This document shows positions 1-64,000 of a stretch of DNA of 64,000 bases, piece by piece (position 1 is the stretch's first letter; each line of letters starts with the position of its first letter). The stretch is from positions 8,857-72,856 of the forward strand of contig JBBSET010000008.1 of the NCBI GenBank assembly GCA_038239485.1. The letters are read 5' to 3'. The notes below the pieces were generated by a model. That model was not told where the DNA came from. It searched no databases and saw nothing but the letters and a program-made list of their open reading frames with translations. This stretch comes from Propionibacteriales bacterium (GTDB lineage: Bacteria; Actinomycetota; Actinomycetes; Propionibacteriales; Nocardioidaceae). The translations under genes were made by a program, and so were the position numbers.

Positions 1-816
1 AGCGTCCGGCGACTGCCTGAGCCGCCTGACCAGGGCACGGTGGACCGGCTCCCCGTGGTACAGGGCCGCCTCCGAAGTGTGCACCATCAGCTTCTGCCAG
101 ATCCCGAGCCCCTGGTCGTCGGCGGCGGGCAACAGATGCGGCCGCGCGAGCAGCTCCCCGTCGCGCTTGCAGACACGTACCCGCTCAACGGTGATGAGCG
201 GCCGCTCCAGCAAGGCCGCGAGCTGCGGGAGAACCGCCAAGACCCGCTCCCCCGTCGCCACCGCGATGACCATGGCCGGAACGTCGTTGTTGCCGCCGAA
301 GAACTGGGCCCGCTGGCGCTGACCGCGGGCGGTGCCGTCGACGCCCACGAGTACCGAGGCGCCGGCGATACCGGAGCGGTGGAGCAGCCCGCACACGGCG
401 ACGAATGCGGGAACCCGGTGTGCCTTCTGTTGGCGGCCCAGGTAGATCGTCAGCTTGGTGGCCGCGCCGTGCTCCGTCGGCAGAGCCAGGTTGGCGATGG
501 CGTCGGAGGCGAGCCTGGCCCGCTCGAGTGTGAACAGGCCGCGGCCACCCAGCCGGGTCAGGTCGCCCAGCAGGTCCTGGATCCGGTCGGCTGTGTCGAC
601 CCCGATGGCGACCAGCGGTGGGTCCTGCGACATCGACAGCGACTGGTCGGTGCGCAGGTGGTGACGTAGACCGAACCCGGCCATCCCCCGGAGCAGGATG
701 CTGGTGACCAGCTCATGGTCCCCGAACAGGTCGAGGAGCGCGTCGGCATAGAGTCGGCCACCCGCGCGCTGCCGCTCCCCGAAGTATGCGGTGAGCTTGA
801 GGTACTCGCCCTTCAC
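1..816 (-). CDS. DUF190 (PII-like fold) domain protein with at least three tandem DUF190 repeats; C-terminal end runs off the left edge of the window
   Basis: Open minus-strand frame absent from the ORF track because it has no stop inside the window. My translation from GTG at 816 reads [28 protein letters not shown]...GMAGFG..., then a second repeat ATKLTIYLGRQQKAHRVPAFV...GASVLVGVDG, then a third beginning WQKLMVHTSEAALYHGEP. Its start overlaps the crcB stop (GTGA at 813-816). DUF190 genes classically accompany crcB. Confidence 0.7.
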   Translation of the reverse strand, partial: MKGEYLKLTAYFGERQRAGGRLYADALLDLFGDHELVTSILLRGMAGFGLRHHLRTDQSLSMSQDPPLVAIGVDTADRIQDLLGDLTRLGGRGLFTLERARLASDAIANLALPTEHGAATKLTIYLGRQQKAHRVPAFVAVCGLLHRSGIAGASVLVGVDGTARGQRQRAQFFGGNNDVPAMVIAVATGERVLAVLPQLAALLERPLITVERVRVCKRDGELLARPHLLPAADDQGLGIWQKLMVHTSEAALYHGEPVHRALVRRLRQSPDA

Positions 817-1178
817 AGTGCCCCCCCGATCAGGCGCCCGAGGGCTGCCGCCGCCACGCCCAGGACCAGGCTGACGACGAGGTTGCTGGCGGCGCCGGTG
901 AGCTGGCGCTCCTCGCTGAGGCGTTGAGTCTCCAGCATCCAGGTGGAGAAGGTGGTGTACGAGCCCACGAGGGCCGTCCCCGCGAGCAGGGTGGCGTCGG
1001 ACGCGAGCGCGAGCCCACTGACGAAGCCGAGCACGGCGGCGCCGGAGACGTTGACCGCAAGCGTGCCGTAGGGGAAGACATGCGGGGTCCGTCGCTGCAC
1101 CCACTGGTCGACGACGAAGCGCAGAACGGCCCCCGTCCCCCCGATCAGGCCGACACCGAGCCAGAGCAGGGTAGTCAT
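813..1178 (-). CDS. crcB: Fluoride ion channel CrcB/FluC (second subunit of a pair)
   Basis: 121 aa with 4 TM helices and CrcB-type motifs ([26 protein letters not shown]). Start overlaps the stop of the upstream crcB. Confidence 0.9.
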
Positions 1179-1573
1179 ACGTAGGTCCGGACGCGTCGTA
1201 CCAACGCCGTGGCGACATGAACCGCGACCAGACCGGCGACGATACTGGCCGCGGCATAGCCGACGGCGAGTGCGACGTGACCTCCGCCGAGCATCTTGAC
1301 GATCTCGACCTGCATCGTGGAGAACGTCGTCAGTCCGCCGCAGAGACCGGTGCCGAGCAGGGGACGGCGATAGCTCGATACCGGCAGCCTCTCCTGGAGG
1401 CGGGTGGCGACGTAGCCCAGGAGGAATGCTCCGGCGATGTTGACCCCGAAGGTGGCCCAGGGCCAGCGGGACGGGTCGGACACGAGGGTTTCGGCCAGCG
1501 CTGCTCGCAGCAGTGTCCCTGCGGCCCCACCGACGAAGATCGCGACCAGCTCGCGACTGTCAACTGCGGCCAA
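1175..1573 (-). CDS. crcB: Fluoride ion channel CrcB/FluC (first subunit of a pair)
   Basis: 132 aa with motifs [15 protein letters not shown] and [12 protein letters not shown]. Tandem crcB pairs, presumed heterodimers, are typical of actinobacteria. Confidence 0.9.
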
Positions 1574-1608
1574 CGACCTGCTCCTGGCTCACCGGCCCGC
1601 GACCTGAC

Positions 1609-2487
1609 TCAGGCACCACCGGCGGACACGATGGCGTCGGTGATGAAGCCAGCGAGCAGCCCGAGCAGCAGTCCGTAGGCGACGAGGTCGCTCCGCCTTG
1701 CCCTGGCGGCGACGCCGAGCAGCTGGGCGATGACATACACGATCGAACCGGCGGCCAGCGTGAGGAAGACCACACTGACGGGCTCAGAGGAGAAACTGTG
1801 ACCGACGGCGGTGCCCACGAAGGTCGGGCCGCCGCCGATGGTGGCCATGGCCAGCAGGAAGCCCCACCCCGGCCGGGTCGCGACCCCGTCGATATCGACG
1901 TCCGCAGCGAGGGGGGCGACGATGCCGAACCCCTCTGTTGCGTTGTGGAGGGCGAAACCGATGACCAGGACCGTCGCGAAGGCGATCTCGCCGCTTGCGG
2001 CGGCCTGCCCGATGGCGAGGCCCTCGGCGAAGTTGTGCAGGCCGATGCCGATGGCGATGAGCAACGACAGCCGGCGGGCAGCCGACCAGCTGCTGATCCC
2101 TGCTCGTCGCGCGTTGCGGTCAGTGACCGCCATCGCGCCTGGGCCGATGCCGGCCGCTGGCATGGCGGGTTTCGCGTGGGCCATGTAGCGGTCATAGCCG
2201 ACCAGGCTGAGCAACCCCACCGAGAGGCCGCCTACGAACAGTGCCCCGTAGCCCGCGACGGGGGCGAAACCACCGCTACCCGCGTGCAGCGCCGACAGCG
2301 CCGAGTCGATCGGCTCCCAGGCGGCAGTGGTGACATCCCAGAACAAGAACAGCAGCACGCCGACGGCCGTAGCGTTCAGGAAGACCCGCAACCGCGGTGC
2401 CGGGCGACGCAACCGCCCGACAGGCAGTCCCAGCACGATCGTCACCCCGGCGATGAACCCGAGCAACAACGTCGTTGGCAGACCCAC
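1609..2487 (-). CDS. ZIP family metal (Zn/Fe/Mn) permease, ZupT/GufA-like
   Basis: 292 aa polytopic protein with the ZIP signature GIGLHNFAEGLAIG and a second HNATEGF motif. AGGAG lies 6 nt upstream of the GTG start. Only 35 nt separate it from the crcB pair. Confidence 0.85.
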   Translation of the reverse strand: MGLPTTLLLGFIAGVTIVLGLPVGRLRRPAPRLRVFLNATAVGVLLFLFWDVTTAAWEPIDSALSALHAGSGGFAPVAGYGALFVGGLSVGLLSLVGYDRYMAHAKPAMPAAGIGPGAMAVTDRNARRAGISSWSAARRLSLLIAIGIGLHNFAEGLAIGQAAASGEIAFATVLVIGFALHNATEGFGIVAPLAADVDIDGVATRPGWGFLLAMATIGGGPTFVGTAVGHSFSSEPVSVVFLTLAAGSIVYVIAQLLGVAARARRSDLVAYGLLLGLLAGFITDAIVSAGGA

Positions 2488-2515
2488 AGCAACTCCTATC
2501 GACGATCCGTGTGCA

Positions 2516-2530
2516 AGGTAAGGCTTACCT
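2516..2530. promoter_or_regulatory. Perfect 7-1-7 palindrome AGGTAAG-G-CTTACCT, candidate DtxR/IdeR/MntR-family metalloregulator operator
   Basis: Lies 29-43 nt upstream of the ZIP permease start. The 19-mer 2514-2532 matches the IdeR/DtxR box TTAGGTTAGGCTAACCTAA at 13 of 19 positions, including the central GGC, by my hand alignment. Confidence 0.35.
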
Positions 2531-2706
2531 CATTCTCGCACTGGCGCAAGTCGACTCTGGTTACAGGCCTGTCACAGCAGGCCGAAGCTGGCGCCCCCCG
2601 GGGTGTCTTCGGTGCGGGCCGAGCGCCGTCCCTGGGTCGGAGTCGGCGAACGACGACGGGGCCGCGGCCGCGGGGGTCGGGTCCGCGAGCCCGTCGACAG
2701 CGGGCG

Positions 2707-3972
2707 TCAGACCTGCCGGTATCGCGGCGGGCTGACGCCCAGCAGGGTGAACCGACCCAAGTGGTGGTACTTCCAGCGGATCGGGTCCTCGAGGGAGTGG
2801 GTGCGCGTGTTGCGCCAGTGTCGGTCCAGGTTCATCGACCTCGCCGCCGCGGCCGGGCCCCCGAGCTCGAATGCTCCACTCGTCACCGCAAGCGCGGCCC
2901 GCTCGGCCAGCACCTTCACGGTCGCGACGGCGACGGCCGCCTCGGCGGCCGACCACTCCGACGGGTTCAGCATCGACTCCGTCACCGCTCCCGACGCCAC
3001 CAGCAGAGCGGCTTCGGCGGCTACCACCTCGACTGTCAGCTCTCCGAAACGCTGGACCAGCAAGGGATCGTCATGCGCACGCTGGACGATGCGCCTCGTG
3101 GACCGCGCGAGCCGACGTGCGCACGAACTCGGCAGTCTCTGCGAGGACGGCGCCGGCGATACCGACCTCGATGGCCGCGTGCAGCAGCTGCGCGAACGAC
3201 CCGACGGCATGGGTGCCGACGAGTGCTTTGCCACGCCGCAGGATGTGCTCCGAGGGGATGCGGACGTCGAAGAACTCCACTGTGCCGCTGGCAGCGGTGC
3301 GCTGCCCGATGTCGTCGGAGTCGTCGGTGACGACCACTCCGTCGGCAGACCTCGGTACGAAGGCAACCAGCTCCTCGCCGCCTTCGGGTGTGCCGTCGTC
3401 CAGCCTGGCCAGCGTCGGCAGCCACCGGGAGAAGAGCGCGCCCGTCGCGTGGCCCTTGGTCCCGTTCAGCCGGAAGACACCGGGCTCGTCGCGGGTGAGC
3501 CGGGTAGGCACCGCGGCCGGCTGGGCCACCGAGCCCGGGCGGCCTGGTGCGGATAGAGATCCGTCTGCGCCGTCCCCAGCACGGCACCGGACAGGATCTC
3601 GCCGAAGAAGAACCGCTTCTGCTCCGGGTTACCGGCCACCCGCAACAGATGGGCGTTCACGAAGTGACCGTGCTGGATCTGGGCGATGTTGGGGTCGGCC
3701 CGGGCGATCACACGGAAGACCTCCGCGACCGTCTCGGGCGAGACGTCGGCACCGCCGTACTCGGCCGGAACCGTGACCGCCAACAGACCAGTGCGGACGA
3801 GCTCACGGACCTGCTGGTCGGGAACCACCCGGCTACGGTCGCGTTCGGCCGCGCCGAGCGCGAAGACGGCGCCCAGCTCCAGAGCAACCGCGCGCGCCGA
3901 CGCGTCGTCCAGGACCGGCACCCGTCCCGGCTCGAGTGCCGTCGACTCATGATCTGCGGACGCGTAGGTCAT
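2707..3972 (-). pseudogene. SfnB/DszC-like acyl-CoA dehydrogenase-family (sulfur-acquisition oxidoreductase type) gene disrupted by two frameshifts
   Basis: Three overlapping minus-strand ORFs (3466..3972, 3071..3529, 2707..3366) carry consecutive N-terminal, middle and C-terminal parts of one ~420-aa protein. The parts read VPAEYGGADVS...NIAQIQHGHF, then FRLNGTKGHATGA...GTVEFFDV...LLHAAIEVGIAGAVL, then DDPLLVQRFGEL...MNLDRHWRNTRTHSLEDPIRWKY. The outer parts share a frame and the middle part is shifted. The junctions lie near 3560-3580 and near 3097. Confidence 0.6.
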
Positions 3973-4029
3973 CGCTGTCCCTCCGGAGCATTGCCGGACC
4001 CGATGAGGGGCCAGGCGGCATCTCGATCG

Positions 4030-4799
4030 TGCGGTGCTCTGGTGCTCTGGGCGATGCGCCGCGGGATGGCGGAGTCGTCGGTATGGGAGAAGGCGCAGCA
4101 GCCTCAGGGCGGGGCGGCCGCGGCGGGCGGCGCTGGCGTCAGCCAGCTGCTGAGCCGCCGCAACATCGGCGCGCTGCTGTTCCTGATGGGGATGTACGGG
4201 TTCTGGAACCTGTTTGCCGGGACCAACGGCTTCTTCCTGCCCTACATCTTGAGCACCGTCGGCTCCCAGAGCCAGGCCACCAGTGTCGCCCTCCAGTGCG
4301 CCATCTTCGTGTTGTCCATGCTCTCGATCGCCTTCGTCTTCATGCGGCTCGTGGACACGGCCAACCAGAAGTACCTCCTCGGCTTCGCGTCGGCGATCCA
4401 GGTCGTCGGAATCGGCTGCTCGCGGTCTTCCACCTCACCTTGCCGGTAGCGTTGATCTATGTCCTCCTGATCGGCATCGGGCAGGGGATGGGCCAGCAGT
4501 CGTTCTTCCAGCTCTGGAGCGGGGAGCTCTTCCCGACGCTTCTGCGCAGCACCGCCCAGGGGCTGATCTTCGCCGTGGTCCGGATCGCGCTTGGCATCTG
4601 GAGCCTGTTCGTGCCGACGCTGACAGACCATGCGGGCTTCCACACCGTGGCATGGATCCTGACGGCGTTCGTCTTCACCAGCGGCCTGATCGGCTGGTTC
4701 TTCGCGCCCTCCAACGGCGGCAAGTCGCTCGACCAGATCCAGCAGGAGCGCCGAGAAGAAGACAGCGTTGGCGCCGCACGCGGTCAGCCGGCTCGTTGA
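4030..4799 (+). pseudogene. MFS (sugar-porter-like) transporter remnant: C-terminal six-helix half only, with an internal frameshift
   Basis: The tail of ORF 3547..4449 (LLFLMGMYGFWNLFAGTNGFFLPYIL...) continues in the frame of ORF 3936..4799 (LLAVFHLTLPVALIYVLLIGIGQGMGQQSFFQLWSGELFPT...). The frame switches near 4415. The N-terminal six helices are missing; only ~57 bp separate the remnant from the neighbouring gene start. Confidence 0.55.
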
Positions 4800-6202
4800 G
4801 GCAGGTACCGCACCGGCTCGTTCATCGCGGCTACCATCGGCCGCAGCGCCTCCAGGTCCCCGTGGATCTCCCCCAGCGCCCGGGCCTGGATCAGCACGTT
4901 GCCCAAGGCAGTCGCCTCGACGGGCCCGGCCAGCACCGGCTTGCCACTTCTGTCGGCGGTCAGCTGACAGAGCAGCCGGTTCTGCGAGCCGCCGCCGACG
5001 ATATGGATGACATCGACCCTGCGACGCGTCAGCTCAGCCGCCCGGTCGACGCTGCGTGCGAACGCCTCGGCCAGGCTCTCGAGGATGCAGCGGACCATGG
5101 CCGGTCGACTGTCCGGAGTCGGTAGGCCAAAGTCGCGGCAGTACTCAGCGACGCGCTTCGGCATGTCCCCAGCGGCCATGAAGCGGGCGTCGTCCACGTC
5201 GAAGACCGGTACCGGCTCGCCGACGTCGCCGGCCTGGGCAACCAGGGCCGGCAGGTCGATCGCGTCGCCGTCGCGCTCCCACTGGCGGATCGCCTCACTC
5301 AGCAGCCACAGCCCCATCACGTTGTGGAGGAACCGGATCCGCTGGTCGACGCCGCGCTCGTTGGTGAACCTGGCCCCCCGGGCTTCGTCGCTCAGCACCG
5401 GCTGCTCCACCTCGACACCGACCAGGCCCCAGGTGCCGCACGAGATGTAGGCGGCGTCGCCGGCGTCCATCGGCATGGCGACGACTGCGGAGGCCGTGTC
5501 GTGCGACCCGACTGTGGTCAGGGCCAGCGAGCCAGGTGCGCTCAGCTCCTTCGCCACGGCGGGACGCAGTCCGCCGAGGCTGGTACCCGGCTCGGTCAAG
5601 GGCTGCAGGATCCGGCTCGGCAGGTTGAGCCGCCCGGCCAGGTCGGTGTCCCACTCTCGCGTGCGCACGTCGACCAGACCGGTGGTCGACGCGTTCGTCG
5701 CCTCGCAGATCTGGTATCCGCCCAGCCAGTAGGCGAGCAGGTCAGGGATGAGAAGCATGGCGTCGGCACTGGCGAGAAGGTCGTCCTCGGCCGCAAGCTG
5801 GTACAAGGTGTTGAAGGGCAGGTACTGCAGCCCGTTGCGCGGGTAGAGCTGCTGCGGGGTCACGGTGCCATGGACGGTCCTGGCGCCGGCTTCGCATCGC
5901 CGGTCCCGATAGTGGTACGGCGTGCCGACCATCCGGCCGCCGTGCATCAGCGCATAGTCACAGCCCCAGGAGTCGATCCCGATGCTGGCCAGACCGGGTT
6001 CCTCGCGCACCGCGAGGCCGAGCCCGTGGACCACGTTGCGGTACAGCTCCAGGATGTTCCAGTGCAGCCCGTCGGAGGTCTCGACCGGCGTGTTGGCGAA
6101 GCGGTGCACGGTGGACAGCGCGAAGGACGGCCCGTCGAACCGGCCCAGTATCACTCGCCCACTGGTCGCGCCGAGGTCGACGGCTGCGACGACGCTCGAC
6201 AC
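4784..6202 (-). CDS. rhaB: Rhamnulokinase (FGGY carbohydrate kinase family)
   Basis: 472 aa. The N-terminus VAAVDLGATSGRVILGRF...HRFANTPV...GLHWNI is typical of RhaB. It is the last gene of the rhamnose operon. Confidence 0.9.
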   Translation of the reverse strand: MSSVVAAVDLGATSGRVILGRFDGPSFALSTVHRFANTPVETSDGLHWNILELYRNVVHGLGLAVREEPGLASIGIDSWGCDYALMHGGRMVGTPYHYRDRRCEAGARTVHGTVTPQQLYPRNGLQYLPFNTLYQLAAEDDLLASADAMLLIPDLLAYWLGGYQICEATNASTTGLVDVRTREWDTDLAGRLNLPSRILQPLTEPGTSLGGLRPAVAKELSAPGSLALTTVGSHDTASAVVAMPMDAGDAAYISCGTWGLVGVEVEQPVLSDEARGARFTNERGVDQRIRFLHNVMGLWLLSEAIRQWERDGDAIDLPALVAQAGDVGEPVPVFDVDDARFMAAGDMPKRVAEYCRDFGLPTPDSRPAMVRCILESLAEAFARSVDRAAELTRRRVDVIHIVGGGSQNRLLCQLTADRSGKPVLAGPVEATALGNVLIQARALGEIHGDLEALRPMVAAMNEPVRYLPQRAG

Positions 6203-6206
6203 GGGA

Positions 6207-8246
6207 CTACCGGAGGAATCCGGCGGCGACGCCCGCGTCGACCGGGATGTGGAGTCCGGTGGTGTGGGTCATGTCGGGGCCGCACAGGACGAAGACGGCG
6301 TTGGCGACGTGGTCGGGGAGAACCTCGCGCTTGAGGATGGTCCGCTGTGCGTAGAACGCCCCCAGGTCCTCCTCGGCGACCCCGTAGACGGCCGCTCGCT
6401 TGGCGCCCCAACCGCCGGCGAAGATCCCGGACCCCTGGACGACGCCGTCGGGGTTGATCCCGTTGACCTTGACGCCGTACTCACCCAGCTCGGCGGCGAG
6501 CAGGCGCACCTGGTGGGCCTGGTCGGCCTTCACCGCGGAGTACGCGATGTTGTTGGGCCCGGCGAAGACGGCGTTCTTGGAGCAGATGTAGACGATGTCG
6601 CCGCCCAGCTTCTGGTCGATCAGGACCTTGGCTGCGGCCCGTGAGATCAGGAACGAGCCCTTGGCCATCACGTTGTGCTGCAGGTCCCAGTCGGCGACCG
6701 TGGTCTCGAGCAGCGACTTCGACAGGGACAGACCCGCGTTGTTGACCACGATGTCCAGCCCGCCGAAGGCCAGCACGGCCTCGTCCACGGCCGCCTGGAC
6801 GAGCGCCTCGTCGCTGACGTCGACCTGGACGCCGACGGCGACGTCGCTAACGCCGATCCCGGCGGCCGCGGCCTGCGCCTTCTCCAGGCTCAGGTCGGCG
6901 ACCACCACACAGGCGCCCTCGGCGGCGAGCCGTTCGGCGATCGCCTTGCCGATTCCCGAAGCCGCCCCGGTGACCAGCGCGATCCTGGTCGCCAGCGGCT
7001 TCGGCTTCGGCATCCGCTGGAGCTTCGCCTCCTCCAGCGCCCAGTACTCGATCCGGAACTTCTCCGCCTCGTCGATCGGGGCGTACGTCGACAGCGCCTC
7101 AGCGCCGCGCATCACGTTGATCGCGTTGACGTAGAACTCGCCCGCGACCCGAGCGGTCTGCTTGTCCTTGCCGAAGCTGTACATCCCCACGCCCGGCACC
7201 AGCACGATCAGCGGGTCCGCGCCCCGGATCGGCGGCGAGTTCTCGGTGGCGTGCCGGTCGTAGTAGGCCTGGTAGTCGGCCCGGTACGCCTCGTGCAGCT
7301 CGCCCAGCCGGGCGACGCACTCCTCCACGGTTGCGGTCGCCGGCAGGTCGAGGACCAGCGGCTTCACCTTCGTCCGCAGGAAGTGGTCCGGGCAGCTCGT
7401 ACCCAGTGCGGCCAGCTCCGGGTGCCGCTCGCTGCTCAGGAACTCCAGCACGACCTCGACGTCGGTGAAGTGCCCTACCTGCGGCTTGTCCATGCTGGCA
7501 ATCGACCGGACGACCGGTGCCAGCGCGACGGCCCTCGCGCGCCGCTGATCGGTCGGGAGCGGCTCGTATCCGGTGAGCGCAGGGCCGAAGGGCTCGGGTC
7601 TGCCGTTCTCTGCGATGTACGCCGCGGCCGTGTCGATGATCCACAGCGAGTTGCGCTCACAGTCGGCGCTGGTGTCGCCCCACGCAGTGATGCCGTGGCC
7701 GCCGAGGATGCAGCCGACCGCGTCGGGGTTGGCCACCTTGATCGCGGCGATGTCCAAGCCAAGCTGGAAGCCGGGGCGCCGCCACGGCACCCACACCACC
7801 TGGTCGCCGAAGATCTTCGCTGTCAGATCCTCGCCGTCCGCTGCCGTCGCGACGGCGATACCGGCGTCGGGGTGCAGGTGGTCGACATGGGCGGAGTCCA
7901 CCAGGCCGTGCATGGCGGTGTCGATCGACGGCGCCGCCCCACCCTTGCCGTGCAGGCAGTAGTCGAACGCGGCCACCATCTCGTCCTCGCGCTCGACGCC
8001 CGGATACACGTCGACCATGGACCGGAGCCGGTCCAGGCGCAGCACCGCCAGCCCCGGCTCGGTGAGCGTTCCGAGGTCACCCCCCGACCCCTTGACCCAC
8101 ACCAGCTCGATGTCCAAGCCGGTCACGGGATCGGTGCCGGCGCCCTTCGCGGACGTGTTGCCGCCGGCATAGTTCGTGTTCTTCGGGTCCGCGCCGAGCC
8201 GGTTCGACCGCTCGATCAGCTCAGAAACGGTACTCATGCCCCCCAT
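6207..8246 (-). CDS. Bifunctional rhamnulose-1-phosphate aldolase / short-chain dehydrogenase
   Basis: 679 aa with an N-terminal class II aldolase/adducin domain (NTNYAGGNTSAKG) and a C-terminal SDR domain (VTGAASGIGKA, NNAG, YSAVK). An alternative ATG at 8237 gives an ATGA overlap with the rhaI stop. Confidence 0.9.
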   Translation of the reverse strand: MGGMSTVSELIERSNRLGADPKNTNYAGGNTSAKGAGTDPVTGLDIELVWVKGSGGDLGTLTEPGLAVLRLDRLRSMVDVYPGVEREDEMVAAFDYCLHGKGGAAPSIDTAMHGLVDSAHVDHLHPDAGIAVATAADGEDLTAKIFGDQVVWVPWRRPGFQLGLDIAAIKVANPDAVGCILGGHGITAWGDTSADCERNSLWIIDTAAAYIAENGRPEPFGPALTGYEPLPTDQRRARAVALAPVVRSIASMDKPQVGHFTDVEVVLEFLSSERHPELAALGTSCPDHFLRTKVKPLVLDLPATATVEECVARLGELHEAYRADYQAYYDRHATENSPPIRGADPLIVLVPGVGMYSFGKDKQTARVAGEFYVNAINVMRGAEALSTYAPIDEAEKFRIEYWALEEAKLQRMPKPKPLATRIALVTGAASGIGKAIAERLAAEGACVVVADLSLEKAQAAAAGIGVSDVAVGVQVDVSDEALVQAAVDEAVLAFGGLDIVVNNAGLSLSKSLLETTVADWDLQHNVMAKGSFLISRAAAKVLIDQKLGGDIVYICSKNAVFAGPNNIAYSAVKADQAHQVRLLAAELGEYGVKVNGINPDGVVQGSGIFAGGWGAKRAAVYGVAEEDLGAFYAQRTILKREVLPDHVANAVFVLCGPDMTHTTGLHIPVDAGVAAGFLR

Positions 8247-9463
8247 CCCGCCTGCTGGCCGCCGACCCGCTCGGCCACGATCTTCTCCGCATACCCCGAC
8301 CCCGCATAGGCCCGCATCGGATCGGGGTCGAGGCCCTGCTCGGTCCGGAGCTCCGCCAGCAGCGGCCTCACGTCGGTGTTGTAGGCGTCCATCAACACGC
8401 CGTGGGCACCCAGCACATCACCGGCCGACTGCGCGGTCGACAACGCATCGGTGTCGACCAGCAGTGCCTTCGCGGTCGCCTCCTGGACATTCATCACCGA
8501 CCGGATCTGACCCGGGATCTTCGGCTCGATGTTGTGACACTGGTCCAGCATGAACGCGATCTGCGTCTCGGAATCGAGCCCGCCGGCCGTCACCACCTCG
8601 AACAGGATCCGGAACAGCTGGAACGGGTCGGCTGCACCCACGATCAAGTCGTCGTCGGCATAGAACCGCGAGTTGAAGTCGAACGCCCCCAGCTTGTCGG
8701 CGCGCATCAGGAACGCCACGATGAACTCGATGTTGGTCCCCGGCGCATGATGGCCTGTGTCCACGCATACCTTCGCGCGCTCGCCCAACGTCAGGCAGTG
8801 GGCGTACGACGTCCCCCAGTCCGGCACGTCCATCGTGTAGAACGCCGGCTCGAACAGCTTGTACTCCAAGATCAGCCGCTGATCGCTGCCCAACCGGCCG
8901 TACACCGCCGACAGCGCCTCGGCCAACCGGTCCTGACGGGCCCGGATGCTGTCCTGGCCGGGATAGTTCGTGCCGTCGGAGAACCAGAGCTTCAGGTCCC
9001 GCGACCCGGTCTGGTCCATCACGTCCACGCACGCGAACAGGTGGTCCAGCGCCTTGCGCCGCACCTGCGGGTCGGGGTTCGTGACGCTGCCCAGCACGTA
9101 GTCGTCGTCCTGGAACACGTTGGCGTTGATGGTGCCCAGGCGGATGCCCTGGTCACGCGCGGCCTCGCCGAGGAGGGCGTAGTCGTCGACGACGTCCCAC
9201 GGGATGTGCAGCGCGATGCTCGGCGCCACCCCCGTATAGGCGTGGACCTGGGCGGCGTCGGCGATCTTCTCGAACGGGTCGCGCGGCACGCCCTTCTGAG
9301 CGAACACCTTGAACCGCGTGCCCGAGTTGCCGAACGCCCACGAGGGCAGCTCGATCTGCTGGCCGCGTAGTACGTCCTTGACTCCGTTGGCGTCGACCAC
9401 CGGCGAACCTTCTTTCGAGCTCATGTGTTGGTGTGGAGGTTGGGGCGGGTCAGCCGTTGTCAC
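8234..9463 (-). CDS. rhaI: L-rhamnose isomerase (actinobacterial / Pseudomonas stutzeri type)
   Basis: 409 aa with the motif ELPSWAFGNSGTRFKVF and a xylose-isomerase-like TIM barrel. The GTG at 9463 overlaps the upstream stop (GTGA) and has GAGGT 6 nt upstream. An alternative ATG lies at 9424. Confidence 0.85.
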   Translation of the reverse strand: MTTADPPQPPHQHMSSKEGSPVVDANGVKDVLRGQQIELPSWAFGNSGTRFKVFAQKGVPRDPFEKIADAAQVHAYTGVAPSIALHIPWDVVDDYALLGEAARDQGIRLGTINANVFQDDDYVLGSVTNPDPQVRRKALDHLFACVDVMDQTGSRDLKLWFSDGTNYPGQDSIRARQDRLAEALSAVYGRLGSDQRLILEYKLFEPAFYTMDVPDWGTSYAHCLTLGERAKVCVDTGHHAPGTNIEFIVAFLMRADKLGAFDFNSRFYADDDLIVGAADPFQLFRILFEVVTAGGLDSETQIAFMLDQCHNIEPKIPGQIRSVMNVQEATAKALLVDTDALSTAQSAGDVLGAHGVLMDAYNTDVRPLLAELRTEQGLDPDPMRAYAGSGYAEKIVAERVGGQQAGWGA

Positions 9464-10914
9464 GGGGCGACCTCGACCAGGTCGGTGCCGAGCAGGTCTG
9501 CGGCGGCCCGCAGCTCCGGGAGCAGGTCACCGATACCCAGCGCCCAGTGATGCGAGATCCCGGTGGCACTCCACTGGTCGGTCCACTCGCCCGGGTCGCA
9601 ACCGAAGTCGACTCGCGAGGTGGTGTTGCCGATCTGGAGCAGTGGGCCGGGGACGACGTTGCCCGTAGACGCCACGAAGCGATAGGACCCGTCGCGCTGC
9701 TGCGCGATCCCGAAGGTCGTCACCGGGCCATGCCGCACGTCGAACTCGACCGACACACCCCAGCCGCGTTTGCCGTGGTAGACGCCCAGCCCCCGCAGCA
9801 GCGGTCGGCCGTCGCTGATGGCCAGATGCGCGGGGCCGTCGTGGCCCATCTCGACGACGCCGTCGTCGAAGTTCAGCGCCTGTAGCTCGGTGAACGAGCC
9901 GCCGCCCCCGAGCCGGTCGACGACCAGCATCGCCAACGACGTCCGCAGCTCGTACTCGCCGACCGCTGGGACTCCGCGGGCGGTGAGGAGGGAGGCGCCG
10001 AGGATCATGCCCGCTCCGAGGCGCTCGTGCTGCTCGCCCTCGAGTCCGCGGTGGTAGTAGGCGAGGCTGTCGAGGCCGAAGTCCTCCACCAGCTGGTCGA
10101 GGCCGAGCGAGACCTTGGCGCCCCAGCGGAAGTCCTCGGTCCGGACGGTCCCGTCGAGCTGGAAGACCTCGCGGGCGAGCCCCATCCGCTGCTCGACCTC
10201 CTCGTCGGTGACGGCCGCGACACGCACCCGCAGGTCGTCGAACTCGAGCACCTCCATGTGACCGCCGAAGTTGGCTGTGACCAGGGTGAGGTCGGTCGAC
10301 ACGTCGAGCATGCCGGGGTACAGGTGGCCCATTAGCCCGTGCCGCCCGTGCCGCAACACCCCGCGCACACCGGCGGCCTTGATCCAGCGGGCGATCCTGG
10401 CCCAGGCGCGCTCGTCGTCGAGGTATCCCGACACCGACCGGAACGGGATCCCGCACCGCAGGAACGCATTGGCCATCTCCGGCACCGGACAGGCACCGCA
10501 GTACGCCAGCCACTGGCCGGTGTCGAAGCTGGCGTGGTCCATCGACGTCGTGGGCTGCAGGTTGATCAGCAGCATCGGCGCGTCGCTGCGCTGGGCTACG
10601 GGAATGAGCATCGAGGCGGTCATGTAGGTCGTCAGGAACCCGACGATGAGGTCACAGCCCGCCACGCGAAGCTGCTCCGCGGCGCGGGCGCCGTCCTCGG
10701 CGTCGGAGATGAAGCCGACGTCGACGACCTCGCAGTCCATCGCCTGGATCCGCTCGGCGACTCGCCGGCTCGACGCTTGGAGCTGGGGAAGCAGGTCGGG
10801 GAACTGGGGCCAGTAGGCGCCGAGACCACCGGCGACGAGTCCTACCTTGGTCGTACGGCCGGTGACACGGGTCAGGCCGGAACCTGATGTCGCCGTCACA
10901 GCGGGGTCGGGCAT
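9460..10914 (-). CDS. L-fucose/L-arabinose isomerase family protein
   Basis: 484 aa. The N-terminal region (KVGLVAGGLGAYWPQF...) and the overall length fit the arabinose/fucose isomerase superfamily. The gene is embedded in the rhamnose operon. Confidence 0.7.
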   Translation of the reverse strand: MPDPAVTATSGSGLTRVTGRTTKVGLVAGGLGAYWPQFPDLLPQLQASSRRVAERIQAMDCEVVDVGFISDAEDGARAAEQLRVAGCDLIVGFLTTYMTASMLIPVAQRSDAPMLLINLQPTTSMDHASFDTGQWLAYCGACPVPEMANAFLRCGIPFRSVSGYLDDERAWARIARWIKAAGVRGVLRHGRHGLMGHLYPGMLDVSTDLTLVTANFGGHMEVLEFDDLRVRVAAVTDEEVEQRMGLAREVFQLDGTVRTEDFRWGAKVSLGLDQLVEDFGLDSLAYYHRGLEGEQHERLGAGMILGASLLTARGVPAVGEYELRTSLAMLVVDRLGGGGSFTELQALNFDDGVVEMGHDGPAHLAISDGRPLLRGLGVYHGKRGWGVSVEFDVRHGPVTTFGIAQQRDGSYRFVASTGNVVPGPLLQIGNTTSRVDFGCDPGEWTDQWSATGISHHWALGIGDLLPELRAAADLLGTDLVEVAP

Positions 10915-10922
10915 TGGCGCTC

Positions 10923-11288
10923 CTACGCGGTCTGCTCAGCGCCGGCCGAGTCGGCTGAGGCGAGCTGGTCGTCGAGGTTGAAGATCTCCTGCAGTGGGCG
11001 GACGGCCTTGTCCGGCCCGCCGTCGTCGAGGCCGACGAAGAACCGGCTCATCTCCGCCTGCCACCGGACATTGACGTCGGTGGCGGCCATCGCCTGCTGA
11101 GCAGCGTCGAGGTCATCGGCCTCGACGTATCCCACCAGCAGGCCGTCCGAACGGGCGAAGAGCGAGTAGTTGCGCCAGCCGCTGTCTCGTAGCGCAGCCA
11201 GCATCTCCGGCCAGACCGCAGCGTGCCGGTCCACGTACTCGTCGAGCCGCTCCGGCCGGACCTGCAGCAAGAAGCAGTACCGCGCCAT
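10923..11288 (-). CDS. rhaM: L-rhamnose mutarotase
   Basis: 121 aa reading MARYCFLLQVRPERLDEYVDRHAAVWPEML...GWRNYSLF, the classic RhaM signature. Confidence 0.9.
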   Translation of the reverse strand: MARYCFLLQVRPERLDEYVDRHAAVWPEMLAALRDSGWRNYSLFARSDGLLVGYVEADDLDAAQQAMAATDVNVRWQAEMSRFFVGLDDGGPDKAVRPLQEIFNLDDQLASADSAGAEQTA

Positions 11289-11321
11289 CAGGGGTGTTCC
11301 TCACATCACGTTGGGGGGAGT

Positions 11322-11358
11322 GGCTGCCGGCCGCCACCGAGGTGACGGCCGAGCAGCC
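11322..11358 (-). promoter_or_regulatory. Intercistronic GC-rich stem-loop just downstream of the binding-protein gene
   Basis: Arms GGCTGCCGGCCG and CGGCCGAGCAGCC form a 12-bp stem with one bulge around a 12-nt loop. The structure begins 10 nt after the rhaS stop and has no U-tract. It could act as a partial terminator or mRNA-stabilising structure, as is common after SBP genes in ABC operons. Confidence 0.3.
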
Positions 11359-11368
11359 GCTCAGTCGG

Positions 11369-12448
11369 TCAGAAGTTGAACTTGTCGATGTTCGACTTGT
11401 CGAACACCGTGGGAGGGCCGAGCACCACCGAAGGGCCGGTCTCGCCAGCGGGCGCGAGCACCTTGTACGTGCCGAGGTGGCCAGCCTTGAAGGAGGAGTT
11501 CGCCTGCAGGCTCGCGGATCCGGAGGCGAGGCTGGCGGCGGCGTAGCCCGCGAGGTAGCCGAGGTCGCTGGGGTTCCACAGCTCGAACGCCGTGACCGTC
11601 CCGTCCTTGACATACGTCTTCATCTGCGACGGCAGTCCGAGCCCGGTGAGGGTCAGGTGGCTCAGCAGGGACTTGTGGCTGTCGAGGTACTGGGCGGCGG
11701 TGGAGATGCCGACCGTTGTCGGCGAGATGATGCCGCGCAGGTTCGGGTAGGCCGACAGCAAGCCCTGGAGCACCGTCAGGGAGGTTTGCGGGTCGTCATT
11801 GCCGTAGACGGTGGTGACCAGCTGCATCTTGGGGTACTTCTTCAACTGCTCCTTCATGTACCCGATCCAGGCGTTCTGGTTCGTCGCGCTGGCTGCCGCG
11901 GAGAGGATCGCGATCTGACCGCTGCTGTTGATCTCCTTGGCCAGCAGGTCGACCTCGGAGGTACCGATGGTCTTGGTGTCCGCCTGGTTGATGAACAGAT
12001 GGCTCGGGCTGGACCCGCAGCTGATGTCGGAGTCGAAGGCAACGATCTGGATGCCGGCCTGGGCAGCCTGGTTGAGCTGCGGGCAGAGCGCCTTCGGGTC
12101 GTTGGCGGCGATCACGATCGCGTCGGCCTTGGCCTGGATCGCGGCCTGGATCGACGGCAGCTGCGCAGCGGCGGTGTCTTGCGTACCGCTGCTGACGACC
12201 ACCTTGCCACCGAGCTCCGCCAAAGCGGCCTGGCCGCCCTTGTCGGCCAGGACCTCGTAGGGGTTCTGGGTGTCCTTGGGGATGAAGTAGACGGTGAGCC
12301 CTGACTTGATTCCCGTCCCCGTCGCCGAGGCAGTCGGGTTGGTTGCCGAGTTCTTGCTGGACGAGCTGCACGCTGCCAGCGACAGGCTTGCCACCACTAC
12401 GGTGGCGACGGCAAGCGTCGTGTGGCGCGTCAGACGGATTCTGCTCAT
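11369..12448 (-). CDS. rhaS: Rhamnose ABC transporter substrate-binding lipoprotein
   Basis: 359 aa with a signal peptide and lipobox (LSLAACSSS). It has a periplasmic sugar-binding fold with YFIPKDTQNPY. Confidence 0.85.
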   Translation of the reverse strand: MSRIRLTRHTTLAVATVVVASLSLAACSSSSKNSATNPTASATGTGIKSGLTVYFIPKDTQNPYEVLADKGGQAALAELGGKVVVSSGTQDTAAAQLPSIQAAIQAKADAIVIAANDPKALCPQLNQAAQAGIQIVAFDSDISCGSSPSHLFINQADTKTIGTSEVDLLAKEINSSGQIAILSAAASATNQNAWIGYMKEQLKKYPKMQLVTTVYGNDDPQTSLTVLQGLLSAYPNLRGIISPTTVGISTAAQYLDSHKSLLSHLTLTGLGLPSQMKTYVKDGTVTAFELWNPSDLGYLAGYAAASLASGSASLQANSSFKAGHLGTYKVLAPAGETGPSVVLGPPTVFDKSNIDKFNF

Positions 12449-12501
12449 GCTAGTGAGGCCTTTCGTGAAACCGATGGTGTGGAGACGTGTCTGTGACGGA
12501 C

Positions 12502-13569
12502 CTACGCTGCCGAGCGAGACCGGCCGCGCCGGACTCTGGCTCGGAGTCTGCCGATGACCTCACCCCCGTTCGGGATGACGACGCTGAGCAGCAGGAGAAT
12601 GCCGGTGATGATGTTCTGCTTCTCTGGCTGCACCTGCATCTGCGTGAGCGCCATTTGAAGGCTCCCGATGATGGCGACCGACAGCACGACCCCAAGGATG
12701 GTGCCGCGACCACCGAAGATCGAGACACCGCCGAACAGCGCGATCGCGACGACGTTGAGCTCCAGGCCCACTCCGGCGTTGTAGCTCACTGACGAATTCT
12801 GCAGCGTGAGCAGGATGCCGGCGAACGCGCTCAGCAGACCAGAGAGGACGAACAGGCCGAACTTGATCCGGGTCACCCTGATCCCGGCGAACTCCGCTGC
12901 CTCCGGCTGGAGCCCGATGGCGACCATCGACCGGCCTAGCGGAGTGGCGTGCAGGACGACGCCGAACACCATGGCGAGGATCAAGAAGATGAGGAGCGAC
13001 CACGACAGCTCCGTGCCGCCGACCGGCAGCACCCCGATGTTCGTCAGCGAGACGGGGAACAGCCGGTCGCCGATCCCTGGGACGGTCACGGACCCCAGCA
13101 GGATCTCCGCCAGCCCGCGAAACAGCGTGAGCGTGCCGATGGTCACGGCGATCGAGGGCAGTCCGAACCTGGCCACGAGCAGGCCGTTGAGCGCGCCGCC
13201 GGCGAGGCCGACCAGGAGCGCCACCCCGAAGGCCGGCCAGATCCCCCAGCCGTGGTGCCACAGGTCCCCGACCACGGCACCAGACAGGCCGAGCATCGAC
13301 GCCACGGAGAGGTCGATCTCGCCCGTCATGACGACGAAGGTCATCGGGAGGGCCATGATCGCGATGTAGCCGATGTTGATGCCCATGAAGAAGAGGGTCG
13401 AGGAGGTCAGGAAGACCGAGGACTCGGCGGCACCGAAGATGAGCACGCCAAACAGGACGACGAGCAGGCCGGTCTCCCAGCGCGCCACGCCGCTCCAGAG
13501 CCGGCGCGCGCCGGAGTCGGCTGCGGGCGCATCCACCTTCGGCGGCGTCGGGGTCATCACGTCAGACAT
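12502..13569 (-). CDS. Sugar (rhamnose) ABC transporter permease
   Basis: 355 aa polytopic protein of the BPD/ribose-type permease family. It overlaps the upstream permease by 8 nt. Confidence 0.85.
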   Translation of the reverse strand: MSDVMTPTPPKVDAPAADSGARRLWSGVARWETGLLVVLFGVLIFGAAESSVFLTSSTLFFMGINIGYIAIMALPMTFVVMTGEIDLSVASMLGLSGAVVGDLWHHGWGIWPAFGVALLVGLAGGALNGLLVARFGLPSIAVTIGTLTLFRGLAEILLGSVTVPGIGDRLFPVSLTNIGVLPVGGTELSWSLLIFLILAMVFGVVLHATPLGRSMVAIGLQPEAAEFAGIRVTRIKFGLFVLSGLLSAFAGILLTLQNSSVSYNAGVGLELNVVAIALFGGVSIFGGRGTILGVVLSVAIIGSLQMALTQMQVQPEKQNIITGILLLLSVVIPNGGEVIGRLRARVRRGRSRSAA

Positions 13570-14602
13570 TGCGGTGCGCTCCTTCAGCCGACGCCAGTTT
13601 CCGGGCGTTGCGCAACGTCAGCCATCGGTCGAAGGCGATGGCGGCCAGCAGGAGTCCGCCCGCGATCGCCCCGTTCCAGAAGGCAGAGATCCGCAGCGCG
13701 ACCAGTGCCTGCTGGATGGTATGGAGCAGCACCGCTCCTAGAGCAGCACCGACGACCGTGCCGCTGCCGCCGAAGATCGCGACACCTCCGACGACCACGG
13801 CAGCAATGACCTGGAGCTCGTAGCCTTGCCCAGCACTGTTGTCGACCTGCGCGTTGAGGGCCAGGAAGAGAGCCCCGGCGAGGCCGGCGAGCGTGCCGCT
13901 GATGACGAAGGCGGCGAAGACCCGCCGGGTGGCCGGGATACCGATGAGTGCGGCGGCGGCGGGGTTCGAGCCGATGGCGTAAAGGTCCCGGCTGGCGCGG
14001 TAGCTCCGCATCGCGTAGGCCGCGACGACGACGACCCCTGCGACGATGATGAACAGCCATGGGACGCCGAGAAGGTTCTGGTACCCGACCGCCGTGAACG
14101 AATGTGGGATGGCGGTGGGGTTGACGATGTGCCCGTTGACGATGACCCCGTCGATGCCGCGGACGATGTAGAGCATCGCCAGCGTGACGACGAGGCTCGG
14201 CACCCGCATGACAGTGGTGATGAAGCCGTTGACCGCGCCGATGCCGGCGCCGACCGTCATCGCGATGAGGAAACCGGACCAGGCCGGGATGTGCTCGTGC
14301 TTGAACAGGTCACCCACGATGTAGGCCGACAGGCCGAGCACCGAGCCTACCGACAGGTCGACATTGCGGGTGACGATCACGAGCGTCTCGCCGACACCGA
14401 GCAGGGCGATCAGCGCGGCGCCGGAGAGGAGCTGCTGGATGCTGTTGGCGCTGAGGAAATGGTGGTTGTCGAGACTGGTCAGTCCGACGAGCACGACGAT
14501 GAGCAGCCCGATACCGGCCTCGCGGGCCCGCAGCAGGTCGACCAGTCGACTGGTTCGGGGCTTGTCGACGTCGGCGGCCGGCTCGACGGTCCGGGTGCTC
14601 AT
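13562..14602 (-). CDS. Sugar (rhamnose) ABC transporter permease
   Basis: 346 aa polytopic protein of the same permease family. It has a 4-nt overlap with the ATPase gene. Confidence 0.85.
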
Positions 14603-16122
14603 GCTGCCGCCTCGTCGGTGCTGGCCATCGTCGCCGCCCGCATGATCAGGTCGTCGGTCGCCTGGGCTCGGCTGAACTCACCGGTGAGCCGTCCCTCCCG
14701 CAGGACGAGGACCCGGTCGGCCATCCCCAGCACCTCGGGAAGCTCCGAGGAGATCATCAGGACTGCCATGCCGTCGCTGACGAGGCCGTCGAGGATGCGG
14801 TGCACCTCGGCCTTCGTCCCGACGTCGATCCCCCGGGTCGGCTCGTCGATGATCAGCAGCTTGGGGGCTCGGGCCAGCCACTTGCCCAGAACGACCTTCT
14901 GCTGGTTGCCGCCGGACAGCGTGGAGACGGCGTTGCGAAGCCGGCCGAACTTGAGCTGGAGCCGGCCCGCCCACGTCATCGCCAGCTCCGCCTCGCTGGA
15001 TCGCCGGATGATGCCGAACGAGCTCAGCGGGTACAGCGACGCGAGCGCCATGTTCTGGTCGATCCCCATGTCCATGACCAGCCCCTGCTGTCGACGGTCC
15101 TCTGGCACCAGCGCGACCCCGGCGGCCATCGCCGACTGCGGGTCACCGTTGGGGAGCTCCGATCCGTGAAACCGCACGGACCCGCCGTCGTGGCGGTCGA
15201 TGCCGAAGACCGCACGGGCGACCTCGGACCGGCCGGCCCCGACGAGCCCGGCGAGGGCGACGATCTCGCCGCGGCGCACCGTGAACGAGACGTCCTTGAA
15301 CTTGCCGAGACTGGTGAGCCCCTGCACCTCGAGGATGACCTCGCCGGGCTCCGTGACCGTCTTCGGGAAGAGCGACTCCAGGTCACGCCCCACCATCAGC
15401 CGGATGATCTGGTCGACGGTGATCTCCTCGATGGGAGCCGTGTGGACGAAGCTGCCGTCGCGCATCACGGTGACGCGCTGGCAGCAGGAGTACACCTCTT
15501 CCAGTCGGTGGGAGATGAACATCACGGCAGAGCCCTGGGCACGCAGAGTGCGGATGACGACGAAGAGCCGCTCGACCTCGGTGGACGTGAGGGCGGCCGT
15601 GGGCTCGTCCATGACCAGGACGCTGGCGTTGAGCGACAGCGCCTTGGCGATCTCGACGATCTGCTGGTCTGCCACCGACAGGGCTCGAGCGAGCCGACGC
15701 GGGTCGAGGATGACCCCGAGCCGCCTGAAGATCGCCGCCGCCTCGCGTTCCATCGCGGCGCGGTCGATTCGGCGCCGCGCACCGAGTGGCTGGCGCCCGA
15801 CGAAGATGTTCTCCGCCACTGTCAGGTCGGCGAACAGCGACGGCTCCTGGTAGATGATCGACACGCCGGCATCGCGTGCCGCCGCCGGGCCGGTGAACAC
15901 GACGGGGGCGCCGTCGAGGAGCAGCTCCCCCGAGTCGGGGTAGTGCACACCCGCCAGGATCTTCACGAGGGTCGACTTGCCGGCGCCGTTCTCGCCGAGC
16001 AGCGCGTGCGCCTCTCCCGGATACAGGGTGATGCTGCCGTCGACCAGGGCAGCGACCGGACCGAAGCTCTTGGCGGCCTTCGAGAGCACCAGGCGAGGAC
16101 CTGTGTCGTCGTCAGTGGTCAT
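14599..16122 (-). CDS. Sugar (rhamnose) ABC transporter ATP-binding protein with duplicated ATPase domains
   Basis: 507 aa with two ABC cassettes: Walker [10 protein letters not shown], a LSGGNQQK signature and Walker [11 protein letters not shown]. Confidence 0.9.
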
Positions 16123-16203
16123 CTCGTCCGTCCTGCCAGCTGGGTCGTGGCTCCGTGGTCCGTTCGCGTCGTGTGACCAGGCGCGGACTGCGGTAATTGC
16201 GTG

Positions 16204-16215
16204 TGAAACCTTTCA
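16204..16215. promoter_or_regulatory. Candidate LacI-family operator TGAAAC-CTTTCA
   Basis: Near-perfect palindrome (5 of 6 bases per half-site) in the 258-bp divergent region between the rhamnose operon and the LacI-family gene. It resembles the generic LacI/GalR operator core TGnAAnCGnTTnCA. Confidence 0.4.
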
Positions 16216-16380
16216 TTCCGGGAAACTGTAAGGTGCGTCACAGTCCGTGTCAAGGGGGTGTGACGATCTTGTTACCATCTGCAGCCTGCGCCCAGATGTC
16301 GTCGCAGAGTGTCAGATACAGCTGCCTGTGGAGTGGGCAGGAGTACCCTCCGATTGAGACGATCAAATCCGTGGCAACTG

Positions 16381-17409
16381 ATGGGAATGCCTATGATCGA
16401 GCCGGCCAACGTCCTCGACGTGGCCGCTCATGCCGGCGTCTCAGTCGGCACGGTCTCCAACGTCATGAACCGGCCGGAGCGCGTGTCGCCCGCCACCCGA
16501 GAGCGCGTGCTGGCGTCGATCAGCGCCTTGGGGTACGTCCGCAACGAGGCTGCCCGCCAGCTCCGGGCCGGCAAGAGCCGGACCATCGGGTTGGTCGTGC
16601 TCGACATCGGGAACCCGTTCTTCACCGATCTGGCTGCAGGTGCGGAGGTCACGGCCACCAAGCACGGTCTGACGCTGATCCTGTGCAGCAGCAACGACGA
16701 CGTGCACCGCGAGTCCCACTACCTGAGCCTGCTGCAGGAGCAGCGCGCGTTCGGCATCTTGATCACTCCGGTGGCACGCACGAACACCGCGATCCAGCAG
16801 CTTCGCCGGCGCGGGACGCCCGTCGTCCTCGTGGACCGGACCGCCGGGCGCCGGCAGTGCTCGGTATCGGTCAACGACCGGCTCGGCGGCGAGCTGGCCA
16901 TCGACCATCTGGTCAGCCGCGGACATCGCAGGATCGCCTTCGTGGGAGGTCCGATGTCGATCAACCAGGTGGTGGAGCGGCTGGCCGGGGCGCGGGCGGC
17001 GTTGCGGGCGGCCGACCTACCCGACGACGCACTGACGGTCATGGAGACTCCCGCCCTCAATGTGGCCGCCGGCCGTTCGATGGGGGCCGAGATCGTGGCG
17101 CTGCCGGCGCCGGGCCGCCCGACCGCGGTCTTCTGCGCGAATGACCTCCTCGCGCTGGGGGTGCTGCAGGAGATGACGCGGAGCAGGCTTCAGGTGCCGG
17201 GCGACATCGCGATCGTGGGGTACGACGACATCGACTTCGCTGCAGCGGCCGCGGTACCACTCACGTCCGTGCGACAACCTCGGGCCCAGCTCGGCCTGGC
17301 CGCGATGGACCTGCTCATCGAGGAGGGGCTCGCACCCGACGAGCACCAGCATCGTCAGGTCGTTTTCGAGCCCGAGCTCGTGATTCGCGATTCGACGGGC
17401 CATCCCTGA
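16381..17409 (+). CDS. LacI family transcriptional regulator (probable rhamnose operon repressor)
   Basis: An N-terminal HTH (NVLDVAAHAGVSVGTVSNVMN) is followed by a periplasmic-binding-protein-like sugar-binding domain. The ORF track starts at 16309, but the HTH position favours ATG at 16381, 16387 or 16393. Confidence 0.85.
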   Translation: MGMPMIEPANVLDVAAHAGVSVGTVSNVMNRPERVSPATRERVLASISALGYVRNEAARQLRAGKSRTIGLVVLDIGNPFFTDLAAGAEVTATKHGLTLILCSSNDDVHRESHYLSLLQEQRAFGILITPVARTNTAIQQLRRRGTPVVLVDRTAGRRQCSVSVNDRLGGELAIDHLVSRGHRRIAFVGGPMSINQVVERLAGARAALRAADLPDDALTVMETPALNVAAGRSMGAEIVALPAPGRPTAVFCANDLLALGVLQEMTRSRLQVPGDIAIVGYDDIDFAAAAAVPLTSVRQPRAQLGLAAMDLLIEEGLAPDEHQHRQVVFEPELVIRDSTGHP

Positions 17410-17727
17410 CCGGGACGCCTACCCGCAACTCGACGGCAGGGCGCTGACCGACGCGCTCTGCTGCGGATGTCCGTGGACCGTGCCCGGGCGGCTCAGACCC
17501 GTGCTCCCTGCGGTCGGGGCAGCGTGCCACCGTTTCGGTGGACTGCCAGGCAGCGACAGGTATCAATGACGCTCAGCAACGACTCTTCCTATCAACGTCA
17601 ACGTCTCACACCCATAAACCGTTGACAAAGCCTGAGACCGCAGGCACGGTTACTAGCAGTCACCGCGTCGGCCACGTCGAGGTGACATATACGCGCGCAG
17701 CTCGGGCGCTTGTCGAGGGAGGCAGAC

Positions 17728-18132
17728 GTGGTCGCAGGTCGATTGCCGGTGGACGACGACATCGCGGCCGTGCTCGTGACGATCAGCGAGCCCGGGGCCG
17801 ATCCGGAGCGCCTCGACGAGCTCACGTTGATGCTTCGTGGCGAGCTGATGGAGATTGCCGCCGACGTCCGGCCTGTGTCGGGTGGCGAGGCGCCCCCGGG
17901 TACCCGGGCGATCGACATCGCGACGGTCGGTGCGCTCCTCGTCGCCGTCAAGGGGTCGGTGGAGTCGGTCAACGCCATCGTGTCGGCGGTCCGCTCCTGG
18001 CTCCGGCGCGGGACCACGCCGCGCGTCGTCGAGCTGACGATCGCCGGTACGACGCTGCGCCTCGACGCCGCGAGCGAGCAGCAACAGCAGCAGCTTGTCG
18101 ACGAGTTCGTACGCGCCGTCCGAGCTGGCTGA
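17728..18132 (+). CDS. EACC1-like (effector-associated constant component) small protein
   Basis: 134 aa from GTG 17728, with GGGAGG 6 nt upstream; the ORF track starts at TTG 17710. The layout is an acidic helix (ERLDELTLMLRGEL), then PPGTRAIDIATVGALLVAVKGSVESVNAIVSAVRSWLRRG (hydrophobic hairpin ending in WLRR), then VVELTIAGTTLRLDAAS and a C-terminal helix. This matches my recollection of the EACC1 family found next to caspase or trypsin effectors. Confidence 0.6.
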   Translation: MVAGRLPVDDDIAAVLVTISEPGADPERLDELTLMLRGELMEIAADVRPVSGGEAPPGTRAIDIATVGALLVAVKGSVESVNAIVSAVRSWLRRGTTPRVVELTIAGTTLRLDAASEQQQQQLVDEFVRAVRAG

Positions 18133-18138
18133 GGTGCC

Positions 18139-20370
18139 ATGGCCAACCAACGCAAGGCCCTCGTCGTCGCGACCGACCGCTATGCGGACCCGTCGTTGCG
18201 GCAGCTCGCGGCGCCCGCCGCGGACGCGGCGGCGCTCGCCGAGGTCCTGTCGGCACCTGATCTCGGCGCGTTCTCGGTCGACCTGCTGACCAACGCCCAG
18301 TCCTGGGAGGTCGACGGGGCGGTCGAGACGCTCTTCACCGAGAGCGACGCCTCAGACCTGCTGCTCCTGCATTTCTCCTGCCACGGCATCAAGGACGAGC
18401 GCGGCGAGCTCTTCCTCGCCGCGAGCAACACGGTCCCGAACCGGCTGATGTCGACCGCGGTCGAAGCCGCTCAGGTCAGTAGGCTGATGCAACGCAGCCG
18501 GGCCCAGCGGATCGTGCTGTTGCTGGACTGCTGCTACGGGGGGGCCTTCGAGCGTGGCATGGTCGCGCGGGCGGCGGGCGACGTGGACGTGGCCGACCAG
18601 TTCTCGCAGACATCGCTTGCGGCGGGGCGCGGTCGAGTGGTGATCACCTCGTCCAGCGCGATGGAGTACGCCTTCGAGGGCGCCCAGCTGACCGACAGCC
18701 GCAAGCCCACGCCCTCGCTCTTCACCGGTGCCCTGGTCGAGGGAATCCGCACCGGCGAGGCCGACCGCGACCAGGACGGCCAGGTCGCGCTGCACGAGCT
18801 GTACGACTACGTGCACGACAAGGTCCGACAGCAGACCCCGAACCAGACACCGAGCAAGTGGGAGTTCGGCGTCCAAGGGGACTTGTTCGTCGCTCGGAAC
18901 CCGCGCCGTCGCATCGTGGCCGCGCGGCTGCCGACCGAGCTGGTCCGGCTGACTGAACACCCCACCACGCCGATGCGGCTCGCCGCCGTTCTCGAGCTCG
19001 AGCAGCTCGCGGTCGGCTCCGATCTCCCCGTGGCTGCCGGAGCGCGCGTCAGGCTCGGCGAGCTCGAGAACGACGACAGCCGCCGGGTGTCCCTCGCGGC
19101 GACGGACGCCCTGCGCCGAACCTCGGTCCGGGTCACTCCCGAGGCCGTCGACACGGGTGAGGTGGCGTCCGGGCAACCCGTGCATCTCAACGTCAAGGTT
19201 GAGGGAAGCCCGCTCGCGCTCGCTTCGGAGGTCAGCTCGTCGCTCGAACGCCTCGACGCCCGCATCGAGGGCCACACCCTGCGCATCTCGGTCCGAACTG
19301 CCGAACCCGGGCCCCTCGACGGAGCCATCCGGCTCAGCGGACCCGCCGGCGAGGCGAGCGTCACGATCCGCGGCGTCGTCGTCGCCGGCGCTCGGACCCC
19401 GACCCGAACCCTGCTCACCGAGCCCACGACGACCGAGCCCAGAGCCACCCGGCCGACTACGACCGAGCCCACCACGACCGAGCCCACCACGACCGAGCCC
19501 ACCACGACCGAGCCCACCACGACCGAGCCCACCACGACCGAGCCCAGGGCCACCGACCAGCAGGCCGGCGTGGCAGGCAACCGTGAGCTCGCCGCGGTAC
19601 TCATGGTCGCCGGTTCGGTGGCGATGGCGCTGTCGTTCATCCTGGTGGGCAGCGGGGCTCTCGCTGACTCGTCGAACAATCTGCACATGAACCCGTCAAC
19701 CAGGAATGTCTGGCTGCTGGGACTCCCGATGGCCGCGTTCGCCGCAGCGCCGCTGCTCTTCCGTCCCGGCATCAGCCGCTCCCACGGGATCGCCGTCGCT
19801 CAGGGGATCGCGCTCGCGTCAGCACTGTGGAGCTGGGTGCTCGTCGTCCGTGTCGTCGTACCAGCGATCTACGTCGACGGGCTTGGGACGACCCTGCGGG
19901 GTATCTTCGTCACCGCCCTCTGGCTCCGCCTGCTCGCCGCGGTGGCCTTCACCCTCGTCAGCGCGGTTCTCGTCGAGCGGTCGGAGGCTGCTCGGGTGCC
20001 ACCGCGGCTACGCAGCGACGCACGCGCGCTGCTCGGCGCGGTCATCGTCTTGGGCGGTGCCATGGTGCTCCCGATCGGGCTCCAAAGCGATGGGTACACG
20101 GCCGCCCAGGTCGCGGGTGGCTGGGCGCAGGCGGCAGTCTTCTGGGTGGTGATCCTGCCGCTGGCAGTCATCCGGCTCACGCCGGCTCAGCGCGAGGCCG
20201 TACTGATCTTCATCGTGGCGTTCACCGTCTTCGCCGGAGCACGAGCGGTCAGCGTGTCCGGCAGCCACGGCTTCTTCCAGACGGCAACCGGTGCCGGTCT
20301 CGTCATGCTCGCCTGCCTGCTCATCGGTATCGCTGTCAGCCAGGTCCCGACGGGCGCCCGGACGCCATGA
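18139..20370 (+). CDS. Caspase-family (peptidase C14) protein fused to a helical repeat, a beta-rich segment, a TTEP tandem-repeat linker and a ~8-TM C-terminal membrane domain
   Basis: 743 aa. The catalytic dyad context is LLLLHFSCHG (His82, nt 18382-18384) and VLLLDCCYGG (Cys131/132). A DRDQDG EF-hand-like loop and a HEAT/ARM-like segment (RLAAVLELEQLA...DDSRRVSLAATDALRR) follow. The TTEP repeats span aa ~430-470 and eight hydrophobic helices run from aa ~483 to the end. The gene starts 6 nt after the EACC1-like stop. Confidence 0.85.
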   Translation: MANQRKALVVATDRYADPSLRQLAAPAADAAALAEVLSAPDLGAFSVDLLTNAQSWEVDGAVETLFTESDASDLLLLHFSCHGIKDERGELFLAASNTVPNRLMSTAVEAAQVSRLMQRSRAQRIVLLLDCCYGGAFERGMVARAAGDVDVADQFSQTSLAAGRGRVVITSSSAMEYAFEGAQLTDSRKPTPSLFTGALVEGIRTGEADRDQDGQVALHELYDYVHDKVRQQTPNQTPSKWEFGVQGDLFVARNPRRRIVAARLPTELVRLTEHPTTPMRLAAVLELEQLAVGSDLPVAAGARVRLGELENDDSRRVSLAATDALRRTSVRVTPEAVDTGEVASGQPVHLNVKVEGSPLALASEVSSSLERLDARIEGHTLRISVRTAEPGPLDGAIRLSGPAGEASVTIRGVVVAGARTPTRTLLTEPTTTEPRATRPTTTEPTTTEPTTTEPTTTEPTTTEPTTTEPRATDQQAGVAGNRELAAVLMVAGSVAMALSFILVGSGALADSSNNLHMNPSTRNVWLLGLPMAAFAAAPLLFRPGISRSHGIAVAQGIALASALWSWVLVVRVVVPAIYVDGLGTTLRGIFVTALWLRLLAAVAFTLVSAVLVERSEAARVPPRLRSDARALLGAVIVLGGAMVLPIGLQSDGYTAAQVAGGWAQAAVFWVVILPLAVIRLTPAQREAVLIFIVAFTVFAGARAVSVSGSHGFFQTATGAGLVMLACLLIGIAVSQVPTGARTP
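19426..19545 (+). repeat. 15-bp in-frame tandem repeat (ACCACGACCGAGCCC = TTTEP): five perfect copies (19471-19545) plus about three degenerate copies upstream
   Basis: Read directly from the sequence. It encodes EPTTTEPRATRPTTTEPTTTEPTTTEPTTTEPTTTEPTTTEP between the soluble and membrane parts of the caspase protein. Confidence 0.95.
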
Positions 20371-22208
20371 GAATGCCCTGGCGGTCGAGAACACCACGCG
20401 AGCCGAGGTCGCGCTACCGGTCCAGCCTGCTGTGGCGCGTCTACGACGGGGTGTCGACGTGGGCCGACCGCCAGCGCGGCTGGGACCGGTATCCGCTGCC
20501 GATCGGCCTGGCGGTGCTGATCGGGCTTCGCAACGAGCTGCGCCGCCACAACCTGCACGACACGAACCTGCTGCCGACGGTCGATCTGCCGCCGCTGGGC
20601 CCGCCCCCCGGCGACGACACGACGCGCACCGTCGACGGCAGCTACAACGACCCCCAGTCGCCGCGGACGGGGATGGCTGGTGCTCGCTTCGGCCGCAATG
20701 TGCCGCTCGACCGGGTCACTGCCGACACCGCCGCCACGATCCTCGACCCGAACCCGCGAGAGGTCAGTCGGCGCCTGCTCACGCGGCACGAGTTCCAACC
20801 CGCGACGTCCATCAACGTCATCGCGGCCGGCTGGCTGCAGTTCATGATCAAGGACTGGTTCAGCCACGGTCCCGGCGACGCCGACAAGCCGTGGCGGCTG
20901 CCCCTGTCAGCAGACGACGACTGGCCACAGCGGCCGATGCTGGTGCCGAGCACCGTCCCCGACCCGACCAGGCCGGCAGGCTCGGACGGGCCGCCGACCT
21001 TCGCCAACACGCTCACCCACTGGTGGGACCTGTCGTCGATCTACGGCACGTCGGAGCAGGCGCAGGCGGCCTTCCGCTCCGGAACCGACGGCAAGCTGCT
21101 GATAGCACCCGGCGGGATCATCCCGCTGCCGTCCGACGACCCGGCGACCGACCCGACCCGCCAACCCGGGTTCTGGGTCGGGCTGGGCATGCTGGCCAGC
21201 CTGTTCGCGCACGAGCACAATGCGATCTGCGACCGGATCCGGCACGACTTTCCGCGCTGGTCCGACGACGAGGTCTTCGAGCGGGCTCGACTCGTCAACG
21301 CCGCGGTCGTAGCCAAGATCCATACCGTCGAATGGACCCCCGCGATCATCGCCCACCCGACCACCAAGGTGGCGATGCGCGCCAACTGGTTCGGCATCGA
21401 GGGCGAGCGGCTGCACCGCCTCTTCGGCCGGCTCAGCTCGAGTGAGGTGATCAGTGGGATTCCCGGTTCGCCGAGGGAGCAGTACGGGGTCCCGTACTCC
21501 CTGACAGAGGAGTTCGCGGCCGTCTACCGGATGCACCCCCTGCTGCCGGACGACTTCCGGATCAAGACGGCCGCAACCAGCGGACAGCCTCGCGAGCTCG
21601 ACTTCACGCAGCTCGCCGGACCAGCGAGCCGCGAGGTCTTCGGGCAGTCATCGCTGTCGGACCTGTTCTACTCGTTCGGAACCGCCTACGCGGGAGCGGT
21701 GGTCCTCAACAACTATCCGCGCGGACTCCAGCACTTCATCCGCCCCGACAACGGGATGCCGATGGACATCGCCGCCGTCGACATCTTGCGCATCCGCGAA
21801 GGTGGCGTACCCCGCTACAACGAGTTCCGCCGGCTGCTGAGACTTCGTCCGGCGCGGGACTTCGAGGACCTGACCCAGGACACTCGCCTCGCCGCCGAGG
21901 TGAGCGAGGTGTACGGCGGCGACATCGAGAAGGTCGACCTGATGATCGGGCTGTTCGCCGAGAAGCGGCCCGAGGGCTTCGGCTTCAGCGACACCGCCTT
22001 CCGCATCTTCATCCTGATGGCCAGCAGGCGGCTCAACAGCGACCGCTTCTTCACCAGCGACTACGATCCACGGGTGTACACCACGGCGGGAGTGGCCTGG
22101 ATCGACGACGCAACGATGAGCACGGTGCTACGCCGTCACTGCCCTGACCTGGCGCACCGCCTGAATGCCAAGGCGAATGCCTTCCAGCCCTGGCCCGGGA
22201 CCCCCTGA
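20367..22208 (+). CDS. Haem peroxidase-cyclooxygenase superfamily protein, plant alpha-dioxygenase (PIOX)-like fatty-acid oxygenase
   Basis: 613 aa from ATG 20367, which overlaps the caspase stop (ATGA). The ORF-track N-terminal extension from 19827 is spurious. The protein aligns by eye with plant alpha-DOX along its length: YPLPIGLAVLIGLRNELRRHNL, DGSYNDPQSP..GARFGRN, AAGWLQFMIKDW, LFAHEHNAICD, ARLVNAAVVAKIHTVEWTP, MRANWFG and EEFAAVYRMHPLLPD. Confidence 0.85.
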   Translation: MRMPWRSRTPREPRSRYRSSLLWRVYDGVSTWADRQRGWDRYPLPIGLAVLIGLRNELRRHNLHDTNLLPTVDLPPLGPPPGDDTTRTVDGSYNDPQSPRTGMAGARFGRNVPLDRVTADTAATILDPNPREVSRRLLTRHEFQPATSINVIAAGWLQFMIKDWFSHGPGDADKPWRLPLSADDDWPQRPMLVPSTVPDPTRPAGSDGPPTFANTLTHWWDLSSIYGTSEQAQAAFRSGTDGKLLIAPGGIIPLPSDDPATDPTRQPGFWVGLGMLASLFAHEHNAICDRIRHDFPRWSDDEVFERARLVNAAVVAKIHTVEWTPAIIAHPTTKVAMRANWFGIEGERLHRLFGRLSSSEVISGIPGSPREQYGVPYSLTEEFAAVYRMHPLLPDDFRIKTAATSGQPRELDFTQLAGPASREVFGQSSLSDLFYSFGTAYAGAVVLNNYPRGLQHFIRPDNGMPMDIAAVDILRIREGGVPRYNEFRRLLRLRPARDFEDLTQDTRLAAEVSEVYGGDIEKVDLMIGLFAEKRPEGFGFSDTAFRIFILMASRRLNSDRFFTSDYDPRVYTTAGVAWIDDATMSTVLRRHCPDLAHRLNAKANAFQPWPGTP

Positions 22209-22229
22209 CCGCTTTCAGCGCGACCCCGC

Positions 22230-23906
22230 TCAGGTCGGGATGACGCTGCCGCCCGCCGTCGTCCGGTCGCCCACCCGGATGGTGAGACGCGCTGTCGAAC
22301 CCAGCACCGGCAGCTTCTGAGCGACCGCGGGCAGCGGCACCGAGCACAGACGCACACCGTCGACCAGCTCGAACGCGACCGGCGCCCGCTGGTCCGCAGG
22401 CAGCCCGTCGCTGATCGGGTCGAGCTGGTCGTTGACACCGCCGACCTGGCTGACCCAGGCGACCCGCGCCTGTAGGCCCTTGCCGTCCTCGTTGGGACCG
22501 ACATCCACGACCAGCGAGTCGGCCCAGTCGGGGACCTGCTCGAGGTGCTCGGCGAAGCGGAACGCGTTACCGCGCTCCACCAGCTTGAAGACCTTCATCG
22601 TGAGCACGTAGCGCAGCCGCCCGGCGTGGCGCTGAGGAAGCTCGGTCTCACCGCGCTCGCGGGCGAGCTCGGCCTCGTGACCGGCGTCGAGCAGGACTGT
22701 CGTGACCAGTGGCACGGGGGTGTCGGGGGAGTCCACGTGCCGGCGCAGCTCGTCGTTGATCTGGATCGGGCACCAGTGCTCGGCCTGCTGCTCGCTGATC
22801 ACCACCGACATGCCGCGAATGGCCAGCCGGACGTCGGCCTGCCATACCGGCCACTGTTGCTCGGGCGGGAGGTTGCCCATGTCACGCGGGTAGGCAGGCA
22901 GCCCGTCCAGGGCCACGCTGACCTCCCAGCGGCCGAACAGGAACCGACGCAGGTTCTGGTATCCCTCCTCGGAGTTGACCTCCCCGTAGGACCCCGAGTG
23001 CGACTTGTAGACATAGGCGCGATGGGCGCGGCGGACGTACGCGTGCTCGATCCTGACCAGACCGTCGCTCTTCGGCCCGACGACCATGCGCGACAGGCCG
23101 AAGTCCTTCGGGTCGGTGCCGATCAGGCAGAAGATGTCAGACGGAGCGAAGACGGCATCGGGGATCTCTTGGGGGTCCCAGCCGGAGCCGGCCGACGGCA
23201 CGTCCCCGAAGGTCTTGCCCGGCGTCAGGTAGCCATACATCTTCGGCGGCGAGAAGATGTCCGCCCCCGCCGGGCCGAAGGCCTGCTCGGCCCAGTCCAG
23301 CGCCTTCACGTCGAAGGTGATGCCGCCGTGCGGCGTGCCGTAGGTGAAGAGCTTCGCCACCAGCTGCTTGGCCTTGATCCGGCCATCGCTCTCGCAGACC
23401 TTCTGCATCATCGACCGAACCACGAGGCCACCCATGGAGTGCGCCACGAGGAACACCTTGTCCGCACCGGTCTTCTCCCGGACCGTCAGGATCAGGTCGT
23501 ACAGGCCGCTCGCGGCGGTCTCGATGTCGAAGCCATCCGACGTCACCCGCTGGTGCAGACCGGTCCACAGCCGCTCCAGCACCCCTTCGTGCTTCGGCGA
23601 GACGAAGGTGGTTGCCGCCTGGTCGTAGAAGCGGTACACCCACAGCGAGCGCTGCGGGACCGAGCCGTCCGCCGCGTCGTTCAGGTACTGCTGCTGGTCG
23701 CCGCTGACCAGGAGCCGGTAGTTCTCGTCGGTGATGAGCCGAAGCATCGGCCCTTCGAACTGGTAGAACATCGGGTCCCCGTCCCCACCGACCCGCACAT
23801 GGGTGGCGCCGCGGTTGAACCCGTAGAAGGGGTCGTCGACCTGGCTGTCGATGCCGGCTGTCGCCCCGGCGTAGCCGCGCACGTACACGATCGGCAGCCT
23901 GTCCAT
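22230..23906 (-). CDS. Alpha/beta-hydrolase, lipase/PGAP1-like (GxSxG) with a ~290-aa uncharacterised beta-rich C-terminal domain
   Basis: 558 aa with the nucleophile elbow FLVAHSMGGLV, GTPHGG, and HSGSYGEVNSEEGYQNLRRFLFG (probable catalytic His region). There is no signal peptide. The gene converges on the oxygenase gene with a 21-bp gap. Confidence 0.75.
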   Translation of the reverse strand: MDRLPIVYVRGYAGATAGIDSQVDDPFYGFNRGATHVRVGGDGDPMFYQFEGPMLRLITDENYRLLVSGDQQQYLNDAADGSVPQRSLWVYRFYDQAATTFVSPKHEGVLERLWTGLHQRVTSDGFDIETAASGLYDLILTVREKTGADKVFLVAHSMGGLVVRSMMQKVCESDGRIKAKQLVAKLFTYGTPHGGITFDVKALDWAEQAFGPAGADIFSPPKMYGYLTPGKTFGDVPSAGSGWDPQEIPDAVFAPSDIFCLIGTDPKDFGLSRMVVGPKSDGLVRIEHAYVRRAHRAYVYKSHSGSYGEVNSEEGYQNLRRFLFGRWEVSVALDGLPAYPRDMGNLPPEQQWPVWQADVRLAIRGMSVVISEQQAEHWCPIQINDELRRHVDSPDTPVPLVTTVLLDAGHEAELARERGETELPQRHAGRLRYVLTMKVFKLVERGNAFRFAEHLEQVPDWADSLVVDVGPNEDGKGLQARVAWVSQVGGVNDQLDPISDGLPADQRAPVAFELVDGVRLCSVPLPAVAQKLPVLGSTARLTIRVGDRTTAGGSVIPT

Positions 23907-23922
23907 GACAACCTTCTCTCGC

Positions 23923-24618
23923 TCACGCCTCGCGCAGTCTGCGCTCGTACCACAGGGTCGTCACGACGTAGCCGCTGAGGAAGCCGACGACGAAGTAGAG
24001 CACCAGCAAGGACCCGGAGATCACCAGGGCGGTGTCACTGGGCTGGCCAGCGCCCGAGTCCTCCATCCCGCGTGCGACTGCGGTGACGAGGCCGCCGAGC
24101 GGAGCCCCCAGGTGCGTGAGCTCCACCAGGCCGGCGCCCAGCAGGAGCTTGGTCAGCCAGTCGCTGACCTCGGCAAGGTTCGAGCTCTGCGTGAACTGGG
24201 CCACCGGCGCGGACTCGCGGATCTCGAGGCCACCCTGGGCGCCGGACGGCGATGCCGACTCGTCGACCATCAGGCCGCCTTCAGTGGCGGTCGTCGTCCC
24301 TGAGGTCGCAGGGATCGTGGTCGTCGTCGTGGCTGTGGTGTCGGTCTGGGTCTGGGTGACGACTTTGGGGGCGTCGGCCTTGTGCCGGACCTCGCCGGAG
24401 GACACCGCTCGGGGGACGCCGAACAAGAAGCCGAGCAGGCAGCCCGTGACGAAGGCCGCGAATGCGGTCAGCAGGCCGACGCCGAGATAACGGACAGATG
24501 GCCCGGGCGTGGCGAACGCGTAGGCGGCGACCAGGACGAGGCCGACACCGAGCACAGCACCCGCAGTCATGAGCAGCCACTCGCTGACTCTCAAGGACCG
24601 CACCGGCGCCTCGCTCAC
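23923..24618 (-). CDS. Four-TM membrane protein with a Thr-rich central loop, function unknown
   Basis: 231 aa. Two N-terminal TM helices are followed by the low-complexity stretch TQTQTDTTATTTTTIPATSGTTTATEGG, then LAEVSDWLTKLLLGAGLVEL and a final TM helix. It lies 16 nt upstream of the lipase-like gene on the same strand. Confidence 0.6.
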   Translation of the reverse strand: MSEAPVRSLRVSEWLLMTAGAVLGVGLVLVAAYAFATPGPSVRYLGVGLLTAFAAFVTGCLLGFLFGVPRAVSSGEVRHKADAPKVVTQTQTDTTATTTTTIPATSGTTTATEGGLMVDESASPSGAQGGLEIRESAPVAQFTQSSNLAEVSDWLTKLLLGAGLVELTHLGAPLGGLVTAVARGMEDSGAGQPSDTALVISGSLLVLYFVVGFLSGYVVTTLWYERRLREA

Positions 24619-24726
24619 CTCGTGACCCTGTGGTGGGTCCGAAAAACACGATAGGGCTCGCTGGAGGGCGCGTAAAGAGCTGCGTCTAAGAGATCGCCTT
24701 CAGTGTCTGTGAGGGAGGGACGACTG

Positions 24727-24936
24727 CTACTGCTCGGCCTGCCGCTGGCTGGGGATGCCGGCAAGCAGTTCTCTGACCTCGGACTCGCGGTAGCGGCGGT
24801 GGCCACCCAGCGTGCGGATGGAGCTGAGCTTGCCCGCTTTGGCCCAGCGGGTGACGGTCTTCGGGTCGACGCGGAACATGGCCGCGACCTCGGCGGGCGT
24901 TAGCAACGGTTCTGAGTCGGTGGGTCGTGCATTCAC
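24727..24936 (-). CDS. bldC: BldC-type MerR-like/excisionase-family DNA-binding developmental regulator
   Basis: 69 aa reading EPLLTPAEVAAMFRVDPKTVTRWAKAGKLSSIRTLGGHRRYRESEVRELLAG, nearly identical to Streptomyces BldC as I recall it. Confidence 0.85.
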   Translation of the reverse strand: MNARPTDSEPLLTPAEVAAMFRVDPKTVTRWAKAGKLSSIRTLGGHRRYRESEVRELLAGIPSQRQAEQ

Positions 24937-25169
24937 GAGAACTCCTTGTGTGTTGTAGCCGGCGGACCCATAACGATACCCACCGCTCTCGTATCATGTC
25001 GTACGGTAACGTCGTGCCGCCCCCCGTGGCGAGTCTCAGTCAGACTCCAGGCGTAGGAAGTTTGGGGTATCCCGACTCAAAGGGTAGCCGAGCGGCCTTA
25101 AAAAGGCTCGCTAAATGTCCGCCGACATACGACAAAAATCCATCTGGCGTGGCAAATACCCAAATTTAA

Positions 25170-25988
25170 CTAATTGGCGCGCTCAAAACCGTTGACAACC
25201 CGCCAGCGCTCCTCGAACGACCGGTACGCCCCGCCGGCGGTCGCGAGGTCGCCGCGGCTGATGGCGTCGAGCGCCTGATGAATGTCGCGCGCGGAGTGGT
25301 CGGATGCCAACTGGTCGCCCATCAGCTGGGCCACGCCCGCGTAGTCGATCTCGACCCAGCTGTCCTCGTGGAAGGACTCCAGCCACGACTCCAGTCCCGC
25401 GAGCTCGTCGAGCAGGTCCGCATCGTCGATGACTTTGGCCAGCGTGCGTTGGGCGAATGCCGCCCGTCTGCGCGCGTCGAGCATCCTGGTGCGGTACCTG
25501 ACGCTGGCGCCGGCACCGTCGTCGTAGCGGGCCCGCTCGTCCTCGACGACCAGCACGAACCAGGTGCGCGGCACCCCCCAGGTGACCTGCCGGATGTGTG
25601 GCGCGGCTCGAGGGTTGTCCCGCCGCCACCGCAGGAACTGCTCGTCGGCGAGGGCGAACGACTCCGGCGGGACGATCAGGCTGACCGCGGCGCTGCCGAG
25701 GCTGTCGATCAGCGAGGTCATCGACAACCATGAGCGCAGCGGCATGTCGACCGGACAGAAGAACGAACGGCCCTCTCGCCGGAGCACGTACACGTCGGAC
25801 TGGCGGACCGGTTCGATGGCGATCGTCGACGACGTGACCGCCCGCCGGATCACCGTGCGCTGCTCGGCCGCCAGCGTGGCGGCGCTGTCCTGGGGGTCGA
25901 CCTCGTCTGCGGCCAGCAGGTCGCGGAGGTCACGGCTGAGCGCCTGGAACGGCTCGTAGACCCGCAGATAGGACGGATACGGCAGCAT
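25170..25988 (-). CDS. Conserved actinobacterial hypothetical protein (bldC/vdh neighbour)
   Basis: ORF 25170..26171 would overlap the divergent vdh start. The internal ATG at 25988 ([14 protein letters not shown]...) gives 272 aa and a 135-bp divergent intergenic region. The position matches the hypothetical gene between bldC and vdh in Streptomyces. Confidence 0.65.
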
Positions 25989-26123
25989 GATCCAAACCCT
26001 ATCGAGGATCGCCCGGCCGACCCGGGGTCCGCGAGGGGTGCCCAACCCGACCGAGGCATATCGTGGAGCCAGCCGTGGCCGCCACCACCCATCGCGGCCC
26101 ACTTCTGGAGGAAGGTCACTACC

Positions 26124-27209
26124 GTGACCGACGAGACACGCCTCGCTGTCTTCGACGAGACCAGCGGACACGAACAGGTCATCTTCTGCCAGGACGAGGC
26201 CAGCGGGCTCCGAGCGATCATCGCGATCTACTCCACCGCTCTCGGCCCCGCGCTCGGGGGGACCCGCTTCTTCCCGTATGCCAGCGAGGCCGACGCCCTG
26301 CGCGACGCGCTGAACCTGTCACGCAGCATGGCCTACAAGAACGCCCTGGCGGGCCTCGACCTCGGCGGCGGCAAGGCGGTCATCATCGGCGACCCGGCCA
26401 CCCAGAAGACGGAGGCGCTGCTGCGCGCCTACGGCCGCTTCGTCCAGTCTCTCCACGGCCGCTACATCACCGCGTGCGACGTCGGCACGTTCAGTGCCGA
26501 CATGGACCTCGTTGCGCGCGAGTGTGACTACGTCACCGGCCGCAGCGTCGAGTACGGCGGCGCGGGTGACTCCAGCGTGCTGACGGCGTACGGACTGTTC
26601 CAGGGGATGCGCGCCGCGGCGGAGGTCGCCTGGGGCGAGCCCACGCTCAAGGATCGTCGCGTGGGTGTCGCCGGCGTCGGCAAGGTGGGGTTCCATCTCG
26701 TCGGGCACCTCGTCGACGACGGGGCCGACGTCGTGGTCACCGACATCAGCGAGCCGGCGGTGGCCAGGGCACTGGCCGCGTATCCGGGCGTCGACGTCGT
26801 GCGCGACGCTGCCGAGCTGGTCGAATCCGACATCGACGTGTTCGCCCCCTGCGCTCTGGGCGGTGCGATCAACGACGACAATGTCGAGGTGCTCAAGGCG
26901 GCCATCGTGTGCGGAGCGGCCAACAACCAGCTCGCGCACAGCGGCTTGGAGGACGTGCTGGCGCGGCGCGGCATCCTGTACGCCCCGGACTTCTGCGTGA
27001 ACTCGGGCGGGGTCATCCAGGTGGCCGACGAACTGGAGGGCTTCTCGTTCGAACGGGCCAAGACCCGCGCCACGGCGATCTACACGACCACCAAGCGGGT
27101 GCTCCAGGCCGCCGCCGACGGCGGCATCACCCCCGCGGTCGCCGCCGACCGGCTGGCCGAGGAGCGGATGGCGGCGGTGGGCCGACTGCGGGGACTGTGG
27201 CTGGAATGA
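26124..27209 (+). CDS. vdh: Glu/Leu/Phe/Val dehydrogenase family protein (valine/leucine dehydrogenase-like)
   Basis: 361 aa with the motifs [25 protein letters not shown] and GVAGVGKVG (NAD Rossmann fold). Confidence 0.85.
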
Positions 27210-27267
27210 CCCACCTGGTCTGACGGCGCCGGGTCTGATATCGCCGGGTCGGTGAGTGCTGTGTCAG

Positions 27268-27480
27268 TCAGTGCTGGGCGGCGGACTCGGAGTCGTCGTA
27301 GAGATCGTCGTACTCGTCGTCATCGGAGTCACCGCTCTCGCGCGGAGCATCCTCGGCTGGTCGAAGCTCACCATCGCCGTGAAGCTCTCGCTGCAGCTCG
27401 CTGAAGTCCGTGCTGTACTCCCGGTACTTCAGCTCGCGAGCAACCTTGGTCTGCTTCGCCTTTGCACGGCCGCGCCCCAT
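27268..27480 (-). CDS. DUF3073 family small protein
   Basis: 70 aa reading MGRGRAKAKQTKVARELKYREYSTDF, with an acidic tail. It is the conserved neighbour of purM in actinobacteria. Confidence 0.8.
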   Translation of the reverse strand: MGRGRAKAKQTKVARELKYREYSTDFSELQRELHGDGELRPAEDAPRESGDSDDDEYDDLYDDSESAAQH

Positions 27481-27642
27481 AGGCTCGACCCCCTCGCACG
27501 TCTTGGCCGGGGTTGCCCGCAGGGTGCCCGGTATCTCTACAGTTCTTTCGTGGGGGCAACGATACCTGGCCGGGGCGGCCCTTACACCTCCAACTGCGCG
27601 GTGTCGTGCGTCACGGTTGAGCGCCAGGATCCGGTGGCGCGA

Positions 27643-28725
27643 TCACCAGCCCGAATGGCTCCCGGACATCGTCACGCGGGCCCCCGGATCCGGGGTCACC
27701 TCACCGCATACCCAGGCGGCGACGCCTGCTGCGGTCAGCCTTCTCACGACGTCGTCTGCCGCTGCCGGCGGCACCAGCGCCACCATGCCCACTCCGAGGT
27801 TGAGCGTCTGCTCCAACACCCTCAGGTCGAGCCCACCGACGTCGCGGACGAGGCCGAAGACGGGCTGCGGGGACCAGGTGGACCGGTCGACGACCGCACT
27901 CAGATCGGTGGGCAGGACTCGCTCGAGGTTGGCGGCCAAACCGCCCCCGGTGATGTGCGCCATCGCGTGGGTGTCGGTATGACGGGCGAGGTCGAGGCAG
28001 GGGAGGGCGTAGATGCGGGTCGGCTCGAGCAGCTCCTCCCCGAGGGTCCGGCCGAGGGTGTCGACATGGGTGTCCAGCGACCAGCCGGCCTGCTGCAGCA
28101 GCACGTGACGGACAAGGGAGTACCCGTTGGAGTGCAGCCCGCTGGAGCGCAGCGCGATGAGCACGTCGCCGGCCTCGACTCGATGCGGGCCGAGCAGGTC
28201 GGCCGCCTCCACGACTCCGGTCGTGGATCCCGCGACGTCGTAGTCGTCGGCGCCGAGCAGGCCTGGATGCTCGGCGGTCTCTCCGCCGAGCAAAGCGCAC
28301 CCGGCCGCGACGCAGGCTTCGGCGATTCCCTTGACGATCGATGCGATTCGCTCGGGGACGACCTTCCCGCAGGCGATGTAGTCGGTCATGAACAGTGGCT
28401 CCGCGCCACACACGACCAGATCGTCCACGAGCATGCCCACCAGGTCGAAGCCGATCGTGTCGTGCTTGTCGAGCTGCTGCGCGATCGCGACCTTGGTACC
28501 GACGCCGTCGGCGCTGGTGGCCAGCAGGGGGCGGGTGTAGCCCGTGAGCGCGGAGGCGTCGAAGAGCCCGGCGAAACCACCGATCCCGCCGACGACCTCC
28601 GGCCGGCGGGCCTTCTCGACCCACTGCTTCATCAGCGAGACAGCGCGGTCGCCCTCGGCGATCGACACACCGGCGTCGGCATACGTGGGTCCGCCCCCGG
28701 CACGGCCGGGCGGCTCCTCAGGCAT
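27643..28725 (-). CDS. purM: Phosphoribosylformylglycinamidine cyclo-ligase (AIR synthetase)
   Basis: 360 aa with the motifs YADAGVSI, SADGVGTK and DYIACGK. Confidence 0.93.
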   Translation of the reverse strand: MPEEPPGRAGGGPTYADAGVSIAEGDRAVSLMKQWVEKARRPEVVGGIGGFAGLFDASALTGYTRPLLATSADGVGTKVAIAQQLDKHDTIGFDLVGMLVDDLVVCGAEPLFMTDYIACGKVVPERIASIVKGIAEACVAAGCALLGGETAEHPGLLGADDYDVAGSTTGVVEAADLLGPHRVEAGDVLIALRSSGLHSNGYSLVRHVLLQQAGWSLDTHVDTLGRTLGEELLEPTRIYALPCLDLARHTDTHAMAHITGGGLAANLERVLPTDLSAVVDRSTWSPQPVFGLVRDVGGLDLRVLEQTLNLGVGMVALVPPAAADDVVRRLTAAGVAAWVCGEVTPDPGARVTMSGSHSGW

Positions 28726-28751
28726 GACCCACCTCGGCTGGTGCGGCCAGG

Positions 28752-30302
28752 TCAGGGCCGAGACAGCGCATCCGCCGCGCCCTGGCTACCGAGGGACACT
28801 GTCAGACCGTCGACGTCGAGGTGGCTGACCGACTCGATCTCGAGCATGTGCTTGCCGAGCAGCTCAGGCTCGGGCAGCGGCACCGGGTACACGCCGTCGA
28901 AGCAGGCCCGGCAGAGCTTGTCCTTCTCGACCCGGGTCGCCGCGACCAGCTCGTCGAGCGAGACGTAGCCAAGCGAGTCGGCTCCGATGGACCGGCAGAT
29001 CTCGTCGGAGGTCAAGCCGTTGGCGATCAGCTCAGCGCGGGTGGCGAAGTCGATGCCGTAGAAGCACGGCCACTTCACCGGGGGGCTGGCGATACGGACG
29101 TGAACCTCCTTGGCGCCGGCCTCGCGCAGCATCCGCACGAGCGCCCGCTGGGTGTTGCCACGGACGATCGAGTCGTCGACCACCACCAGCCGCTTGTCCG
29201 CGATGACGTCGCGCAGCGGGTTGAGCTTCAGCCGGATGCCGAGCTGGCGGATGGTGTTGCTCGGCTGGATGAAGGTCCGACCCACGTATGAGTTCTTCAC
29301 GAGGCCCTGGCCGTAGGGGATCTTGCTCTCCTCGGCGTACCCGATGGCCGCCGGCGTGCCGGATTCCGGCACCGGAATCACCAGGTCGGCCTCGACCGGA
29401 TGCTCTCGGGCCAGCCGCCGGCCGATCTCGGCTCGGACGGTCTGGACGCGCTGGCCGGTGATGATGGTGTCGGGCCTCGCCAGGTAGACGAACTCGAACA
29501 GGCAACCCTTTGGCGCCGGCTCGGCGAAGTGCTGGGCGCGGAGCCCGTCCTCGTCGACGACGATCAGCTCCCCCGGCTCCACCTCACGGATGAACGAGGC
29601 GCCGACGATGTCGAGGGCGGCCGTCTCCGACGCCACCACCCAGCCGCGTTCGAGACGCCCGAGCACGAGTGGCCGGATCCCTTGGGGGTCGCGCGCCGCG
29701 TACAACGTGCCTTGGTCCATGAAGACGAAGCAGAAGGCCCCCGCCAGCGTTGGGAGTACCTCTAGCGCCGCCGCCTCGAGACTGCGGTCGGGGTAGGAGG
29801 CGAGCAGCGCGGTGACGATGTCGGTGTCCGTCGAGGCGTCGGGCTGGTACGACGGAAGGTCCAGCTGGCCGTTCGTGCCGGCGAGGACCTCGACCCTGGC
29901 GGCGAGCTCGCCGGTGTTGGTCAGGTTGCCGTTGTGACCCAGCGCGATCGAGCCCGTCGGAGTGGAGCGGAAGGTCGGCTGGGCGTTGCGCCACACGCTC
30001 GAGCCGGTCGTCGAGTACCGCGAGTGGCCGATCGCGACGTGGCCTTTCAGGGAGTCGAGCGTCGACTCGTCGAACACCTGCGAGACCAGGCCCATGTCCT
30101 TGTAGACCAGGATCTGACGACCGTTGCCGACGGCGATCCCGGCGGACTCCTGGCCGCGGTGCTGGAGCGCGTACAGCCCGAAGTACGTCAGCTTGGCAAC
30201 GTCCTCGCCGGGAGCCCACACGCCGAAGACTCCACAGGAGTCCTGGGGTCCGCGGTCGTGAGGATCGAGATCGTGGGTCAGACGCCCATCTCCGCGAGGC
30301 AC
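28752..30302 (-). CDS. purF: Amidophosphoribosyltransferase
   Basis: 516 aa with an Ntn Cys (SCGVFGVW), GHSRYSTTG, and the PRTase motif VVVDDSIVRGNT. Confidence 0.93.
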   Translation of the reverse strand: MPRGDGRLTHDLDPHDRGPQDSCGVFGVWAPGEDVAKLTYFGLYALQHRGQESAGIAVGNGRQILVYKDMGLVSQVFDESTLDSLKGHVAIGHSRYSTTGSSVWRNAQPTFRSTPTGSIALGHNGNLTNTGELAARVEVLAGTNGQLDLPSYQPDASTDTDIVTALLASYPDRSLEAAALEVLPTLAGAFCFVFMDQGTLYAARDPQGIRPLVLGRLERGWVVASETAALDIVGASFIREVEPGELIVVDEDGLRAQHFAEPAPKGCLFEFVYLARPDTIITGQRVQTVRAEIGRRLAREHPVEADLVIPVPESGTPAAIGYAEESKIPYGQGLVKNSYVGRTFIQPSNTIRQLGIRLKLNPLRDVIADKRLVVVDDSIVRGNTQRALVRMLREAGAKEVHVRIASPPVKWPCFYGIDFATRAELIANGLTSDEICRSIGADSLGYVSLDELVAATRVEKDKLCRACFDGVYPVPLPEPELLGKHMLEIESVSHLDVDGLTVSLGSQGAADALSRP

Positions 30303-30388
30303 CCCCGCAGTCTACGGGGTCGAGGGGTCCGCGCGGAGACCATCCCGCGACGGGCGGGCGGGTGGCAGGCTGGCGGGCGTGACAGTGA

Positions 30389-31738
30389 TCACAGGCCGGT
30401 GACCCCTGTCGGAGCGAGGGTGGCCAGCAGGAGCGCCTCGGCGAGGCAGACACGTGCGAACTCCGCCAGGTGCAGTCCTTCGTTGGCCCCGTGTGCGCGC
30501 GTGTCAGGGTCCTCGACGCCGGTCACGAGGATGGCAGCGTCGGGGTAGACCTCGGCGAAGGCCGCGATGAACGGGATGGACCCCCCGACGCCGATGTCCA
30601 CCGGCCTGACCCCGTCCCACGCCTCGGTGAAGGCTGCGCGAACGGCGTCGTAGGCGGGCCCGTCGGCGGCGATGGCGAACGGCTCACCCAAGTCGCCGTC
30701 GGTCACCGTCACCTCGGCGCCCCACGGAGCGTGGACGACCAGGTGGTCACGTAGGGCGATGAGCGACATCGCGGCGTCGTCTCCGGGTGCCAGGCGCAGG
30801 CTGATCTTGGCCCGGGAGGCCGGGATCAGGGTGTTGCTCGCGTCGGCGACACTCGTCGCGTCGAGCCCGATGACGGCCACCGCCGGACGGGCCCAGAGCC
30901 TGTCGACGATGCTTCCGCTGCCGACGAGTTGGACGCCGTCTCGCACCCCCGCCTCGGCTCGAAGCCGGTCCTCGGGATAGTCCAGCTGCGCGGCCGACGA
31001 GGACGTCAGCCCCGCGATGGCAACGTTGCCCTCGTCGTCGTGCAACGTCGCGAGCAGCCGGCACAGAGCTGTGAGCGCGTCGGGGACGACTCCTCCCCAC
31101 ATGCCAGAGTGGACGGCGTGGTCGAGGGTGCGCACCTCGACCACGCAGTCGGCCAGCCCGCGCAGGGAGACCGTCAGCGCGGGTGTGCCGATGTCCCAGT
31201 TGGTGGAGTCAGCGATCACGATGACGTCGCTGCGGAGCAGCTCGCGATGCTCGTCGAGCAGGGCGTCGAGGGTGGGAGACCCGATCTCCTCCTCCCCTTC
31301 GACGAAGACGGTGACACCGACAGCCAGGTCGTCGCCGAGTGCCCTGACGGCGGCCAGATGAGCGGCGATGCCCGCCTTGTCGTCGGCCGCGCCGCGACCG
31401 AACAGCCGGCCGTCCCGCTCGGTGGGCTCGAAGGGCTCTGACTGCCAGTCGTCATGGACGCCCTCGGGCTGGACGTCGTGGTGGGCGTACAGCAGCACGG
31501 TCGGCGTCCCGGGCGGCGCCGGCTTCCGCGCGACAACCGCAGGCAGGCCACCAGGGGCGGTCAGGATGTCGACGTCGAAGCCCTCGTCGCGGAAGAGGGT
31601 CGCGGTGGCGTCGGCCGAGCGACGTACCTCGTCGTGCCTGGCGGGATCGGCGCTGACGGACTCGATCCGGACCAGCCTCTCGAGGTCGCGCCGGACAGCC
31701 GGGAGGACGGCTGCAACGGCCGCTCTGAGATCGCGCAT
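30389..31738 (-). CDS. M20 family dipeptidase/metallo-hydrolase
   Basis: 449 aa with the motifs LLYAHHDVQP, GRGAADDKAG and VFVEGEEEIGS. Confidence 0.85.
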   Translation of the reverse strand: MRDLRAAVAAVLPAVRRDLERLVRIESVSADPARHDEVRRSADATATLFRDEGFDVDILTAPGGLPAVVARKPAPPGTPTVLLYAHHDVQPEGVHDDWQSEPFEPTERDGRLFGRGAADDKAGIAAHLAAVRALGDDLAVGVTVFVEGEEEIGSPTLDALLDEHRELLRSDVIVIADSTNWDIGTPALTVSLRGLADCVVEVRTLDHAVHSGMWGGVVPDALTALCRLLATLHDDEGNVAIAGLTSSSAAQLDYPEDRLRAEAGVRDGVQLVGSGSIVDRLWARPAVAVIGLDATSVADASNTLIPASRAKISLRLAPGDDAAMSLIALRDHLVVHAPWGAEVTVTDGDLGEPFAIAADGPAYDAVRAAFTEAWDGVRPVDIGVGGSIPFIAAFAEVYPDAAILVTGVEDPDTRAHGANEGLHLAEFARVCLAEALLLATLAPTGVTGL

Positions 31739-31759
31739 CCGGTGACCTTAGCGCCCGCG

Positions 31760-32161
31760 TCATACGAGGGGGAGCTGGTCGGTGAGGTCCGAGCGCTCGC
31801 CCGACGCCCGTACCGCTCCGCGGGACGCAGCCTCGCGGAAGGTGGTCCGGCCCCTCGCCAGCGCGAGCCAGGTCGCGGCGTCCATCTCGACCACGGCAGG
31901 CGGGGTGCCTCTGGTGTGGCGAGCACCCTGGACACATTGGACAGCGGCATACGGCGGAACCCGGACTTCGACGCTCTTGCCCGGGTACTGCTGCGCGAGC
32001 CGCGCGAGGAAGTGCTTCACCGCGGCGCGGGTGTCGTCGTCGGAAGGGCCGGCGGGTTGGTCGGGGTGGTCGATTCGCTGCAGCAACGCCGCGAGCTCGG
32101 CGGGCCGGAGCGGACGCAGGCGCACGGGCACGTCCGTGAGCCTAACTTCCCGCTCGCACAT
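31760..32161 (-). CDS. Sterol carrier (SCP2-like) family protein
   Basis: 133 aa. The family is commonly annotated next to pur genes in actinobacteria (TRAAVKHFLARLAQQYPGKSVEVRVPPYAAVQCV). Confidence 0.65.
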   Translation of the reverse strand: MCEREVRLTDVPVRLRPLRPAELAALLQRIDHPDQPAGPSDDDTRAAVKHFLARLAQQYPGKSVEVRVPPYAAVQCVQGARHTRGTPPAVVEMDAATWLALARGRTTFREAASRGAVRASGERSDLTDQLPLV

Positions 32162-32384
32162 GTTGGGCCACTACCACCGCCGGGCGGCTGGGAACGTGCG
32201 CTCTGACCTAGTGTTGCCGATCGGTCACTCTTCGTCGATAAAGAGATGTTATCGGATAGAACAGTGGGATTTCAGTTATCTTCGGGGCTGAGTATCTGTC
32301 AACCAGGACCTCCCTATGAGTTTCCTGGCCGCAGCAAAGAGCCGCACCATTTTCCACCACACCCAACTCCGTCGAAAGAGCATC

Positions 32385-33656
32385 ATGAGACTCAACAAGC
32401 TTGTCATCGGCCTGGGGACCGTCTGCTTGGCGGTGGCCACTGTGGCACCGGCCATGGCGACCAGCGTGTCCCTGCCCGCTGTCGTCACCGCCACCCCGGC
32501 CACCTTCACCCCGCAAGTCGATGACAGCGCTGCCGTCAGCCATTCGGCGGTCTACGCCGTCGAGCCCAGCCCGGACGGCACCACCATGTTCACCGGGGGT
32601 GACTTCACCCAGGTCGCTGACAAGAACGACGCCAACCCGGTGACCCGCACCGACGTGTTCAGCTTCAGCGCCAGCACCGGAGCCTTGACCACCTTCGCCC
32701 CGGTCCTCGACGGGCCGGTGTGGGCGATCGCCTTCTCCGGCGCTGACGTCTACGTGGCGGGCAGTTTCACCCATGTCAACGGCCAGGCTCGCCGGGGCAT
32801 CGCCGAACTCGACGCCAGCACCGGAGCGCTGATCCCCGCCTTCAACGCCGGTCTCAAGACCGGCGGTGTCACCCAGGTCCGGCTGGTCGCCAACCGGCTG
32901 ATCATCGGTGGCGACTTCGCCAACAAGCTGCTTGCCATCGACCCGGTCACCGGGGCCGACACCGGCTATATCGAGATCCCCATCACCGGCCAGGTGGCCG
33001 CCAACACCGGCAACGCCAATGTCTACCGGTTCGCGGTGAGCCCTGACGGCACCCGCCTGGTCGCCATCGGGAACTTCACCACGGTGGGCACCAGCACCCG
33101 CTGGCGCGCGTTCATGCTCGACCTGGGCCCCACGACGACCACGTTGGACCCGTGGTACTACCAGAACCTGGTGAACCACTGCAAGGCCAGGACCGAGTCG
33201 GCCAACCTGCGCGACGTTGACTTCGCCCCGGACGGGTCCTACTTCGTCCTCGTGGCCACCGGCTATCTGCCGCTGAACCCCGGTGACATCTGTGACGCCG
33301 CTGCCAAGTTCTCTACAACCGCCACGGCCCCCTATGCCCCGGACTGGATCAACTACACCGGTGGCGACACCTTCCATTCGGTCGCGGTGACCACCAGCGC
33401 CGTCTACGTCCAGGGGCACTTTCGCTGGCTCGACAACCCCGGTGGCAACGACTCCTGCGGCCCGGGCTGCCAGCCCCGGATGGGGATCGGTGCGATCGAT
33501 CCCACCTCCGGGCAGGCGCTGAGCTGGAACCCGGGGAAGACCCGAGGGGTCGGCGGCAAGGATCTGACCATCACTCCCCAAGGTCTGTGGGTGGGCTCTG
33601 ACGGTGCCCGGATCGCCGGCAAGCAGCACAAGGATCTAGCCCTGATGCCCGAGTAG
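32385..33656 (+). CDS. Secreted beta-propeller-like repeat protein, unknown function (paralog of 51568..52893)
   Basis: A signal peptide (MRLNKLVIGLGTVCLAVATVAPAMA) starts at ATG 32385, inside ORF 32316..33656. Repeated xVYVxGxFT...G motifs are present. The protein is roughly 40-45% identical by eye to the second copy. Confidence 0.75.
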   Translation: MRLNKLVIGLGTVCLAVATVAPAMATSVSLPAVVTATPATFTPQVDDSAAVSHSAVYAVEPSPDGTTMFTGGDFTQVADKNDANPVTRTDVFSFSASTGALTTFAPVLDGPVWAIAFSGADVYVAGSFTHVNGQARRGIAELDASTGALIPAFNAGLKTGGVTQVRLVANRLIIGGDFANKLLAIDPVTGADTGYIEIPITGQVAANTGNANVYRFAVSPDGTRLVAIGNFTTVGTSTRWRAFMLDLGPTTTTLDPWYYQNLVNHCKARTESANLRDVDFAPDGSYFVLVATGYLPLNPGDICDAAAKFSTTATAPYAPDWINYTGGDTFHSVAVTTSAVYVQGHFRWLDNPGGNDSCGPGCQPRMGIGAIDPTSGQALSWNPGKTRGVGGKDLTITPQGLWVGSDGARIAGKQHKDLALMPE

Positions 33657-33748
33657 TCCCCACGACCGCCATACCTCCCCTTCTCGTCGGCGTCCGGGAG
33701 AGGCCCTCCACCCTTGCACCTGTACCAAGACCTTCGGGAAGGAACCCC

Positions 33749-34519
33749 ATGCGCAACAAGACCAAGCTCAGTGCCCTCGTGATCACAGCGACCGTTGTGA
33801 TGGCTCTCGGGGCCAACAACGCCTATGCCAGCACCCCGCCACCCCCGCCGCCGACCCCGACCATCGTGGCCGACTGGGAGATGAACGACGCTCCCGGCAC
33901 CACGGTGATGACCGACTCAGGTCCGAACCACCTCAATGGCACGGTGTCGCCTGGCAACCAGCCAGGCACCAACGGCGTCAACGCCACCGGCACCTACTTC
34001 CACTGGCAGTTCCGCTGCCCGGCGTGCGCTCCGGTGGACGACACGCGGGTGATCGAAGTGCCGGACCCGCTCAACCTGACCGAGCCCGTCGATCCCGCGA
34101 TCACCTACGCGCTGGAGTTCATGATCCGCACCAACCACTCGGCGGGGAACGTGATGCAGAAGGGTCACTCCACCACCGCTGGTGGGCAGATCAAGGTCCA
34201 GAACGTCGCTGGCAACGTCCAGTGCCTGTTCAAGGGTGCCAGCGGTGTCAGGGTCGGTACCGGCTCGTCCAAGGTCGCCCCCCTCAACGACAACCTCTGG
34301 CACGACGTCAGGTGTGTGCACACCGCCACCAAAGTGCAGGAGTACGTGGACGGGGTGCTGGTGGCCACCAAGAACGGCAGCACCGGGCCGATCACCAACA
34401 CTGCCAACTTCACCATCGGCGGCAAGACCCAGTGCGACCAGGTCAAGATCACCTGCGACTACTACTCCGGCGACCTGGACGGCGTGACCATCTCCACAGA
34501 CGCCGCCCCTGTCGGCTGA
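33749..34519 (+). CDS. Secreted LamG/concanavalin-A-like lectin-fold protein
   Basis: 256 aa with a signal peptide and a poly-Pro linker. The ending LWHDVRCVH...VQEYVDGVLV...FTIGGK...YSGDLDGVTIS is typical of LamG-like jellyroll domains. Confidence 0.7.
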   Translation: MRNKTKLSALVITATVVMALGANNAYASTPPPPPPTPTIVADWEMNDAPGTTVMTDSGPNHLNGTVSPGNQPGTNGVNATGTYFHWQFRCPACAPVDDTRVIEVPDPLNLTEPVDPAITYALEFMIRTNHSAGNVMQKGHSTTAGGQIKVQNVAGNVQCLFKGASGVRVGTGSSKVAPLNDNLWHDVRCVHTATKVQEYVDGVLVATKNGSTGPITNTANFTIGGKTQCDQVKITCDYYSGDLDGVTISTDAAPVG

Positions 34520-34620
34520 CCCTGCGACGACCTTGATCAGCCATTGAGGTCCGCTTTGATACTTCTCCTGTATATTCGCGACATTCAGTGACCTTCCCTA
34601 CGAAAGAGACGAATCTTCCT

Positions 34621-35628
34621 ATGATCCGCCCCCTTCGTTTCATGCTGACACTGGTGATGGCCGTTGCCGTGGTGATGCTGACTCTGTCGTTCGGTCCGCT
34701 CTCCGGCGTGACGCTGGCCAGGGCCCACGCCGCTGCCGGCGACATCGTCGTCGGGGCAGTGGGCGACATGGCCTGCGACTCCTCCGACCCGGCCTTCAAC
34801 GGTGGAGCTGGCACGCCAGGGAACTGCGCTGAGCAGCGGACCTCCGACCAGATGCTCGGCGATCCTGCGATCGGGTCCGTGCTGGGCCTCGGGGACTACC
34901 AGTACGACTGCGGTGACATCAGCGACTACCAGGTCTCCTACAACCCCACCTGGGGGCGTCTGGACAACCGGATGGATCCGGTCGCCGGGAACCACGAGTA
35001 CAAGACCGGCAACGACGTATACGGCCGGCCGTGCCCGACGACGAACAAGACCGCCGCCAACTTCTTCACCCACTTCGGGGCTTCGGCGCACCCCGAGACC
35101 AACGGCCACTTCTCGTTCGACCTCGGCAGCTGGCATCTGATCGGGCTGAACGCCAACTGCGCCAACCAGTCCACTGGCGGCTGTACCGACACCTCAGCTC
35201 AGACGACCTGGCTCAAGGCCGACCTGGCCTCGACCACCCAGCCCTGCATCCTCGCCTTCTGGCACCAGCCGTTGTTCACCGGTCTGGCCAACAACCGTGG
35301 CTGGAACCGGACGTACCAGCCGTGGTGGAACACCTTGCAGGCAGCCGGGGCCGATGTGGTCCTGAACGGACACATCCACAACTACCAGCGCTACCCGGCC
35401 CTGGATGCCAACGGCAACCAGACCTCCGCCGGCATAACCGAATACGTTGTCGGTACCGGCGGGGAGAAGCAGGTCGCCGTCTCCTCGGCGGCAACTGTGG
35501 ACCCGATCACCTGGCGCAAGTCCTTCGGGTATCTGCGGATGACGCTGCTGCCCACCGGCTGGACTGCGGACTTCGTCAGTGACTCAGGTCAGGTTCTCGA
35601 CTCGAGTGCGGGAGCCTGCCATCTCTGA
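34621..35628 (+). CDS. Secreted calcineurin-like metallophosphoesterase
   Basis: A signal peptide starts at ATG 34621; an alternative GTG lies at 34588. Metallophosphoesterase motifs are present: GAVGDMAC, GDYQY, GNHEY, ILAFWHQP and LNGHIHNYQR. Confidence 0.8.
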   Translation: MIRPLRFMLTLVMAVAVVMLTLSFGPLSGVTLARAHAAAGDIVVGAVGDMACDSSDPAFNGGAGTPGNCAEQRTSDQMLGDPAIGSVLGLGDYQYDCGDISDYQVSYNPTWGRLDNRMDPVAGNHEYKTGNDVYGRPCPTTNKTAANFFTHFGASAHPETNGHFSFDLGSWHLIGLNANCANQSTGGCTDTSAQTTWLKADLASTTQPCILAFWHQPLFTGLANNRGWNRTYQPWWNTLQAAGADVVLNGHIHNYQRYPALDANGNQTSAGITEYVVGTGGEKQVAVSSAATVDPITWRKSFGYLRMTLLPTGWTADFVSDSGQVLDSSAGACHL

Positions 35629-35689
35629 GCTGTCAAGGCGATGAATGCTGACCCCTTCTACGCTGGCGATTGCGTGAGGACCCGGTCCG

Positions 35690-37969
<2,280 letters not shown>

Positions 37970-38132
37970 CAGGCTCCCGATCGTCAAGTGCTGGCGCGGC
38001 TGGGTCGTCGTACGCGGTTGACGTGCCAACGCTACCAACGGCTAGCCGGCGCCCGAGCCGCTGGCAGTGGCGGCGGGCCGGGTTATCGGGTGGGATTATC
38101 GGGTGGCGGCGATCTCGCCGCCACCGACCGGG

Positions 38133-38822
38133 TCAGCTCGAGGCGAGACTCTCCGCCGCAGCCCACGAGCTGACGACGGACGCGAAGAAGGCCAACCCAT
38201 CGGTGCCGGGTCCGCACAGCGCCTCGACGGCGTGCTCGGGATGCGGCATCAAGCCGACCACGTTGCCGCGCTCGTTGGCGATGCCGGCGATGTCGTGGAG
38301 CGAGCCGTTCGGGTTCGTCTCGACATACCTCGCCACGACCAGCCCGTCGCCCTCGAGCCGGTCGAGCGTCGCCTCGTCGGCGACATACCCGCCCTCGCCG
38401 TTCTTGAGCGGGATCGTGACCTCCGCGCCGGCGGCGTATGCCGATGTCCAGGCCGTCGACGTGCTCTCGATCCGAAGCCGCTGGTCGCGACAGACGAACT
38501 TGCAGTGGTCGTTGCGGATCAGCGCCCCGGGAAGCAGATGCGTCTCGCACAGGATCTGGAAGCCGTTGCAGATCCCCAGCACCGGCATGCCGCCGACGGC
38601 GGCGTCGACGACCTCGCGCATAACTGGCGCGAACCTGGCGATGGCCCCGCAGCGCAGATAGTCACCGTAGGAGAAGCCACCCGGAAGGACGACCGCCTCG
38701 ACCCCGCGCAGGTCGTGGTCGCCATGCCAGAGAGCGATCGCCTCGGCGCCGGCGATCCGAACCGCCCGGCGGGCGTCGACGTCGTCGAGGGAGCCCGGGA
38801 AAGTGACGACGCCGATCTTCAC
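38133..38822 (-). CDS. purQ: Phosphoribosylformylglycinamidine synthase glutaminase subunit PurQ
   Basis: 229 aa reading [14 protein letters not shown], with GICNGFQ (catalytic Cys) and MPHPE. Confidence 0.93.
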
Positions 38823-39067
38823 GCCTGCTCGACCCGCACGGTGTAGTCCTCGATCACCGGGTTGCTCAACAGCGTCTCCGCAGCCTTGCGTACCTCCGCC
38901 AGCCGCTCCTCGGTGATGTCGCCCTCGAACTCGAGCTCGAAGCGCTTGCCCTGGCGTACGTCCACCACGCCGCCGAAGCCCAGCCTCGGGAGGGCGCCGA
39001 GCACGGCCTTGCCCTGCGGATCGAGGATCTCGGGCTTGAGCATCACATCGACGACGACGCGGGCCAT
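38819..39067 (-). CDS. purS: Phosphoribosylformylglycinamidine synthase subunit PurS
   Basis: 82 aa reading [19 protein letters not shown]. It has a 4-nt overlap with purQ. Confidence 0.9.
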
Positions 39068-39196
39068 GGTCTGGGGGTGCTCCTCAACAAGCTCGAGCGG
39101 GGGGCGGTGCCGACAGTCTAGGCGTTCGGTCGGCGGCGGCCGCCCCCACGATGGTCGTCGCGGACCACACGTCGCTGGGTGACCCGAACGCGTGCG

Positions 39197-40765
39197 TCAT
39201 TCAGGTGTCCGTACGAGCTCCCGCTTCAGGATCTTGCCCGTGCTCGTCATCGGGAGCGAGTCGCGGAACTCGATGGTCCGCGGGTACTTGAACGACGCCA
39301 TCTGCTCCTTGGACCACGCGACGAGCTCCTCCTCGGTGATCTCGGCCCCGGCGCTGCGGATCACGAACGCCTTCACCTCCTCGCCGTGGCTCTCGTTCGG
39401 CACGCCGACAACGGCCACCAAGGAGACATCGGGATGGGTCATCAGCACATCCTCGACCTCGCGCGGATAGACGTTGAGCCCGCCCCGGATGATCATGTCC
39501 TTGGCCCGGTCGACGATGTAGTAGTAGCCCTCGGAGTCGCGGCGGGCCAGGTCACCGGTGCGGAACCACCCGTCGCGCATCACGTCAGCGGTGTCCTTGG
39601 GGCGCTTGTAGTAGCCCTTCATCACGTTGTATCCGCGGATCGCGACCTCACCGACCTGGTCGACGTCGTCGATGACAGTCCAGTCGGGATCGATCAGCCG
39701 TACCTCGACGCCCCAGATCGGCGTCCCGATCGAGCCCGCCTTCGGAGTCAGCTTCGGCGGGTTGAAGGTAGCGACCGGTGCCGTCTCCGACAGGCCGTAC
39801 CCCTCCTTGATCTGCACCTGGAAGCGCTCCTTGAACTCGCGGATGATCTCGACCGGCAGCGACGATCCGCCAGAGACGGAGACCCGCAGGTTGGCGGCGA
39901 TCTTCTCGACGTCGACCGAGTCGTCGAGCGCTCCGAGCAGGCCCCAGTACATCGTCGGTACGCCCGCGAAGAAGGTGATGCTCTCTGACTGCATCAGCTC
40001 GAGCGCCGCTTTGGCGTCGAAGCGCGGCAGCAGTATCAGGGTGCACTGCTCCGCGAAGCCGCCGTTGAGCTGGACCGTCTGGCCGAACGAGTGGAACAGC
40101 GGCAGGGTGACGAGGTGGGTGTCGTACCCGTCGTCCGGCTTCCCATGGAGGCTTGCATCGCTCAGCGCGTTGAGGACCATGTTGGCGTGGGTCAGCTCGG
40201 CGCCCTTCGGCTGCCCGGTGGTGCCGCTCGTGTAGAGGATGACCGCGGTGTCGTCGGCAGCGGTGACGACGGTCTCGAAGGTCGTGGGCTGGTCCGCGAT
40301 GGCGGCCGCGAAGCTGGGCGAGCCGTCCATCGGCGACGCCGGCACGTCGGTCGGATCGGACCTGATCAACGAGAAGTACTGACAGCTCTCCACCTCGGTG
40401 AAGCCGCCCCAGCCGTCCGTCCCCATCGGGAGGTCCTCGGTGCCCTCGAAGCAGAAGTACGCCTTCGCATCGGAGTCCTTCAGGTAGTAGACGACCTCCC
40501 GGGCTTTGAGGAGGACGTTCAGCGGCACGACGATGGCGCCGGCCTTCAGGATGCCGTAGTAGACCATCGGGAAGTAGGGGAGGTTCGGGCACGACAGGGC
40601 CACCTTGTCGCCGGGCTCGACGCCGACCGACACCAGCAGGTTGGCGACCTGGTTCGCCGCGGCGTCGACCTCGGCATACGTGAGCCTGTTCGGCCCACAC
40701 ACGACGGCGTCACGGTTCGGGACGTTCCGGGCGCTGTCTTCGAGCACCATCGCCAGGTTGAGCAC
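39197..40765 (-). CDS. Long-chain fatty-acid-CoA ligase / AMP-dependent synthetase
   Basis: 522 aa with the AMP-binding motifs YTSGTTGQPKG, GYGLSET and TGDLARRDSEGYYYIVDRAKD. Confidence 0.88.
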   Translation of the reverse strand: MLNLAMVLEDSARNVPNRDAVVCGPNRLTYAEVDAAANQVANLLVSVGVEPGDKVALSCPNLPYFPMVYYGILKAGAIVVPLNVLLKAREVVYYLKDSDAKAYFCFEGTEDLPMGTDGWGGFTEVESCQYFSLIRSDPTDVPASPMDGSPSFAAAIADQPTTFETVVTAADDTAVILYTSGTTGQPKGAELTHANMVLNALSDASLHGKPDDGYDTHLVTLPLFHSFGQTVQLNGGFAEQCTLILLPRFDAKAALELMQSESITFFAGVPTMYWGLLGALDDSVDVEKIAANLRVSVSGGSSLPVEIIREFKERFQVQIKEGYGLSETAPVATFNPPKLTPKAGSIGTPIWGVEVRLIDPDWTVIDDVDQVGEVAIRGYNVMKGYYKRPKDTADVMRDGWFRTGDLARRDSEGYYYIVDRAKDMIIRGGLNVYPREVEDVLMTHPDVSLVAVVGVPNESHGEEVKAFVIRSAGAEITEEELVAWSKEQMASFKYPRTIEFRDSLPMTSTGKILKRELVRTPE

Positions 40766-40780
40766 GTCGCACTCCTGAGA

Positions 40781-41644
40781 TCAGAACGTCTCGCCGGTGA
40801 GTCGCTCGTAGGCCCCAACATAGGTTGCACGCGTCTGCACGACAACGGCTGGCGGCAGCTCGGGCGGAGGCGCCCCGGACCCTCGGTCCCAGCCGGACTC
40901 CGCTGACGTCAGCCAGTCGCGGAGGTACTGCTTGTCGTAGGCGGGCTGGGCCTGGCCAGGCTTCCACGCATCGGCCGGCCAGAACCGCGACGAGTCCGGA
41001 GTCAGCACCTCGTCGGCAAGCAGGATCGTCCCGTCGCCGCGCCGGCCGAACTCGAACTTCGTGTCGGCGAGGATGATTCCCCGCTCGCGAGCCATCTCCT
41101 CAGCCCGCTCATAGACCGACAGCGTCAGGGTGCGCAGCTCCGCCGCGAGGTCGTCGCCCACGGTCTCGACGACGCCCTCGTAGGTGAGCGCTGTGTCGTG
41201 CCGGCCCAGGTCCGCCTTCGTTGTCGGGGTGAAGATCGGCTCAGGCAGTCGCGATCCCTCGACCAGGCCGGGCGGCAGCTCGACGCCGCAGACGCTGCCG
41301 TGGGCGCGGTAGTCGACCAGTCCGGAGCCGGCGAGGTATCCGCGGGCCACGCATTCGACCGGAAGCATGTCCAGCCGCTCGCAGATCACGGCCCGACCAG
41401 CGACCTCGGCCGGCACGTCGGTCGACAGGACGTGGTTCGGCATCAGGTGGCGGAGCCGGTCGAACCACCACAGCGACATCCGAGTCAGGATCGCGCCCTT
41501 GTCGGGGATGGTCGGGCTGAGCACGATGTCATACGCCGAGATACGGTCCGACGCCACCATCAGCAGCCTGCCGTCGTCGAGCTCGTACAGGTCCCTGACC
41601 TTGCCCGAGTGGAGGTGCCGAGTCCCGGCGATGTCGTCAGCCAT
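40781..41644 (-). CDS. purC: Phosphoribosylaminoimidazole-succinocarboxamide synthase
   Basis: ATG 41644 (MADDIAGTRHLHSGKVRDLYE...SDRISAYD) gives 287 aa. The 82-aa upstream extension in ORF 40781..41890 is Arg-rich junk. Confidence 0.92.
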   Translation of the reverse strand: MADDIAGTRHLHSGKVRDLYELDDGRLLMVASDRISAYDIVLSPTIPDKGAILTRMSLWWFDRLRHLMPNHVLSTDVPAEVAGRAVICERLDMLPVECVARGYLAGSGLVDYRAHGSVCGVELPPGLVEGSRLPEPIFTPTTKADLGRHDTALTYEGVVETVGDDLAAELRTLTLSVYERAEEMARERGIILADTKFEFGRRGDGTILLADEVLTPDSSRFWPADAWKPGQAQPAYDKQYLRDWLTSAESGWDRGSGAPPPELPPAVVVQTRATYVGAYERLTGETF

Positions 41645-41734
41645 GGCCACATCTTGCCAACAGCGCGCCACACCCGCCGACCCCGCGTCCGTCCCTCGTC
41701 GGCGGGCACGCGCGCGGCGAGAGAGGATGCAGGG

Positions 41735-43321
41735 GTGACAGACGCGGTGGTGATCGGATCCGGGCCGAACGGGCTGGTGGCGGCGAACCTGCTCGCCGAC
41801 GCGGGCTGGTCGGTGACGGTGCTCGAGAGCCAGCCGACGCTCGGCGGAGCGGTGCGCACCGACACCGAGGTGCACGAGGGCTTCCGGCACGACACGTTCA
41901 GCGCGTTCTACCCGCTGGCGGCAGCGTCGCCGACGATCGAGTCGCTACGCCTGGCGGAGCACGGCTTGACCTGGCTCCATGCGCCGGCCGTGCTCGGGAA
42001 CCCGCTCCCCGGAGCAGGGTGGGCGATGCTCTACCGCGACCCCGAGACGACCGCAGCGTCCCTCGACGCGCTTCACCCGGGTGACGGTGAGGCCTGGCTG
42101 GAGCTTCACCGGATGTGGAGGGTCTTCGGCGACGACCTGGTCAGGGCTCTGCTGACACCGTTCCCGCCGGTCCGCGCCGGCGCCCGCCTGGCGGTCAGCA
42201 TGCCGCGCGCCGGCGGCCCGTCGGCGTACGCGCTGACCCTGATGTCGGCCAAGCGGCTGGGCGAGCGCTTCTTCGCCGGTGAGGGGCCGCGGCTGCTCCT
42301 CGCCGGCAACGCGCTGCACGCTGACTTCACCCCCGCGAACCTCGGTTCGGGCATCTTCGGGCTGATCTTGGTGATGCTCGGCCAGACTGTCGGCTTCCCG
42401 GTGCCTGCCGGCGGCGCCGGCGAGCTGATCGCCGCGCTGGCCCGGCGGTTCGAGTCGCTCGGAGGCACGATCGTCGCCGGTACCGCGGCCACATCGGTCG
42501 TGGTCCGAGACGGGCGCGCGGTCGCGGTCCGGCTGGCCGGCGGTGGCGAGATCGCAGCCGACCGTGCCATCGTCGCGAACGTCTCCGCGCCCGCGTTGTA
42601 CGGCGGTCTGGTCTCGCTCGACGACCTACCAGCGCGCACCCGCTGGGGGATGAGGCGCTTCCGCTGGGACCCGTCGACGATCAAGGTGGACTGGGCCTTG
42701 TCGTCGCCCGTCCCGTGGGAGCCGGCGCCGCCGGTCGCACCGGGCACGGTGCATATCGCGCACTCGGTCGAGGAGCTGACGACCTTCGCGGAGCAGATCA
42801 AAGGGCGCACGGTCCCAGCCGCCCCCCTGCTTCTCGTCGGCCAGATGACGTCGACCGACCCGAGCCGGTCGCCGGCGGGAACCGAGTCGTTGTGGGCGTA
42901 CACACACGTCCCCCAGGACGCCCGCTCCGACGCCGGCAACGGGGGGATCCGCGGCGTCTGGGACGGTTCGGACCTCGAGCGGATGGCCGACCGGATGCAA
43001 GCCCGGCTGGAGCGGTTCGCCCCCGACCTGGCGAGTCGGGTACTGAGTCGGCGGGCCCTCGGGCCGCGCGAGTTCGAGGCGCGTGACGCCAACCTGCACG
43101 GTGGAGCGATCAACGGTGGCACCGCCGGGCTTCGCCAGGAGCTCGTCCTGCGTCCGGTGCCCGGGATGGGCCGTTCCGAGACTCCCATCAAGGGGCTGTA
43201 TCTCGGGTCGGCGTCCGCCCATCCCGGCGGGGGCGTCCATGGCGCGCCGGGTGCCAACGCCGCGAAGGCGGCGCTCGCTCACGACCGGCTTCGCCAGCTG
43301 TCACGTCGACGCAGCCGCTAG
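41735..43321 (+). CDS. NAD(P)/FAD-dependent oxidoreductase, phytoene desaturase (CrtI)-like family
   Basis: GTG 41735 behind GAGAGGA gives VTDAVVIGSGPNGLVAANLLADAGWSVTVLE (dinucleotide-binding fold). The ORF-track start at 41198 is antisense to purC and spurious. Confidence 0.8.
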   Translation: MTDAVVIGSGPNGLVAANLLADAGWSVTVLESQPTLGGAVRTDTEVHEGFRHDTFSAFYPLAAASPTIESLRLAEHGLTWLHAPAVLGNPLPGAGWAMLYRDPETTAASLDALHPGDGEAWLELHRMWRVFGDDLVRALLTPFPPVRAGARLAVSMPRAGGPSAYALTLMSAKRLGERFFAGEGPRLLLAGNALHADFTPANLGSGIFGLILVMLGQTVGFPVPAGGAGELIAALARRFESLGGTIVAGTAATSVVVRDGRAVAVRLAGGGEIAADRAIVANVSAPALYGGLVSLDDLPARTRWGMRRFRWDPSTIKVDWALSSPVPWEPAPPVAPGTVHIAHSVEELTTFAEQIKGRTVPAAPLLLVGQMTSTDPSRSPAGTESLWAYTHVPQDARSDAGNGGIRGVWDGSDLERMADRMQARLERFAPDLASRVLSRRALGPREFEARDANLHGGAINGGTAGLRQELVLRPVPGMGRSETPIKGLYLGSASAHPGGGVHGAPGANAAKAALAHDRLRQLSRRRSR

Positions 43322-43337
43322 CTCCAACCGCGCCAGG

Positions 43338-44762
43338 TCAGAGGATGGCGTCGGGGCGGTACCGGGCGGCCTCGGGGTTCGCCGACACGAGCTCCTCGAT
43401 CCGGCGTACCACGTCCTCGACCTGGCCGGCTGCCGCTCCGGTGAACGACAGCGGGTCCGCCACCAGTGCCACCAGGTCCGCCGCCGACAGGCTGAGCCGT
43501 GAGTCGGCCGCCAACCGGTCGAAGAGGTCGTTGCGCTCGGAACCCTTCTCGCGCATCTCGAGCGCGACGGCCACCGCGTGCTCCTTGATCGCCTCGTGCG
43601 CCACCTCTCGCCCGACGCCGCGGCGCACGGCCGCCATCAGCACCTTCGTGGTCGCCAGGAACGGCAGGTACCGGTCCAGCTCACGCTCGATGACCGCCGG
43701 GTACACCCCGAACTCGTCCAGGACCGTCAGGAACGTCTCGAACAGCCCGTCGGTCGCGAAGAAGGCGTCCGGCAGCGCCACCCTCCGCACCACGCTGCAC
43801 GACACGTCTCCCTCGTTCCACTGGTCGCCGGTCAGCTCGCCCACCATCGACAGGTAGCCGCGCAGGACGACCGCCAGGCCGTTGACCCGCTCGCAGGAAC
43901 GGGTGTTCATCTTGTGCGGCATGGCGCTCGACCCGACCTGACCGGCCTGGAAACCCTCGGTGGCCAGCTCGAACCCCGCCATCAGCCGGATCGTGGTCGC
44001 GAGGCTGCCCGGCCCGGAGACCGCCTGCACGAGGGCCGACACGACGTCGAAGTCGAGCGAACGCGGGTAGACCTGGCCGACGCTCGACAGCACGGCCTCG
44101 AACCCGAGGTGACCCGCTACCAGGTCCTCGAGCCTGGCCAGCTTGGCTGCGTCACCGTCAAGCAGGTCGAGCTGGTCCTGCGACGTACCGACGGGACCCT
44201 TGATCCCGCGCAGCGGGTAGCGCGCCAGCAGGTCATCGAGACGATCCAGGGCGACGAGCATCTCGTCCGCGGTCGAGGCGAACCGCTTGCCCAGCGTGGT
44301 CGCCTGAGCGGCCACGTTGTGCGAGCGGCCGGTGATGACCTGGGTGCTGTACTCGGCCGCGAGCGCGCCGAGCCTGGCGATCGCGGCGACCATCCTGATC
44401 CGGATCTCGAGCAGGGACTGACGGATCTGGAGCTGCTCGACGTTCTCGGTGAGGTCGCGGCTGGTCATCCCCTTGTGGATGTGCTCGTGGCCGGCCAGCG
44501 CGGAGAACTCCTCGATCCTGGCCTTCACATCGTGCCGTGTCCGGCGTTCGCGCTCGGCGATCGACGCCAGGTCGACGTCGTCGACCACGTCCTCGTACGC
44601 CTCCACGACACCCTCGGGGATGTCGACGCCGAGCTCGGCTTGGGCTCGGAGGACGGCGAGCCAGAGCCGGCGCTCGGCGATGATCTTGTTGCGCGGCGCC
44701 CAGATCTCGCGCATCGGTCCCGAGGCGTAACGGGCGGCGAGGACGTCGGCGATCGCTGTCAC
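43338..44762 (-). CDS. purB: Adenylosuccinate lyase
   Basis: GTG 44762 (VTAIADVLAARYAS..MREIW) gives 474 aa and lies 4 nt after the purD stop. The fumarate-lyase signature SSAMPHKMN is present. The longer ORF-track start at 45065 overlaps purD. Confidence 0.92.
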   Translation of the reverse strand: MTAIADVLAARYASGPMREIWAPRNKIIAERRLWLAVLRAQAELGVDIPEGVVEAYEDVVDDVDLASIAERERRTRHDVKARIEEFSALAGHEHIHKGMTSRDLTENVEQLQIRQSLLEIRIRMVAAIARLGALAAEYSTQVITGRSHNVAAQATTLGKRFASTADEMLVALDRLDDLLARYPLRGIKGPVGTSQDQLDLLDGDAAKLARLEDLVAGHLGFEAVLSSVGQVYPRSLDFDVVSALVQAVSGPGSLATTIRLMAGFELATEGFQAGQVGSSAMPHKMNTRSCERVNGLAVVLRGYLSMVGELTGDQWNEGDVSCSVVRRVALPDAFFATDGLFETFLTVLDEFGVYPAVIERELDRYLPFLATTKVLMAAVRRGVGREVAHEAIKEHAVAVALEMREKGSERNDLFDRLAADSRLSLSAADLVALVADPLSFTGAAAGQVEDVVRRIEELVSANPEAARYRPDAIL

Positions 44763-44766
44763 GGCA

Positions 44767-46074
44767 TCAAGTATCCCGCAGCGCCGACCGGGCCATGTCG
44801 CCTTGCGCACCGGCCTCCTGCGCGGCAGCCACGCTCCCGATGTCTGCGCGAACCTGTGCTCCGGGGAAGTGGATCTCCCCGACGCCCGCGTAGGCCCGCT
44901 CTCGAGCTTCGGCGAGGGAGGCACCCGTGGCCGTGACGGCGAGCACCCGGCCACCGCTGGTGACCAGCTGCGAGGATCCGTCCGGCCCCGAACCAACCGA
45001 CGTACCCGCCTGCAGCACCTGCACGCCCTCGGCAGCCTCCGCGGAACCGACCCCCGTGACGACATCGCCCTTGCGCGGGGAGTGGGGGTATCCGGCCGAC
45101 GCCATCACCACCGTCACAGCGGAGCCCGGGCGCCACGTGAGCGGCCCGACGTCCGCAAGCCGTCCTGTCGCGGCGGCGTAGAGCACCCCACCCAGGGGCG
45201 TCTCGAGCAGGGCGAGCAGAGCCTGGGTCTCCGGATCCCCGAAGCGGGCGTTGAACTCGATCACCTTCACCCCGGCCGTCGTCAGCGCGAGCCCGGCATA
45301 CAGCAGGCCGACGAAGGGCGTCCCCCGCCGGGCCAGCTCGTCGACCGCGGGCTGCAGCACCGTATCCCGGACCTCGTCGACAAGCCCGTCCGGTGCCCAC
45401 GTGAGCGGGGTGTAGGCGCCCATGCCCCCGGTGTTCGGTCCCTCGTCGTGGTCACGGAGCCGCTTGAAGTCCTGCGCGGGCTGCATGGGAACGACCGAGG
45501 TGCCGTCGCAGAGTGCGAACAGCGAAACCTCCGGGCCGTCGAGGAACTCTTCGACCACGACCCGGCCACAGGACGCGGCGTGATCCAGGGCGATCCCTCG
45601 GTCGCTGGTCACGACCACACCCTTCCCCGCCGCGAGCCCGTCGTCCTTGACGACGAACGGCGGACCGAGCTCGTCCAGCGCCGCCGCCACCTCGGCCGCC
45701 GTCTCGCAGACGCGGGCTTCACCGGTGGGGATACCGGCCGCCGCCATCACCTGCTTGGCGAACGCCTTGGAACCCTCGATGGCGGCCGCTGCCCGGCTCG
45801 GCCCGAAGCAGGCGATGCCCGCCGAGCGGACGGCGTCGGCGACCCCGGCCACCAAGGGCGCCTCCGGCCCGATGACGACGAGGTCGACGGCGAGACGTCG
45901 CGCCAGCGCCGCCACCGCCACGCCGTCCAACGGGTCGACCTCGTGGAGATGAGCGACCGCCGCGATGCCCGGGTTGCCAGGGGCAACGCATACACTCTCG
46001 ACGCCCGGGTCGCGGGCCAGAGCCGCGGCCAGTGCGTGCTCGCGTCCCCCGGCACCGATGACCAGCGGCTTCAT
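44767..46074 (-). CDS. purD: Phosphoribosylamine-glycine ligase
   Basis: MKPLVIGAGGREHALA starts at ATG 46074; the ORF track starts 12 nt upstream. An ATP-grasp domain is present. Confidence 0.92.
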   Translation of the reverse strand: MKPLVIGAGGREHALAAALARDPGVESVCVAPGNPGIAAVAHLHEVDPLDGVAVAALARRLAVDLVVIGPEAPLVAGVADAVRSAGIACFGPSRAAAAIEGSKAFAKQVMAAAGIPTGEARVCETAAEVAAALDELGPPFVVKDDGLAAGKGVVVTSDRGIALDHAASCGRVVVEEFLDGPEVSLFALCDGTSVVPMQPAQDFKRLRDHDEGPNTGGMGAYTPLTWAPDGLVDEVRDTVLQPAVDELARRGTPFVGLLYAGLALTTAGVKVIEFNARFGDPETQALLALLETPLGGVLYAAATGRLADVGPLTWRPGSAVTVVMASAGYPHSPRKGDVVTGVGSAEAAEGVQVLQAGTSVGSGPDGSSQLVTSGGRVLAVTATGASLAEARERAYAGVGEIHFPGAQVRADIGSVAAAQEAGAQGDMARSALRDT

Positions 46075-46089
46075 CCGGCGGCCCACGGC

Positions 46090-47373
46090 TCACAGCAGGT
46101 CATGCACCACCACTGTCTGGTCGCGGCCGGGGCCGACGCCGACGGCGGAGATCCTGGCATTCGACATCTCCTCGACCGCAGCGACATAGGAGCGCGCATT
46201 AGCGGGCAGGTCGGCCAGTGTCCGCGCCTGCGAGATGTCCTCCCACCAGCCCGGGAGCTCCTCGTAGATCGGCCTGGCGTGGTGGACGTCGCTCTGGTTG
46301 ACCGGCATCTCGTCGTGGCGCACTCCATCCACCTCGTAGGCCACACACACCGGTACCTTGTCGAGGCCGGTCAGCACGTCGAGCTTTGTCAGGACGAAGT
46401 CGGTGACCCCGTTGACCCGTGCCGCGTATCTGGCTATCACCGCGTCGAACCAGCCGCACCGCCGCGGCCGGCCGGTCGTGGTGCCGTACTCGGCCCCCAT
46501 CTTGCGCAGGAACTCACCGCTGTCGTCGACGAGCTCAGTGGGGAACGGCCCGGAGCCGACCCTCGTGGTGTACGCCTTGACGATGCCGATCACCCCCTCG
46601 ATCCGCGTTGGAGGTATGCCGGACCCGGTGCAGGCGCCTCCCGCGGTCGCGGACGACGAGGTGACGAACGGGTAGGTCCCGTGGTCGACGTCGAGCAGCG
46701 TTGCCTGCCCGGCTTCGAGCAGGACGGTCTCGCCGCGCCCCAGCGCGTCGTTGAGGAGCAGACCGGTGTCGGCCACCATCGGGCCCAGCCGCCCGGCATG
46801 GGTCAGCAGGTCCTCGAGGACGTCGTCCACCGAGATCGCTCGCCGGTTGTAGACCTTGGCGAGGATCTGGTTCTTCAGCTCGAGGGCGGCGGAGACCTTC
46901 TGGTGCAGGATCTTCTCGTCGAAGAGGTCCTGGATCCGCACGCCGATCCGGCTCATCTTGTCGGCGTACGTCGGGCCGATCCCGCGGCCGGTCGTGCCGA
47001 TCCGGCTCGATCCGAGGAACCGCTCGGTGACCTTGTCGAGCGTTCGGTTGTACTCGGCGATGACATGGGCGTTCGCGCTGACAACCAGCCGCGAGGTGTC
47101 GATGCCTCGTTCCTGCAGCGCGTCGAGCTCCTCGAACAGGACGGTCAGGTCGACGACGACGCCGTTGCCGATGACGGGGATGCAGCCAGGAGTGAGGATC
47201 CCGCTCGGCAGCAGATGCAGGGCGTACTTCTCGTCGCCGATCACCACCGTGTGCCCGGCGTTGTTGCCACCGTTGAACTTCACGACGTAGTCCACCCGGC
47301 TCCCGAGTAGGTCGGTGGCCTTTCCTTTGCCTTCGTCGCCCCACTGGGCTCCGACGATCACGATCGCGGGCAT
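46090..47373 (-). CDS. purA: Adenylosuccinate synthetase
   Basis: 427 aa reading [21 protein letters not shown], with GIGPTY and [10 protein letters not shown]. Confidence 0.95.
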
Positions 47374-47528
47374 CTGAGCACCCTCTTTCGACTGTCGACA
47401 GCGCGAGAGCCCGGCTGTTCACCACCAGCCTGGGCTCCTGCGGCTGAATGCTAGCCGACAGCTGACGGGCACGTCACCAGCGTCGCGGCGCAACGGCATG
47501 TCGCCTCGACCCGCTAGGGTTCGCGATA

Positions 47529-48431
47529 GTGAAGGACGTCGTACTGATCACCAACGCCGGGGCGGGTACCCTTCACGACTCCGCGGTGGAGGAGGCGGTC
47601 GCGGTCCTGCGGTCGCACTGCCAGGTCGAGGTGGCTGAGACCAGCGAGCCCGCTGACCTCGACCGCGTCCTGGCGGCTCGTGGGGACCGCGACGTGGTCA
47701 TCGCCGGCGGGGACGGCAGCCTGCACCAAGCGGTCGCAGCCCTGCAGCGGTCCGGTGAGCTCGGTCGACCGACGATCGGGCTGATCCCGCTCGGGACCGG
47801 CAACGACTACGCCGCCGGCCTGGGACTGCCGCTCGACCCGGCAGCGGCGGCCGAGGTTGTCGTGTCAGGCATCCCCACGTCCGTCGACATCCTTGTCGAC
47901 GACGAGGGAGGCGTCGTGGTCAACGTGGTCCACGCCGGGGTCGGGGCCGATGCGGGAGTCGAGGCGAAACCGTGGAAGGCCCGCTTCGGCAAGGCCGGAT
48001 ACGTCGTTGGGGCGATCACCGCGTCGTTCCGGTCGCAGGGTCTGCGGCTGCGCATCGTGGCCGACGGGGACGTCATCACGGACCGCTCGCGCCCGGTGCT
48101 TCAGGTCGCGCTGGGCAACGGCACCCGCGTGGGCGGCGGCTTCACCCTCACCCCAGGTGCTGACCCCACCGACGGAAGTGTCGATGTGCTGGTGTCCTTC
48201 GCCGTCCGTCCGGTCGACCGGCTGTGGTACGGCATCCACCTCAAGCAGGGCCGTCATCACGAGCGTGACGACGTCGTGACCCGACGCGCCTCGGAGGTCG
48301 CGATCAGCGGTGACGAGTTCTGCTGCGACACCGACGGCGAGCTGGAGGGGCCGATGAGGAGCCGCCGCTGGAAGGTCGTGCCCAAGGCATTCACGATGAT
48401 GTACCCGCGGGCGGGCGACCCCGAGGCATGA
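47529..48431 (+). CDS. Diacylglycerol/lipid kinase family protein
   Basis: 300 aa with the DAGK catalytic-domain motifs VVIAGGDGSLH and PLGTGNDYA. Confidence 0.85.
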   Translation: MKDVVLITNAGAGTLHDSAVEEAVAVLRSHCQVEVAETSEPADLDRVLAARGDRDVVIAGGDGSLHQAVAALQRSGELGRPTIGLIPLGTGNDYAAGLGLPLDPAAAAEVVVSGIPTSVDILVDDEGGVVVNVVHAGVGADAGVEAKPWKARFGKAGYVVGAITASFRSQGLRLRIVADGDVITDRSRPVLQVALGNGTRVGGGFTLTPGADPTDGSVDVLVSFAVRPVDRLWYGIHLKQGRHHERDDVVTRRASEVAISGDEFCCDTDGELEGPMRSRRWKVVPKAFTMMYPRAGDPEA

Positions 48432-48438
48432 TGGCGCC

Positions 48439-48837
48439 ATGAGCTTCGACAACCTCCTGAACGGCCCGCCCCCGACCTACCTGCCAGTCGACGAGGCCGC
48501 AGGGAAGCTGCACGGGGGCGACCCGCGCGAGATCGCACGCGCCCACTCGTCGTCGTCGCTCGTCTGGGGCGTCCTCGCCGAGGGCGCTCTCGAGGACGGT
48601 CAGGACATCGAGGGGTACGCCTTCGCCCGTGTCGGATACCACCGCGGGCTCGATGCACTTCGCCGCAACGGTTGGAAAGGGTTCGGCCCCATCCCGTGGT
48701 CGCACGAGCCGAACCAGGGCTTTCTGCGCTGTCTGGCCGCGCTGGCGACCGCCTCGGACCAGTTCGGCGACTCCGACGAGGCGCTGCGCTGCCGCCAGTT
48801 CCTGCTCGACGCGGACCCCAGCTGCCCGTTGCTCTGA
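48439..48837 (+). CDS. DUF3151 family protein
   Basis: 132 aa reading VGYHRGLDALRRNGWKGFGPIPWSHEPNQGFLR. It is the conserved neighbour of fba in actinobacteria. Confidence 0.75.
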   Translation: MSFDNLLNGPPPTYLPVDEAAGKLHGGDPREIARAHSSSSLVWGVLAEGALEDGQDIEGYAFARVGYHRGLDALRRNGWKGFGPIPWSHEPNQGFLRCLAALATASDQFGDSDEALRCRQFLLDADPSCPLL

Positions 48838-48843
48838 GCCGGG

Positions 48844-49554
48844 TCAGTCGTCGCGTTCCTCTGCCTCCCGCCGCAGCACCGCGCGGCGCTCGGACTCGTC
48901 GTCGTAGCGGGTGTCCCGGCGCCCTGAGCGGGCCTTGAGGACCTCGACGAGGATCGGGACCAGCGAGAGGGCGACGACGCCGACCAGGACCAGGTCGATG
49001 TGGTTGCTCAGGAACGACACCTGGCCCAGCCAGTACCCGAGCAAGGTCACGCCGGTGGCCCAGGCCACCCCTCCGATGGCCGAGTAGATAACGAAGCGCC
49101 GCATCGACATCCGCCCCACGCCCGCGGCGAGGGTGATGAACGTCCGCACGATGGGGACGAACCTGGCCAGCACGATCGCACGGCTGCCGTACCTGTCGAA
49201 GAACGCGTAGGTCTTGTCGACGTACTCCTGCTTGAAGAACCTGGAGTCCGGGCGGTTGAAGATCGCCGGGCCGACCTTGGCCCCCACCAGATAGCCGACG
49301 ACGTTGCTCAGCACGGCCGCCACGCTCAGGACGAGGCAGGCCAGCCAGATCGGCACCGTCACCTGTTGGTGCTGAGAGATCAGGAGGCCGATGAGGAAGA
49401 GGAGGGAGTCGCCCGGCAGGAACGGAAACAGCCAACACTCGATGAAGACGATGATCGCAACGCCCCACAGCGCGAAGGAGCCGAATCTGTCGATCCAGGA
49501 GTGTGGGTCGAGAAGGCCGTTGAGCAGCATCACGTGCTGGAGATCGTAGAACAC
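48844..49554 (-). CDS. DedA/VTT-domain family membrane protein
   Basis: 236 aa with FIECWLFPFLPGDSLLF and RFVPIVRTF. Confidence 0.85.
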   Translation of the reverse strand: MFYDLQHVMLLNGLLDPHSWIDRFGSFALWGVAIIVFIECWLFPFLPGDSLLFLIGLLISQHQQVTVPIWLACLVLSVAAVLSNVVGYLVGAKVGPAIFNRPDSRFFKQEYVDKTYAFFDRYGSRAIVLARFVPIVRTFITLAAGVGRMSMRRFVIYSAIGGVAWATGVTLLGYWLGQVSFLSNHIDLVLVGVVALSLVPILVEVLKARSGRRDTRYDDESERRAVLRREAEERDD

Positions 49555-49588
49555 ACGTCGAGGGTATCTGCAGATCTACGCTTGCCCG

Positions 49589-50215
49589 GTGACCTTCGAC
49601 GCATCCCACCCGGTCGGCGTCGGCCCGTGGGAAGGCGACTGGCCGCCAGGCGGCCACTACGACCCCGTCCTGCTCCAGGCCGGCGACCGGAGAAATGTCG
49701 TCGACCGGTACCGCTACTGGCGGCTCGAGGCGATCGTCGCCGACCTCGACGCCCGGCGGCACCCTTTCCATGTCGCAATCGAGAACTGGCAGCACGACTT
49801 CAACATCGGGTCCGTCGTCCGCACGGCCAACGCCTTCCTCGCCAGCGAGGTCCATGTCGTGGGGCGCAAGCGCTGGAACCGGCGCGGGGCGATGGTCACC
49901 GACCGGTATCAACACATCCGGCACCACCTGGGCGTCGATGACTTCGCCGGCTGGGCCGCGGACGCCGGGCTACCCCTTCTCGCCATCGACAACCTGCCAG
50001 GGGCGGAGCCGATCGAGCGCACCGCACTGCCGGTCGCCTGCGTTCTCGTTCTCGGCCAGGAAGGTCCCGGGCTGACCCGCGAGATGCGAGACGCCTGCCA
50101 GACGACGCTGTCGATCGCGCAGTTCGGGTCGACGAGGTCCATCAACGCCGGCGCCGCCGCAGCCATCGCGATGCACAGCTGGATCCGCCAGCATGTTTGC
50201 GGCATCGACAGGTGA
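49589..50215 (+). CDS. TrmH/SpoU family RNA 2'-O-methyltransferase
   Basis: 208 aa with NIGSVVRTANAF, LVLGQEGPGL and STRSINAGAAAAIAM. Confidence 0.85.
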   Translation: MTFDASHPVGVGPWEGDWPPGGHYDPVLLQAGDRRNVVDRYRYWRLEAIVADLDARRHPFHVAIENWQHDFNIGSVVRTANAFLASEVHVVGRKRWNRRGAMVTDRYQHIRHHLGVDDFAGWAADAGLPLLAIDNLPGAEPIERTALPVACVLVLGQEGPGLTREMRDACQTTLSIAQFGSTRSINAGAAAAIAMHSWIRQHVCGIDR

Positions 50216-50299
50216 TCTCTACGCGGTCATGGTGGCAGTGGCGCTGCGATCACGCGATACTGGTCGGCGTACGCAACCCGGATCCAATGGAGGACGGCC

Positions 50300-51334
50300 A
50301 TGCCCATCGCGACGCCCGATGTCTATCACGCCATGCTCGAGAAGGCGAAGGCCGAGCAGTTCGCCTACCCCGCCGTCAACGTGACGTCGTCGCTGACCCT
50401 GCACGCTGCCCTGCGCGGGTTCGCTGAGGCAGGCAGCGACGGCATCGTCCAAGCGTCGACGGGCGGCGCTGAGTTCTGGTCGGGCACGACTGTCAAGAAC
50501 ATGGTGGCCGGATCACTCGCCTTCGCCGCCTTCGCCCGGGAAGCGGCAAAGGCGTACCCCGTCAACGTGGCGCTGCACACCGACCACTGCCCGAAGGACA
50601 AGCTGAACGACTTCGCCAAGCCGCTGCTGGAGATGTCACGCGACAAGGTCGCGGCGGGCGGGCTGCCCATCTTTCAGTCCCACATGTGGGACGGGTCGGC
50701 TGTTCCGGTCGAGGAGAACCTTTCCATCGCCAAGGAGCTGCTCGACATCGCCCGTGCTGCCAAGATCGTCCTCGAGATCGAGATCGGGGTGGTGGGAGGC
50801 GAGGAGGACGGCGTCGAGGGCGCGATCGACGACAAGCTCTACTCGACGCCGGAGGACGCCCTTCGCACGGTCGAGGTGCTCGGTCTCGGCGAGAACGGCC
50901 GCTACATGGTGGCGCTGACATTCGGGAACGTGCACGGTGTCTACAAGCCCGGCAACGTCAAGCTCCGCCCGGAGATCCTGAAGCAGGCCCAGGACGCGGT
51001 GGCCCAGAAGTACGGCCTCGACGACGGGGCCAAGCCCTTCGACCTGGTGTTCCATGGCGGGTCGGGCTCGCTGCTGGAGGAGATCCGGGAGGCCCTGGAC
51101 TACGGGGTGGTCAAGATGAACATCGATACCGACACCCAGTACGCGTTCACGCGCCCGGTCGCCGACCACATGTTCAAGAACTACGACGCCGTGCTGAAGG
51201 TGGACGGAGAGGTCGGCAGCAAGAAGTTCTACGACCCCCGATCGTGGGGCAAGTCGGCGGAAGCCGGAATGGCGGCCCGCGTCGTGACCGCGTGCGAGGA
51301 TCTGCGCTCAGCAGGTACGTCGCTGGGTCAATGA
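50300..51334 (+). CDS. fba: Class II fructose-bisphosphate aldolase
   Basis: 344 aa reading MPIATPDVYHAMLEKAK...YPAVNV, with HTDHC and FHGGSGS. Confidence 0.93.
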   Translation: MPIATPDVYHAMLEKAKAEQFAYPAVNVTSSLTLHAALRGFAEAGSDGIVQASTGGAEFWSGTTVKNMVAGSLAFAAFAREAAKAYPVNVALHTDHCPKDKLNDFAKPLLEMSRDKVAAGGLPIFQSHMWDGSAVPVEENLSIAKELLDIARAAKIVLEIEIGVVGGEEDGVEGAIDDKLYSTPEDALRTVEVLGLGENGRYMVALTFGNVHGVYKPGNVKLRPEILKQAQDAVAQKYGLDDGAKPFDLVFHGGSGSLLEEIREALDYGVVKMNIDTDTQYAFTRPVADHMFKNYDAVLKVDGEVGSKKFYDPRSWGKSAEAGMAARVVTACEDLRSAGTSLGQ

Positions 51335-51500
51335 ACAATGCGCTCAGCGGCAGTCACTGTCTTTGTGGGAAGCCAGGCTGAGGTGACGCGGCGTAGGTAA
51401 GGGGTGGAGACCGAGGCGAGTATCACTAAACGTACATATCGAAATACATGGAGTAATTAATTGATCCATCAGTGGACGTTCGCGGCGGGGGAAAGTCCAT

Positions 51501-51529
51501 TTGGGGATATGTGGGGACTGCGATAGAAT
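51501..51529 (+). promoter_or_regulatory. Candidate housekeeping-sigma promoter TTGGGG-17 nt-TAGAAT
   Basis: Hexamers at 51501-51506 and 51524-51529, about 40 nt upstream of ATG 51568, inside an unusually AT-rich intergenic stretch (51420-51475). Confidence 0.35.
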
Positions 51530-51567
51530 CCTCTGCACTTGCCCTCCCATGCTTTCCGGAGCTGAGA

Positions 51568-52893
51568 ATGACCTCGTTGCGACCGATGTTCGCCGGGATG
51601 ACTTTAGCGGTCGTCGCAGTACTGGCATTTGCCAGCGGAGCCGCCGAGGCTTCGATTGCTCAACCCTCGGTGGTCAGCGACTATGCCGCCTCGTACACCC
51701 CCAACCTCGTCGCGTCATCCACGGTCAAGCACCCACACGCGGATGCGGTCAGTCAAAGTGGCAACACGATGTACGTCGGCGGGCTGTTCGACTCCATCAC
51801 CGACTCCACCGGGTTGCCATTCACTGTCGAGAACATGGTGTCGTTCGACGCCTCTACCGGCGCGATAGCGACGGGCTTCACGCCCGCCTTCAACGGCAAC
51901 GTCTGGGCGGTCGAGGCGACTAGCACTGCCGTGTATGTCGGAGGGGCTTTCACCACGGTCGACGGCGTCACGCATCCCGCCCTGGTCAAGCTCGACCCTA
52001 CGACTGGAGCCATCGACCCGGCATTCGACGCTCACTTCCAGGGCGGCCAGGTCAACCAGATCCAGCTCCTCAACGGTGTGCTCTACGTCGCCGGCAGCTC
52101 TGGCAAGAAGCTGATGGCGCTGGACCCGCTCACGGGTGCCAACGTGGGCATATTCAACAATCTCGCAATCACCACTCCCATCCCCAACGCCTGGGGAACC
52201 GTGTCGGTCTATCATTTCGCCATCAACCCGGCCGGCACGCAGCTGGTAGCCACCGGAAACTTCGAGACGGTCGGCGGGCAGTCTCGGACCAGGTTCTTCA
52301 TAGCAAATCTCGGCGGCGGCACCGCCACGCTCGACCCTTGGTACTACGCCGGGTTCGCCAAGCCGTGCTCCTCGACCGCGCCTCGTCGGATCGCCTACTT
52401 GCAGGATGTGGATTTCTCCCCTGACGGTAGCTACTTCATCGTCACCGCCACCGGACAAGTGCCCCTCTACCACTCCGACATCTGGCACAACGGCGTCACG
52501 AACCCGACGGGCACCACGGTATGCGACGCAGCGGGCCGCTTCGATATCAGCAACGGCGACTCCACGCACCAGCCGGTCTGGATCAACTACACCGGAGGCG
52601 ACAGCATCTGGGCCGCAGCCGCCACGGGTGTCGCAGTGTATGTGCAGGGCCACTTCCAATGGCTAGACAACCCAGACGGGATCGGCAGCCGACCGGCGGG
52701 TAATGCAGTGAACCGCCGGGGACTGGGCGCCATCGACCCGACCACCGGACTGGCTTTGTCGTGGACCCCGGACAAGCCAGCGCAATCAGGCGGCAAAGCG
52801 CTTCTAGCCACCACGACCGGGCTCTGGGTGATGTCGGACAGTAAGCTGTTCCACGGCCAGCCCCACTATGGAATCGCCTTCGCGCCGCTTTGA
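51568..52893 (+). CDS. Secreted beta-propeller-like repeat protein, unknown function (paralog of 32385..33656)
   Basis: A signal peptide (MTSLRPMFAGMTLAVVAVLAFASGAAEA) starts at ATG 51568 behind GGAG. It shares blocks with the other copy: LDPWYY, DVDFSPDGSYF, WINYTGGD, VYVQGHFQWLDNP, GLGAIDPTTG.ALSW. Confidence 0.75.
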   Translation: MTSLRPMFAGMTLAVVAVLAFASGAAEASIAQPSVVSDYAASYTPNLVASSTVKHPHADAVSQSGNTMYVGGLFDSITDSTGLPFTVENMVSFDASTGAIATGFTPAFNGNVWAVEATSTAVYVGGAFTTVDGVTHPALVKLDPTTGAIDPAFDAHFQGGQVNQIQLLNGVLYVAGSSGKKLMALDPLTGANVGIFNNLAITTPIPNAWGTVSVYHFAINPAGTQLVATGNFETVGGQSRTRFFIANLGGGTATLDPWYYAGFAKPCSSTAPRRIAYLQDVDFSPDGSYFIVTATGQVPLYHSDIWHNGVTNPTGTTVCDAAGRFDISNGDSTHQPVWINYTGGDSIWAAAATGVAVYVQGHFQWLDNPDGIGSRPAGNAVNRRGLGAIDPTTGLALSWTPDKPAQSGGKALLATTTGLWVMSDSKLFHGQPHYGIAFAPL

Positions 52894-53033
52894 GCTTGAG
52901 TATCGGGGCCGTTCGTTCCCGATCTCCTGAATCTCGGCGGCAGCTGATTTTCGGGATCGGGAGCCTGTCCGCCCTCCCTCCCACCGGGGGAGATCGAGTG
53001 TCAGAACCGCCCGAACGTCGGCCGGACGACCGC

Positions 53034-54194
53034 TCAGAACGCTCGAGCGCTCGAACGTCGGCTTGACGACCGCTGTGCCGGCACCGGCCCGCGGCCGATC
53101 GCTTCGACATAAGCGGCGTCCAACCTGTCGACGACCGCTTTGGGGCTGAACAGCGTCTTGGCGCGAACTCGTCCTGCTGTGGACATATTGGCTGTGTCAC
53201 CGCTGTCGTTCAGCAGACGCTCGCATTCCGCGAGCAACCCGCGCATGTCTCCCAACGCGACAATGCTGCCTGCGGCGGGAAGATCGCCAAGAGTCATGAT
53301 GTCTCGTACGCCGTTGACGTCTGTGGCCACTACGGGACGCCCAACCGACATCGCCTCGGCCACCACGACCGGAGTTCCTTCATACCGGGAGGGCAGCACG
53401 ACGAGATCACAGGCCCACATCCAGCGCGGGACGTCTCGGTCTTCCCCTACGGCCCGGATCGTGCGGCCCCACTCGGTCGGCGCCAAGGCTTCCAGCTCAG
53501 TGGTGTCTCCGGGTCCCACCAGGACGAGCTCAGAGTCGGCAGGGTGGTGCTTCTCCCATGCCGCCACCAGGAGGTCCTGTCCCTTCTGCCGCGCAACCCT
53601 GCCTACACATAGGACCATGTGCTGCGCCTTCACCCCGAGCAGGTCCCGGTACTGTTGCCGCGTCGCCTCATCGACCTGGGTGAACAGACTGGTATCCACA
53701 GCGACGCCGATGACTCGCCCCTCGGTCGTGACCCCTGCGCTTTGGCCCTCGTCGATCTCGTCGGTGCAGTTGGTCACCAGGACGTCGGTTCGCCGGCCGG
53801 CGAAACGCTCCCACGCCGACAGCGCCCGACGAAAGCCATCCTCGTCGCGCAGGTCGAAGGACCATGAATGCGGCTGGTAGACGACGGGGACACTCTTGGC
53901 TCTGACCGGCAGTCGCCCCACGAAGCCGGCCATGAACGAATGTAAATGCATTACGTCGGGTTTGAATTCTTCGATTGCCCGGCGGAGCTCCATCACGGCC
54001 GGAGCATAGGTGCTTGCACGGCGTCGCTTGAGGCTCCACTGCCGGTAATCGACGTCCACCACAGGCGGGAATATGGGGGGTGACAGCAAACCAACGATAT
54101 GCCCGCGCTCGTTCTGTTCGGCGGCGAATTCGCGGATGAGACTGACGACACCGCCCCAACTGACCTCAGAGACGTGCAGAATATGCATGCGCAT
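53034..54194 (-). CDS. Glycosyltransferase family 4 (GT-B fold)
   Basis: MRMHILHVSEVSWGGV is the N-terminus, from ATG 54194; the ORF track starts at TTG 54215. The C-terminal domain carries PSRYEGTPVVVAEAMSVGRPVVATDV (EX7E-type motif). Confidence 0.85.
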   Translation of the reverse strand: MRMHILHVSEVSWGGVVSLIREFAAEQNERGHIVGLLSPPIFPPVVDVDYRQWSLKRRRASTYAPAVMELRRAIEEFKPDVMHLHSFMAGFVGRLPVRAKSVPVVYQPHSWSFDLRDEDGFRRALSAWERFAGRRTDVLVTNCTDEIDEGQSAGVTTEGRVIGVAVDTSLFTQVDEATRQQYRDLLGVKAQHMVLCVGRVARQKGQDLLVAAWEKHHPADSELVLVGPGDTTELEALAPTEWGRTIRAVGEDRDVPRWMWACDLVVLPSRYEGTPVVVAEAMSVGRPVVATDVNGVRDIMTLGDLPAAGSIVALGDMRGLLAECERLLNDSGDTANMSTAGRVRAKTLFSPKAVVDRLDAAYVEAIGRGPVPAQRSSSRRSSARAF

Positions 54195-54491
54195 TCCGTT
54201 TCCGCTGCCGACCAAGGTTCAGGACCTAGCCATGAATGGGACACTTCGATCGATACTGTATCGCAACCGCGCCTGATGCGAGAGCCCGTCAACCCGACCG
54301 TGGGAACTACGCAGCGTAGCAGCTCACTACTCACCGGCTCCTTATCCTCGTGGCAACCTTACGGGTGGTACAAAAATGGATAAATGCCATATTTCCTCGA
54401 CAAATCTGCGCATCACTCCGCATCGACTCGAGCCGGTGTAACACAAAGTTAGGAAGCTGTTCACACGTGAGATCCGGCTTCGACCTGCTGC

Positions 54492-55022
54492 TCAGACCAG
54501 ATCGCCGGCCTCGTAGAGCGCCATGTATTCGAGCCCTGCCCGCTCGACCGCCGCTCGAGCACCGCGATCGACGATGACCGCGACGCCGACGACATCGGCG
54601 TGATGCTCGCGGAGCGCCTGCACCGCGGCCAAGACGGACTCGCCCGTCGTCGAGGTGTCCTCCACTGCCAGAACCTTCACCCCGGCGACGTCAGGACCTT
54701 CGATCCGGCGCTGAAGGCCGTGCGCTTTACCCGACTTTCGGACGACGAAAGCGTTCAGATGGCCACCATCTGCTGCGGCGGCGTGAATCATGGCGGCCGC
54801 GACTGCGTCGGCGCCCATCGTGAGCCCACCGACCGCGGCATACTGCACCCGCGCGGTGACGTCGAGCATCAGACGTCCGACGAGAGGGGCGGCCCTGCCG
54901 TCGAGCGTGATCTGACGCAGATCGACGTAGTAGTCGGCGCGCCGACCCGACGACAGAGTGACAGGCCCATGGATGAGCGCCTTAGCCCTGATCTGGGCAA
55001 GCAGGTCACCACGTTCGCTCAC
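54492..55022 (-). CDS. pyrE: Orotate phosphoribosyltransferase
   Basis: 176 aa with SGRRADYYVD and the PRPP motif VLAVEDTSTTGES. Confidence 0.92.
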   Translation of the reverse strand: MSERGDLLAQIRAKALIHGPVTLSSGRRADYYVDLRQITLDGRAAPLVGRLMLDVTARVQYAAVGGLTMGADAVAAAMIHAAAADGGHLNAFVVRKSGKAHGLQRRIEGPDVAGVKVLAVEDTSTTGESVLAAVQALREHHADVVGVAVIVDRGARAAVERAGLEYMALYEAGDLV

Positions 55023-55031
55023 CTCACGACC

Positions 55032-56489
55032 TTAGCGACATGTTGCCCCGGCACATTGTCGAAGGGTCTTGACGACGCCCGCCAAGCGGCGACGCTGAGC
55101 CGCATACGCGGGGTTGGACGCCTGGTTGTCAAGCTCATACGGGTCCTTGGCCATGTCATACAGCTCGGTTTCGCCGGTCTGGTAGTGGACATACGTCCAT
55201 CTGTTGGTACGCACTCCCGAGTAGCGTGGCGTCGAGGTACGGGACGGACCGGTCTCGAGGAGCAGATTGCGACGGGTGCCGACTGACGGGCTGGCGGCTA
55301 CTCCGAGCAGTGACGTGCCATCGATCACCATGCCACCGGGGTTGGCGTGAGCGGCGGCGAGAAAGGTCGGCGCGAAATCGATGTCGCCCACGATCTGGGC
55401 GCGGGTCACTCCCGCGGGAAAGCCCGGTCCGCGGATCACGAGCGGCAGCCTGATCGACTGCTCATAAGGGACTGTCTTCCCTGCATGGATCCGATGCTGG
55501 CCCATCATCCAGCCGTTGTCGGTGGTGAAGACGATGATGGTGTTGCTCAGCTCCCCGGCGCTTCGCAGTGCGTCCACGGTCGCCTTGACGGCCTCATCCA
55601 CAGCCTGCAGGGACTCCAGGCGCTGCTCGTATGAATTCTTGAGCATCGACTGCATCCTGCTCGTCAACCGGCTGAGCCCCGCCACATAGGCTGGCTTGTC
55701 AGTCACGTCGGCCTCGTTGAAACTGGGGTCCTTGAGCAGAGGCGTACCGGCGAAGGTGCCGCGGAAGCGAGCCGGAACGGCTGGTGTCCCGATGGCTGGG
55801 TCGCCGGGCTCGGTCGGTAGACCGACATGCGGCGCGAAGTACGACTCCCACAGAAAGAAGGGAGCCGGCTTGGGAGCGTCCCGGGCGATGATGCGAGTCG
55901 AGATCTGAGAGACGAGATCGACCTGGTAAGGCCCGTTGTAAACGTGCGTCCCACCGTTCTCGACCAGGTGGGTCTGGTAGTAGTTGCCGCCGTCGATCTC
56001 CCCGTGCCAGTCGCTCCATCCGGGGGGAGCAGTCACCGGCGGAACCTGGCCATAGCCGTTGACGTACTTCCCAACCAGGGCGGTCGTGTATCCGGCCGCA
56101 GTCAGCGGTACGGCGAATGTGCCGGAAGGATTCATCGCACCATAGCCACCTTGAGGTGGGGTGTTCTCTAGTACCCCGTGATTGTGCGGATACTGTCCCG
56201 TCAGGATCGATGCACGAGAGGGCGCACACAGCGAGTCTGGTGTGTAGAAGTGACTGAAGGTGGTGCCGTGATTCGCCAGCAGACTTTGCACTGACGGCAT
56301 CGCCCGCAGATCGGTCGCGGACTGATCATCGGTTGTGATGAGCACGATATTGGGTCGCGTTTGAGTGCCGGCTGTGCCGGTTGCCGGTGGATTTGCTGCC
56401 AGGCCCCCACCCGCCGTGAGAGGGCTGGCGCTCACCGCACCAGTTACCAGCGCGCAGAGGGCTCCGGTGAGAAGAAGCTTGCGGGTCAT
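55032..56489 (-). CDS. Secreted Cys-type sulfatase (arylsulfatase family)
   Basis: 485 aa with a signal peptide, NIVLITTDDQ, and the FGE recognition motif CAPSRASILTG. AGGAG lies 5 nt upstream of the ATG. Confidence 0.88.
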   Translation of the reverse strand: MTRKLLLTGALCALVTGAVSASPLTAGGGLAANPPATGTAGTQTRPNIVLITTDDQSATDLRAMPSVQSLLANHGTTFSHFYTPDSLCAPSRASILTGQYPHNHGVLENTPPQGGYGAMNPSGTFAVPLTAAGYTTALVGKYVNGYGQVPPVTAPPGWSDWHGEIDGGNYYQTHLVENGGTHVYNGPYQVDLVSQISTRIIARDAPKPAPFFLWESYFAPHVGLPTEPGDPAIGTPAVPARFRGTFAGTPLLKDPSFNEADVTDKPAYVAGLSRLTSRMQSMLKNSYEQRLESLQAVDEAVKATVDALRSAGELSNTIIVFTTDNGWMMGQHRIHAGKTVPYEQSIRLPLVIRGPGFPAGVTRAQIVGDIDFAPTFLAAAHANPGGMVIDGTSLLGVAASPSVGTRRNLLLETGPSRTSTPRYSGVRTNRWTYVHYQTGETELYDMAKDPYELDNQASNPAYAAQRRRLAGVVKTLRQCAGATCR

Positions 56490-56694
56490 GGGGGCTCCTA
56501 CGATCGGACGGCTCGCAGACTCGCGCCGCGATGGTCTACCCTAAGCCATCGCGTAAACACTCCATGTCAACGGAGACCAGGCACCCTGGCAGCGCCCTCG
56601 AGGGATCGACTTCCTAGACTCGACTTGTTGAGTCGACTTGCGCGCCCGAGCCATGACGCACACGGCGATGACCACAACCCTTGGAGGACGCTGG

Positions 56695-57645
56695 ATGAGC
56701 GACGATGGCTGCTGTGCGCCTGCGCGATCTGCGGATCCGTCAGCCGCGGCGCATCTGCCCGAACCGGGACTCAGCAGACCTGCATCGCACAGCGACACGA
56801 TGCACTTGATCGCAGCCGGCACGTTCTCGATGGGATCGGACGATCCAGGCTCTTATCCTGACGACGGGGAGGGTCCGGTACGCCCGGTCACGGTGAACCC
56901 CTTCATGCTCGACTCCCGATGCGTGTCGAATGCCGAATTCGCGGCGTTCGTCGCCGCCAGTGGCTTTCGCACCGACGCCGAGCGTCTCGGTTCGTCGTTC
57001 GTTTTCGCAGGGCTGCTCCCGGACGACGTCGGGCCGACTCGAGCGGTTGTCGGTGCCGAGTGGTGGCGCGAGGTCCTCGGAGCCGACTGGATGCACCCCG
57101 AGGGACCTCACTCCACACTGGACGGACGCGAGCTCGAGCCGGTCGTGCAGGTCTCCTTCAACGATGCGGTGGGCTACTGCCGATGGGCCGGGCTGAGGTT
57201 GCCGAGCGAGCCGGAGTGGGAGTTCGCCGCTCGCGGGGGGCTGGAAGGGTGCAGGTTCCCTTGGGGCAACAAGCTCCAACCCGATGGCGAACATCGCATG
57301 AACGTCTGGCAGGGGCGGTTCCCTACTCACAACTCCCTCGCAGACGGATACCTCGGACCAGCACCCGTCGATGCCTTCCCTGCCAACGGGTACGGTCTGC
57401 ACAACATGACAGGTAACGTCTGGGAGTGGACCGCCGACACGTTCGTCACTCCCTGGTCCAGCGCCGTCCCGGCGGCCCGGCCAGGCCAAGAAGTCGCTCG
57501 CCGGCAGGTCCTGAAGGGTGGATCGTACCTGTGCCACGCGTCCTATTGCTTCCGGTATCGGGTGTCCGCCCGGATGGGCAACACGCCGGACACGTCGACA
57601 GGCAACATCGGGTTCCGCTGTGCCGCCGACCGAGCCGCCGACTGA
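56695..57645 (+). CDS. Formylglycine-generating enzyme (SUMF1/FGE family)
   Basis: ATG 56695 behind GGAGGA gives 316 aa; the ORF track starts at TTG 56638. Motifs present are GGTFSMGSDD..YPDDGEGPVR, NMTGNVWEWT and GGSYLCHASYCFRYR. The gene is divergent from the sulfatase gene. Confidence 0.88.
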   Translation: MSDDGCCAPARSADPSAAAHLPEPGLSRPASHSDTMHLIAAGTFSMGSDDPGSYPDDGEGPVRPVTVNPFMLDSRCVSNAEFAAFVAASGFRTDAERLGSSFVFAGLLPDDVGPTRAVVGAEWWREVLGADWMHPEGPHSTLDGRELEPVVQVSFNDAVGYCRWAGLRLPSEPEWEFAARGGLEGCRFPWGNKLQPDGEHRMNVWQGRFPTHNSLADGYLGPAPVDAFPANGYGLHNMTGNVWEWTADTFVTPWSSAVPAARPGQEVARRQVLKGGSYLCHASYCFRYRVSARMGNTPDTSTGNIGFRCAADRAAD

Positions 57646-57783
57646 GCCGGGTGCTGATCGCGCCGGTGACCTGCGACGAGCCTCGGCCGGCCGATGTGGC
57701 AGCATAACGGCAACGGACTGAGTTGCGTCGTCGGCGGCACCGTCCGGCCGATCGGCATGCGACGCGGGAGGGAAACCGTACCG

Positions 57784-58980
57784 ATGAGGATCCTGCAGCT
57801 GCACAACCTTCATGAGTCCCGCGGCGGGGCTGATGATGTGCTGGATCACGACGGACACCTGCTTCGCGACGCGGGCCACGACGTCGAGGCCTACACCCTC
57901 GCCTCGGCCGCCGACATGGGCCTGTCGCCCATCCGCGCTGGCGCCAAGGCGGTCTGGAACCAGGAGGCCTGCCGGGCCCTCGAGCAGCGCATTCTCCGGT
58001 TCAAGCCTGACGTCGTCCATGTGCACACGCCCTATCCGCTGATGTCGCCGGCCGTCTTCCGGACGGCTCACCGGATGGGCGTTCCAGCCGTTGCCACCCT
58101 GCACAGCTACCGCTACTCCTGCATCGCCGCGACATGCGTGCGAGACGGCCACATCTGCGAAGACTGCGTCGGCAAGCGACTCAAGCTCTCCGGCATCCAG
58201 CATCGTTGCTATCACGACAGCCTCGGTGCCAGCGTCGCCCTGACCGCGTCACTCGTGCTGCACAGGCATATTGGCACCTTTCACCACTCGGTCTGGCGCT
58301 TCTTGGCTTTGACCGAGTTCTCCAAACGCCTGTTGGCGCGTGACGGGATTCCTGGCCACAAGATCTTGGTCAAGCCGAATTCAGTCTCCGATCCTGGACC
58401 AAGAGACGCCGATCTGACGCAGCCGTACGTGGCTTTCGTCGGCCGCCTCATCGACGTCAAAGGCATAACCACGCTGCTCGAGGGCTGGTCGAGGTCAGAC
58501 CATGCGGGCCTACGCCTACGTATCGGCGGAGATGGCGAAATGCGCAGTGTGGTGGAGGAGTACGCGCAGAGGGATCCGTCGATCGACTACATCGGCTGGC
58601 TTTCCGAGGCCGCCGTTTTCGACTTCATGGGCGCCGCCAAGGCAGTGATCGTGCCCTCCCACTGGTACGAGGGAGGCGTCCCGTTGGTGGTCTTGCGAAG
58701 CCTCGCGGTCGGGACCCCCGTCATCGTCACGGATTTGGAGAGCATTTGTGAAAGCGTGCTTGCCGACGGCGCCGGCTACTGTTTCGGGCTGAGAGACCCA
58801 GCATCCCTTGCCGACGTCCTTACTTATGTCTCGCGCCACGATGCGGAGCTCGCGGGCAAGCGCGCCAACGCCAGGGCGTCATACGTGGCTCGGTACACGC
58901 CACAAGCAGACCTGCAGGCGCTGGAGACCATCTACCGAGAGGCCGCCGAGAATCGGTCTCCGTCCGGGCGTGGAGCCTGA
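57784..58980 (+). CDS. Glycosyltransferase family 4 (GT-B fold)
   Basis: ATG 57784 behind GGGAGGGA gives MRILQLHNLHESRGGAD. The C-terminal motif is PSHWYEGGVPLVVLRSLAVGTPVIVTDL. Confidence 0.85.
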   Translation: MRILQLHNLHESRGGADDVLDHDGHLLRDAGHDVEAYTLASAADMGLSPIRAGAKAVWNQEACRALEQRILRFKPDVVHVHTPYPLMSPAVFRTAHRMGVPAVATLHSYRYSCIAATCVRDGHICEDCVGKRLKLSGIQHRCYHDSLGASVALTASLVLHRHIGTFHHSVWRFLALTEFSKRLLARDGIPGHKILVKPNSVSDPGPRDADLTQPYVAFVGRLIDVKGITTLLEGWSRSDHAGLRLRIGGDGEMRSVVEEYAQRDPSIDYIGWLSEAAVFDFMGAAKAVIVPSHWYEGGVPLVVLRSLAVGTPVIVTDLESICESVLADGAGYCFGLRDPASLADVLTYVSRHDAELAGKRANARASYVARYTPQADLQALETIYREAAENRSPSGRGA

Positions 58981-59021
58981 AGACGCTCGCAGATGGTTAC
59001 GATCGGCGGGCAGGTGCTCGG

Positions 59022-60518
59022 TTGGCAGGCTTGACGCGTCGTCGTCTGCTCAAACAGACGGCGCTCGCCGCGACAGTAGCCGCCCTCGGCACGGCATGCA
59101 CGAACCCGGCGGCGCCAGGGATCTTGCAACCAGTTGCCGCCAGCAGGTCAGAGGACCTGGTGCAGCACTACGGCTTGAATGCGAGCGTCGGCTTCGGAAG
59201 CGGCATCTACAGCTACACCAGTGCGGTCATCGACTTGATCGCGGAACTCGGAGTACGAACTATTCGTACCCGGATCCTCACCGTGGAGTCCGAGGGAACC
59301 CAGAATCTGCGGCAGTCCGTGACGACGCTCGCCAACACCTACGGCATCCGTTGGCATGCGACCTGCCTACTTCTCGAGGACATCGATGCGGACTACCAGG
59401 CCACGATGGGGGCCATCGTCAAGGAGCTCACGACACAGTACGCGCCGGCGGCACCTGGCCACGATCTGTCGAGGATCGTCGCGTCACTGGGCGGCCCCAA
59501 CGAGGTCAATGCTTCACAGCTGCTCGGCGCCATAGGCACGCCTTGGTACACGGCGGCGCGAACCTTGCAGACGACGCTCTGGGAGCAGGCCCGGGTCCAG
59601 AACGCCTACTGGTCCGGGTGGACAGCAGCCGGCGGCGACCGGATCGTGATCGCCGGACCTTCCACGCGTACCAACACGACCCGCGACGAGCTGGTCGAGC
59701 TCGGAGATCTCACGTCGGTCTGCGATGCCGGGAACGCCCACATCTACCAACGTGGTGTCAGCCCCTCGACCGACCTGGACGCCACCCTCGCTGAGCTGTC
59801 CATCTGCTTCGGCGACTACCCGTGCCTGGTCACGGAGGCCGGATACAACAACTCATTGCAGACGAACGGCAGCCTCACGGTGCCGGAATGGGCATCGAAC
59901 ATCTATGCCCCGCGAGCGGTCTGCGACTTCTTCAAGCGCGGAGCCGCATACTTCCGGTACGAGCTGCTCGACGACCCCGACAGCATCGACTTCACGTCGC
60001 TCGCCACTATCGACGCCACAGCAGATGACAACTCCCACTTCGGGATCGTCGCCATGACCGCCAACTCGGCGGTGGTGTCGGACAATCCGCCAGCGACCTG
60101 GCGCAAGAAGCCAGAGTTCTCCACGATGCAGAGGTGGATCGACCTCCTGTCCGATCGGGACCCCACCACGTTTCAGCCGTATGACTTCACGCCGACCCCG
60201 CTCACCTACTCCGTCACGGGCGGCTCGGCCGTTCAGCAGCTGCTCGTCCAGAAGCACGACGGCCACCACTACCTCATCCTGTGGAGGGACGTCGACGTCT
60301 ATGCGCCCGACCCGCAGGTCCGAAGCGACCTCCGTGCGACGATAACTCCTCAGCTCATCGACGTGACGCTGCGCGATCAGGCCAACATTCGGATCTTCAA
60401 GCCCGCGTCGGGCGGAAGTGCCTCGACTGCAGCTCCTGTTGACCGGCTCAGGGTTTCCGCGGGCAAGACGGCCCAGGTCGACCTCGACTACGACCTTGTG
60501 GTCCTCGAGATCTGGTAA
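59022..60518 (+). CDS. Tat-signal lipoprotein, putative clan GH-A (TIM-barrel) glycoside hydrolase
   Basis: The N-terminus has a twin-arginine signal and lipobox (LTRRRLLKQTALAATVAALGTAC). Candidate acid/base and nucleophile motifs are LGGPNEVN and CLVTEAGYNN. The family assignment is tentative. Confidence 0.55.
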   Translation: MAGLTRRRLLKQTALAATVAALGTACTNPAAPGILQPVAASRSEDLVQHYGLNASVGFGSGIYSYTSAVIDLIAELGVRTIRTRILTVESEGTQNLRQSVTTLANTYGIRWHATCLLLEDIDADYQATMGAIVKELTTQYAPAAPGHDLSRIVASLGGPNEVNASQLLGAIGTPWYTAARTLQTTLWEQARVQNAYWSGWTAAGGDRIVIAGPSTRTNTTRDELVELGDLTSVCDAGNAHIYQRGVSPSTDLDATLAELSICFGDYPCLVTEAGYNNSLQTNGSLTVPEWASNIYAPRAVCDFFKRGAAYFRYELLDDPDSIDFTSLATIDATADDNSHFGIVAMTANSAVVSDNPPATWRKKPEFSTMQRWIDLLSDRDPTTFQPYDFTPTPLTYSVTGGSAVQQLLVQKHDGHHYLILWRDVDVYAPDPQVRSDLRATITPQLIDVTLRDQANIRIFKPASGGSASTAAPVDRLRVSAGKTAQVDLDYDLVVLEIW

Positions 60519-60577
60519 CGCGTCGCTCGCTCACGTTGGGTATCAGTCCGAGGGCGAGCAAGGCACTCCACGCGCAG

Positions 60578-61408
60578 CTATCCCGGATATGTCGCCTCCC
60601 ACTGCATGTCCCGTCCGATCGCGGCGTAGAGGGCGGCGTTGTACGGCCGGTAGTAGTCAGCCAGCCAGGCGCGCGTGTCCGGGTCGATCGGGGGACGTCG
60701 GCGCTGGTTGTACGTCCGGAGCGAGGACCGCTCGAGTGCGGGAAGGCCGAGGAAGCGCTGGACCTCGAGGAACGTGACCACCGGATCGTCGAACATGTCT
60801 TCGGCGCGCACGACCAAGACTTGTCGGCGAGGGAAGCGCTCCAGCCAGCTGGCCACGTGCTCGACATAGCGGCCGCGAGCGAGATAGGTGTGGTTGTCAT
60901 GATGTGCGGAGTAGTAATGAGGGTCAGACAGCAGACGCGACGCATCTACGGTGTCCAGCCGACTCGACTCCGCTGCTATCGCCGCCTCGAACGACTCGAT
61001 GAGTTCCGTGCCCGCGGCCACCCTGTCCCAGTAGTTCGAGTATGCCCTCGCGACAGGATCACGAAGCGAGATGATGAGCTTCACGTGAGGCAGGTCTCGC
61101 GCCACCCGGCCGGGAACGGCAGGGTGGAACATGTAGTAAGGGCTGGCTTCTCCCACCACCGTGTCAGCTCCGACTCGTCGCTGCTGGCGGTGCCGCGAGC
61201 GCGCGCTCGGGAAGTGTGATCGATACCAGCGAGCCCCTCGCCAGTAGTTGATGTCGAAGTAGTGCGGGCTCTTGAGGCCCTGCATGTGAGGGAAGGGACG
61301 AGCTACGGCCGGATGTGACATCAGCCAGTTGATGAGCGAGCTGGTACCGGCCTTCTTGGCGCCGATGACCAGGAAGTCCGGCGCTGGCCGCCACGAGGCC
61401 GTCGCCAT
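60578..61408 (-). CDS. Sulfotransferase family protein
   Basis: A 5'-PSB loop (FLVIGAKKAGTSSL) and a 3'-PB motif (SLRDPVARAYSNY) are present. ATG 61408 is preferred over the ORF-track start at 61549 because the P-loop normally lies near the N-terminus. The start is uncertain. Confidence 0.8.
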   Translation of the reverse strand: MATASWRPAPDFLVIGAKKAGTSSLINWLMSHPAVARPFPHMQGLKSPHYFDINYWRGARWYRSHFPSARSRHRQQRRVGADTVVGEASPYYMFHPAVPGRVARDLPHVKLIISLRDPVARAYSNYWDRVAAGTELIESFEAAIAAESSRLDTVDASRLLSDPHYYSAHHDNHTYLARGRYVEHVASWLERFPRRQVLVVRAEDMFDDPVVTFLEVQRFLGLPALERSSLRTYNQRRRPPIDPDTRAWLADYYRPYNAALYAAIGRDMQWEATYPG

Positions 61409-61606
61409 CCCGTAACCGCGAAAACCTGCTCTCGCAAGGTGGCGGAGGGGCCGGGGGATGGGTTGCCGGATCAAGCGCAAGTGTTCGGGCAGCTCGATGC
61501 CGCGGACCACCTCAGCCTGCTCGTCCATGCTGGTCACGTTAGCGACCATGACGGAGGAGTTCCGAACCCAGGGGCATGTGCAAGCCCTCGCCCGCCATGC
61601 AGGGGG

Positions 61607-63178
61607 CTAGAGGTGCTGCGCGCTGTCGAACCGGGGTGCGGGGCGACTGACCCCGAAAGGTGCCGACGCTCCGACCGAGCCGGGACGGACATCGTTGTAC
61701 ACGACTCCGGTGATGTGTGCGCCGACCTGTTGGATCCGCTGGAGGGCGTCGCTCAGCGCACGCTGGTGCGTCTGTCCTTCTCGAACCACCAGCAGGCTCT
61801 GATCGGCGAACGGAACGAGCTCCAGCGGGTCTGCTACCTCCAGGACAGCGGCGCTGTCGAGCACGACGAGATCCGCGGACTCGGCCAGCCCGGCGATCAA
61901 GGACTGCAGCCGTGGCGAGGCCAGCAGCTCGGCCGGGTTCGGCGGCGTCGTGCCGGCCGGGAGTACCCGGAGCCCTTCGATCCCCACGTCGGCCAGGACG
62001 CCATCCTGCACGCTGTTGCCGGCCAGCAGATCTGAGAGTCCGCTCCTGTCACCCAAACCGAAGACCGTGGCCAGGTGAGGGTCGCGCAGGTTGGTGTCGA
62101 CGAGAACCACGCGCAGACCTGCCCCGGCGGCGGCGGCGGCCAAGTTGGCGGCGGTGGACGTCGTGCCCTCACCTGGCCGACCGGAGCAGACGAGGAGGAC
62201 CTTCGCGCGCGGGACGGTACTCGACTGCGGTGGGACCGCCCCGAGCAGGAACCGCACATTGGCGCCGAGCCGCCGATACGCCTCACCCCCAGGCGTGTGC
62301 TGGTCGGCGAGCCTAGTCGAAACGCGGGCATGCGGTATCCGGCCCAGAATCGGAGTATCTCCGATGGCGCCGCGCAGGCTCGACTCGTCACGGATGACGT
62401 CGTCGAAATAGTCACGGATGTACGCCAGCGCGATGCCCAGGATCAGCCCGAACGCTGCCGCCAGAATTGCGCTGCGCAGCGGCTTGGGTGACGACGGACC
62501 CGACGGTTGGACGGCGGGAACGACCACCTGCCCGCTGGAGTCCGTCTGTGACATCGACAGAATCTGGTTCGCGTGCTGTTGCGTCAACACGACCCGCTCG
62601 GCCACCAGACCGTCGCGCTGAGCGCTGAGCGCCGACTGCTGACTCGTGGTGGGATTGCGAGCGAGTTGGGTCGTGATCCGACCGATCTGGTTGTTCAGGC
62701 TGCTGATGGAATCCGCCAGGGACGACGCCCGCTGGCTCATCTGCTGCTGGCCGAGCGAGAGGTAGCCGTTCGCGAACCCGTTGGCAACATCGGCAGCCTT
62801 TGCCGCCGTGCTCTGCGTCGTGGCAACCGTGACGACCGCCCCACCGTTGGCGTCGAGGGTCACGGTGGTCGAGTTGATGAGATCAGTAGGGCTCTCATCG
62901 AGCTTCAGCTGCTTGATCACGAGCTTGGCCACCTCGGTCGACGTGACCATCCGCGACTCGGTGGCGATCTGCGCGGTTGAGAGTGTGCTCACCGGGCTGC
63001 CGGCGCTCGTCGGGTTGGGAGCCAGCACAACGGTCGCCTGGGACCCATAACTGGATGGCTGCCGCATCGAGAGGGCAAGGCTCAGGGCGACGGCGAGGAT
63101 CACGACAATCGCGACGACTTTCCATCGCCGGCGTAACGCCGCGACCTGATCCCGTAGCTGGACCGTGTCAGTCTCCAC
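61607..63178 (-). CDS. Wzz/chain-length-determinant plus BY-kinase-like (CpsD/CapB P-loop) protein with a degenerate Walker A
   Basis: GTG 63178 behind GAGGAG (5-nt spacer) gives VETDTVQLRDQVAALRRRWKVVAIVV.., 523 aa; the ORF-track start at 63454 is unlikely. An N-terminal Wzz domain has two TM helices. The C-terminal ATPase-like domain carries GRPGEGTTSTAANLA, VVLVDTNLRDP, VVLDSAAV and LLVVREGQT. Confidence 0.8.
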   Translation of the reverse strand: METDTVQLRDQVAALRRRWKVVAIVVILAVALSLALSMRQPSSYGSQATVVLAPNPTSAGSPVSTLSTAQIATESRMVTSTEVAKLVIKQLKLDESPTDLINSTTVTLDANGGAVVTVATTQSTAAKAADVANGFANGYLSLGQQQMSQRASSLADSISSLNNQIGRITTQLARNPTTSQQSALSAQRDGLVAERVVLTQQHANQILSMSQTDSSGQVVVPAVQPSGPSSPKPLRSAILAAAFGLILGIALAYIRDYFDDVIRDESSLRGAIGDTPILGRIPHARVSTRLADQHTPGGEAYRRLGANVRFLLGAVPPQSSTVPRAKVLLVCSGRPGEGTTSTAANLAAAAAGAGLRVVLVDTNLRDPHLATVFGLGDRSGLSDLLAGNSVQDGVLADVGIEGLRVLPAGTTPPNPAELLASPRLQSLIAGLAESADLVVLDSAAVLEVADPLELVPFADQSLLVVREGQTHQRALSDALQRIQQVGAHITGVVYNDVRPGSVGASAPFGVSRPAPRFDSAQHL

Positions 63179-63634
63179 TGATGCTCCTCGAAACTCATCC
63201 AGAATCCGTTTCGCACAGGCTACCTCACGGTGCTCGCGGCGACTTACGATTCGAAAGGTGCGGTACCCCCAGCGCTGGATTCGGAGACGCCAGCGGGTTA
63301 GCGAAAGGTTAAATTCCGCGGCGTGTCGGTGCTGACATGAAGATTGGCGCCGCCCTTGCGGAGCCCGACCCGTGTTTGCGTGTGAGGCAAAACACTTCGC
63401 ATACGCCATCGCAGTAGTCGCGGCCCGAGCCTTTGACGGCAGATCCCCCTCCATCGGTCACGGAAGGTGTTGATCTCTACCGCAAACGGTCAAGTTGTCG
63501 TGCACGCTTTGCGGCCTGTAATCTCGGCTCGTCGCATCCGGTGGTGTCCGCCACCTCACCGTCTACGGGCGCCCGCCGTGGGTGCGGCCTCACCCACAGC
63601 GCTGTGTCAGCCACCACGTACGAGGAGGTACTGC

Positions 63635-64000
63635 GTGACCGAACCAAGCACAGCAGGCCCAGATCTCGTGGTCGCAGGGGCCGCCCGAAGCGGCACCTCA
63701 ACACTGGTCGCGCACCTCTCCCAGCATCCTGACGTCGATATGGGGGCCGTGAAGGAGCCGAACTACTTCAGCCGGCACTTCGACCGCGGTCCCGACTGGT
63801 ACGACGGCCTGTTCGCCAGACGGACCGCCGGGCTGGTTCGGCTCGATGCCAGTACGTCGTACACCTATCCGCAGTTTCCCGAAGCTCTCACGCGTCTCGT
63901 CCAAGCATCTCCCGACGTCTACGTCATATACACGGTTCGTGACCCGATCGCTCGCGCGGTCTCTCATTTTCTCTTCTACCGATACTTCTTCAAGCGTGAG
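63635..64000 (+). CDS. Sulfotransferase family protein (N-terminal 122 codons; continues beyond the window)
   Basis: Not in the ORF track because there is no stop in the window. GTG 63635 behind GAGGAGG gives my translation VTEPSTAGPDLVVAGAARSGTSTLVAHLSQHPDV...VYVIYTVRDPIARAVSHF, which contains both 5'-PSB and 3'-PB motifs. Confidence 0.75.
   Translation, partial: MTEPSTAGPDLVVAGAARSGTSTLVAHLSQHPDVDMGAVKEPNYFSRHFDRGPDWYDGLFARRTAGLVRLDASTSYTYPQFPEALTRLVQASPDVYVIYTVRDPIARAVSHFLFYRYFFKRE

What the first reader, a model, noticed from the sequence alone, without database searches (positions are those of the whole stretch)
17728..22208. Tightly coupled EACC1-like / membrane-anchored caspase / alpha-dioxygenase-like haem oxygenase operon: candidate undescribed conflict or cell-death system
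Seen in sequence:
- Three co-directional genes are packed with a 6-nt gap (18132/18139) and an ATGA start/stop overlap (20367-20370). They sit behind a ~300-bp non-coding, lower-GC leader.
- Gene 1 has the layout I associate with EACC1: an acidic helix, a PGT..hydrophobic hairpin ending in WLRR, then a short beta segment and a C-terminal helix.
- Gene 2 keeps the caspase His/Cys dyad contexts (SCHG, DCCYGG) and carries a polytopic membrane domain.
- Gene 3 aligns along its length with plant alpha-dioxygenase / PIOX, including the radical-forming Tyr and proximal His (VYRMH).

Established knowledge: EACC1 was defined by Kaur, Iyer, Burroughs and Aravind (2021) as a constant partner of variable effectors such as caspases and trypsins in predicted bacterial apoptosis-like counter-invader systems. 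Alpha-DOX and COX enzymes oxygenate free fatty acids to hydroperoxides or oxylipins and are immune-induced in plants and animals.

Inference: the protease and the fatty-acid oxygenase act together. Either lipid (per)oxidation is a membrane-damaging, ferroptosis-like effector, or an oxylipin or aldehyde is a signal released on caspase activation. From memory I know of no described prokaryotic defence or PCD system that couples a caspase to a COX/alpha-DOX-type oxygenase. I cannot search to confirm this.
Basis: partly seen in the sequence, partly recalled or inferred. Interest (0 to 1): 0.88.

Follow-up and report, generated by a model that had tools for sequence, protein, structure and literature searches.

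The report
EACC1–caspase death module plus passenger dioxygenase
The three genes are real and correctly identified, but the first two are an already-described bacterial protease-activated pore-toxin module, and the fatty-acid dioxygenase-like gene joins them in only one narrow lineage, so this is probably not a new three-part death system.

Summary
Three co-directional genes encode an EACC1 protein (17728-18132), a caspase with about eight C-terminal membrane helices (18139-20370) and an alpha-dioxygenase-like haem protein (20367-22208). The 6-nt gap and the ATGA overlap are both present.

EACC1 plus caspase is the known two-gene "System 4" of Kaur et al. 2020. Evans et al. (bioRxiv 2025) showed the caspase cleaves EACC1, releasing a pore-forming fragment. 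Membrane-anchored caspase partners are already reported as common.

The dioxygenase is not part of that system:
- 0 of 80 metagenomic caspase loci carry it, while 70 of 80 carry EACC1 just upstream.
- 0 of 36 other homologue loci (44-78% identity) carry a caspase or EACC1.
- A syntenic sister locus (L037) has EACC1, caspase and the same convergent hydrolase, with 12 nt where the dioxygenase would be.
- Only one close relative (L035, 83% identity) shares the arrangement.

Most likely this is a known death module with a lineage-specific, probably co-transcribed passenger gene. A clade-restricted functional link cannot be excluded (about 10-15%).

The parts
17410..17727 (+). Non-coding leader of 318 bp. 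It holds a conserved promoter/operator-like block at 17619-17664 (TTGACA 17622-17627, inverted repeat ACCG-N6-CGGT 17637-17650, TAGCAGT 17654-17660) and a Shine-Dalgarno GAGGGAGG at 17715-17722.
   Evidence: Sequence read. GC is 0.65 overall with a trough of 0.48-0.54. The block is conserved with the sister locus L037 although the upstream gene there is different. There is no Rfam match and no consensus sigma-70 hit, so promoter function is inferred.
17728..18132 (+). EACC1 protein, 134 aa. Predicted to be a latent pore-forming effector: an N-terminal beta-alpha-beta segment, a flexible loop (aa 51-65, GGEAPPGTRA), then a hydrophobic strand/helix ending in WLRR, two strands and a C-terminal helix.
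   Evidence: Pfam PF19953 at E = 5.5e-5, 23.5 bits against a gathering score of 23.6. Homologues sit immediately upstream of the caspase in 70 of 80 loci. The 50-sequence alignment A2 has invariant V47, P56, W91 and Q120. A single-sequence AF2 model gives pLDDT 74.6 with a low-confidence loop at 53-65.
18139..20370 (+). Caspase of the EACC1-associated type, 743 aa. Caspase domain aa 5-238 (His82, Cys131/132). Conserved middle region aa ~260-420. Pro/Thr-rich linker from a 15-nt tandem repeat (nt 19417-19546). Polytopic membrane domain aa ~485-733 (nt ~19591-20337).
   Evidence: Peptidase_C14 at 68.9 bits and NF047832 at 168.7 bits against a cut-off of 140. PADLOC caspase at E = 8.8e-10. Most homologues share only the first 55-65% of the protein and then carry different C-terminal domains such as WD40, beta-propeller, TolB-like or MalE. 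Tandem repeat found. Hydropathy analysis. AF2 model of the membrane domain gives pLDDT 83.9 and pTM 0.82 with nine helices, with no PDB fold match (best E = 0.099).
20367..22208 (+). Alpha-dioxygenase-like haem protein (An_peroxidase family), 613 aa, or 611 aa from the ATG at 20373. It overlaps the caspase stop codon by 4 nt. Judged a lineage-specific addition, not a core part of the module.
   Evidence: PF03098 at 332 bits. Rice and Arabidopsis alpha-DOX at E ~1e-116. Tyr387/His390 and Arg554/555 are conserved, and Lys162 sits at the distal-His position. More than 7,900 homologues, mostly actinobacterial. Neighbourhood results.
22230..23906 (-). Convergent lipase-like alpha/beta hydrolase (DUF676/PGAP1-like N-terminal half plus an unassigned C-terminal half), 558 aa. 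It is a conserved neighbour in the sister loci and was not shown to belong to the module.
   Evidence: Pfam DUF676 and PGAP1 at E ~5e-6. Weak PDB hits to bacterial lipases around the AHSMGG nucleophile elbow. 81% identical in L037 and 67% in L035, at the same position. Absent from the 80 other caspase loci.
23923..24618 (-). Membrane protein of 231 aa with a Thr-rich segment, encoded just upstream of the hydrolase on the minus strand. Context only.
   Evidence: ORF listed. No Pfam, NCBIfam or PADLOC hit. No homologue in L037.

Best explanation
The locus holds a standard two-gene EACC1-caspase cell-death/defence module with one extra gene attached.

**The module (17728-20370).**
- Shown elsewhere: in a Ktedonobacter system, the partner caspase cleaves the small EACC1 protein between an autoinhibitory N-terminal piece and a C-terminal piece. 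The C-terminal piece then oligomerises and permeabilises membranes, killing the cell. The region C-terminal to the caspase acts as the sensor (Evans et al. 2025).
- Inferred here: on an unknown trigger, the caspase (His82/Cys131-132) cuts EACC1 in or near the flexible stretch around Asp46 to residue 65. The C-terminal fragment, which carries the conserved hydrophobic segment ending in WLRR, forms pores.
- Also inferred: the eight-to-nine-helix membrane domain of this caspase holds the protease at the membrane and is the likely sensor.

**The third gene (20367-22208).**
- It belongs to a very large, mostly actinobacterial family related to plant and cyanobacterial fatty-acid alpha-dioxygenases.
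- It keeps the radical-forming Tyr, the proximal His and the carboxylate-binding Arg pair. It most likely oxygenates free fatty acids, though activity is untested and the distal His is Lys.
- It normally lives in quite different gene neighbourhoods.
- In the small lineage of the window and L035 it lies between the caspase gene and a convergent lipase-like gene. It is probably co-transcribed with the module. Comparative evidence gives no support for it being a working part of the death system.
For: **Module identity**
- NF047832 'caspase, EACC1-associated type' scores 168.7 bits against a cut-off of 140.
- EACC1 profile hit at E = 5.5e-5.
- EACC1 homologues sit about 30 nt upstream of the caspase in 70 of 80 metagenomic loci.
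- The architecture is a constant caspase plus middle region with a variable C-terminus. This matches 'System 4' of Kaur et al. 2020, which reports that at least 33% of caspase partners carry TM helices.

**Mechanism**
- Evans et al. 2025.
- The AF2 model of the window EACC1 shows N-terminal beta-alpha-beta, a low-confidence loop, then beta-alpha-beta-beta-alpha. This fits their autoinhibited monomer.

**The dioxygenase is not part of the system**
- None of the 34 genome loci of its homologues has a caspase, EACC1 or hydrolase within 8 kb. The weak L034 hit is not a caspase.
- L036 (76% identity) and L120 (70%, coupled instead to a short-chain dehydrogenase by a 4-nt overlap) have none.
- None of the 80 caspase loci (590 kb in total) has it.
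- The membrane-type caspase loci L037, L038, L121-123 and L124 have none.
- L037 is syntenic with the window: EACC1 74% identical, caspase N-domain 93%, hydrolase 81%, followed by DUF8083, ELFV dehydrogenase, purM and purF. Only 12 nt separate its caspase stop from the hydrolase stop.

**Dioxygenase family and chemistry**
-.
- Kim et al. 2021 place actinobacterial alpha-DOX homologues with biochemically active cyanobacterial enzymes.

**Other**
- Codon usage of all genes is native, which argues against a recent foreign insertion.
Against: - The 4-nt ATGA overlap between caspase and dioxygenase is kept in L035. L035 is substantially diverged from the window: dioxygenase 83%, caspase about 63-67%, hydrolase C-terminus 67-69%. 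The junction has therefore been stable for some time and implies co-expression.
- The window, L035 and L037 are about equidistant. I cannot tell whether the dioxygenase was gained in two lineages' ancestor or lost in L037.
- One distant membrane-caspase locus (L039) has a different catalase-An_peroxidase fusion gene 3 kb away, across three opposite-strand genes. By my rough estimate this is compatible with chance (about 10-15%), but it is not nothing.
- The EACC1 Pfam score is 0.1 bit below the gathering score.
- Nothing here tests cleavage, pore formation, the trigger or the enzyme activity.
Confidence: 0.75

Rival explanations
1. In the lineage of the window and L035, the dioxygenase has been recruited as a working third component. 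It could act as a second effector (lipid oxidation or aldehyde production at the membrane once the caspase fires), as a generator of a lipid signal sensed by the caspase's membrane domain, or as a caspase substrate.
For: The genes are co-directional with a 4-nt start/stop overlap, and no terminator-like site lies between them. The same junction is kept in L035 despite 17-37% protein divergence. Both the caspase's C-terminal domain and the enzyme's presumed substrates are membrane-associated. A lipase-like gene that could supply free fatty acids lies directly downstream.
Against: There is no independent recurrence. None of the 80 metagenomic caspase loci, nor the further membrane-type caspase loci examined (L037, L038, L121-124), has the gene; L039 has only a different An_peroxidase fusion 3 kb away. 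None of 36 other dioxygenase loci has a caspase. The syntenic L037 module is complete without it. The dioxygenase forms 4-nt overlaps with unrelated upstream genes elsewhere, such as a dehydrogenase in L120, so overlap alone is weak evidence in high-GC actinobacteria. The published EACC1 mechanism needs only two proteins.
Confidence: 0.12
2. The functionally relevant partner of the caspase, besides EACC1, is the convergent lipase-like alpha/beta hydrolase (22230-23906). It would be a second protease-activated effector, by analogy with the caspase-activated hydrolase zymogens of Evans et al. The dioxygenase would either be irrelevant or act on fatty acids released by the hydrolase.
For: The hydrolase directly abuts the module in all three related loci, with or without the dioxygenase in between. 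Alpha/beta hydrolases are an established class of caspase-activated death effector. Other lipase-type genes lie near membrane-type EACC1-caspase pairs: a convergent 1065-aa patatin-like gene in L124 and a GDSL lipase 7 kb away in L038.
Against: The hydrolase is on the opposite strand. It is absent from the 80 other caspase loci. At 558 aa it is much larger than the ~32-kDa hydrolase described. It has no PADLOC hit. The adjacency is confined to three related genomes, so it may be plain synteny.
Confidence: 0.06
3. The EACC1-caspase pair here is not an anti-phage system. It would be a membrane-stress or developmental cell-death switch of a chromosomal core region, with the dioxygenase and lipase as ordinary lipid-metabolism neighbours.
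For: The flanks are housekeeping genes: a sugar ABC transporter with LacI on one side, and ELFV dehydrogenase, purM, purF and an M20 peptidase on the other. No other defence genes were recognised among the six proteins scanned against PADLOC (17710-26171). The window has no tRNA, and neither the caspase nor the dioxygenase has a relative in viral contigs. Kaur et al. link the system to a multicellular habit. Evans et al. note fusions to DnaK that hint at stress roles.
Against: The only experimentally studied EACC1 system responds to a phage protein. The left flank differs between the window and L037, as expected for a variable, exchangeable islet.
Confidence: 0.15

Closest known systems
EACC1-caspase two-gene conflict system ('System 4' of Kaur, Burroughs, Iyer & Aravind, eLife 2020; mechanism in Evans et al., bioRxiv 2025, K. 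racemifer EACC1-KrAvs12)
   Same: A small 5' EACC1 gene is followed within a few nucleotides by a gene whose product starts with a caspase domain carrying an intact His/Cys dyad. That product then has a conserved middle region and a variable C-terminal region. It passes the NCBIfam model for this caspase type, and the actinobacterial host is typical.
   Different: The C-terminal region is an eight-to-nine-helix membrane domain with no Pfam or PDB relative, rather than an Avs/STAND, WD40 or propeller sensor. Membrane-bearing versions are nevertheless reported as common. An extra alpha-dioxygenase-like gene overlaps the caspase stop codon, which is not described for this system. The trigger is unknown, and cleavage and pore formation are untested here.
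Plant and cyanobacterial fatty-acid alpha-dioxygenases (rice 4KVJ, Arabidopsis 4HHR; CalDOX/LepDOX of Kim et al. 2021)
   Same: The alignment covers nearly the full length (E ~1e-116). The catalytic Tyr and proximal His (YRMH) and the Arg pair that binds the fatty-acid carboxylate (SRRL) are all present. The protein belongs to the An_peroxidase fold.
   Different: The distal haem histidine is Lys162 here. Across 120 relatives this position is Arg or Lys in 98 and His in only 8. No actinobacterial member has been characterised in the papers I read. In other lineages its neighbours are things like DyP-type peroxidases or a short-chain dehydrogenase, not defence genes.
Caspase-activated alpha/beta-hydrolase effector modules (Evans et al. 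2025, Lysobacter capsici)
   Same: A caspase-family protease gene lies next to a lipase-like alpha/beta hydrolase gene.
   Different: Here the hydrolase is convergent, 558 aa rather than ~300 aa, is found only in three related loci, and was not shown to be homologous to the published effector.
Bacterial gasdermin-protease systems
   Same: The logic is the same: a protease removes an inhibitory piece from a small protein, which then forms membrane pores and kills the cell.
   Different: The pore former belongs to an unrelated protein family, and there is no sequence relationship.

Membership tests
EACC1-caspase two-gene system | Small 5' gene encoding an EACC1 domain | tested here: met
   PF19953 at E = 5.5e-5, 23.5 bits, which is 0.1 bit below the gathering score of 23.6. 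15 of 50 close family members hit the same profile at E <= 1e-3. Homologues occupy the position immediately upstream of the caspase in 70 of 80 loci. The conserved PPGxRA, hydrophobic Gly-containing segment and W91 motifs are present. I count this as met on profile plus conserved context, while noting the marginal score.
EACC1-caspase two-gene system | 3' gene with an N-terminal caspase domain of the EACC1-associated type and an intact catalytic dyad | tested here: met
   NF047832 at 168.7 bits against a cut-off of 140. PF00656 at 68.9 bits. His82 and Cys131/132 are present.
EACC1-caspase two-gene system | Constant caspase module followed by a variable C-terminal (sensor) region | tested here: met
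   Most of the 120 best homologues cover only 55-65% of the query and then carry WD40, beta-propeller, TolB-like, MalE or other domains. Here the region is an eight-to-nine-helix membrane domain.
EACC1-caspase two-gene system | Caspase cleaves EACC1, and the C-terminal fragment forms membrane pores and kills the cell | not testable with these tools
   Known only from Evans et al. 2025 for another member. The AF2 model of the window EACC1 is compatible with their autoinhibited monomer.
Fatty-acid alpha-dioxygenase (alpha-DOX) family | Full-length An_peroxidase fold most similar to alpha-DOX rather than to COX or peroxidases | tested here: met
   PF03098 at 332 bits. Alpha-DOX structures score E ~1e-116 over residues 34-610, against E ~1e-18 for COX.
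Fatty-acid alpha-dioxygenase (alpha-DOX) family | Catalytic tyrosine and proximal haem histidine (YRMH) | tested here: met
   Tyr387 and His390 align with rice Tyr379 and His382. The motif is present in 119 of 120 relatives.
Fatty-acid alpha-dioxygenase (alpha-DOX) family | Distal haem histidine (rice His157) | tested here: not met
   Lys162 in FMIKDW aligns with the His of FMVHDW. Across relatives the position is Arg in 51, Lys in 47, His in 8 and Leu in 2. Kim et al. 2021 also note the distal His is only partly conserved in the wider family. I therefore call the protein 'alpha-DOX-like' rather than a confirmed alpha-DOX.
Fatty-acid alpha-dioxygenase (alpha-DOX) family | Arg pair that binds the fatty-acid carboxylate | tested here: met
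   ASRRL (Arg554/555) aligns with the rice SRRL motif. It is present in 120 of 120 relatives. The carboxylate-binding role comes from my own knowledge of the plant enzyme structures.
Fatty-acid alpha-dioxygenase (alpha-DOX) family | 2-hydroperoxidation of free fatty acids | not testable with these tools
   This needs an enzyme assay.
Proposed three-gene EACC1/caspase/oxygenase system | The three genes co-occur across unrelated genomes | tested here: not met
   Only L035, a close relative, shares the arrangement. None of 36 other oxygenase loci and none of 80 other caspase loci do. The syntenic L037 lacks the oxygenase.
Proposed three-gene EACC1/caspase/oxygenase system | Location in a defence island | tested here: not met
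   The flanks are a sugar transporter with LacI on one side and purF, purM and ELFV dehydrogenase on the other. PADLOC recognises only the caspase. The window has no tRNA, and there are no relatives in viral contigs. The left flank does differ from L037, so this is a small variable islet.

The most novel reading that the evidence does not exclude
In this small actinobacterial clade, a fatty-acid alpha-dioxygenase-like haem enzyme has been wired into a caspase/pore-toxin death operon. Protease activation at the membrane would then be coupled to enzymatic lipid oxygenation. The oxygenation could serve as a second membrane-damaging effector, or as a source of a lipid-derived signal sensed by the caspase's new membrane domain. 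This would be a prokaryotic parallel to oxylipin- or ferroptosis-linked cell death.
Probability: 0.1. Interest if true: 0.75.

Novelty: new member of a known kind. Interest (0 to 1): 0.3.

Why it matters
If the plain reading is right, the locus is one more example of an already described and now mechanistically understood module.

It still has modest value in three respects:
- It documents a membrane-domain 'sensor' variant whose fold has no solved relative.
- It shows how an unrelated metabolic gene can be slotted, with translational coupling, into the tail of a death operon.
- It draws attention to a very large, uncharacterised actinobacterial family of alpha-dioxygenase-like proteins in which Arg or Lys replaces the distal haem histidine.

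Only if the clade-specific coupling proved functional would it bear on the larger question of whether bacteria link programmed death to lipid oxygenation.

Tried and rejected
- **Conserved partner of the dioxygenase.** I clustered ORFs from 35 homologue loci and found no universal neighbour. There are only lineage-specific ones: a DyP-type peroxidase in 7 loci, unannotated proteins, and a short-chain dehydrogenase in L120. Several of my ORF picks gave no Pfam hit and may be in the wrong frame.
- **Weak caspase-like hit in L034.** The tblastn hit (E = 0.017) lies in a different, unannotated protein next to a DyP peroxidase, not in a caspase.
- **Membrane domain as a query.** It returned one fragment only. 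The Foldseek search of its AF2 model against PDB gave nothing below E = 0.09. No family assignment resulted.
- **EACC1 structure with an alignment.** I used a single-sequence model instead.
- **Exact look-ups.** The nearest named relatives of the dioxygenase are Motilibacter species at 67-70% identity.
- **Viral-contig scans.** Neither the caspase nor the dioxygenase found anything.
- **Rfam and promoter/terminator scans.** Nothing usable turned up.
- **Recent horizontal insertion of the dioxygenase.** I rejected this on composition, because GC3 and codon usage match the neighbours.
- **Gain versus loss.** The window, L035 and L037 are about equidistant, so I could not decide between the two.


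Full report
**1. What is in the sequence**

The region holds three co-directional genes on the plus strand.
- Gene 1 runs 17728-18132. It starts at a GTG six bases after a strong ribosome-binding sequence, GAGGGAGG at 17715-17722.
- Gene 2 starts at ATG 18139, six bases after the gene-1 stop, and ends at TGA 20368-20370.
- Gene 3 starts at ATG 20367, giving the ATGA overlap. A second in-frame ATG at 20373 is the start used for the database protein P0001. It ends at 22208.
- A convergent gene ends 21 nt later.
- The leader between the upstream LacI-family regulator and gene 1 is 318 bp. It has a 100-bp stretch at 48-54% GC in a 68% GC window.

**2. What the three proteins are**

Gene 1 (134 aa):
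- It hits Pfam EACC1 at E = 5.5e-5 and 23.5 bits, 0.1 bit under the gathering score.
- The context is decisive. In 80 metagenomic loci found with the caspase, a homologue of gene 1 lies about 30 nt upstream of the caspase in 70.
- The family alignment shows the expected motifs: a PPGxRA loop, a hydrophobic Gly-containing segment, and an invariant Trp.

Gene 2 (743 aa):
- It passes the NCBIfam model 'caspase, EACC1-associated type' at 168.7 bits against a cut-off of 140.
- It keeps His82 and Cys131/132.
- Its relatives share the first 55-65% (caspase plus a middle region) and then diverge into WD40, beta-propeller, TolB-like, MalE and other C-terminal domains.
- Here the C-terminal part is a Pro/Thr-rich linker, encoded by 8.7 copies of a 15-nt repeat, followed by a polytopic membrane domain.
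- AlphaFold models that domain confidently as a nine-helix bundle with pLDDT 83.9 and pTM 0.82. It has no solved structural relative (best Foldseek E = 0.099).

Gene 3 (613 aa):
- It is an An_peroxidase-family protein at 332 bits.
- Its closest solved relatives by far are the rice and Arabidopsis fatty-acid alpha-dioxygenases, at E ~1e-116 against ~1e-18 for cyclooxygenases.
- Tyr387/His390 (YRMH) and Arg554/555 (SRRL) are conserved.
- The distal histidine of the plant enzymes is Lys162. Across 120 relatives this position is Arg or Lys in 98 and His in 8.

**3. What is already known**

[quoted passage not shown] It has a constant EACC1, a constant caspase and about 50 alternative C-terminal domains. 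At least 33% of the caspase proteins carry TM helices.
- A 2025 preprint (Evans et al.) reconstituted one member. The caspase cleaves EACC1 at Asp49. The N-terminal piece is autoinhibitory. The C-terminal piece is toxic and permeabilises liposomes. The domains fused to the caspase are sensors.
- EACC1 is therefore the effector, not an adaptor for a caspase effector.
- My single-sequence model of the window EACC1 has beta-alpha-beta, a low-confidence loop at 53-65, then beta-alpha-beta-beta-alpha. This fits their description of an autoinhibited monomer.
- None of these papers mentions a peroxidase or dioxygenase. A literature search found no such system.
- Actinobacterial alpha-DOX homologues have been noted phylogenetically. 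They group with cyanobacterial enzymes that do have alpha-dioxygenase activity, and the distal His is 'partially conserved'.

**4. Is the trio a system?**

From the dioxygenase side:
- The family is huge, with more than 7,900 hits at E <= 1e-10, mostly actinobacterial.
- In 34 genome loci with 44-78% identical homologues and up to 8 kb of flank, tblastn finds no caspase, EACC1 or hydrolase. One weak hit in L034 is not a caspase.
- L036 (76%) and L120 (70%) also have none. In L120 the gene overlaps an upstream short-chain dehydrogenase by 4 nt instead.
- Its most recurrent neighbour is a DyP-type peroxidase, in 7 of 35 loci.

From the caspase side:
- None of the 80 metagenomic loci (590 kb in total) has a homologue of the dioxygenase.
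- Among homologues that share the membrane domain, L038, L121-123 and L124 have none.
- L039 has a different catalase-An_peroxidase fusion 3 kb away, behind three opposite-strand genes. With roughly 700 kb of caspase-flanking DNA examined, I estimate the chance of one such gene at about 10-15%. The estimate rests on an assumed one or two such genes per 8-Mb genome.

The most telling locus is L037. It carries the closest full-length caspase homologue on a 73-kb contig.
- It is syntenic with the window: EACC1 (74% identity), caspase (N-domain 93%), the same convergent hydrolase (81%), then DUF8083, ELFV dehydrogenase, purM and purF.
- Its caspase stop and hydrolase stop are 12 nt apart, with no dioxygenase between them.

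Only L035, a 4-kb metagenomic contig, repeats the window's arrangement.
- It has the caspase, the ATGA overlap, a dioxygenase 83% identical, and the convergent hydrolase.
- It shares the flanking gene as well, so this is shared ancestry, not independent recurrence.
- The three loci are about equidistant: caspase 62-67%, hydrolase C-terminus 67-73%. Gain versus loss cannot be polarised.

**5. Most likely mechanism**

The EACC1-caspase pair is a self-contained, protease-gated pore-toxin module.
- It is driven from its own leader. A TTGACA...ACCG-N6-CGGT...TAGCAGT block at 17619-17664 is conserved with L037 although the upstream genes differ.
- The caspase is tethered to the membrane by its C-terminal helix bundle, which is the candidate sensor.
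- On activation it would cut EACC1 in the flexible stretch between the conserved D46-V47 and the PPGTRA loop, releasing the pore-forming C-terminal part.
- These steps are inferred from the Ktedonobacter system. None was tested here.

The dioxygenase-like gene is probably co-transcribed, given the overlap and the absence of a terminator. It probably oxygenates free fatty acids. The comparative data give no reason to think it participates in the death pathway. It looks like a metabolic gene that landed, or survived, at the 3' end of the operon in one clade. Codon usage is native for all genes, so none of this looks like recent foreign DNA.

**6. Alternatives**

- A clade-restricted functional recruitment of the dioxygenase remains possible (about 0.1-0.15). 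The junction has been stable across substantial divergence, and all players are membrane- or lipid-related.
- The convergent lipase-like hydrolase could be a second caspase-activated effector, because such hydrolase zymogens exist. It is, however, on the other strand, much larger, and absent from other caspase loci.
- The module may serve stress or developmental death rather than phage defence. It sits among housekeeping genes, and no other defence gene is recognisable among the six neighbouring proteins scanned.

**7. Verdict**

The domain calls are right. The 'undescribed three-gene conflict system' is not supported as a conserved system. The core is a new member of a known and now mechanistically characterised kind, with a lineage-specific passenger gene. 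Interest is modest at 0.3. It would be high only if the clade-specific coupling proved functional.

Noticed in passing
window 22230-23906 (-) and 23923-24618 (-): A 558-aa lipase-like alpha/beta hydrolase (DUF676/PGAP1-like, AHSMGG elbow) with an unassigned ~230-aa C-terminal half is preceded by a Thr-rich membrane protein. The hydrolase abuts the caspase module in L037 and L035 too, while the membrane protein is missing in L037. Caspase-activated hydrolase zymogens are known, but homology to them was not tested.
   Followed up: partly
window 20367-22208, residue Lys162; relatives P0001-P0120: In this actinobacterial alpha-DOX-like family the distal haem histidine of the plant enzymes is replaced by Arg (51) or Lys (47) in 98 of 120 relatives. 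The catalytic Tyr, proximal His and Arg pair are nearly invariant. The consequence for haem activation is unknown.
   Followed up: partly
window 17619-17664; L037 ~9490-9530: A sequence block in the leader is conserved between the window and L037 although the upstream genes differ. It comprises TTGACA, an ACCG-N6-CGGT inverted repeat and TAGCAGT. It is a candidate promoter plus operator for the module.
   Followed up: partly
window 19417-19546: A 15-nt tandem repeat (8.7 copies, 86% matches) encodes the (T/P)TTEP linker between the cytoplasmic part and the membrane domain of the caspase. The linker is shorter and non-repetitive in L035, so its length is variable.
   Followed up: partly
window 19591-20337 (caspase aa 485-733): The membrane domain is modelled confidently (pLDDT 83.9) as a nine-helix bundle, but it has no Pfam family and no PDB fold match. 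A word-based search found only one fragment homologue, which suggests a fast-evolving, clade-specific domain.
   Followed up: yes
L039 10001-12654 and 15415-18471: In this distant relative the gene order is inverted, with the caspase first and EACC1 second, overlapping by 4 nt. A catalase-related/An_peroxidase fusion gene lies 3 kb away and appears frameshifted in the assembly.
   Followed up: partly
L003, L004, L014, L015, L017, L028, L034 (flanks of the dioxygenase homologue); L120 4237-6800: In other lineages the alpha-DOX-like gene repeatedly sits next to a DyP-type peroxidase, in 7 of 35 loci. In L120 it overlaps an upstream short-chain dehydrogenase by 4 nt. This hints at an oxidative lipid or aldehyde pathway of its own.
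   Followed up: partly
L124 3886-7083 (-); L038 13866-15824 (-): Other lipase-type genes lie near membrane-type EACC1-caspase pairs: a convergent 1065-aa patatin-like protein in L124 and a GDSL lipase 7 kb away in L038. This may be coincidence.
   Followed up: no
window 25170-26171 (-) versus 26124-27209 (+): The longest ORF of the DUF8083-like gene overlaps the start of the divergent ELFV dehydrogenase gene by 48 nt. The homologue in L037 is 292 aa, so the true start is probably an internal codon.
   Followed up: no
window ~51000-64000: A lower-GC stretch (61-65%) encodes what looks like a sulfated-polysaccharide cluster: two family-4 glycosyltransferases, a sulfatase, a formylglycine-generating enzyme, a sulfotransferase and a Wzz-like chain-length determinant.
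   Followed up: no

Follow-up and report, generated by a model that had tools for sequence, protein, structure and literature searches.

The gene for a predicted cytoplasmic, lipase-like alpha/beta-hydrolase is, among close relatives, the constant element at a variable chromosomal site downstream of bldC, a site at which a membrane protein gene (here called the TM gene), an An_peroxidase gene, and an EACC1-caspase gene pair have each been gained or lost. We propose, with a probability of roughly 45%, that the TM and hydrolase genes make up a recently assembled cassette in this variable region and that the TM protein docks or regulates the soluble lipase at the membrane. The proposal draws on the observation that the TM family is found repeatedly beside patatin phospholipases, beside An_peroxidase, and, in the window, beside a nonhomologous lipase. 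The window is the whole stretch of DNA that was analyzed, 64,000 nucleotides from a Propionibacteriales bacterium, and its relevant features are as follows.

17743-18132, plus strand: EACC1-like gene, context (open reading frame)
18139-20370, plus strand: caspase_w_EACC1 gene with a C-terminal polytopic membrane domain, context (NCBIfam NF047832, 1.2e-49)
20367-22208, plus strand: An_peroxidase gene, alpha-dioxygenase-like, the convergent neighbor (Pfam PF03098, 1.4e-98)
22230-23906, minus strand: hydrolase gene, 558 aa, lipase-like alpha/beta-hydrolase, predicted to be cytoplasmic (open reading frame and translation, Pfam, homologs, AF2/Foldseek)
23907-23922, minus strand: 16-nt spacer between the TM and hydrolase genes, with GAGAAGG, a ribosome-binding-like motif (sequence read)
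23923-24618, minus strand: TM gene, 231 aa from a GTG start (translation, 461 homologs, hydropathy)
24648-24676, minus strand: promoter-like element TTTACG-N17-TATCGT within the bldC-TM gap (conservation in the window and in the related loci L179 and L191)
24727-24936, minus strand: bldC, 69 aa, MerR-like, a conserved gene bordering the variable region (open reading frame)

Both minus-strand open reading frames are genuine genes, as evidenced by homologs at 80 to 82% identity and by the large family that stands behind each. The public gene call for the TM protein is 226 aa long and starts 5 codons further downstream than the open reading frame in the window. The coordinates bear out the initial annotation, which described two minus-strand genes 16 nt apart and a gap of 21 nt (22209-22229) between the hydrolase and peroxidase stops. 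Judged by the short spacer and its ribosome-binding-like motif, the pair has the look of a single transcription unit. On the opposite strand, the start of the peroxidase gene overlaps the caspase stop. The bldC stop and the TM start are separated by 108 nt (24619-24726); no convincing terminator had been noticed in this gap, and a terminator scan found none there, its single match lying inside the TM open reading frame at chance level. The promoter-like element in the gap is kept in the window, L179, and L191 no matter which of the two genes, TM or hydrolase, comes next, and we can only infer a promoter role for it because it scores under the threshold of a consensus promoter scan.

Further evidence comes from related loci. 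In L177 and L178, bldC is followed by the hydrolase gene and then by a convergent caspase gene, beyond which EACC1 is seen in L177, and the peroxidase gene is missing from both. L191 has bldC, the hydrolase gene, and then a convergent peroxidase gene. The order bldC-TM-hydrolase occurs in the window and in L179, and the TM-hydrolase pair is seen nowhere else; at the syntenic hydrolase loci L177, L178, and L191, the TM gene is absent. The idea of a conserved two-gene system, as initially annotated, does not survive this comparison. Because relatives retain the hydrolase without the TM gene, the TM protein is neither an obligatory partner nor an immunity factor. Joint gain or loss of the TM and peroxidase genes, which are both in the window and both missing from L177, was likewise considered and rejected, given that in L191 the peroxidase gene is present and the TM gene absent. 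Among close relatives, the hydrolase, TM, and peroxidase genes vary independently at the site, and so it would be unsafe to treat the five genes in the window as a single system.

The flank of the site is stable. In four of five same-genus genomes, bldC is 91 to 94% identical, and the fifth has a weaker DNA match; the order vdh-orf-bldC is kept in four of the five (those examined downstream), and the genes beyond bldC differ in each. No mobility genes were found in the island downstream of bldC. In this genus, bldC marks the border of a variable region and not a conserved regulon, so that the position directly downstream of it, pointed out in the initial annotation, identifies only an edge. 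Linkage of the TM family to bldC was also rejected: its Streptomyces homologs, which adjoin hrpA-like helicase genes, have no bldC within 8 kb. Since the TM-hydrolase pairing was seen in one narrow lineage, it could be a neutral juxtaposition.

The hydrolase consists of an N-domain (residues 1-325) and a family-specific C-domain (residues 326-558). Its motifs AHSMGG (155-160), GTPHGG (190-195), and HSGSYGEVNSEEGY (303-316) are present as had been described. Ser157, Asp281, and His303 are invariant in 33 homologs that share 54 to 82% identity with the query, as are H156, S157, M158, G159, and G160, and we assign these three residues as the catalytic triad from the position and order of their motifs (AHSMG, SDGLV, and SHSG). 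The triad codons and the C-domain lie at the following positions.

23436-23438, minus strand: Ser157 codon (33-sequence alignment)
23064-23066, minus strand: Asp281 codon (33-sequence alignment)
22998-23000, minus strand: His303 codon (33-sequence alignment)
22233-22931, minus strand: hydrolase C-domain, modeled as a beta-sandwich of ~233 aa (separate AF2 model, Foldseek, phmmer)

Profile and structure searches point to a lipase-like fold. The hydrolase exceeds the curated Pfam cut-offs for DUF676 (26.6 versus 20.3 bits) and PGAP1 (26.2 versus 24.3 bits) and scores just under those for LCAT and Abhydrolase_1; the DUF676, PGAP1, and LCAT matches are confined to residues 125-203. It aligns to Burkholderia lipases across the AHSMGG...GTPHGG stretch. 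The AF2 model is of moderate quality (pLDDT 72), and residues 13-50 and 95-125 are conserved and modeled with low confidence. A Foldseek search of the PDB with this model gave 30 matches at E<=0.001, mostly lipases and related acyl-ester hydrolases; among the matches were the Archaeoglobus fulgidus lipase 2zyr, 2lip, 4gw3, Bacillus subtilis LipA, and PGAP1, whose E values ran from ~1e-5 (closest) to 3e-3 at probabilities of 0.93 to 1.0. The invariant triad and the matches to the A. fulgidus lipase, the family I lipases, and PGAP1 uphold the earlier description of the protein as lipase-like, and we consider it a lipase or esterase by family, with a predicted activity. Also as annotated, it has no signal peptide, the top hydropathy within its N-terminal 45 residues being 0.81, and hydropathy across the whole protein revealed no TM-grade segment.

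Among known enzymes, the family I lipases of Burkholderia, Pseudomonas, and B. subtilis (LipA) and the A. fulgidus lipase share the alpha/beta-hydrolase core with the window hydrolase and are its best Foldseek matches. The Burkholderia lipase has an alignable GTPH(G/R)G block, the AHSMG elbow is the A-x-S-x-G variant found in Bacillus LipA, and the A. fulgidus lipase resembles the hydrolase in carrying an extra beta-rich C-terminal domain. The hydrolase differs from these lipases in being cytoplasmic, without a signal peptide, and in having a long, near-invariant aromatic N-terminal segment (13-53) that is not resolved in the model; moreover, the sequence likeness covers only ~65 residues, and the query-normalized TM-scores are low (0.14 to 0.26). 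The DUF676, PGAP1, and LCAT esterases (PF05057, PF07819, and PF02450) match in the nucleophile region, over approximately one-third of each profile; unlike them, the hydrolase lacks a membrane anchor and has an unrelated C-domain.

The C-domain, which the initial annotation had proposed to submit to structural search, was modeled separately with better confidence (pLDDT 80.6), and yet Foldseek found no match in the PDB at E<=0.001. The best weak matches were C2 domains and the GM2 activator, relatives that we rejected since the similarities are nonsignificant and phmmer returned the hydrolase family alone. In an exhaustive phmmer search of 1.84 billion representatives, the domain occurred solely fused at the same position in the hydrolase family (107 clusters at 50% identity). 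It may bind lipid or membrane.

The TM protein was first described as a 4-TM, Thr-rich membrane protein. Three strongly hydrophobic helices (Kyte-Doolittle >=2.16) and a variable, Thr-rich loop (16 Thr in 68 residues) that joins helices 2 and 3 support this description; the fourth helix (residues ~154-182) is only weakly hydrophobic (1.37), yet it is the best-conserved part of the protein, and its weakness makes the topology ambiguous. Ig domains in the family were considered as evidence that the loop is extracytoplasmic, and this was rejected: the He_PIG domains precede helix 1 instead of lying within the loop, and the proteins that carry them lack a signal peptide, so their placement allows no conclusion about topology. 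The motifs GFLFG-P..VSSG, SNLAEVSDWLTKLLLGAGLV, and GYVVTTLWY are invariant in the family, for which 461 homologs were found and of which 4 of 401 class genomes carry a member. The window protein has no match in Pfam, PADLOC, or NCBIfam, none of 25 family members reached a curated Pfam cut-off (S-4TM, SLATT, and the like included), and a family profile found no match among PDB sequences.

The genomic context of the family repeatedly includes lipid-acting enzymes. A patatin gene adjoins the TM gene on the same strand in nine loci, which represent three clusters at 90% identity and two gene orders; where the TM gene comes first, the gaps are -3 to +19 nt, and such pairs are often translationally coupled, as judged from this spacing. 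The paired genes are recognized as patatins by Pfam (3e-36 and 2e-31) and give weak matches to the PADLOC "Phospholipase effector" (8.5e-12 to 8.4e-9). In L048, An_peroxidase lies immediately upstream of the TM homolog, and in L049/L050 the two are 3.8 kb apart; the TM proteins of the window, L048, and L049/L050 are mutual closest relatives (51 to 66% identity). Approximately 38 of 44 informative TM-family clusters have neither a lipase nor a peroxidase alongside, and other neighbors include TIR, a thymidylate-synthase-like gene, Pvc16_N, DUF2252, and an amidohydrolase. Nevertheless, because the family is so rare, the adjacencies to lipid enzymes are far above a rough chance estimate of <0.5 expected in the 44 informative clusters. 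The literature searched contained no paper linking patatin, a TM protein, and anti-phage operons, nor any on a dioxygenase or lipase in actinobacterial operons.

Under the proposed explanation, the hydrolase would be a self-sufficient cytoplasmic lipase or esterase, and the TM gene would have been inserted between the promoter-like element of the hydrolase and its start codon (or lost in relatives). The TM protein, presumably placed in the cytoplasmic membrane, would use its near-invariant juxtamembrane motifs either to hold the soluble lipase at the bilayer or to regulate it there, and the lipase would cut acyl esters, probably those of membrane lipids, into fatty acids and lysolipids. The TM protein would serve as neither an immunity factor nor an obligatory subunit.

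It is also conceivable, if unlikely, that the hydrolase is an ordinary accessory esterase or lipase of lipid catabolism, acting on stored or exogenous acyl esters, for example, and that the TM gene is an unrelated passenger in a recombination hot spot. The family is large, patchy, and actinobacterial, with >4,000 homologs, and NCBI names it "esterase/lipase family protein." In ~30 unrelated loci the hydrolase is a lone gene, with no TM protein, caspase, peroxidase, or other protease near, and its neighbors there include TetR, enoyl-CoA hydratases, SDR, flavin monooxygenases, and MFS transporters; many of these contexts look metabolic (gene calls in the fetched loci were made with a homemade GC3-based caller, checked on the window, which small genes can escape). 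Neither the hydrolase nor the TM protein has a match in PADLOC-DB 2.0, and the same holds for two further TM-family members scanned, which are without a fused C-terminal domain; this likewise speaks for an ordinary role and against the earlier suggestion of a defense pair, and the variable gene content of an island without mobility genes agrees with it too. In contrast, the spread of the hydrolase is patchy: it is present in 10 of 401 class genomes and in none of 60 relatives, which yielded just weak alpha/beta-hydrolase matches, despite an identity across orders of 53 to 82%. In addition, the repeated pairing of the TM family with patatin, a lipase of another fold, makes accident less likely, and the 16-nt spacing suggests coexpression. 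Plasmid carriage is near nil (one distant TM match and two hydrolase matches).

We regard as equally doubtful that the hydrolase is a substrate-releasing arm of the neighboring operon, in which the lipase, aided by the TM protein, would free membrane fatty acids for oxidation by An_peroxidase, giving an oxylipin or lipid-peroxide output tied to EACC1-caspase. Alpha-dioxygenases act on free fatty acids, as this model entails. The hydrolase and peroxidase genes adjoin in the window and in L191, which belong to one lineage, and also in the independent genome L041, where TetR, hydrolase, and peroxidase genes are all codirectional with a 75-nt gap. Further support comes from the closest TM relatives, which are near a peroxidase, from a patatin gene divergent from a peroxidase gene in L171, and from the presence of peroxidase in three of nine other hydrolase-positive class genomes, against a background of ~8%. 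However, the L041 peroxidase carries an in-frame stop, different contigs hold the hydrolase and the peroxidase in the three cooccurring genomes, and L177 and L178 have no peroxidase beside the hydrolase. No hydrolase, TM, or caspase gene adjoins the peroxidase at any of 33 peroxidase loci in the class sample; these loci carry another recurrent set instead (x140, x422, a Dyp-like gene, and x400). Finally, in the window the two genes are convergent and not cotranscribed. The suspected link to lipid chemistry is strengthened by the TM family, with its patatins and An_peroxidase, and by the hydrolase-peroxidase adjacency of L041, but stops short of showing a substrate arm; a general cooccurrence with the EACC1-caspase-oxygenase trio is not borne out by the ~30 hydrolase loci without these genes and the 33 peroxidase loci without a caspase.

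The EACC1-caspase pair is itself a two-gene conflict system (Kaur et al. 2020, PMC7159879), and it is a physical neighbor of the hydrolase in the window, L177, and L178, with the theme of a membrane-directed death effector in common. A zymogen of ~33 kDa from the alpha/beta-hydrolase fold has been described in a protease operon, with two conserved Arg|Gly cleavage sites in its N-terminal third, and caspase-linked effectors of this fold are reportedly widespread in Actinobacteria (Evans et al. 2025, bioRxiv 10.1101/2025.11.14.688446). By analogy, the EACC1-associated caspase might cleave the hydrolase to release a death effector, a scenario that we consider improbable. The hydrolase gene is convergent to the EACC1-caspase genes in these three loci, and its conserved, low-confidence segments could be exposed loops for cleavage. 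The three loci belong to one syntenic lineage, however, and therefore count as a single evolutionary event, and the family is found mostly without any protease. In the window, the strand that carries the hydrolase and TM genes is opposite to that of the two-gene core, of which they are not part, and the hydrolase, at 558 aa, differs from the smaller described zymogen; in L177, EACC1 is directly preceded by a separate Abhydrolase_1 gene (313 aa), which would suit the role better. The invariant R-G pairs of the hydrolase, R10-G11 in the first strand and R364-G365 in the C-domain, are not comparable to the reported cleavage-site positions, as compared by description.

A toxin-immunity pair, with the lipase as toxin and the TM protein conferring specific immunity to it, as in Tle-Tli or TslA-TilA, would fit the immediate adjacency of the two genes and a weaker Foldseek match to the Tle4-Tli4 complex (E 1.7e-3), but this very improbable reading is largely refuted by the intact hydrolase genes that lack a TM gene in L177, L178, L191, and the ~30 other loci, and the hydrolase has neither a signal peptide nor a secretion-targeting domain in Pfam, and no secretion-system genes were seen among the surrounding open reading frames.

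The cassette reading, that of a soluble lipase with a membrane-embedded dock or regulator, resembles the patatin effectors, such as CapV of CBASS, in concept, that is, a cytoplasmic lipase attacking its own membrane. It differs in that the window hydrolase is no patatin, that neither a cyclase gene nor any other sensor gene was identified, and that the 4TM family is absent from PADLOC.

If the ordinary reading is true, the locus holds an accessory lipase and a passenger gene in a variable region, a matter of modest importance. The separate variation of these genes matters, too, to anyone studying the EACC1-caspase-peroxidase operon. If the TM protein is a dedicated partner, it represents a conserved, wholly uncharacterized membrane family without a Pfam or PADLOC entry, and it would open a way to learn by what means cytoplasmic phospholipases and the alpha-dioxygenase-like heme enzymes of bacteria reach their membrane substrates. 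More speculatively, and at odds somewhat longer than those of the two leading alternatives, the 4-helix family may be a modular and hitherto undescribed partner, in the membrane, of enzymes by which membrane lipids are attacked or oxidized, defining new "membrane dock plus lipid enzyme" cassettes; in the window, lipid hydrolysis by such a cassette would be linked to the EACC1-caspase-dioxygenase operon and so to a lipid-derived death or alarm signal.

The gene order described in the initial annotation is confirmed, and its interpretation is partly supported. The window, actinobacterial DNA of ~68% GC from an assembly of 3.48 Mb in 107 contigs, carries two minus-strand open reading frames 16 nt apart. 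The ORF coordinates bear out the short distance to the stop of the convergent peroxidase gene, and a terminator scan found no terminator-like hairpin between bldC and the membrane-protein (TM) gene, as had been described. The features are as follows.

Before the caspase gene: EACC1-like ORF, 129 aa
Before the peroxidase gene: caspase_w_EACC1 gene (NCBIfam, 1.2e-49), its stop overlapped by the peroxidase start
20367-22208, plus strand: An_peroxidase gene (Pfam, 1.4e-98), its stop 21 nt from the hydrolase stop
22230-23906, minus strand: hydrolase, 558 aa (ORF and translation)
Between hydrolase and TM genes: 16-nt spacer containing a GAGAAGG motif
23923-24618, minus strand: TM protein, 231 aa (ORF and translation)
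24648-24676, minus strand: promoter-like TTTACG-N17-TATCGT, conserved in metagenomic relatives L179 and L191
24727-24936, minus strand: bldC, ending 108 nt upstream of the TM gene

Sequence and structural models agree with the lipase-like identity first proposed for the hydrolase. Residues 125 to 203 match DUF676 and PGAP1 above the Pfam cut-offs (LCAT and further lipase families narrowly miss theirs), and the AHSMGG...GTPHGG stretch aligns with Burkholderia and Pseudomonas lipases (phmmer against PDB sequences). The putative catalytic residues Ser157, Asp281, and His303 are invariant in 33 of 33 aligned family members, and so is an extended aromatic stretch near the N-terminus (residues 20 to 53). 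The top structural matches of an AF2 model (pLDDT 72, pTM 0.78) are lipases, and the matches include the two-domain A. fulgidus lipase, family I lipases, B. subtilis LipA, PGAP1, and Tle4. Hydropathy analysis revealed neither a signal peptide, whose absence had been noted before, nor a hydrophobic segment. The C-terminal 233 residues, part of a domain that could not at first be assigned, are found only in this family and always in the same position. Modelled by itself, this domain is a beta-sandwich (pLDDT 80.6) with no significant match in the PDB; its weak best matches, C2 domains and the GM2 activator, are both lipid-binding folds and thus provide a lead rather than a result.

The hydrolase family comprises more than 4,000 homologues (53 to 82% identity), which occur in Micrococcales, Streptosporangiales, Mycobacteriales, Streptomyces, and Actinoplanes. 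Its distribution is patchy: it is present in 10 of 401 class genomes, and 60 relatives, five same-genus genomes among them, yielded no orthologue and only weak alpha/beta-hydrolase matches. We examined approximately 36 hydrolase loci (3 by exact look-up, 20 from the GTDB genome collection, 9 from the 401-genome class sample, and the remainder from close metagenomic relatives). Outside the window's own lineage, every one lacks a 4TM gene, and in no case does a caspase or EACC1 gene adjoin the hydrolase. Other neighbours are mutually unrelated (TetR regulators, enoyl-CoA hydratases, monooxygenases, and a PrsW-like membrane protease), and the hydrolase gene usually stands alone. Four related loci (L028:2550-4999, L029:9998-12462, L037:549-2998, and L190:1367-3831), whose hydrolases form a clade at 72 to 76% identity, have a downstream N-formylglutamate amidohydrolase-family (FGase) gene overlapping the hydrolase gene by 4 nt; genes for ADP-ribosylglycohydrolase, an MBL-fold protein, and Smr or NrtR lie nearby.

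Gene content after bldC is variable. While vdh-orf-bldC is kept at 74 to 84% nucleotide identity in 4 of 5 same-genus genomes (those examined downstream), the genes that follow differ in each of the four and include none of the window's island genes. With closer metagenomic relatives (~80% nucleotide identity), four states of the site are seen, window included.

Window: bldC, TM, hydrolase, then convergent peroxidase, caspase, EACC1
L179: bldC, TM, hydrolase; contig ends there
L191: bldC, hydrolase, then convergent peroxidase; no TM gene
L177: bldC, hydrolase, then convergent caspase, with EACC1 beyond; no TM gene, no peroxidase
L178: bldC, hydrolase, then convergent caspase, inside which the contig ends; no TM gene, no peroxidase

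The hydrolase is therefore constant, and the TM and peroxidase genes vary independently. Because the hydrolase genes of L177, L178, and L191 are intact although no TM gene accompanies them, the TM protein was rejected as an antitoxin or obligatory subunit. A TTTAC(G/C)-N17/18-TATCGT element, which scores under the consensus-scan threshold, is conserved in the gap next to bldC regardless of the gene that comes next, suggesting that the TM gene lies between the hydrolase's putative promoter and its start codon. The rhamnose-type sugar ABC/LacI cluster left of the EACC1 gene (window 4000-17400) is absent at this position in L177, where the EACC1-caspase pair, followed by Abhydrolase_1 and zf-CGNR genes, adjoins genes matching window 800-3900; the variable region therefore exceeds five genes.

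The TM protein has 461 homologues. This 4TM family is rare (4 of 401 class genomes), and searches of Pfam, NCBIfam, PADLOC, and PDB sequences returned no match to it. Its core starts with two helices of strong hydrophobicity; a variable loop (0 to >100 residues) follows, then a third helix that is weakly hydrophobic and contains polar residues, and lastly another strong helix. Three motifs are nearly invariant: GFLFG(I/V)P..VSSG following helix 2, SNLAEVSDWLTKLLLGAGLV at the entry to helix 3, and GYVVTTLWY at the end of helix 4. Extensions differ among members; some carry a pair of He_PIG Ig-like domains at the N-terminus, and Streptomyces members bear C-terminal soluble domains. At one Streptomyces locus (L026:4107-12609), translations read by eye indicate a putative receiver-like C-terminal domain and neighbouring putative SIR2-like, FRG-domain, and STAND (STAND-TPR) NTPase genes, a neighbourhood that looks like a defence island.

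We grouped 87 4TM loci into 61 clusters at 90% identity, 44 of which retain flanking sequence of 1.2 kb or more on at least one side. The commonest recurrent neighbour is a patatin phospholipase gene, adjacent and on the same strand in 9 loci (3 clusters) and in two gene orders: TM then patatin, with a 4-nt overlap or a gap of ≤19 nt, and the reverse, in which a papain-like protease gene precedes the patatin gene. A fragment of the patatin-associated domain DUF3376 adjoins the gene of a distant homologue. An_peroxidase lies directly upstream of the TM gene in a six-gene run at L048 and 3.8 kb away, past an S8 protease operon, at L049/L050; the TM proteins encoded there and in the window are one another's closest relatives. 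Remaining neighbours are mixed (TIR, a thymidylate-synthase-like gene, Pvc16_N, DUF2252, amidohydrolase, WD40, and CHAT). Same-strand examples encode a TIR-domain protein (L075:1022-1711) and a thymidylate-synthase-like protein of 224 aa (L083:1134-1808 and L085:6518-7192), whose gene starts ≤20 nt from the TM stop and overlaps it by 4 nt in one locus. Lipase or peroxidase adjacency occurs in 6 of 44 clusters versus <0.5 expected by a rough chance estimate (which takes far fewer than 1% of genes to encode a patatin or other lipase and uses the peroxidase's occurrence in just 8% of genomes), although this is not a formal test, since the loci are kin.

Could the lipase supply fatty acids to the neighbouring oxygenase? 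We consider this unlikely. One locus, L041 (a Lapillicoccus MAG), is alone among those outside the window's lineage in having An_peroxidase directly downstream of the hydrolase on the same strand. However, neither the hydrolase nor the TM gene, nor caspase or EACC1, occurs in 33 fetched peroxidase loci; L177 and L178 keep the hydrolase without the peroxidase; and in the 3 of 9 other hydrolase-positive genomes that also carry a peroxidase (found in 32 of 401 class genomes), it is on different contigs. At L041:11731-13539, TetR, hydrolase, and An_peroxidase genes are co-directional, and the peroxidase has one in-frame stop where relatives show a sense codon, which points to a pseudogene or else to a mistake in the assembly. 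The 33 peroxidase loci have recurrent neighbours of their own: a 140-aa protein, usually encoded directly upstream, 422-aa and 400-aa proteins without a Pfam match, and a 462-aa Dyp-like protein, sometimes joined by an S8 protease, a 311-aa protein, and DUF5995. At least one member is present in 17 of 33 loci, and the set, seen for example at L048:808-6978 and in L142, L144, L146, and L148, looks like an undescribed haem-enzyme cluster. A divergent patatin gene adjoins the peroxidase in 1 of 33.

Plain metabolism, with the TM gene as a passenger, is also improbable. Kaur et al. 2020 (PMC7159879) describe the EACC1-caspase pair as "System 4" and mention neither peroxidase nor lipase. EACC1 is a caspase-activated pore former, and a ~33-kDa alpha/beta-hydrolase encoded with a caspase is a doubly cleaved zymogen (Evans et al. 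2025, bioRxiv 10.1101/2025.11.14.688446). That the window's hydrolase is such a zymogen is very doubtful, for it differs in size and strand, and most of its family loci have no protease. A better candidate is the 313-aa Abhydrolase_1 protein of L177 (14715-15656, minus strand), encoded directly upstream of the EACC1-caspase pair and absent from the window. A toxin-immunity pair is scarcely credible, given the intact hydrolase genes that occur without the TM gene.

Most likely, the locus is a recent lineage-specific cassette, in which a rare-family membrane gene would have been inserted beside a stand-alone gene for a predicted cytoplasmic lipase. The best mechanistic guess, to which we assign a probability of roughly 45%, is that the TM protein docks or regulates the lipase at the membrane. 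The repeated association of this rare 4TM family with lipid-acting enzymes is real.
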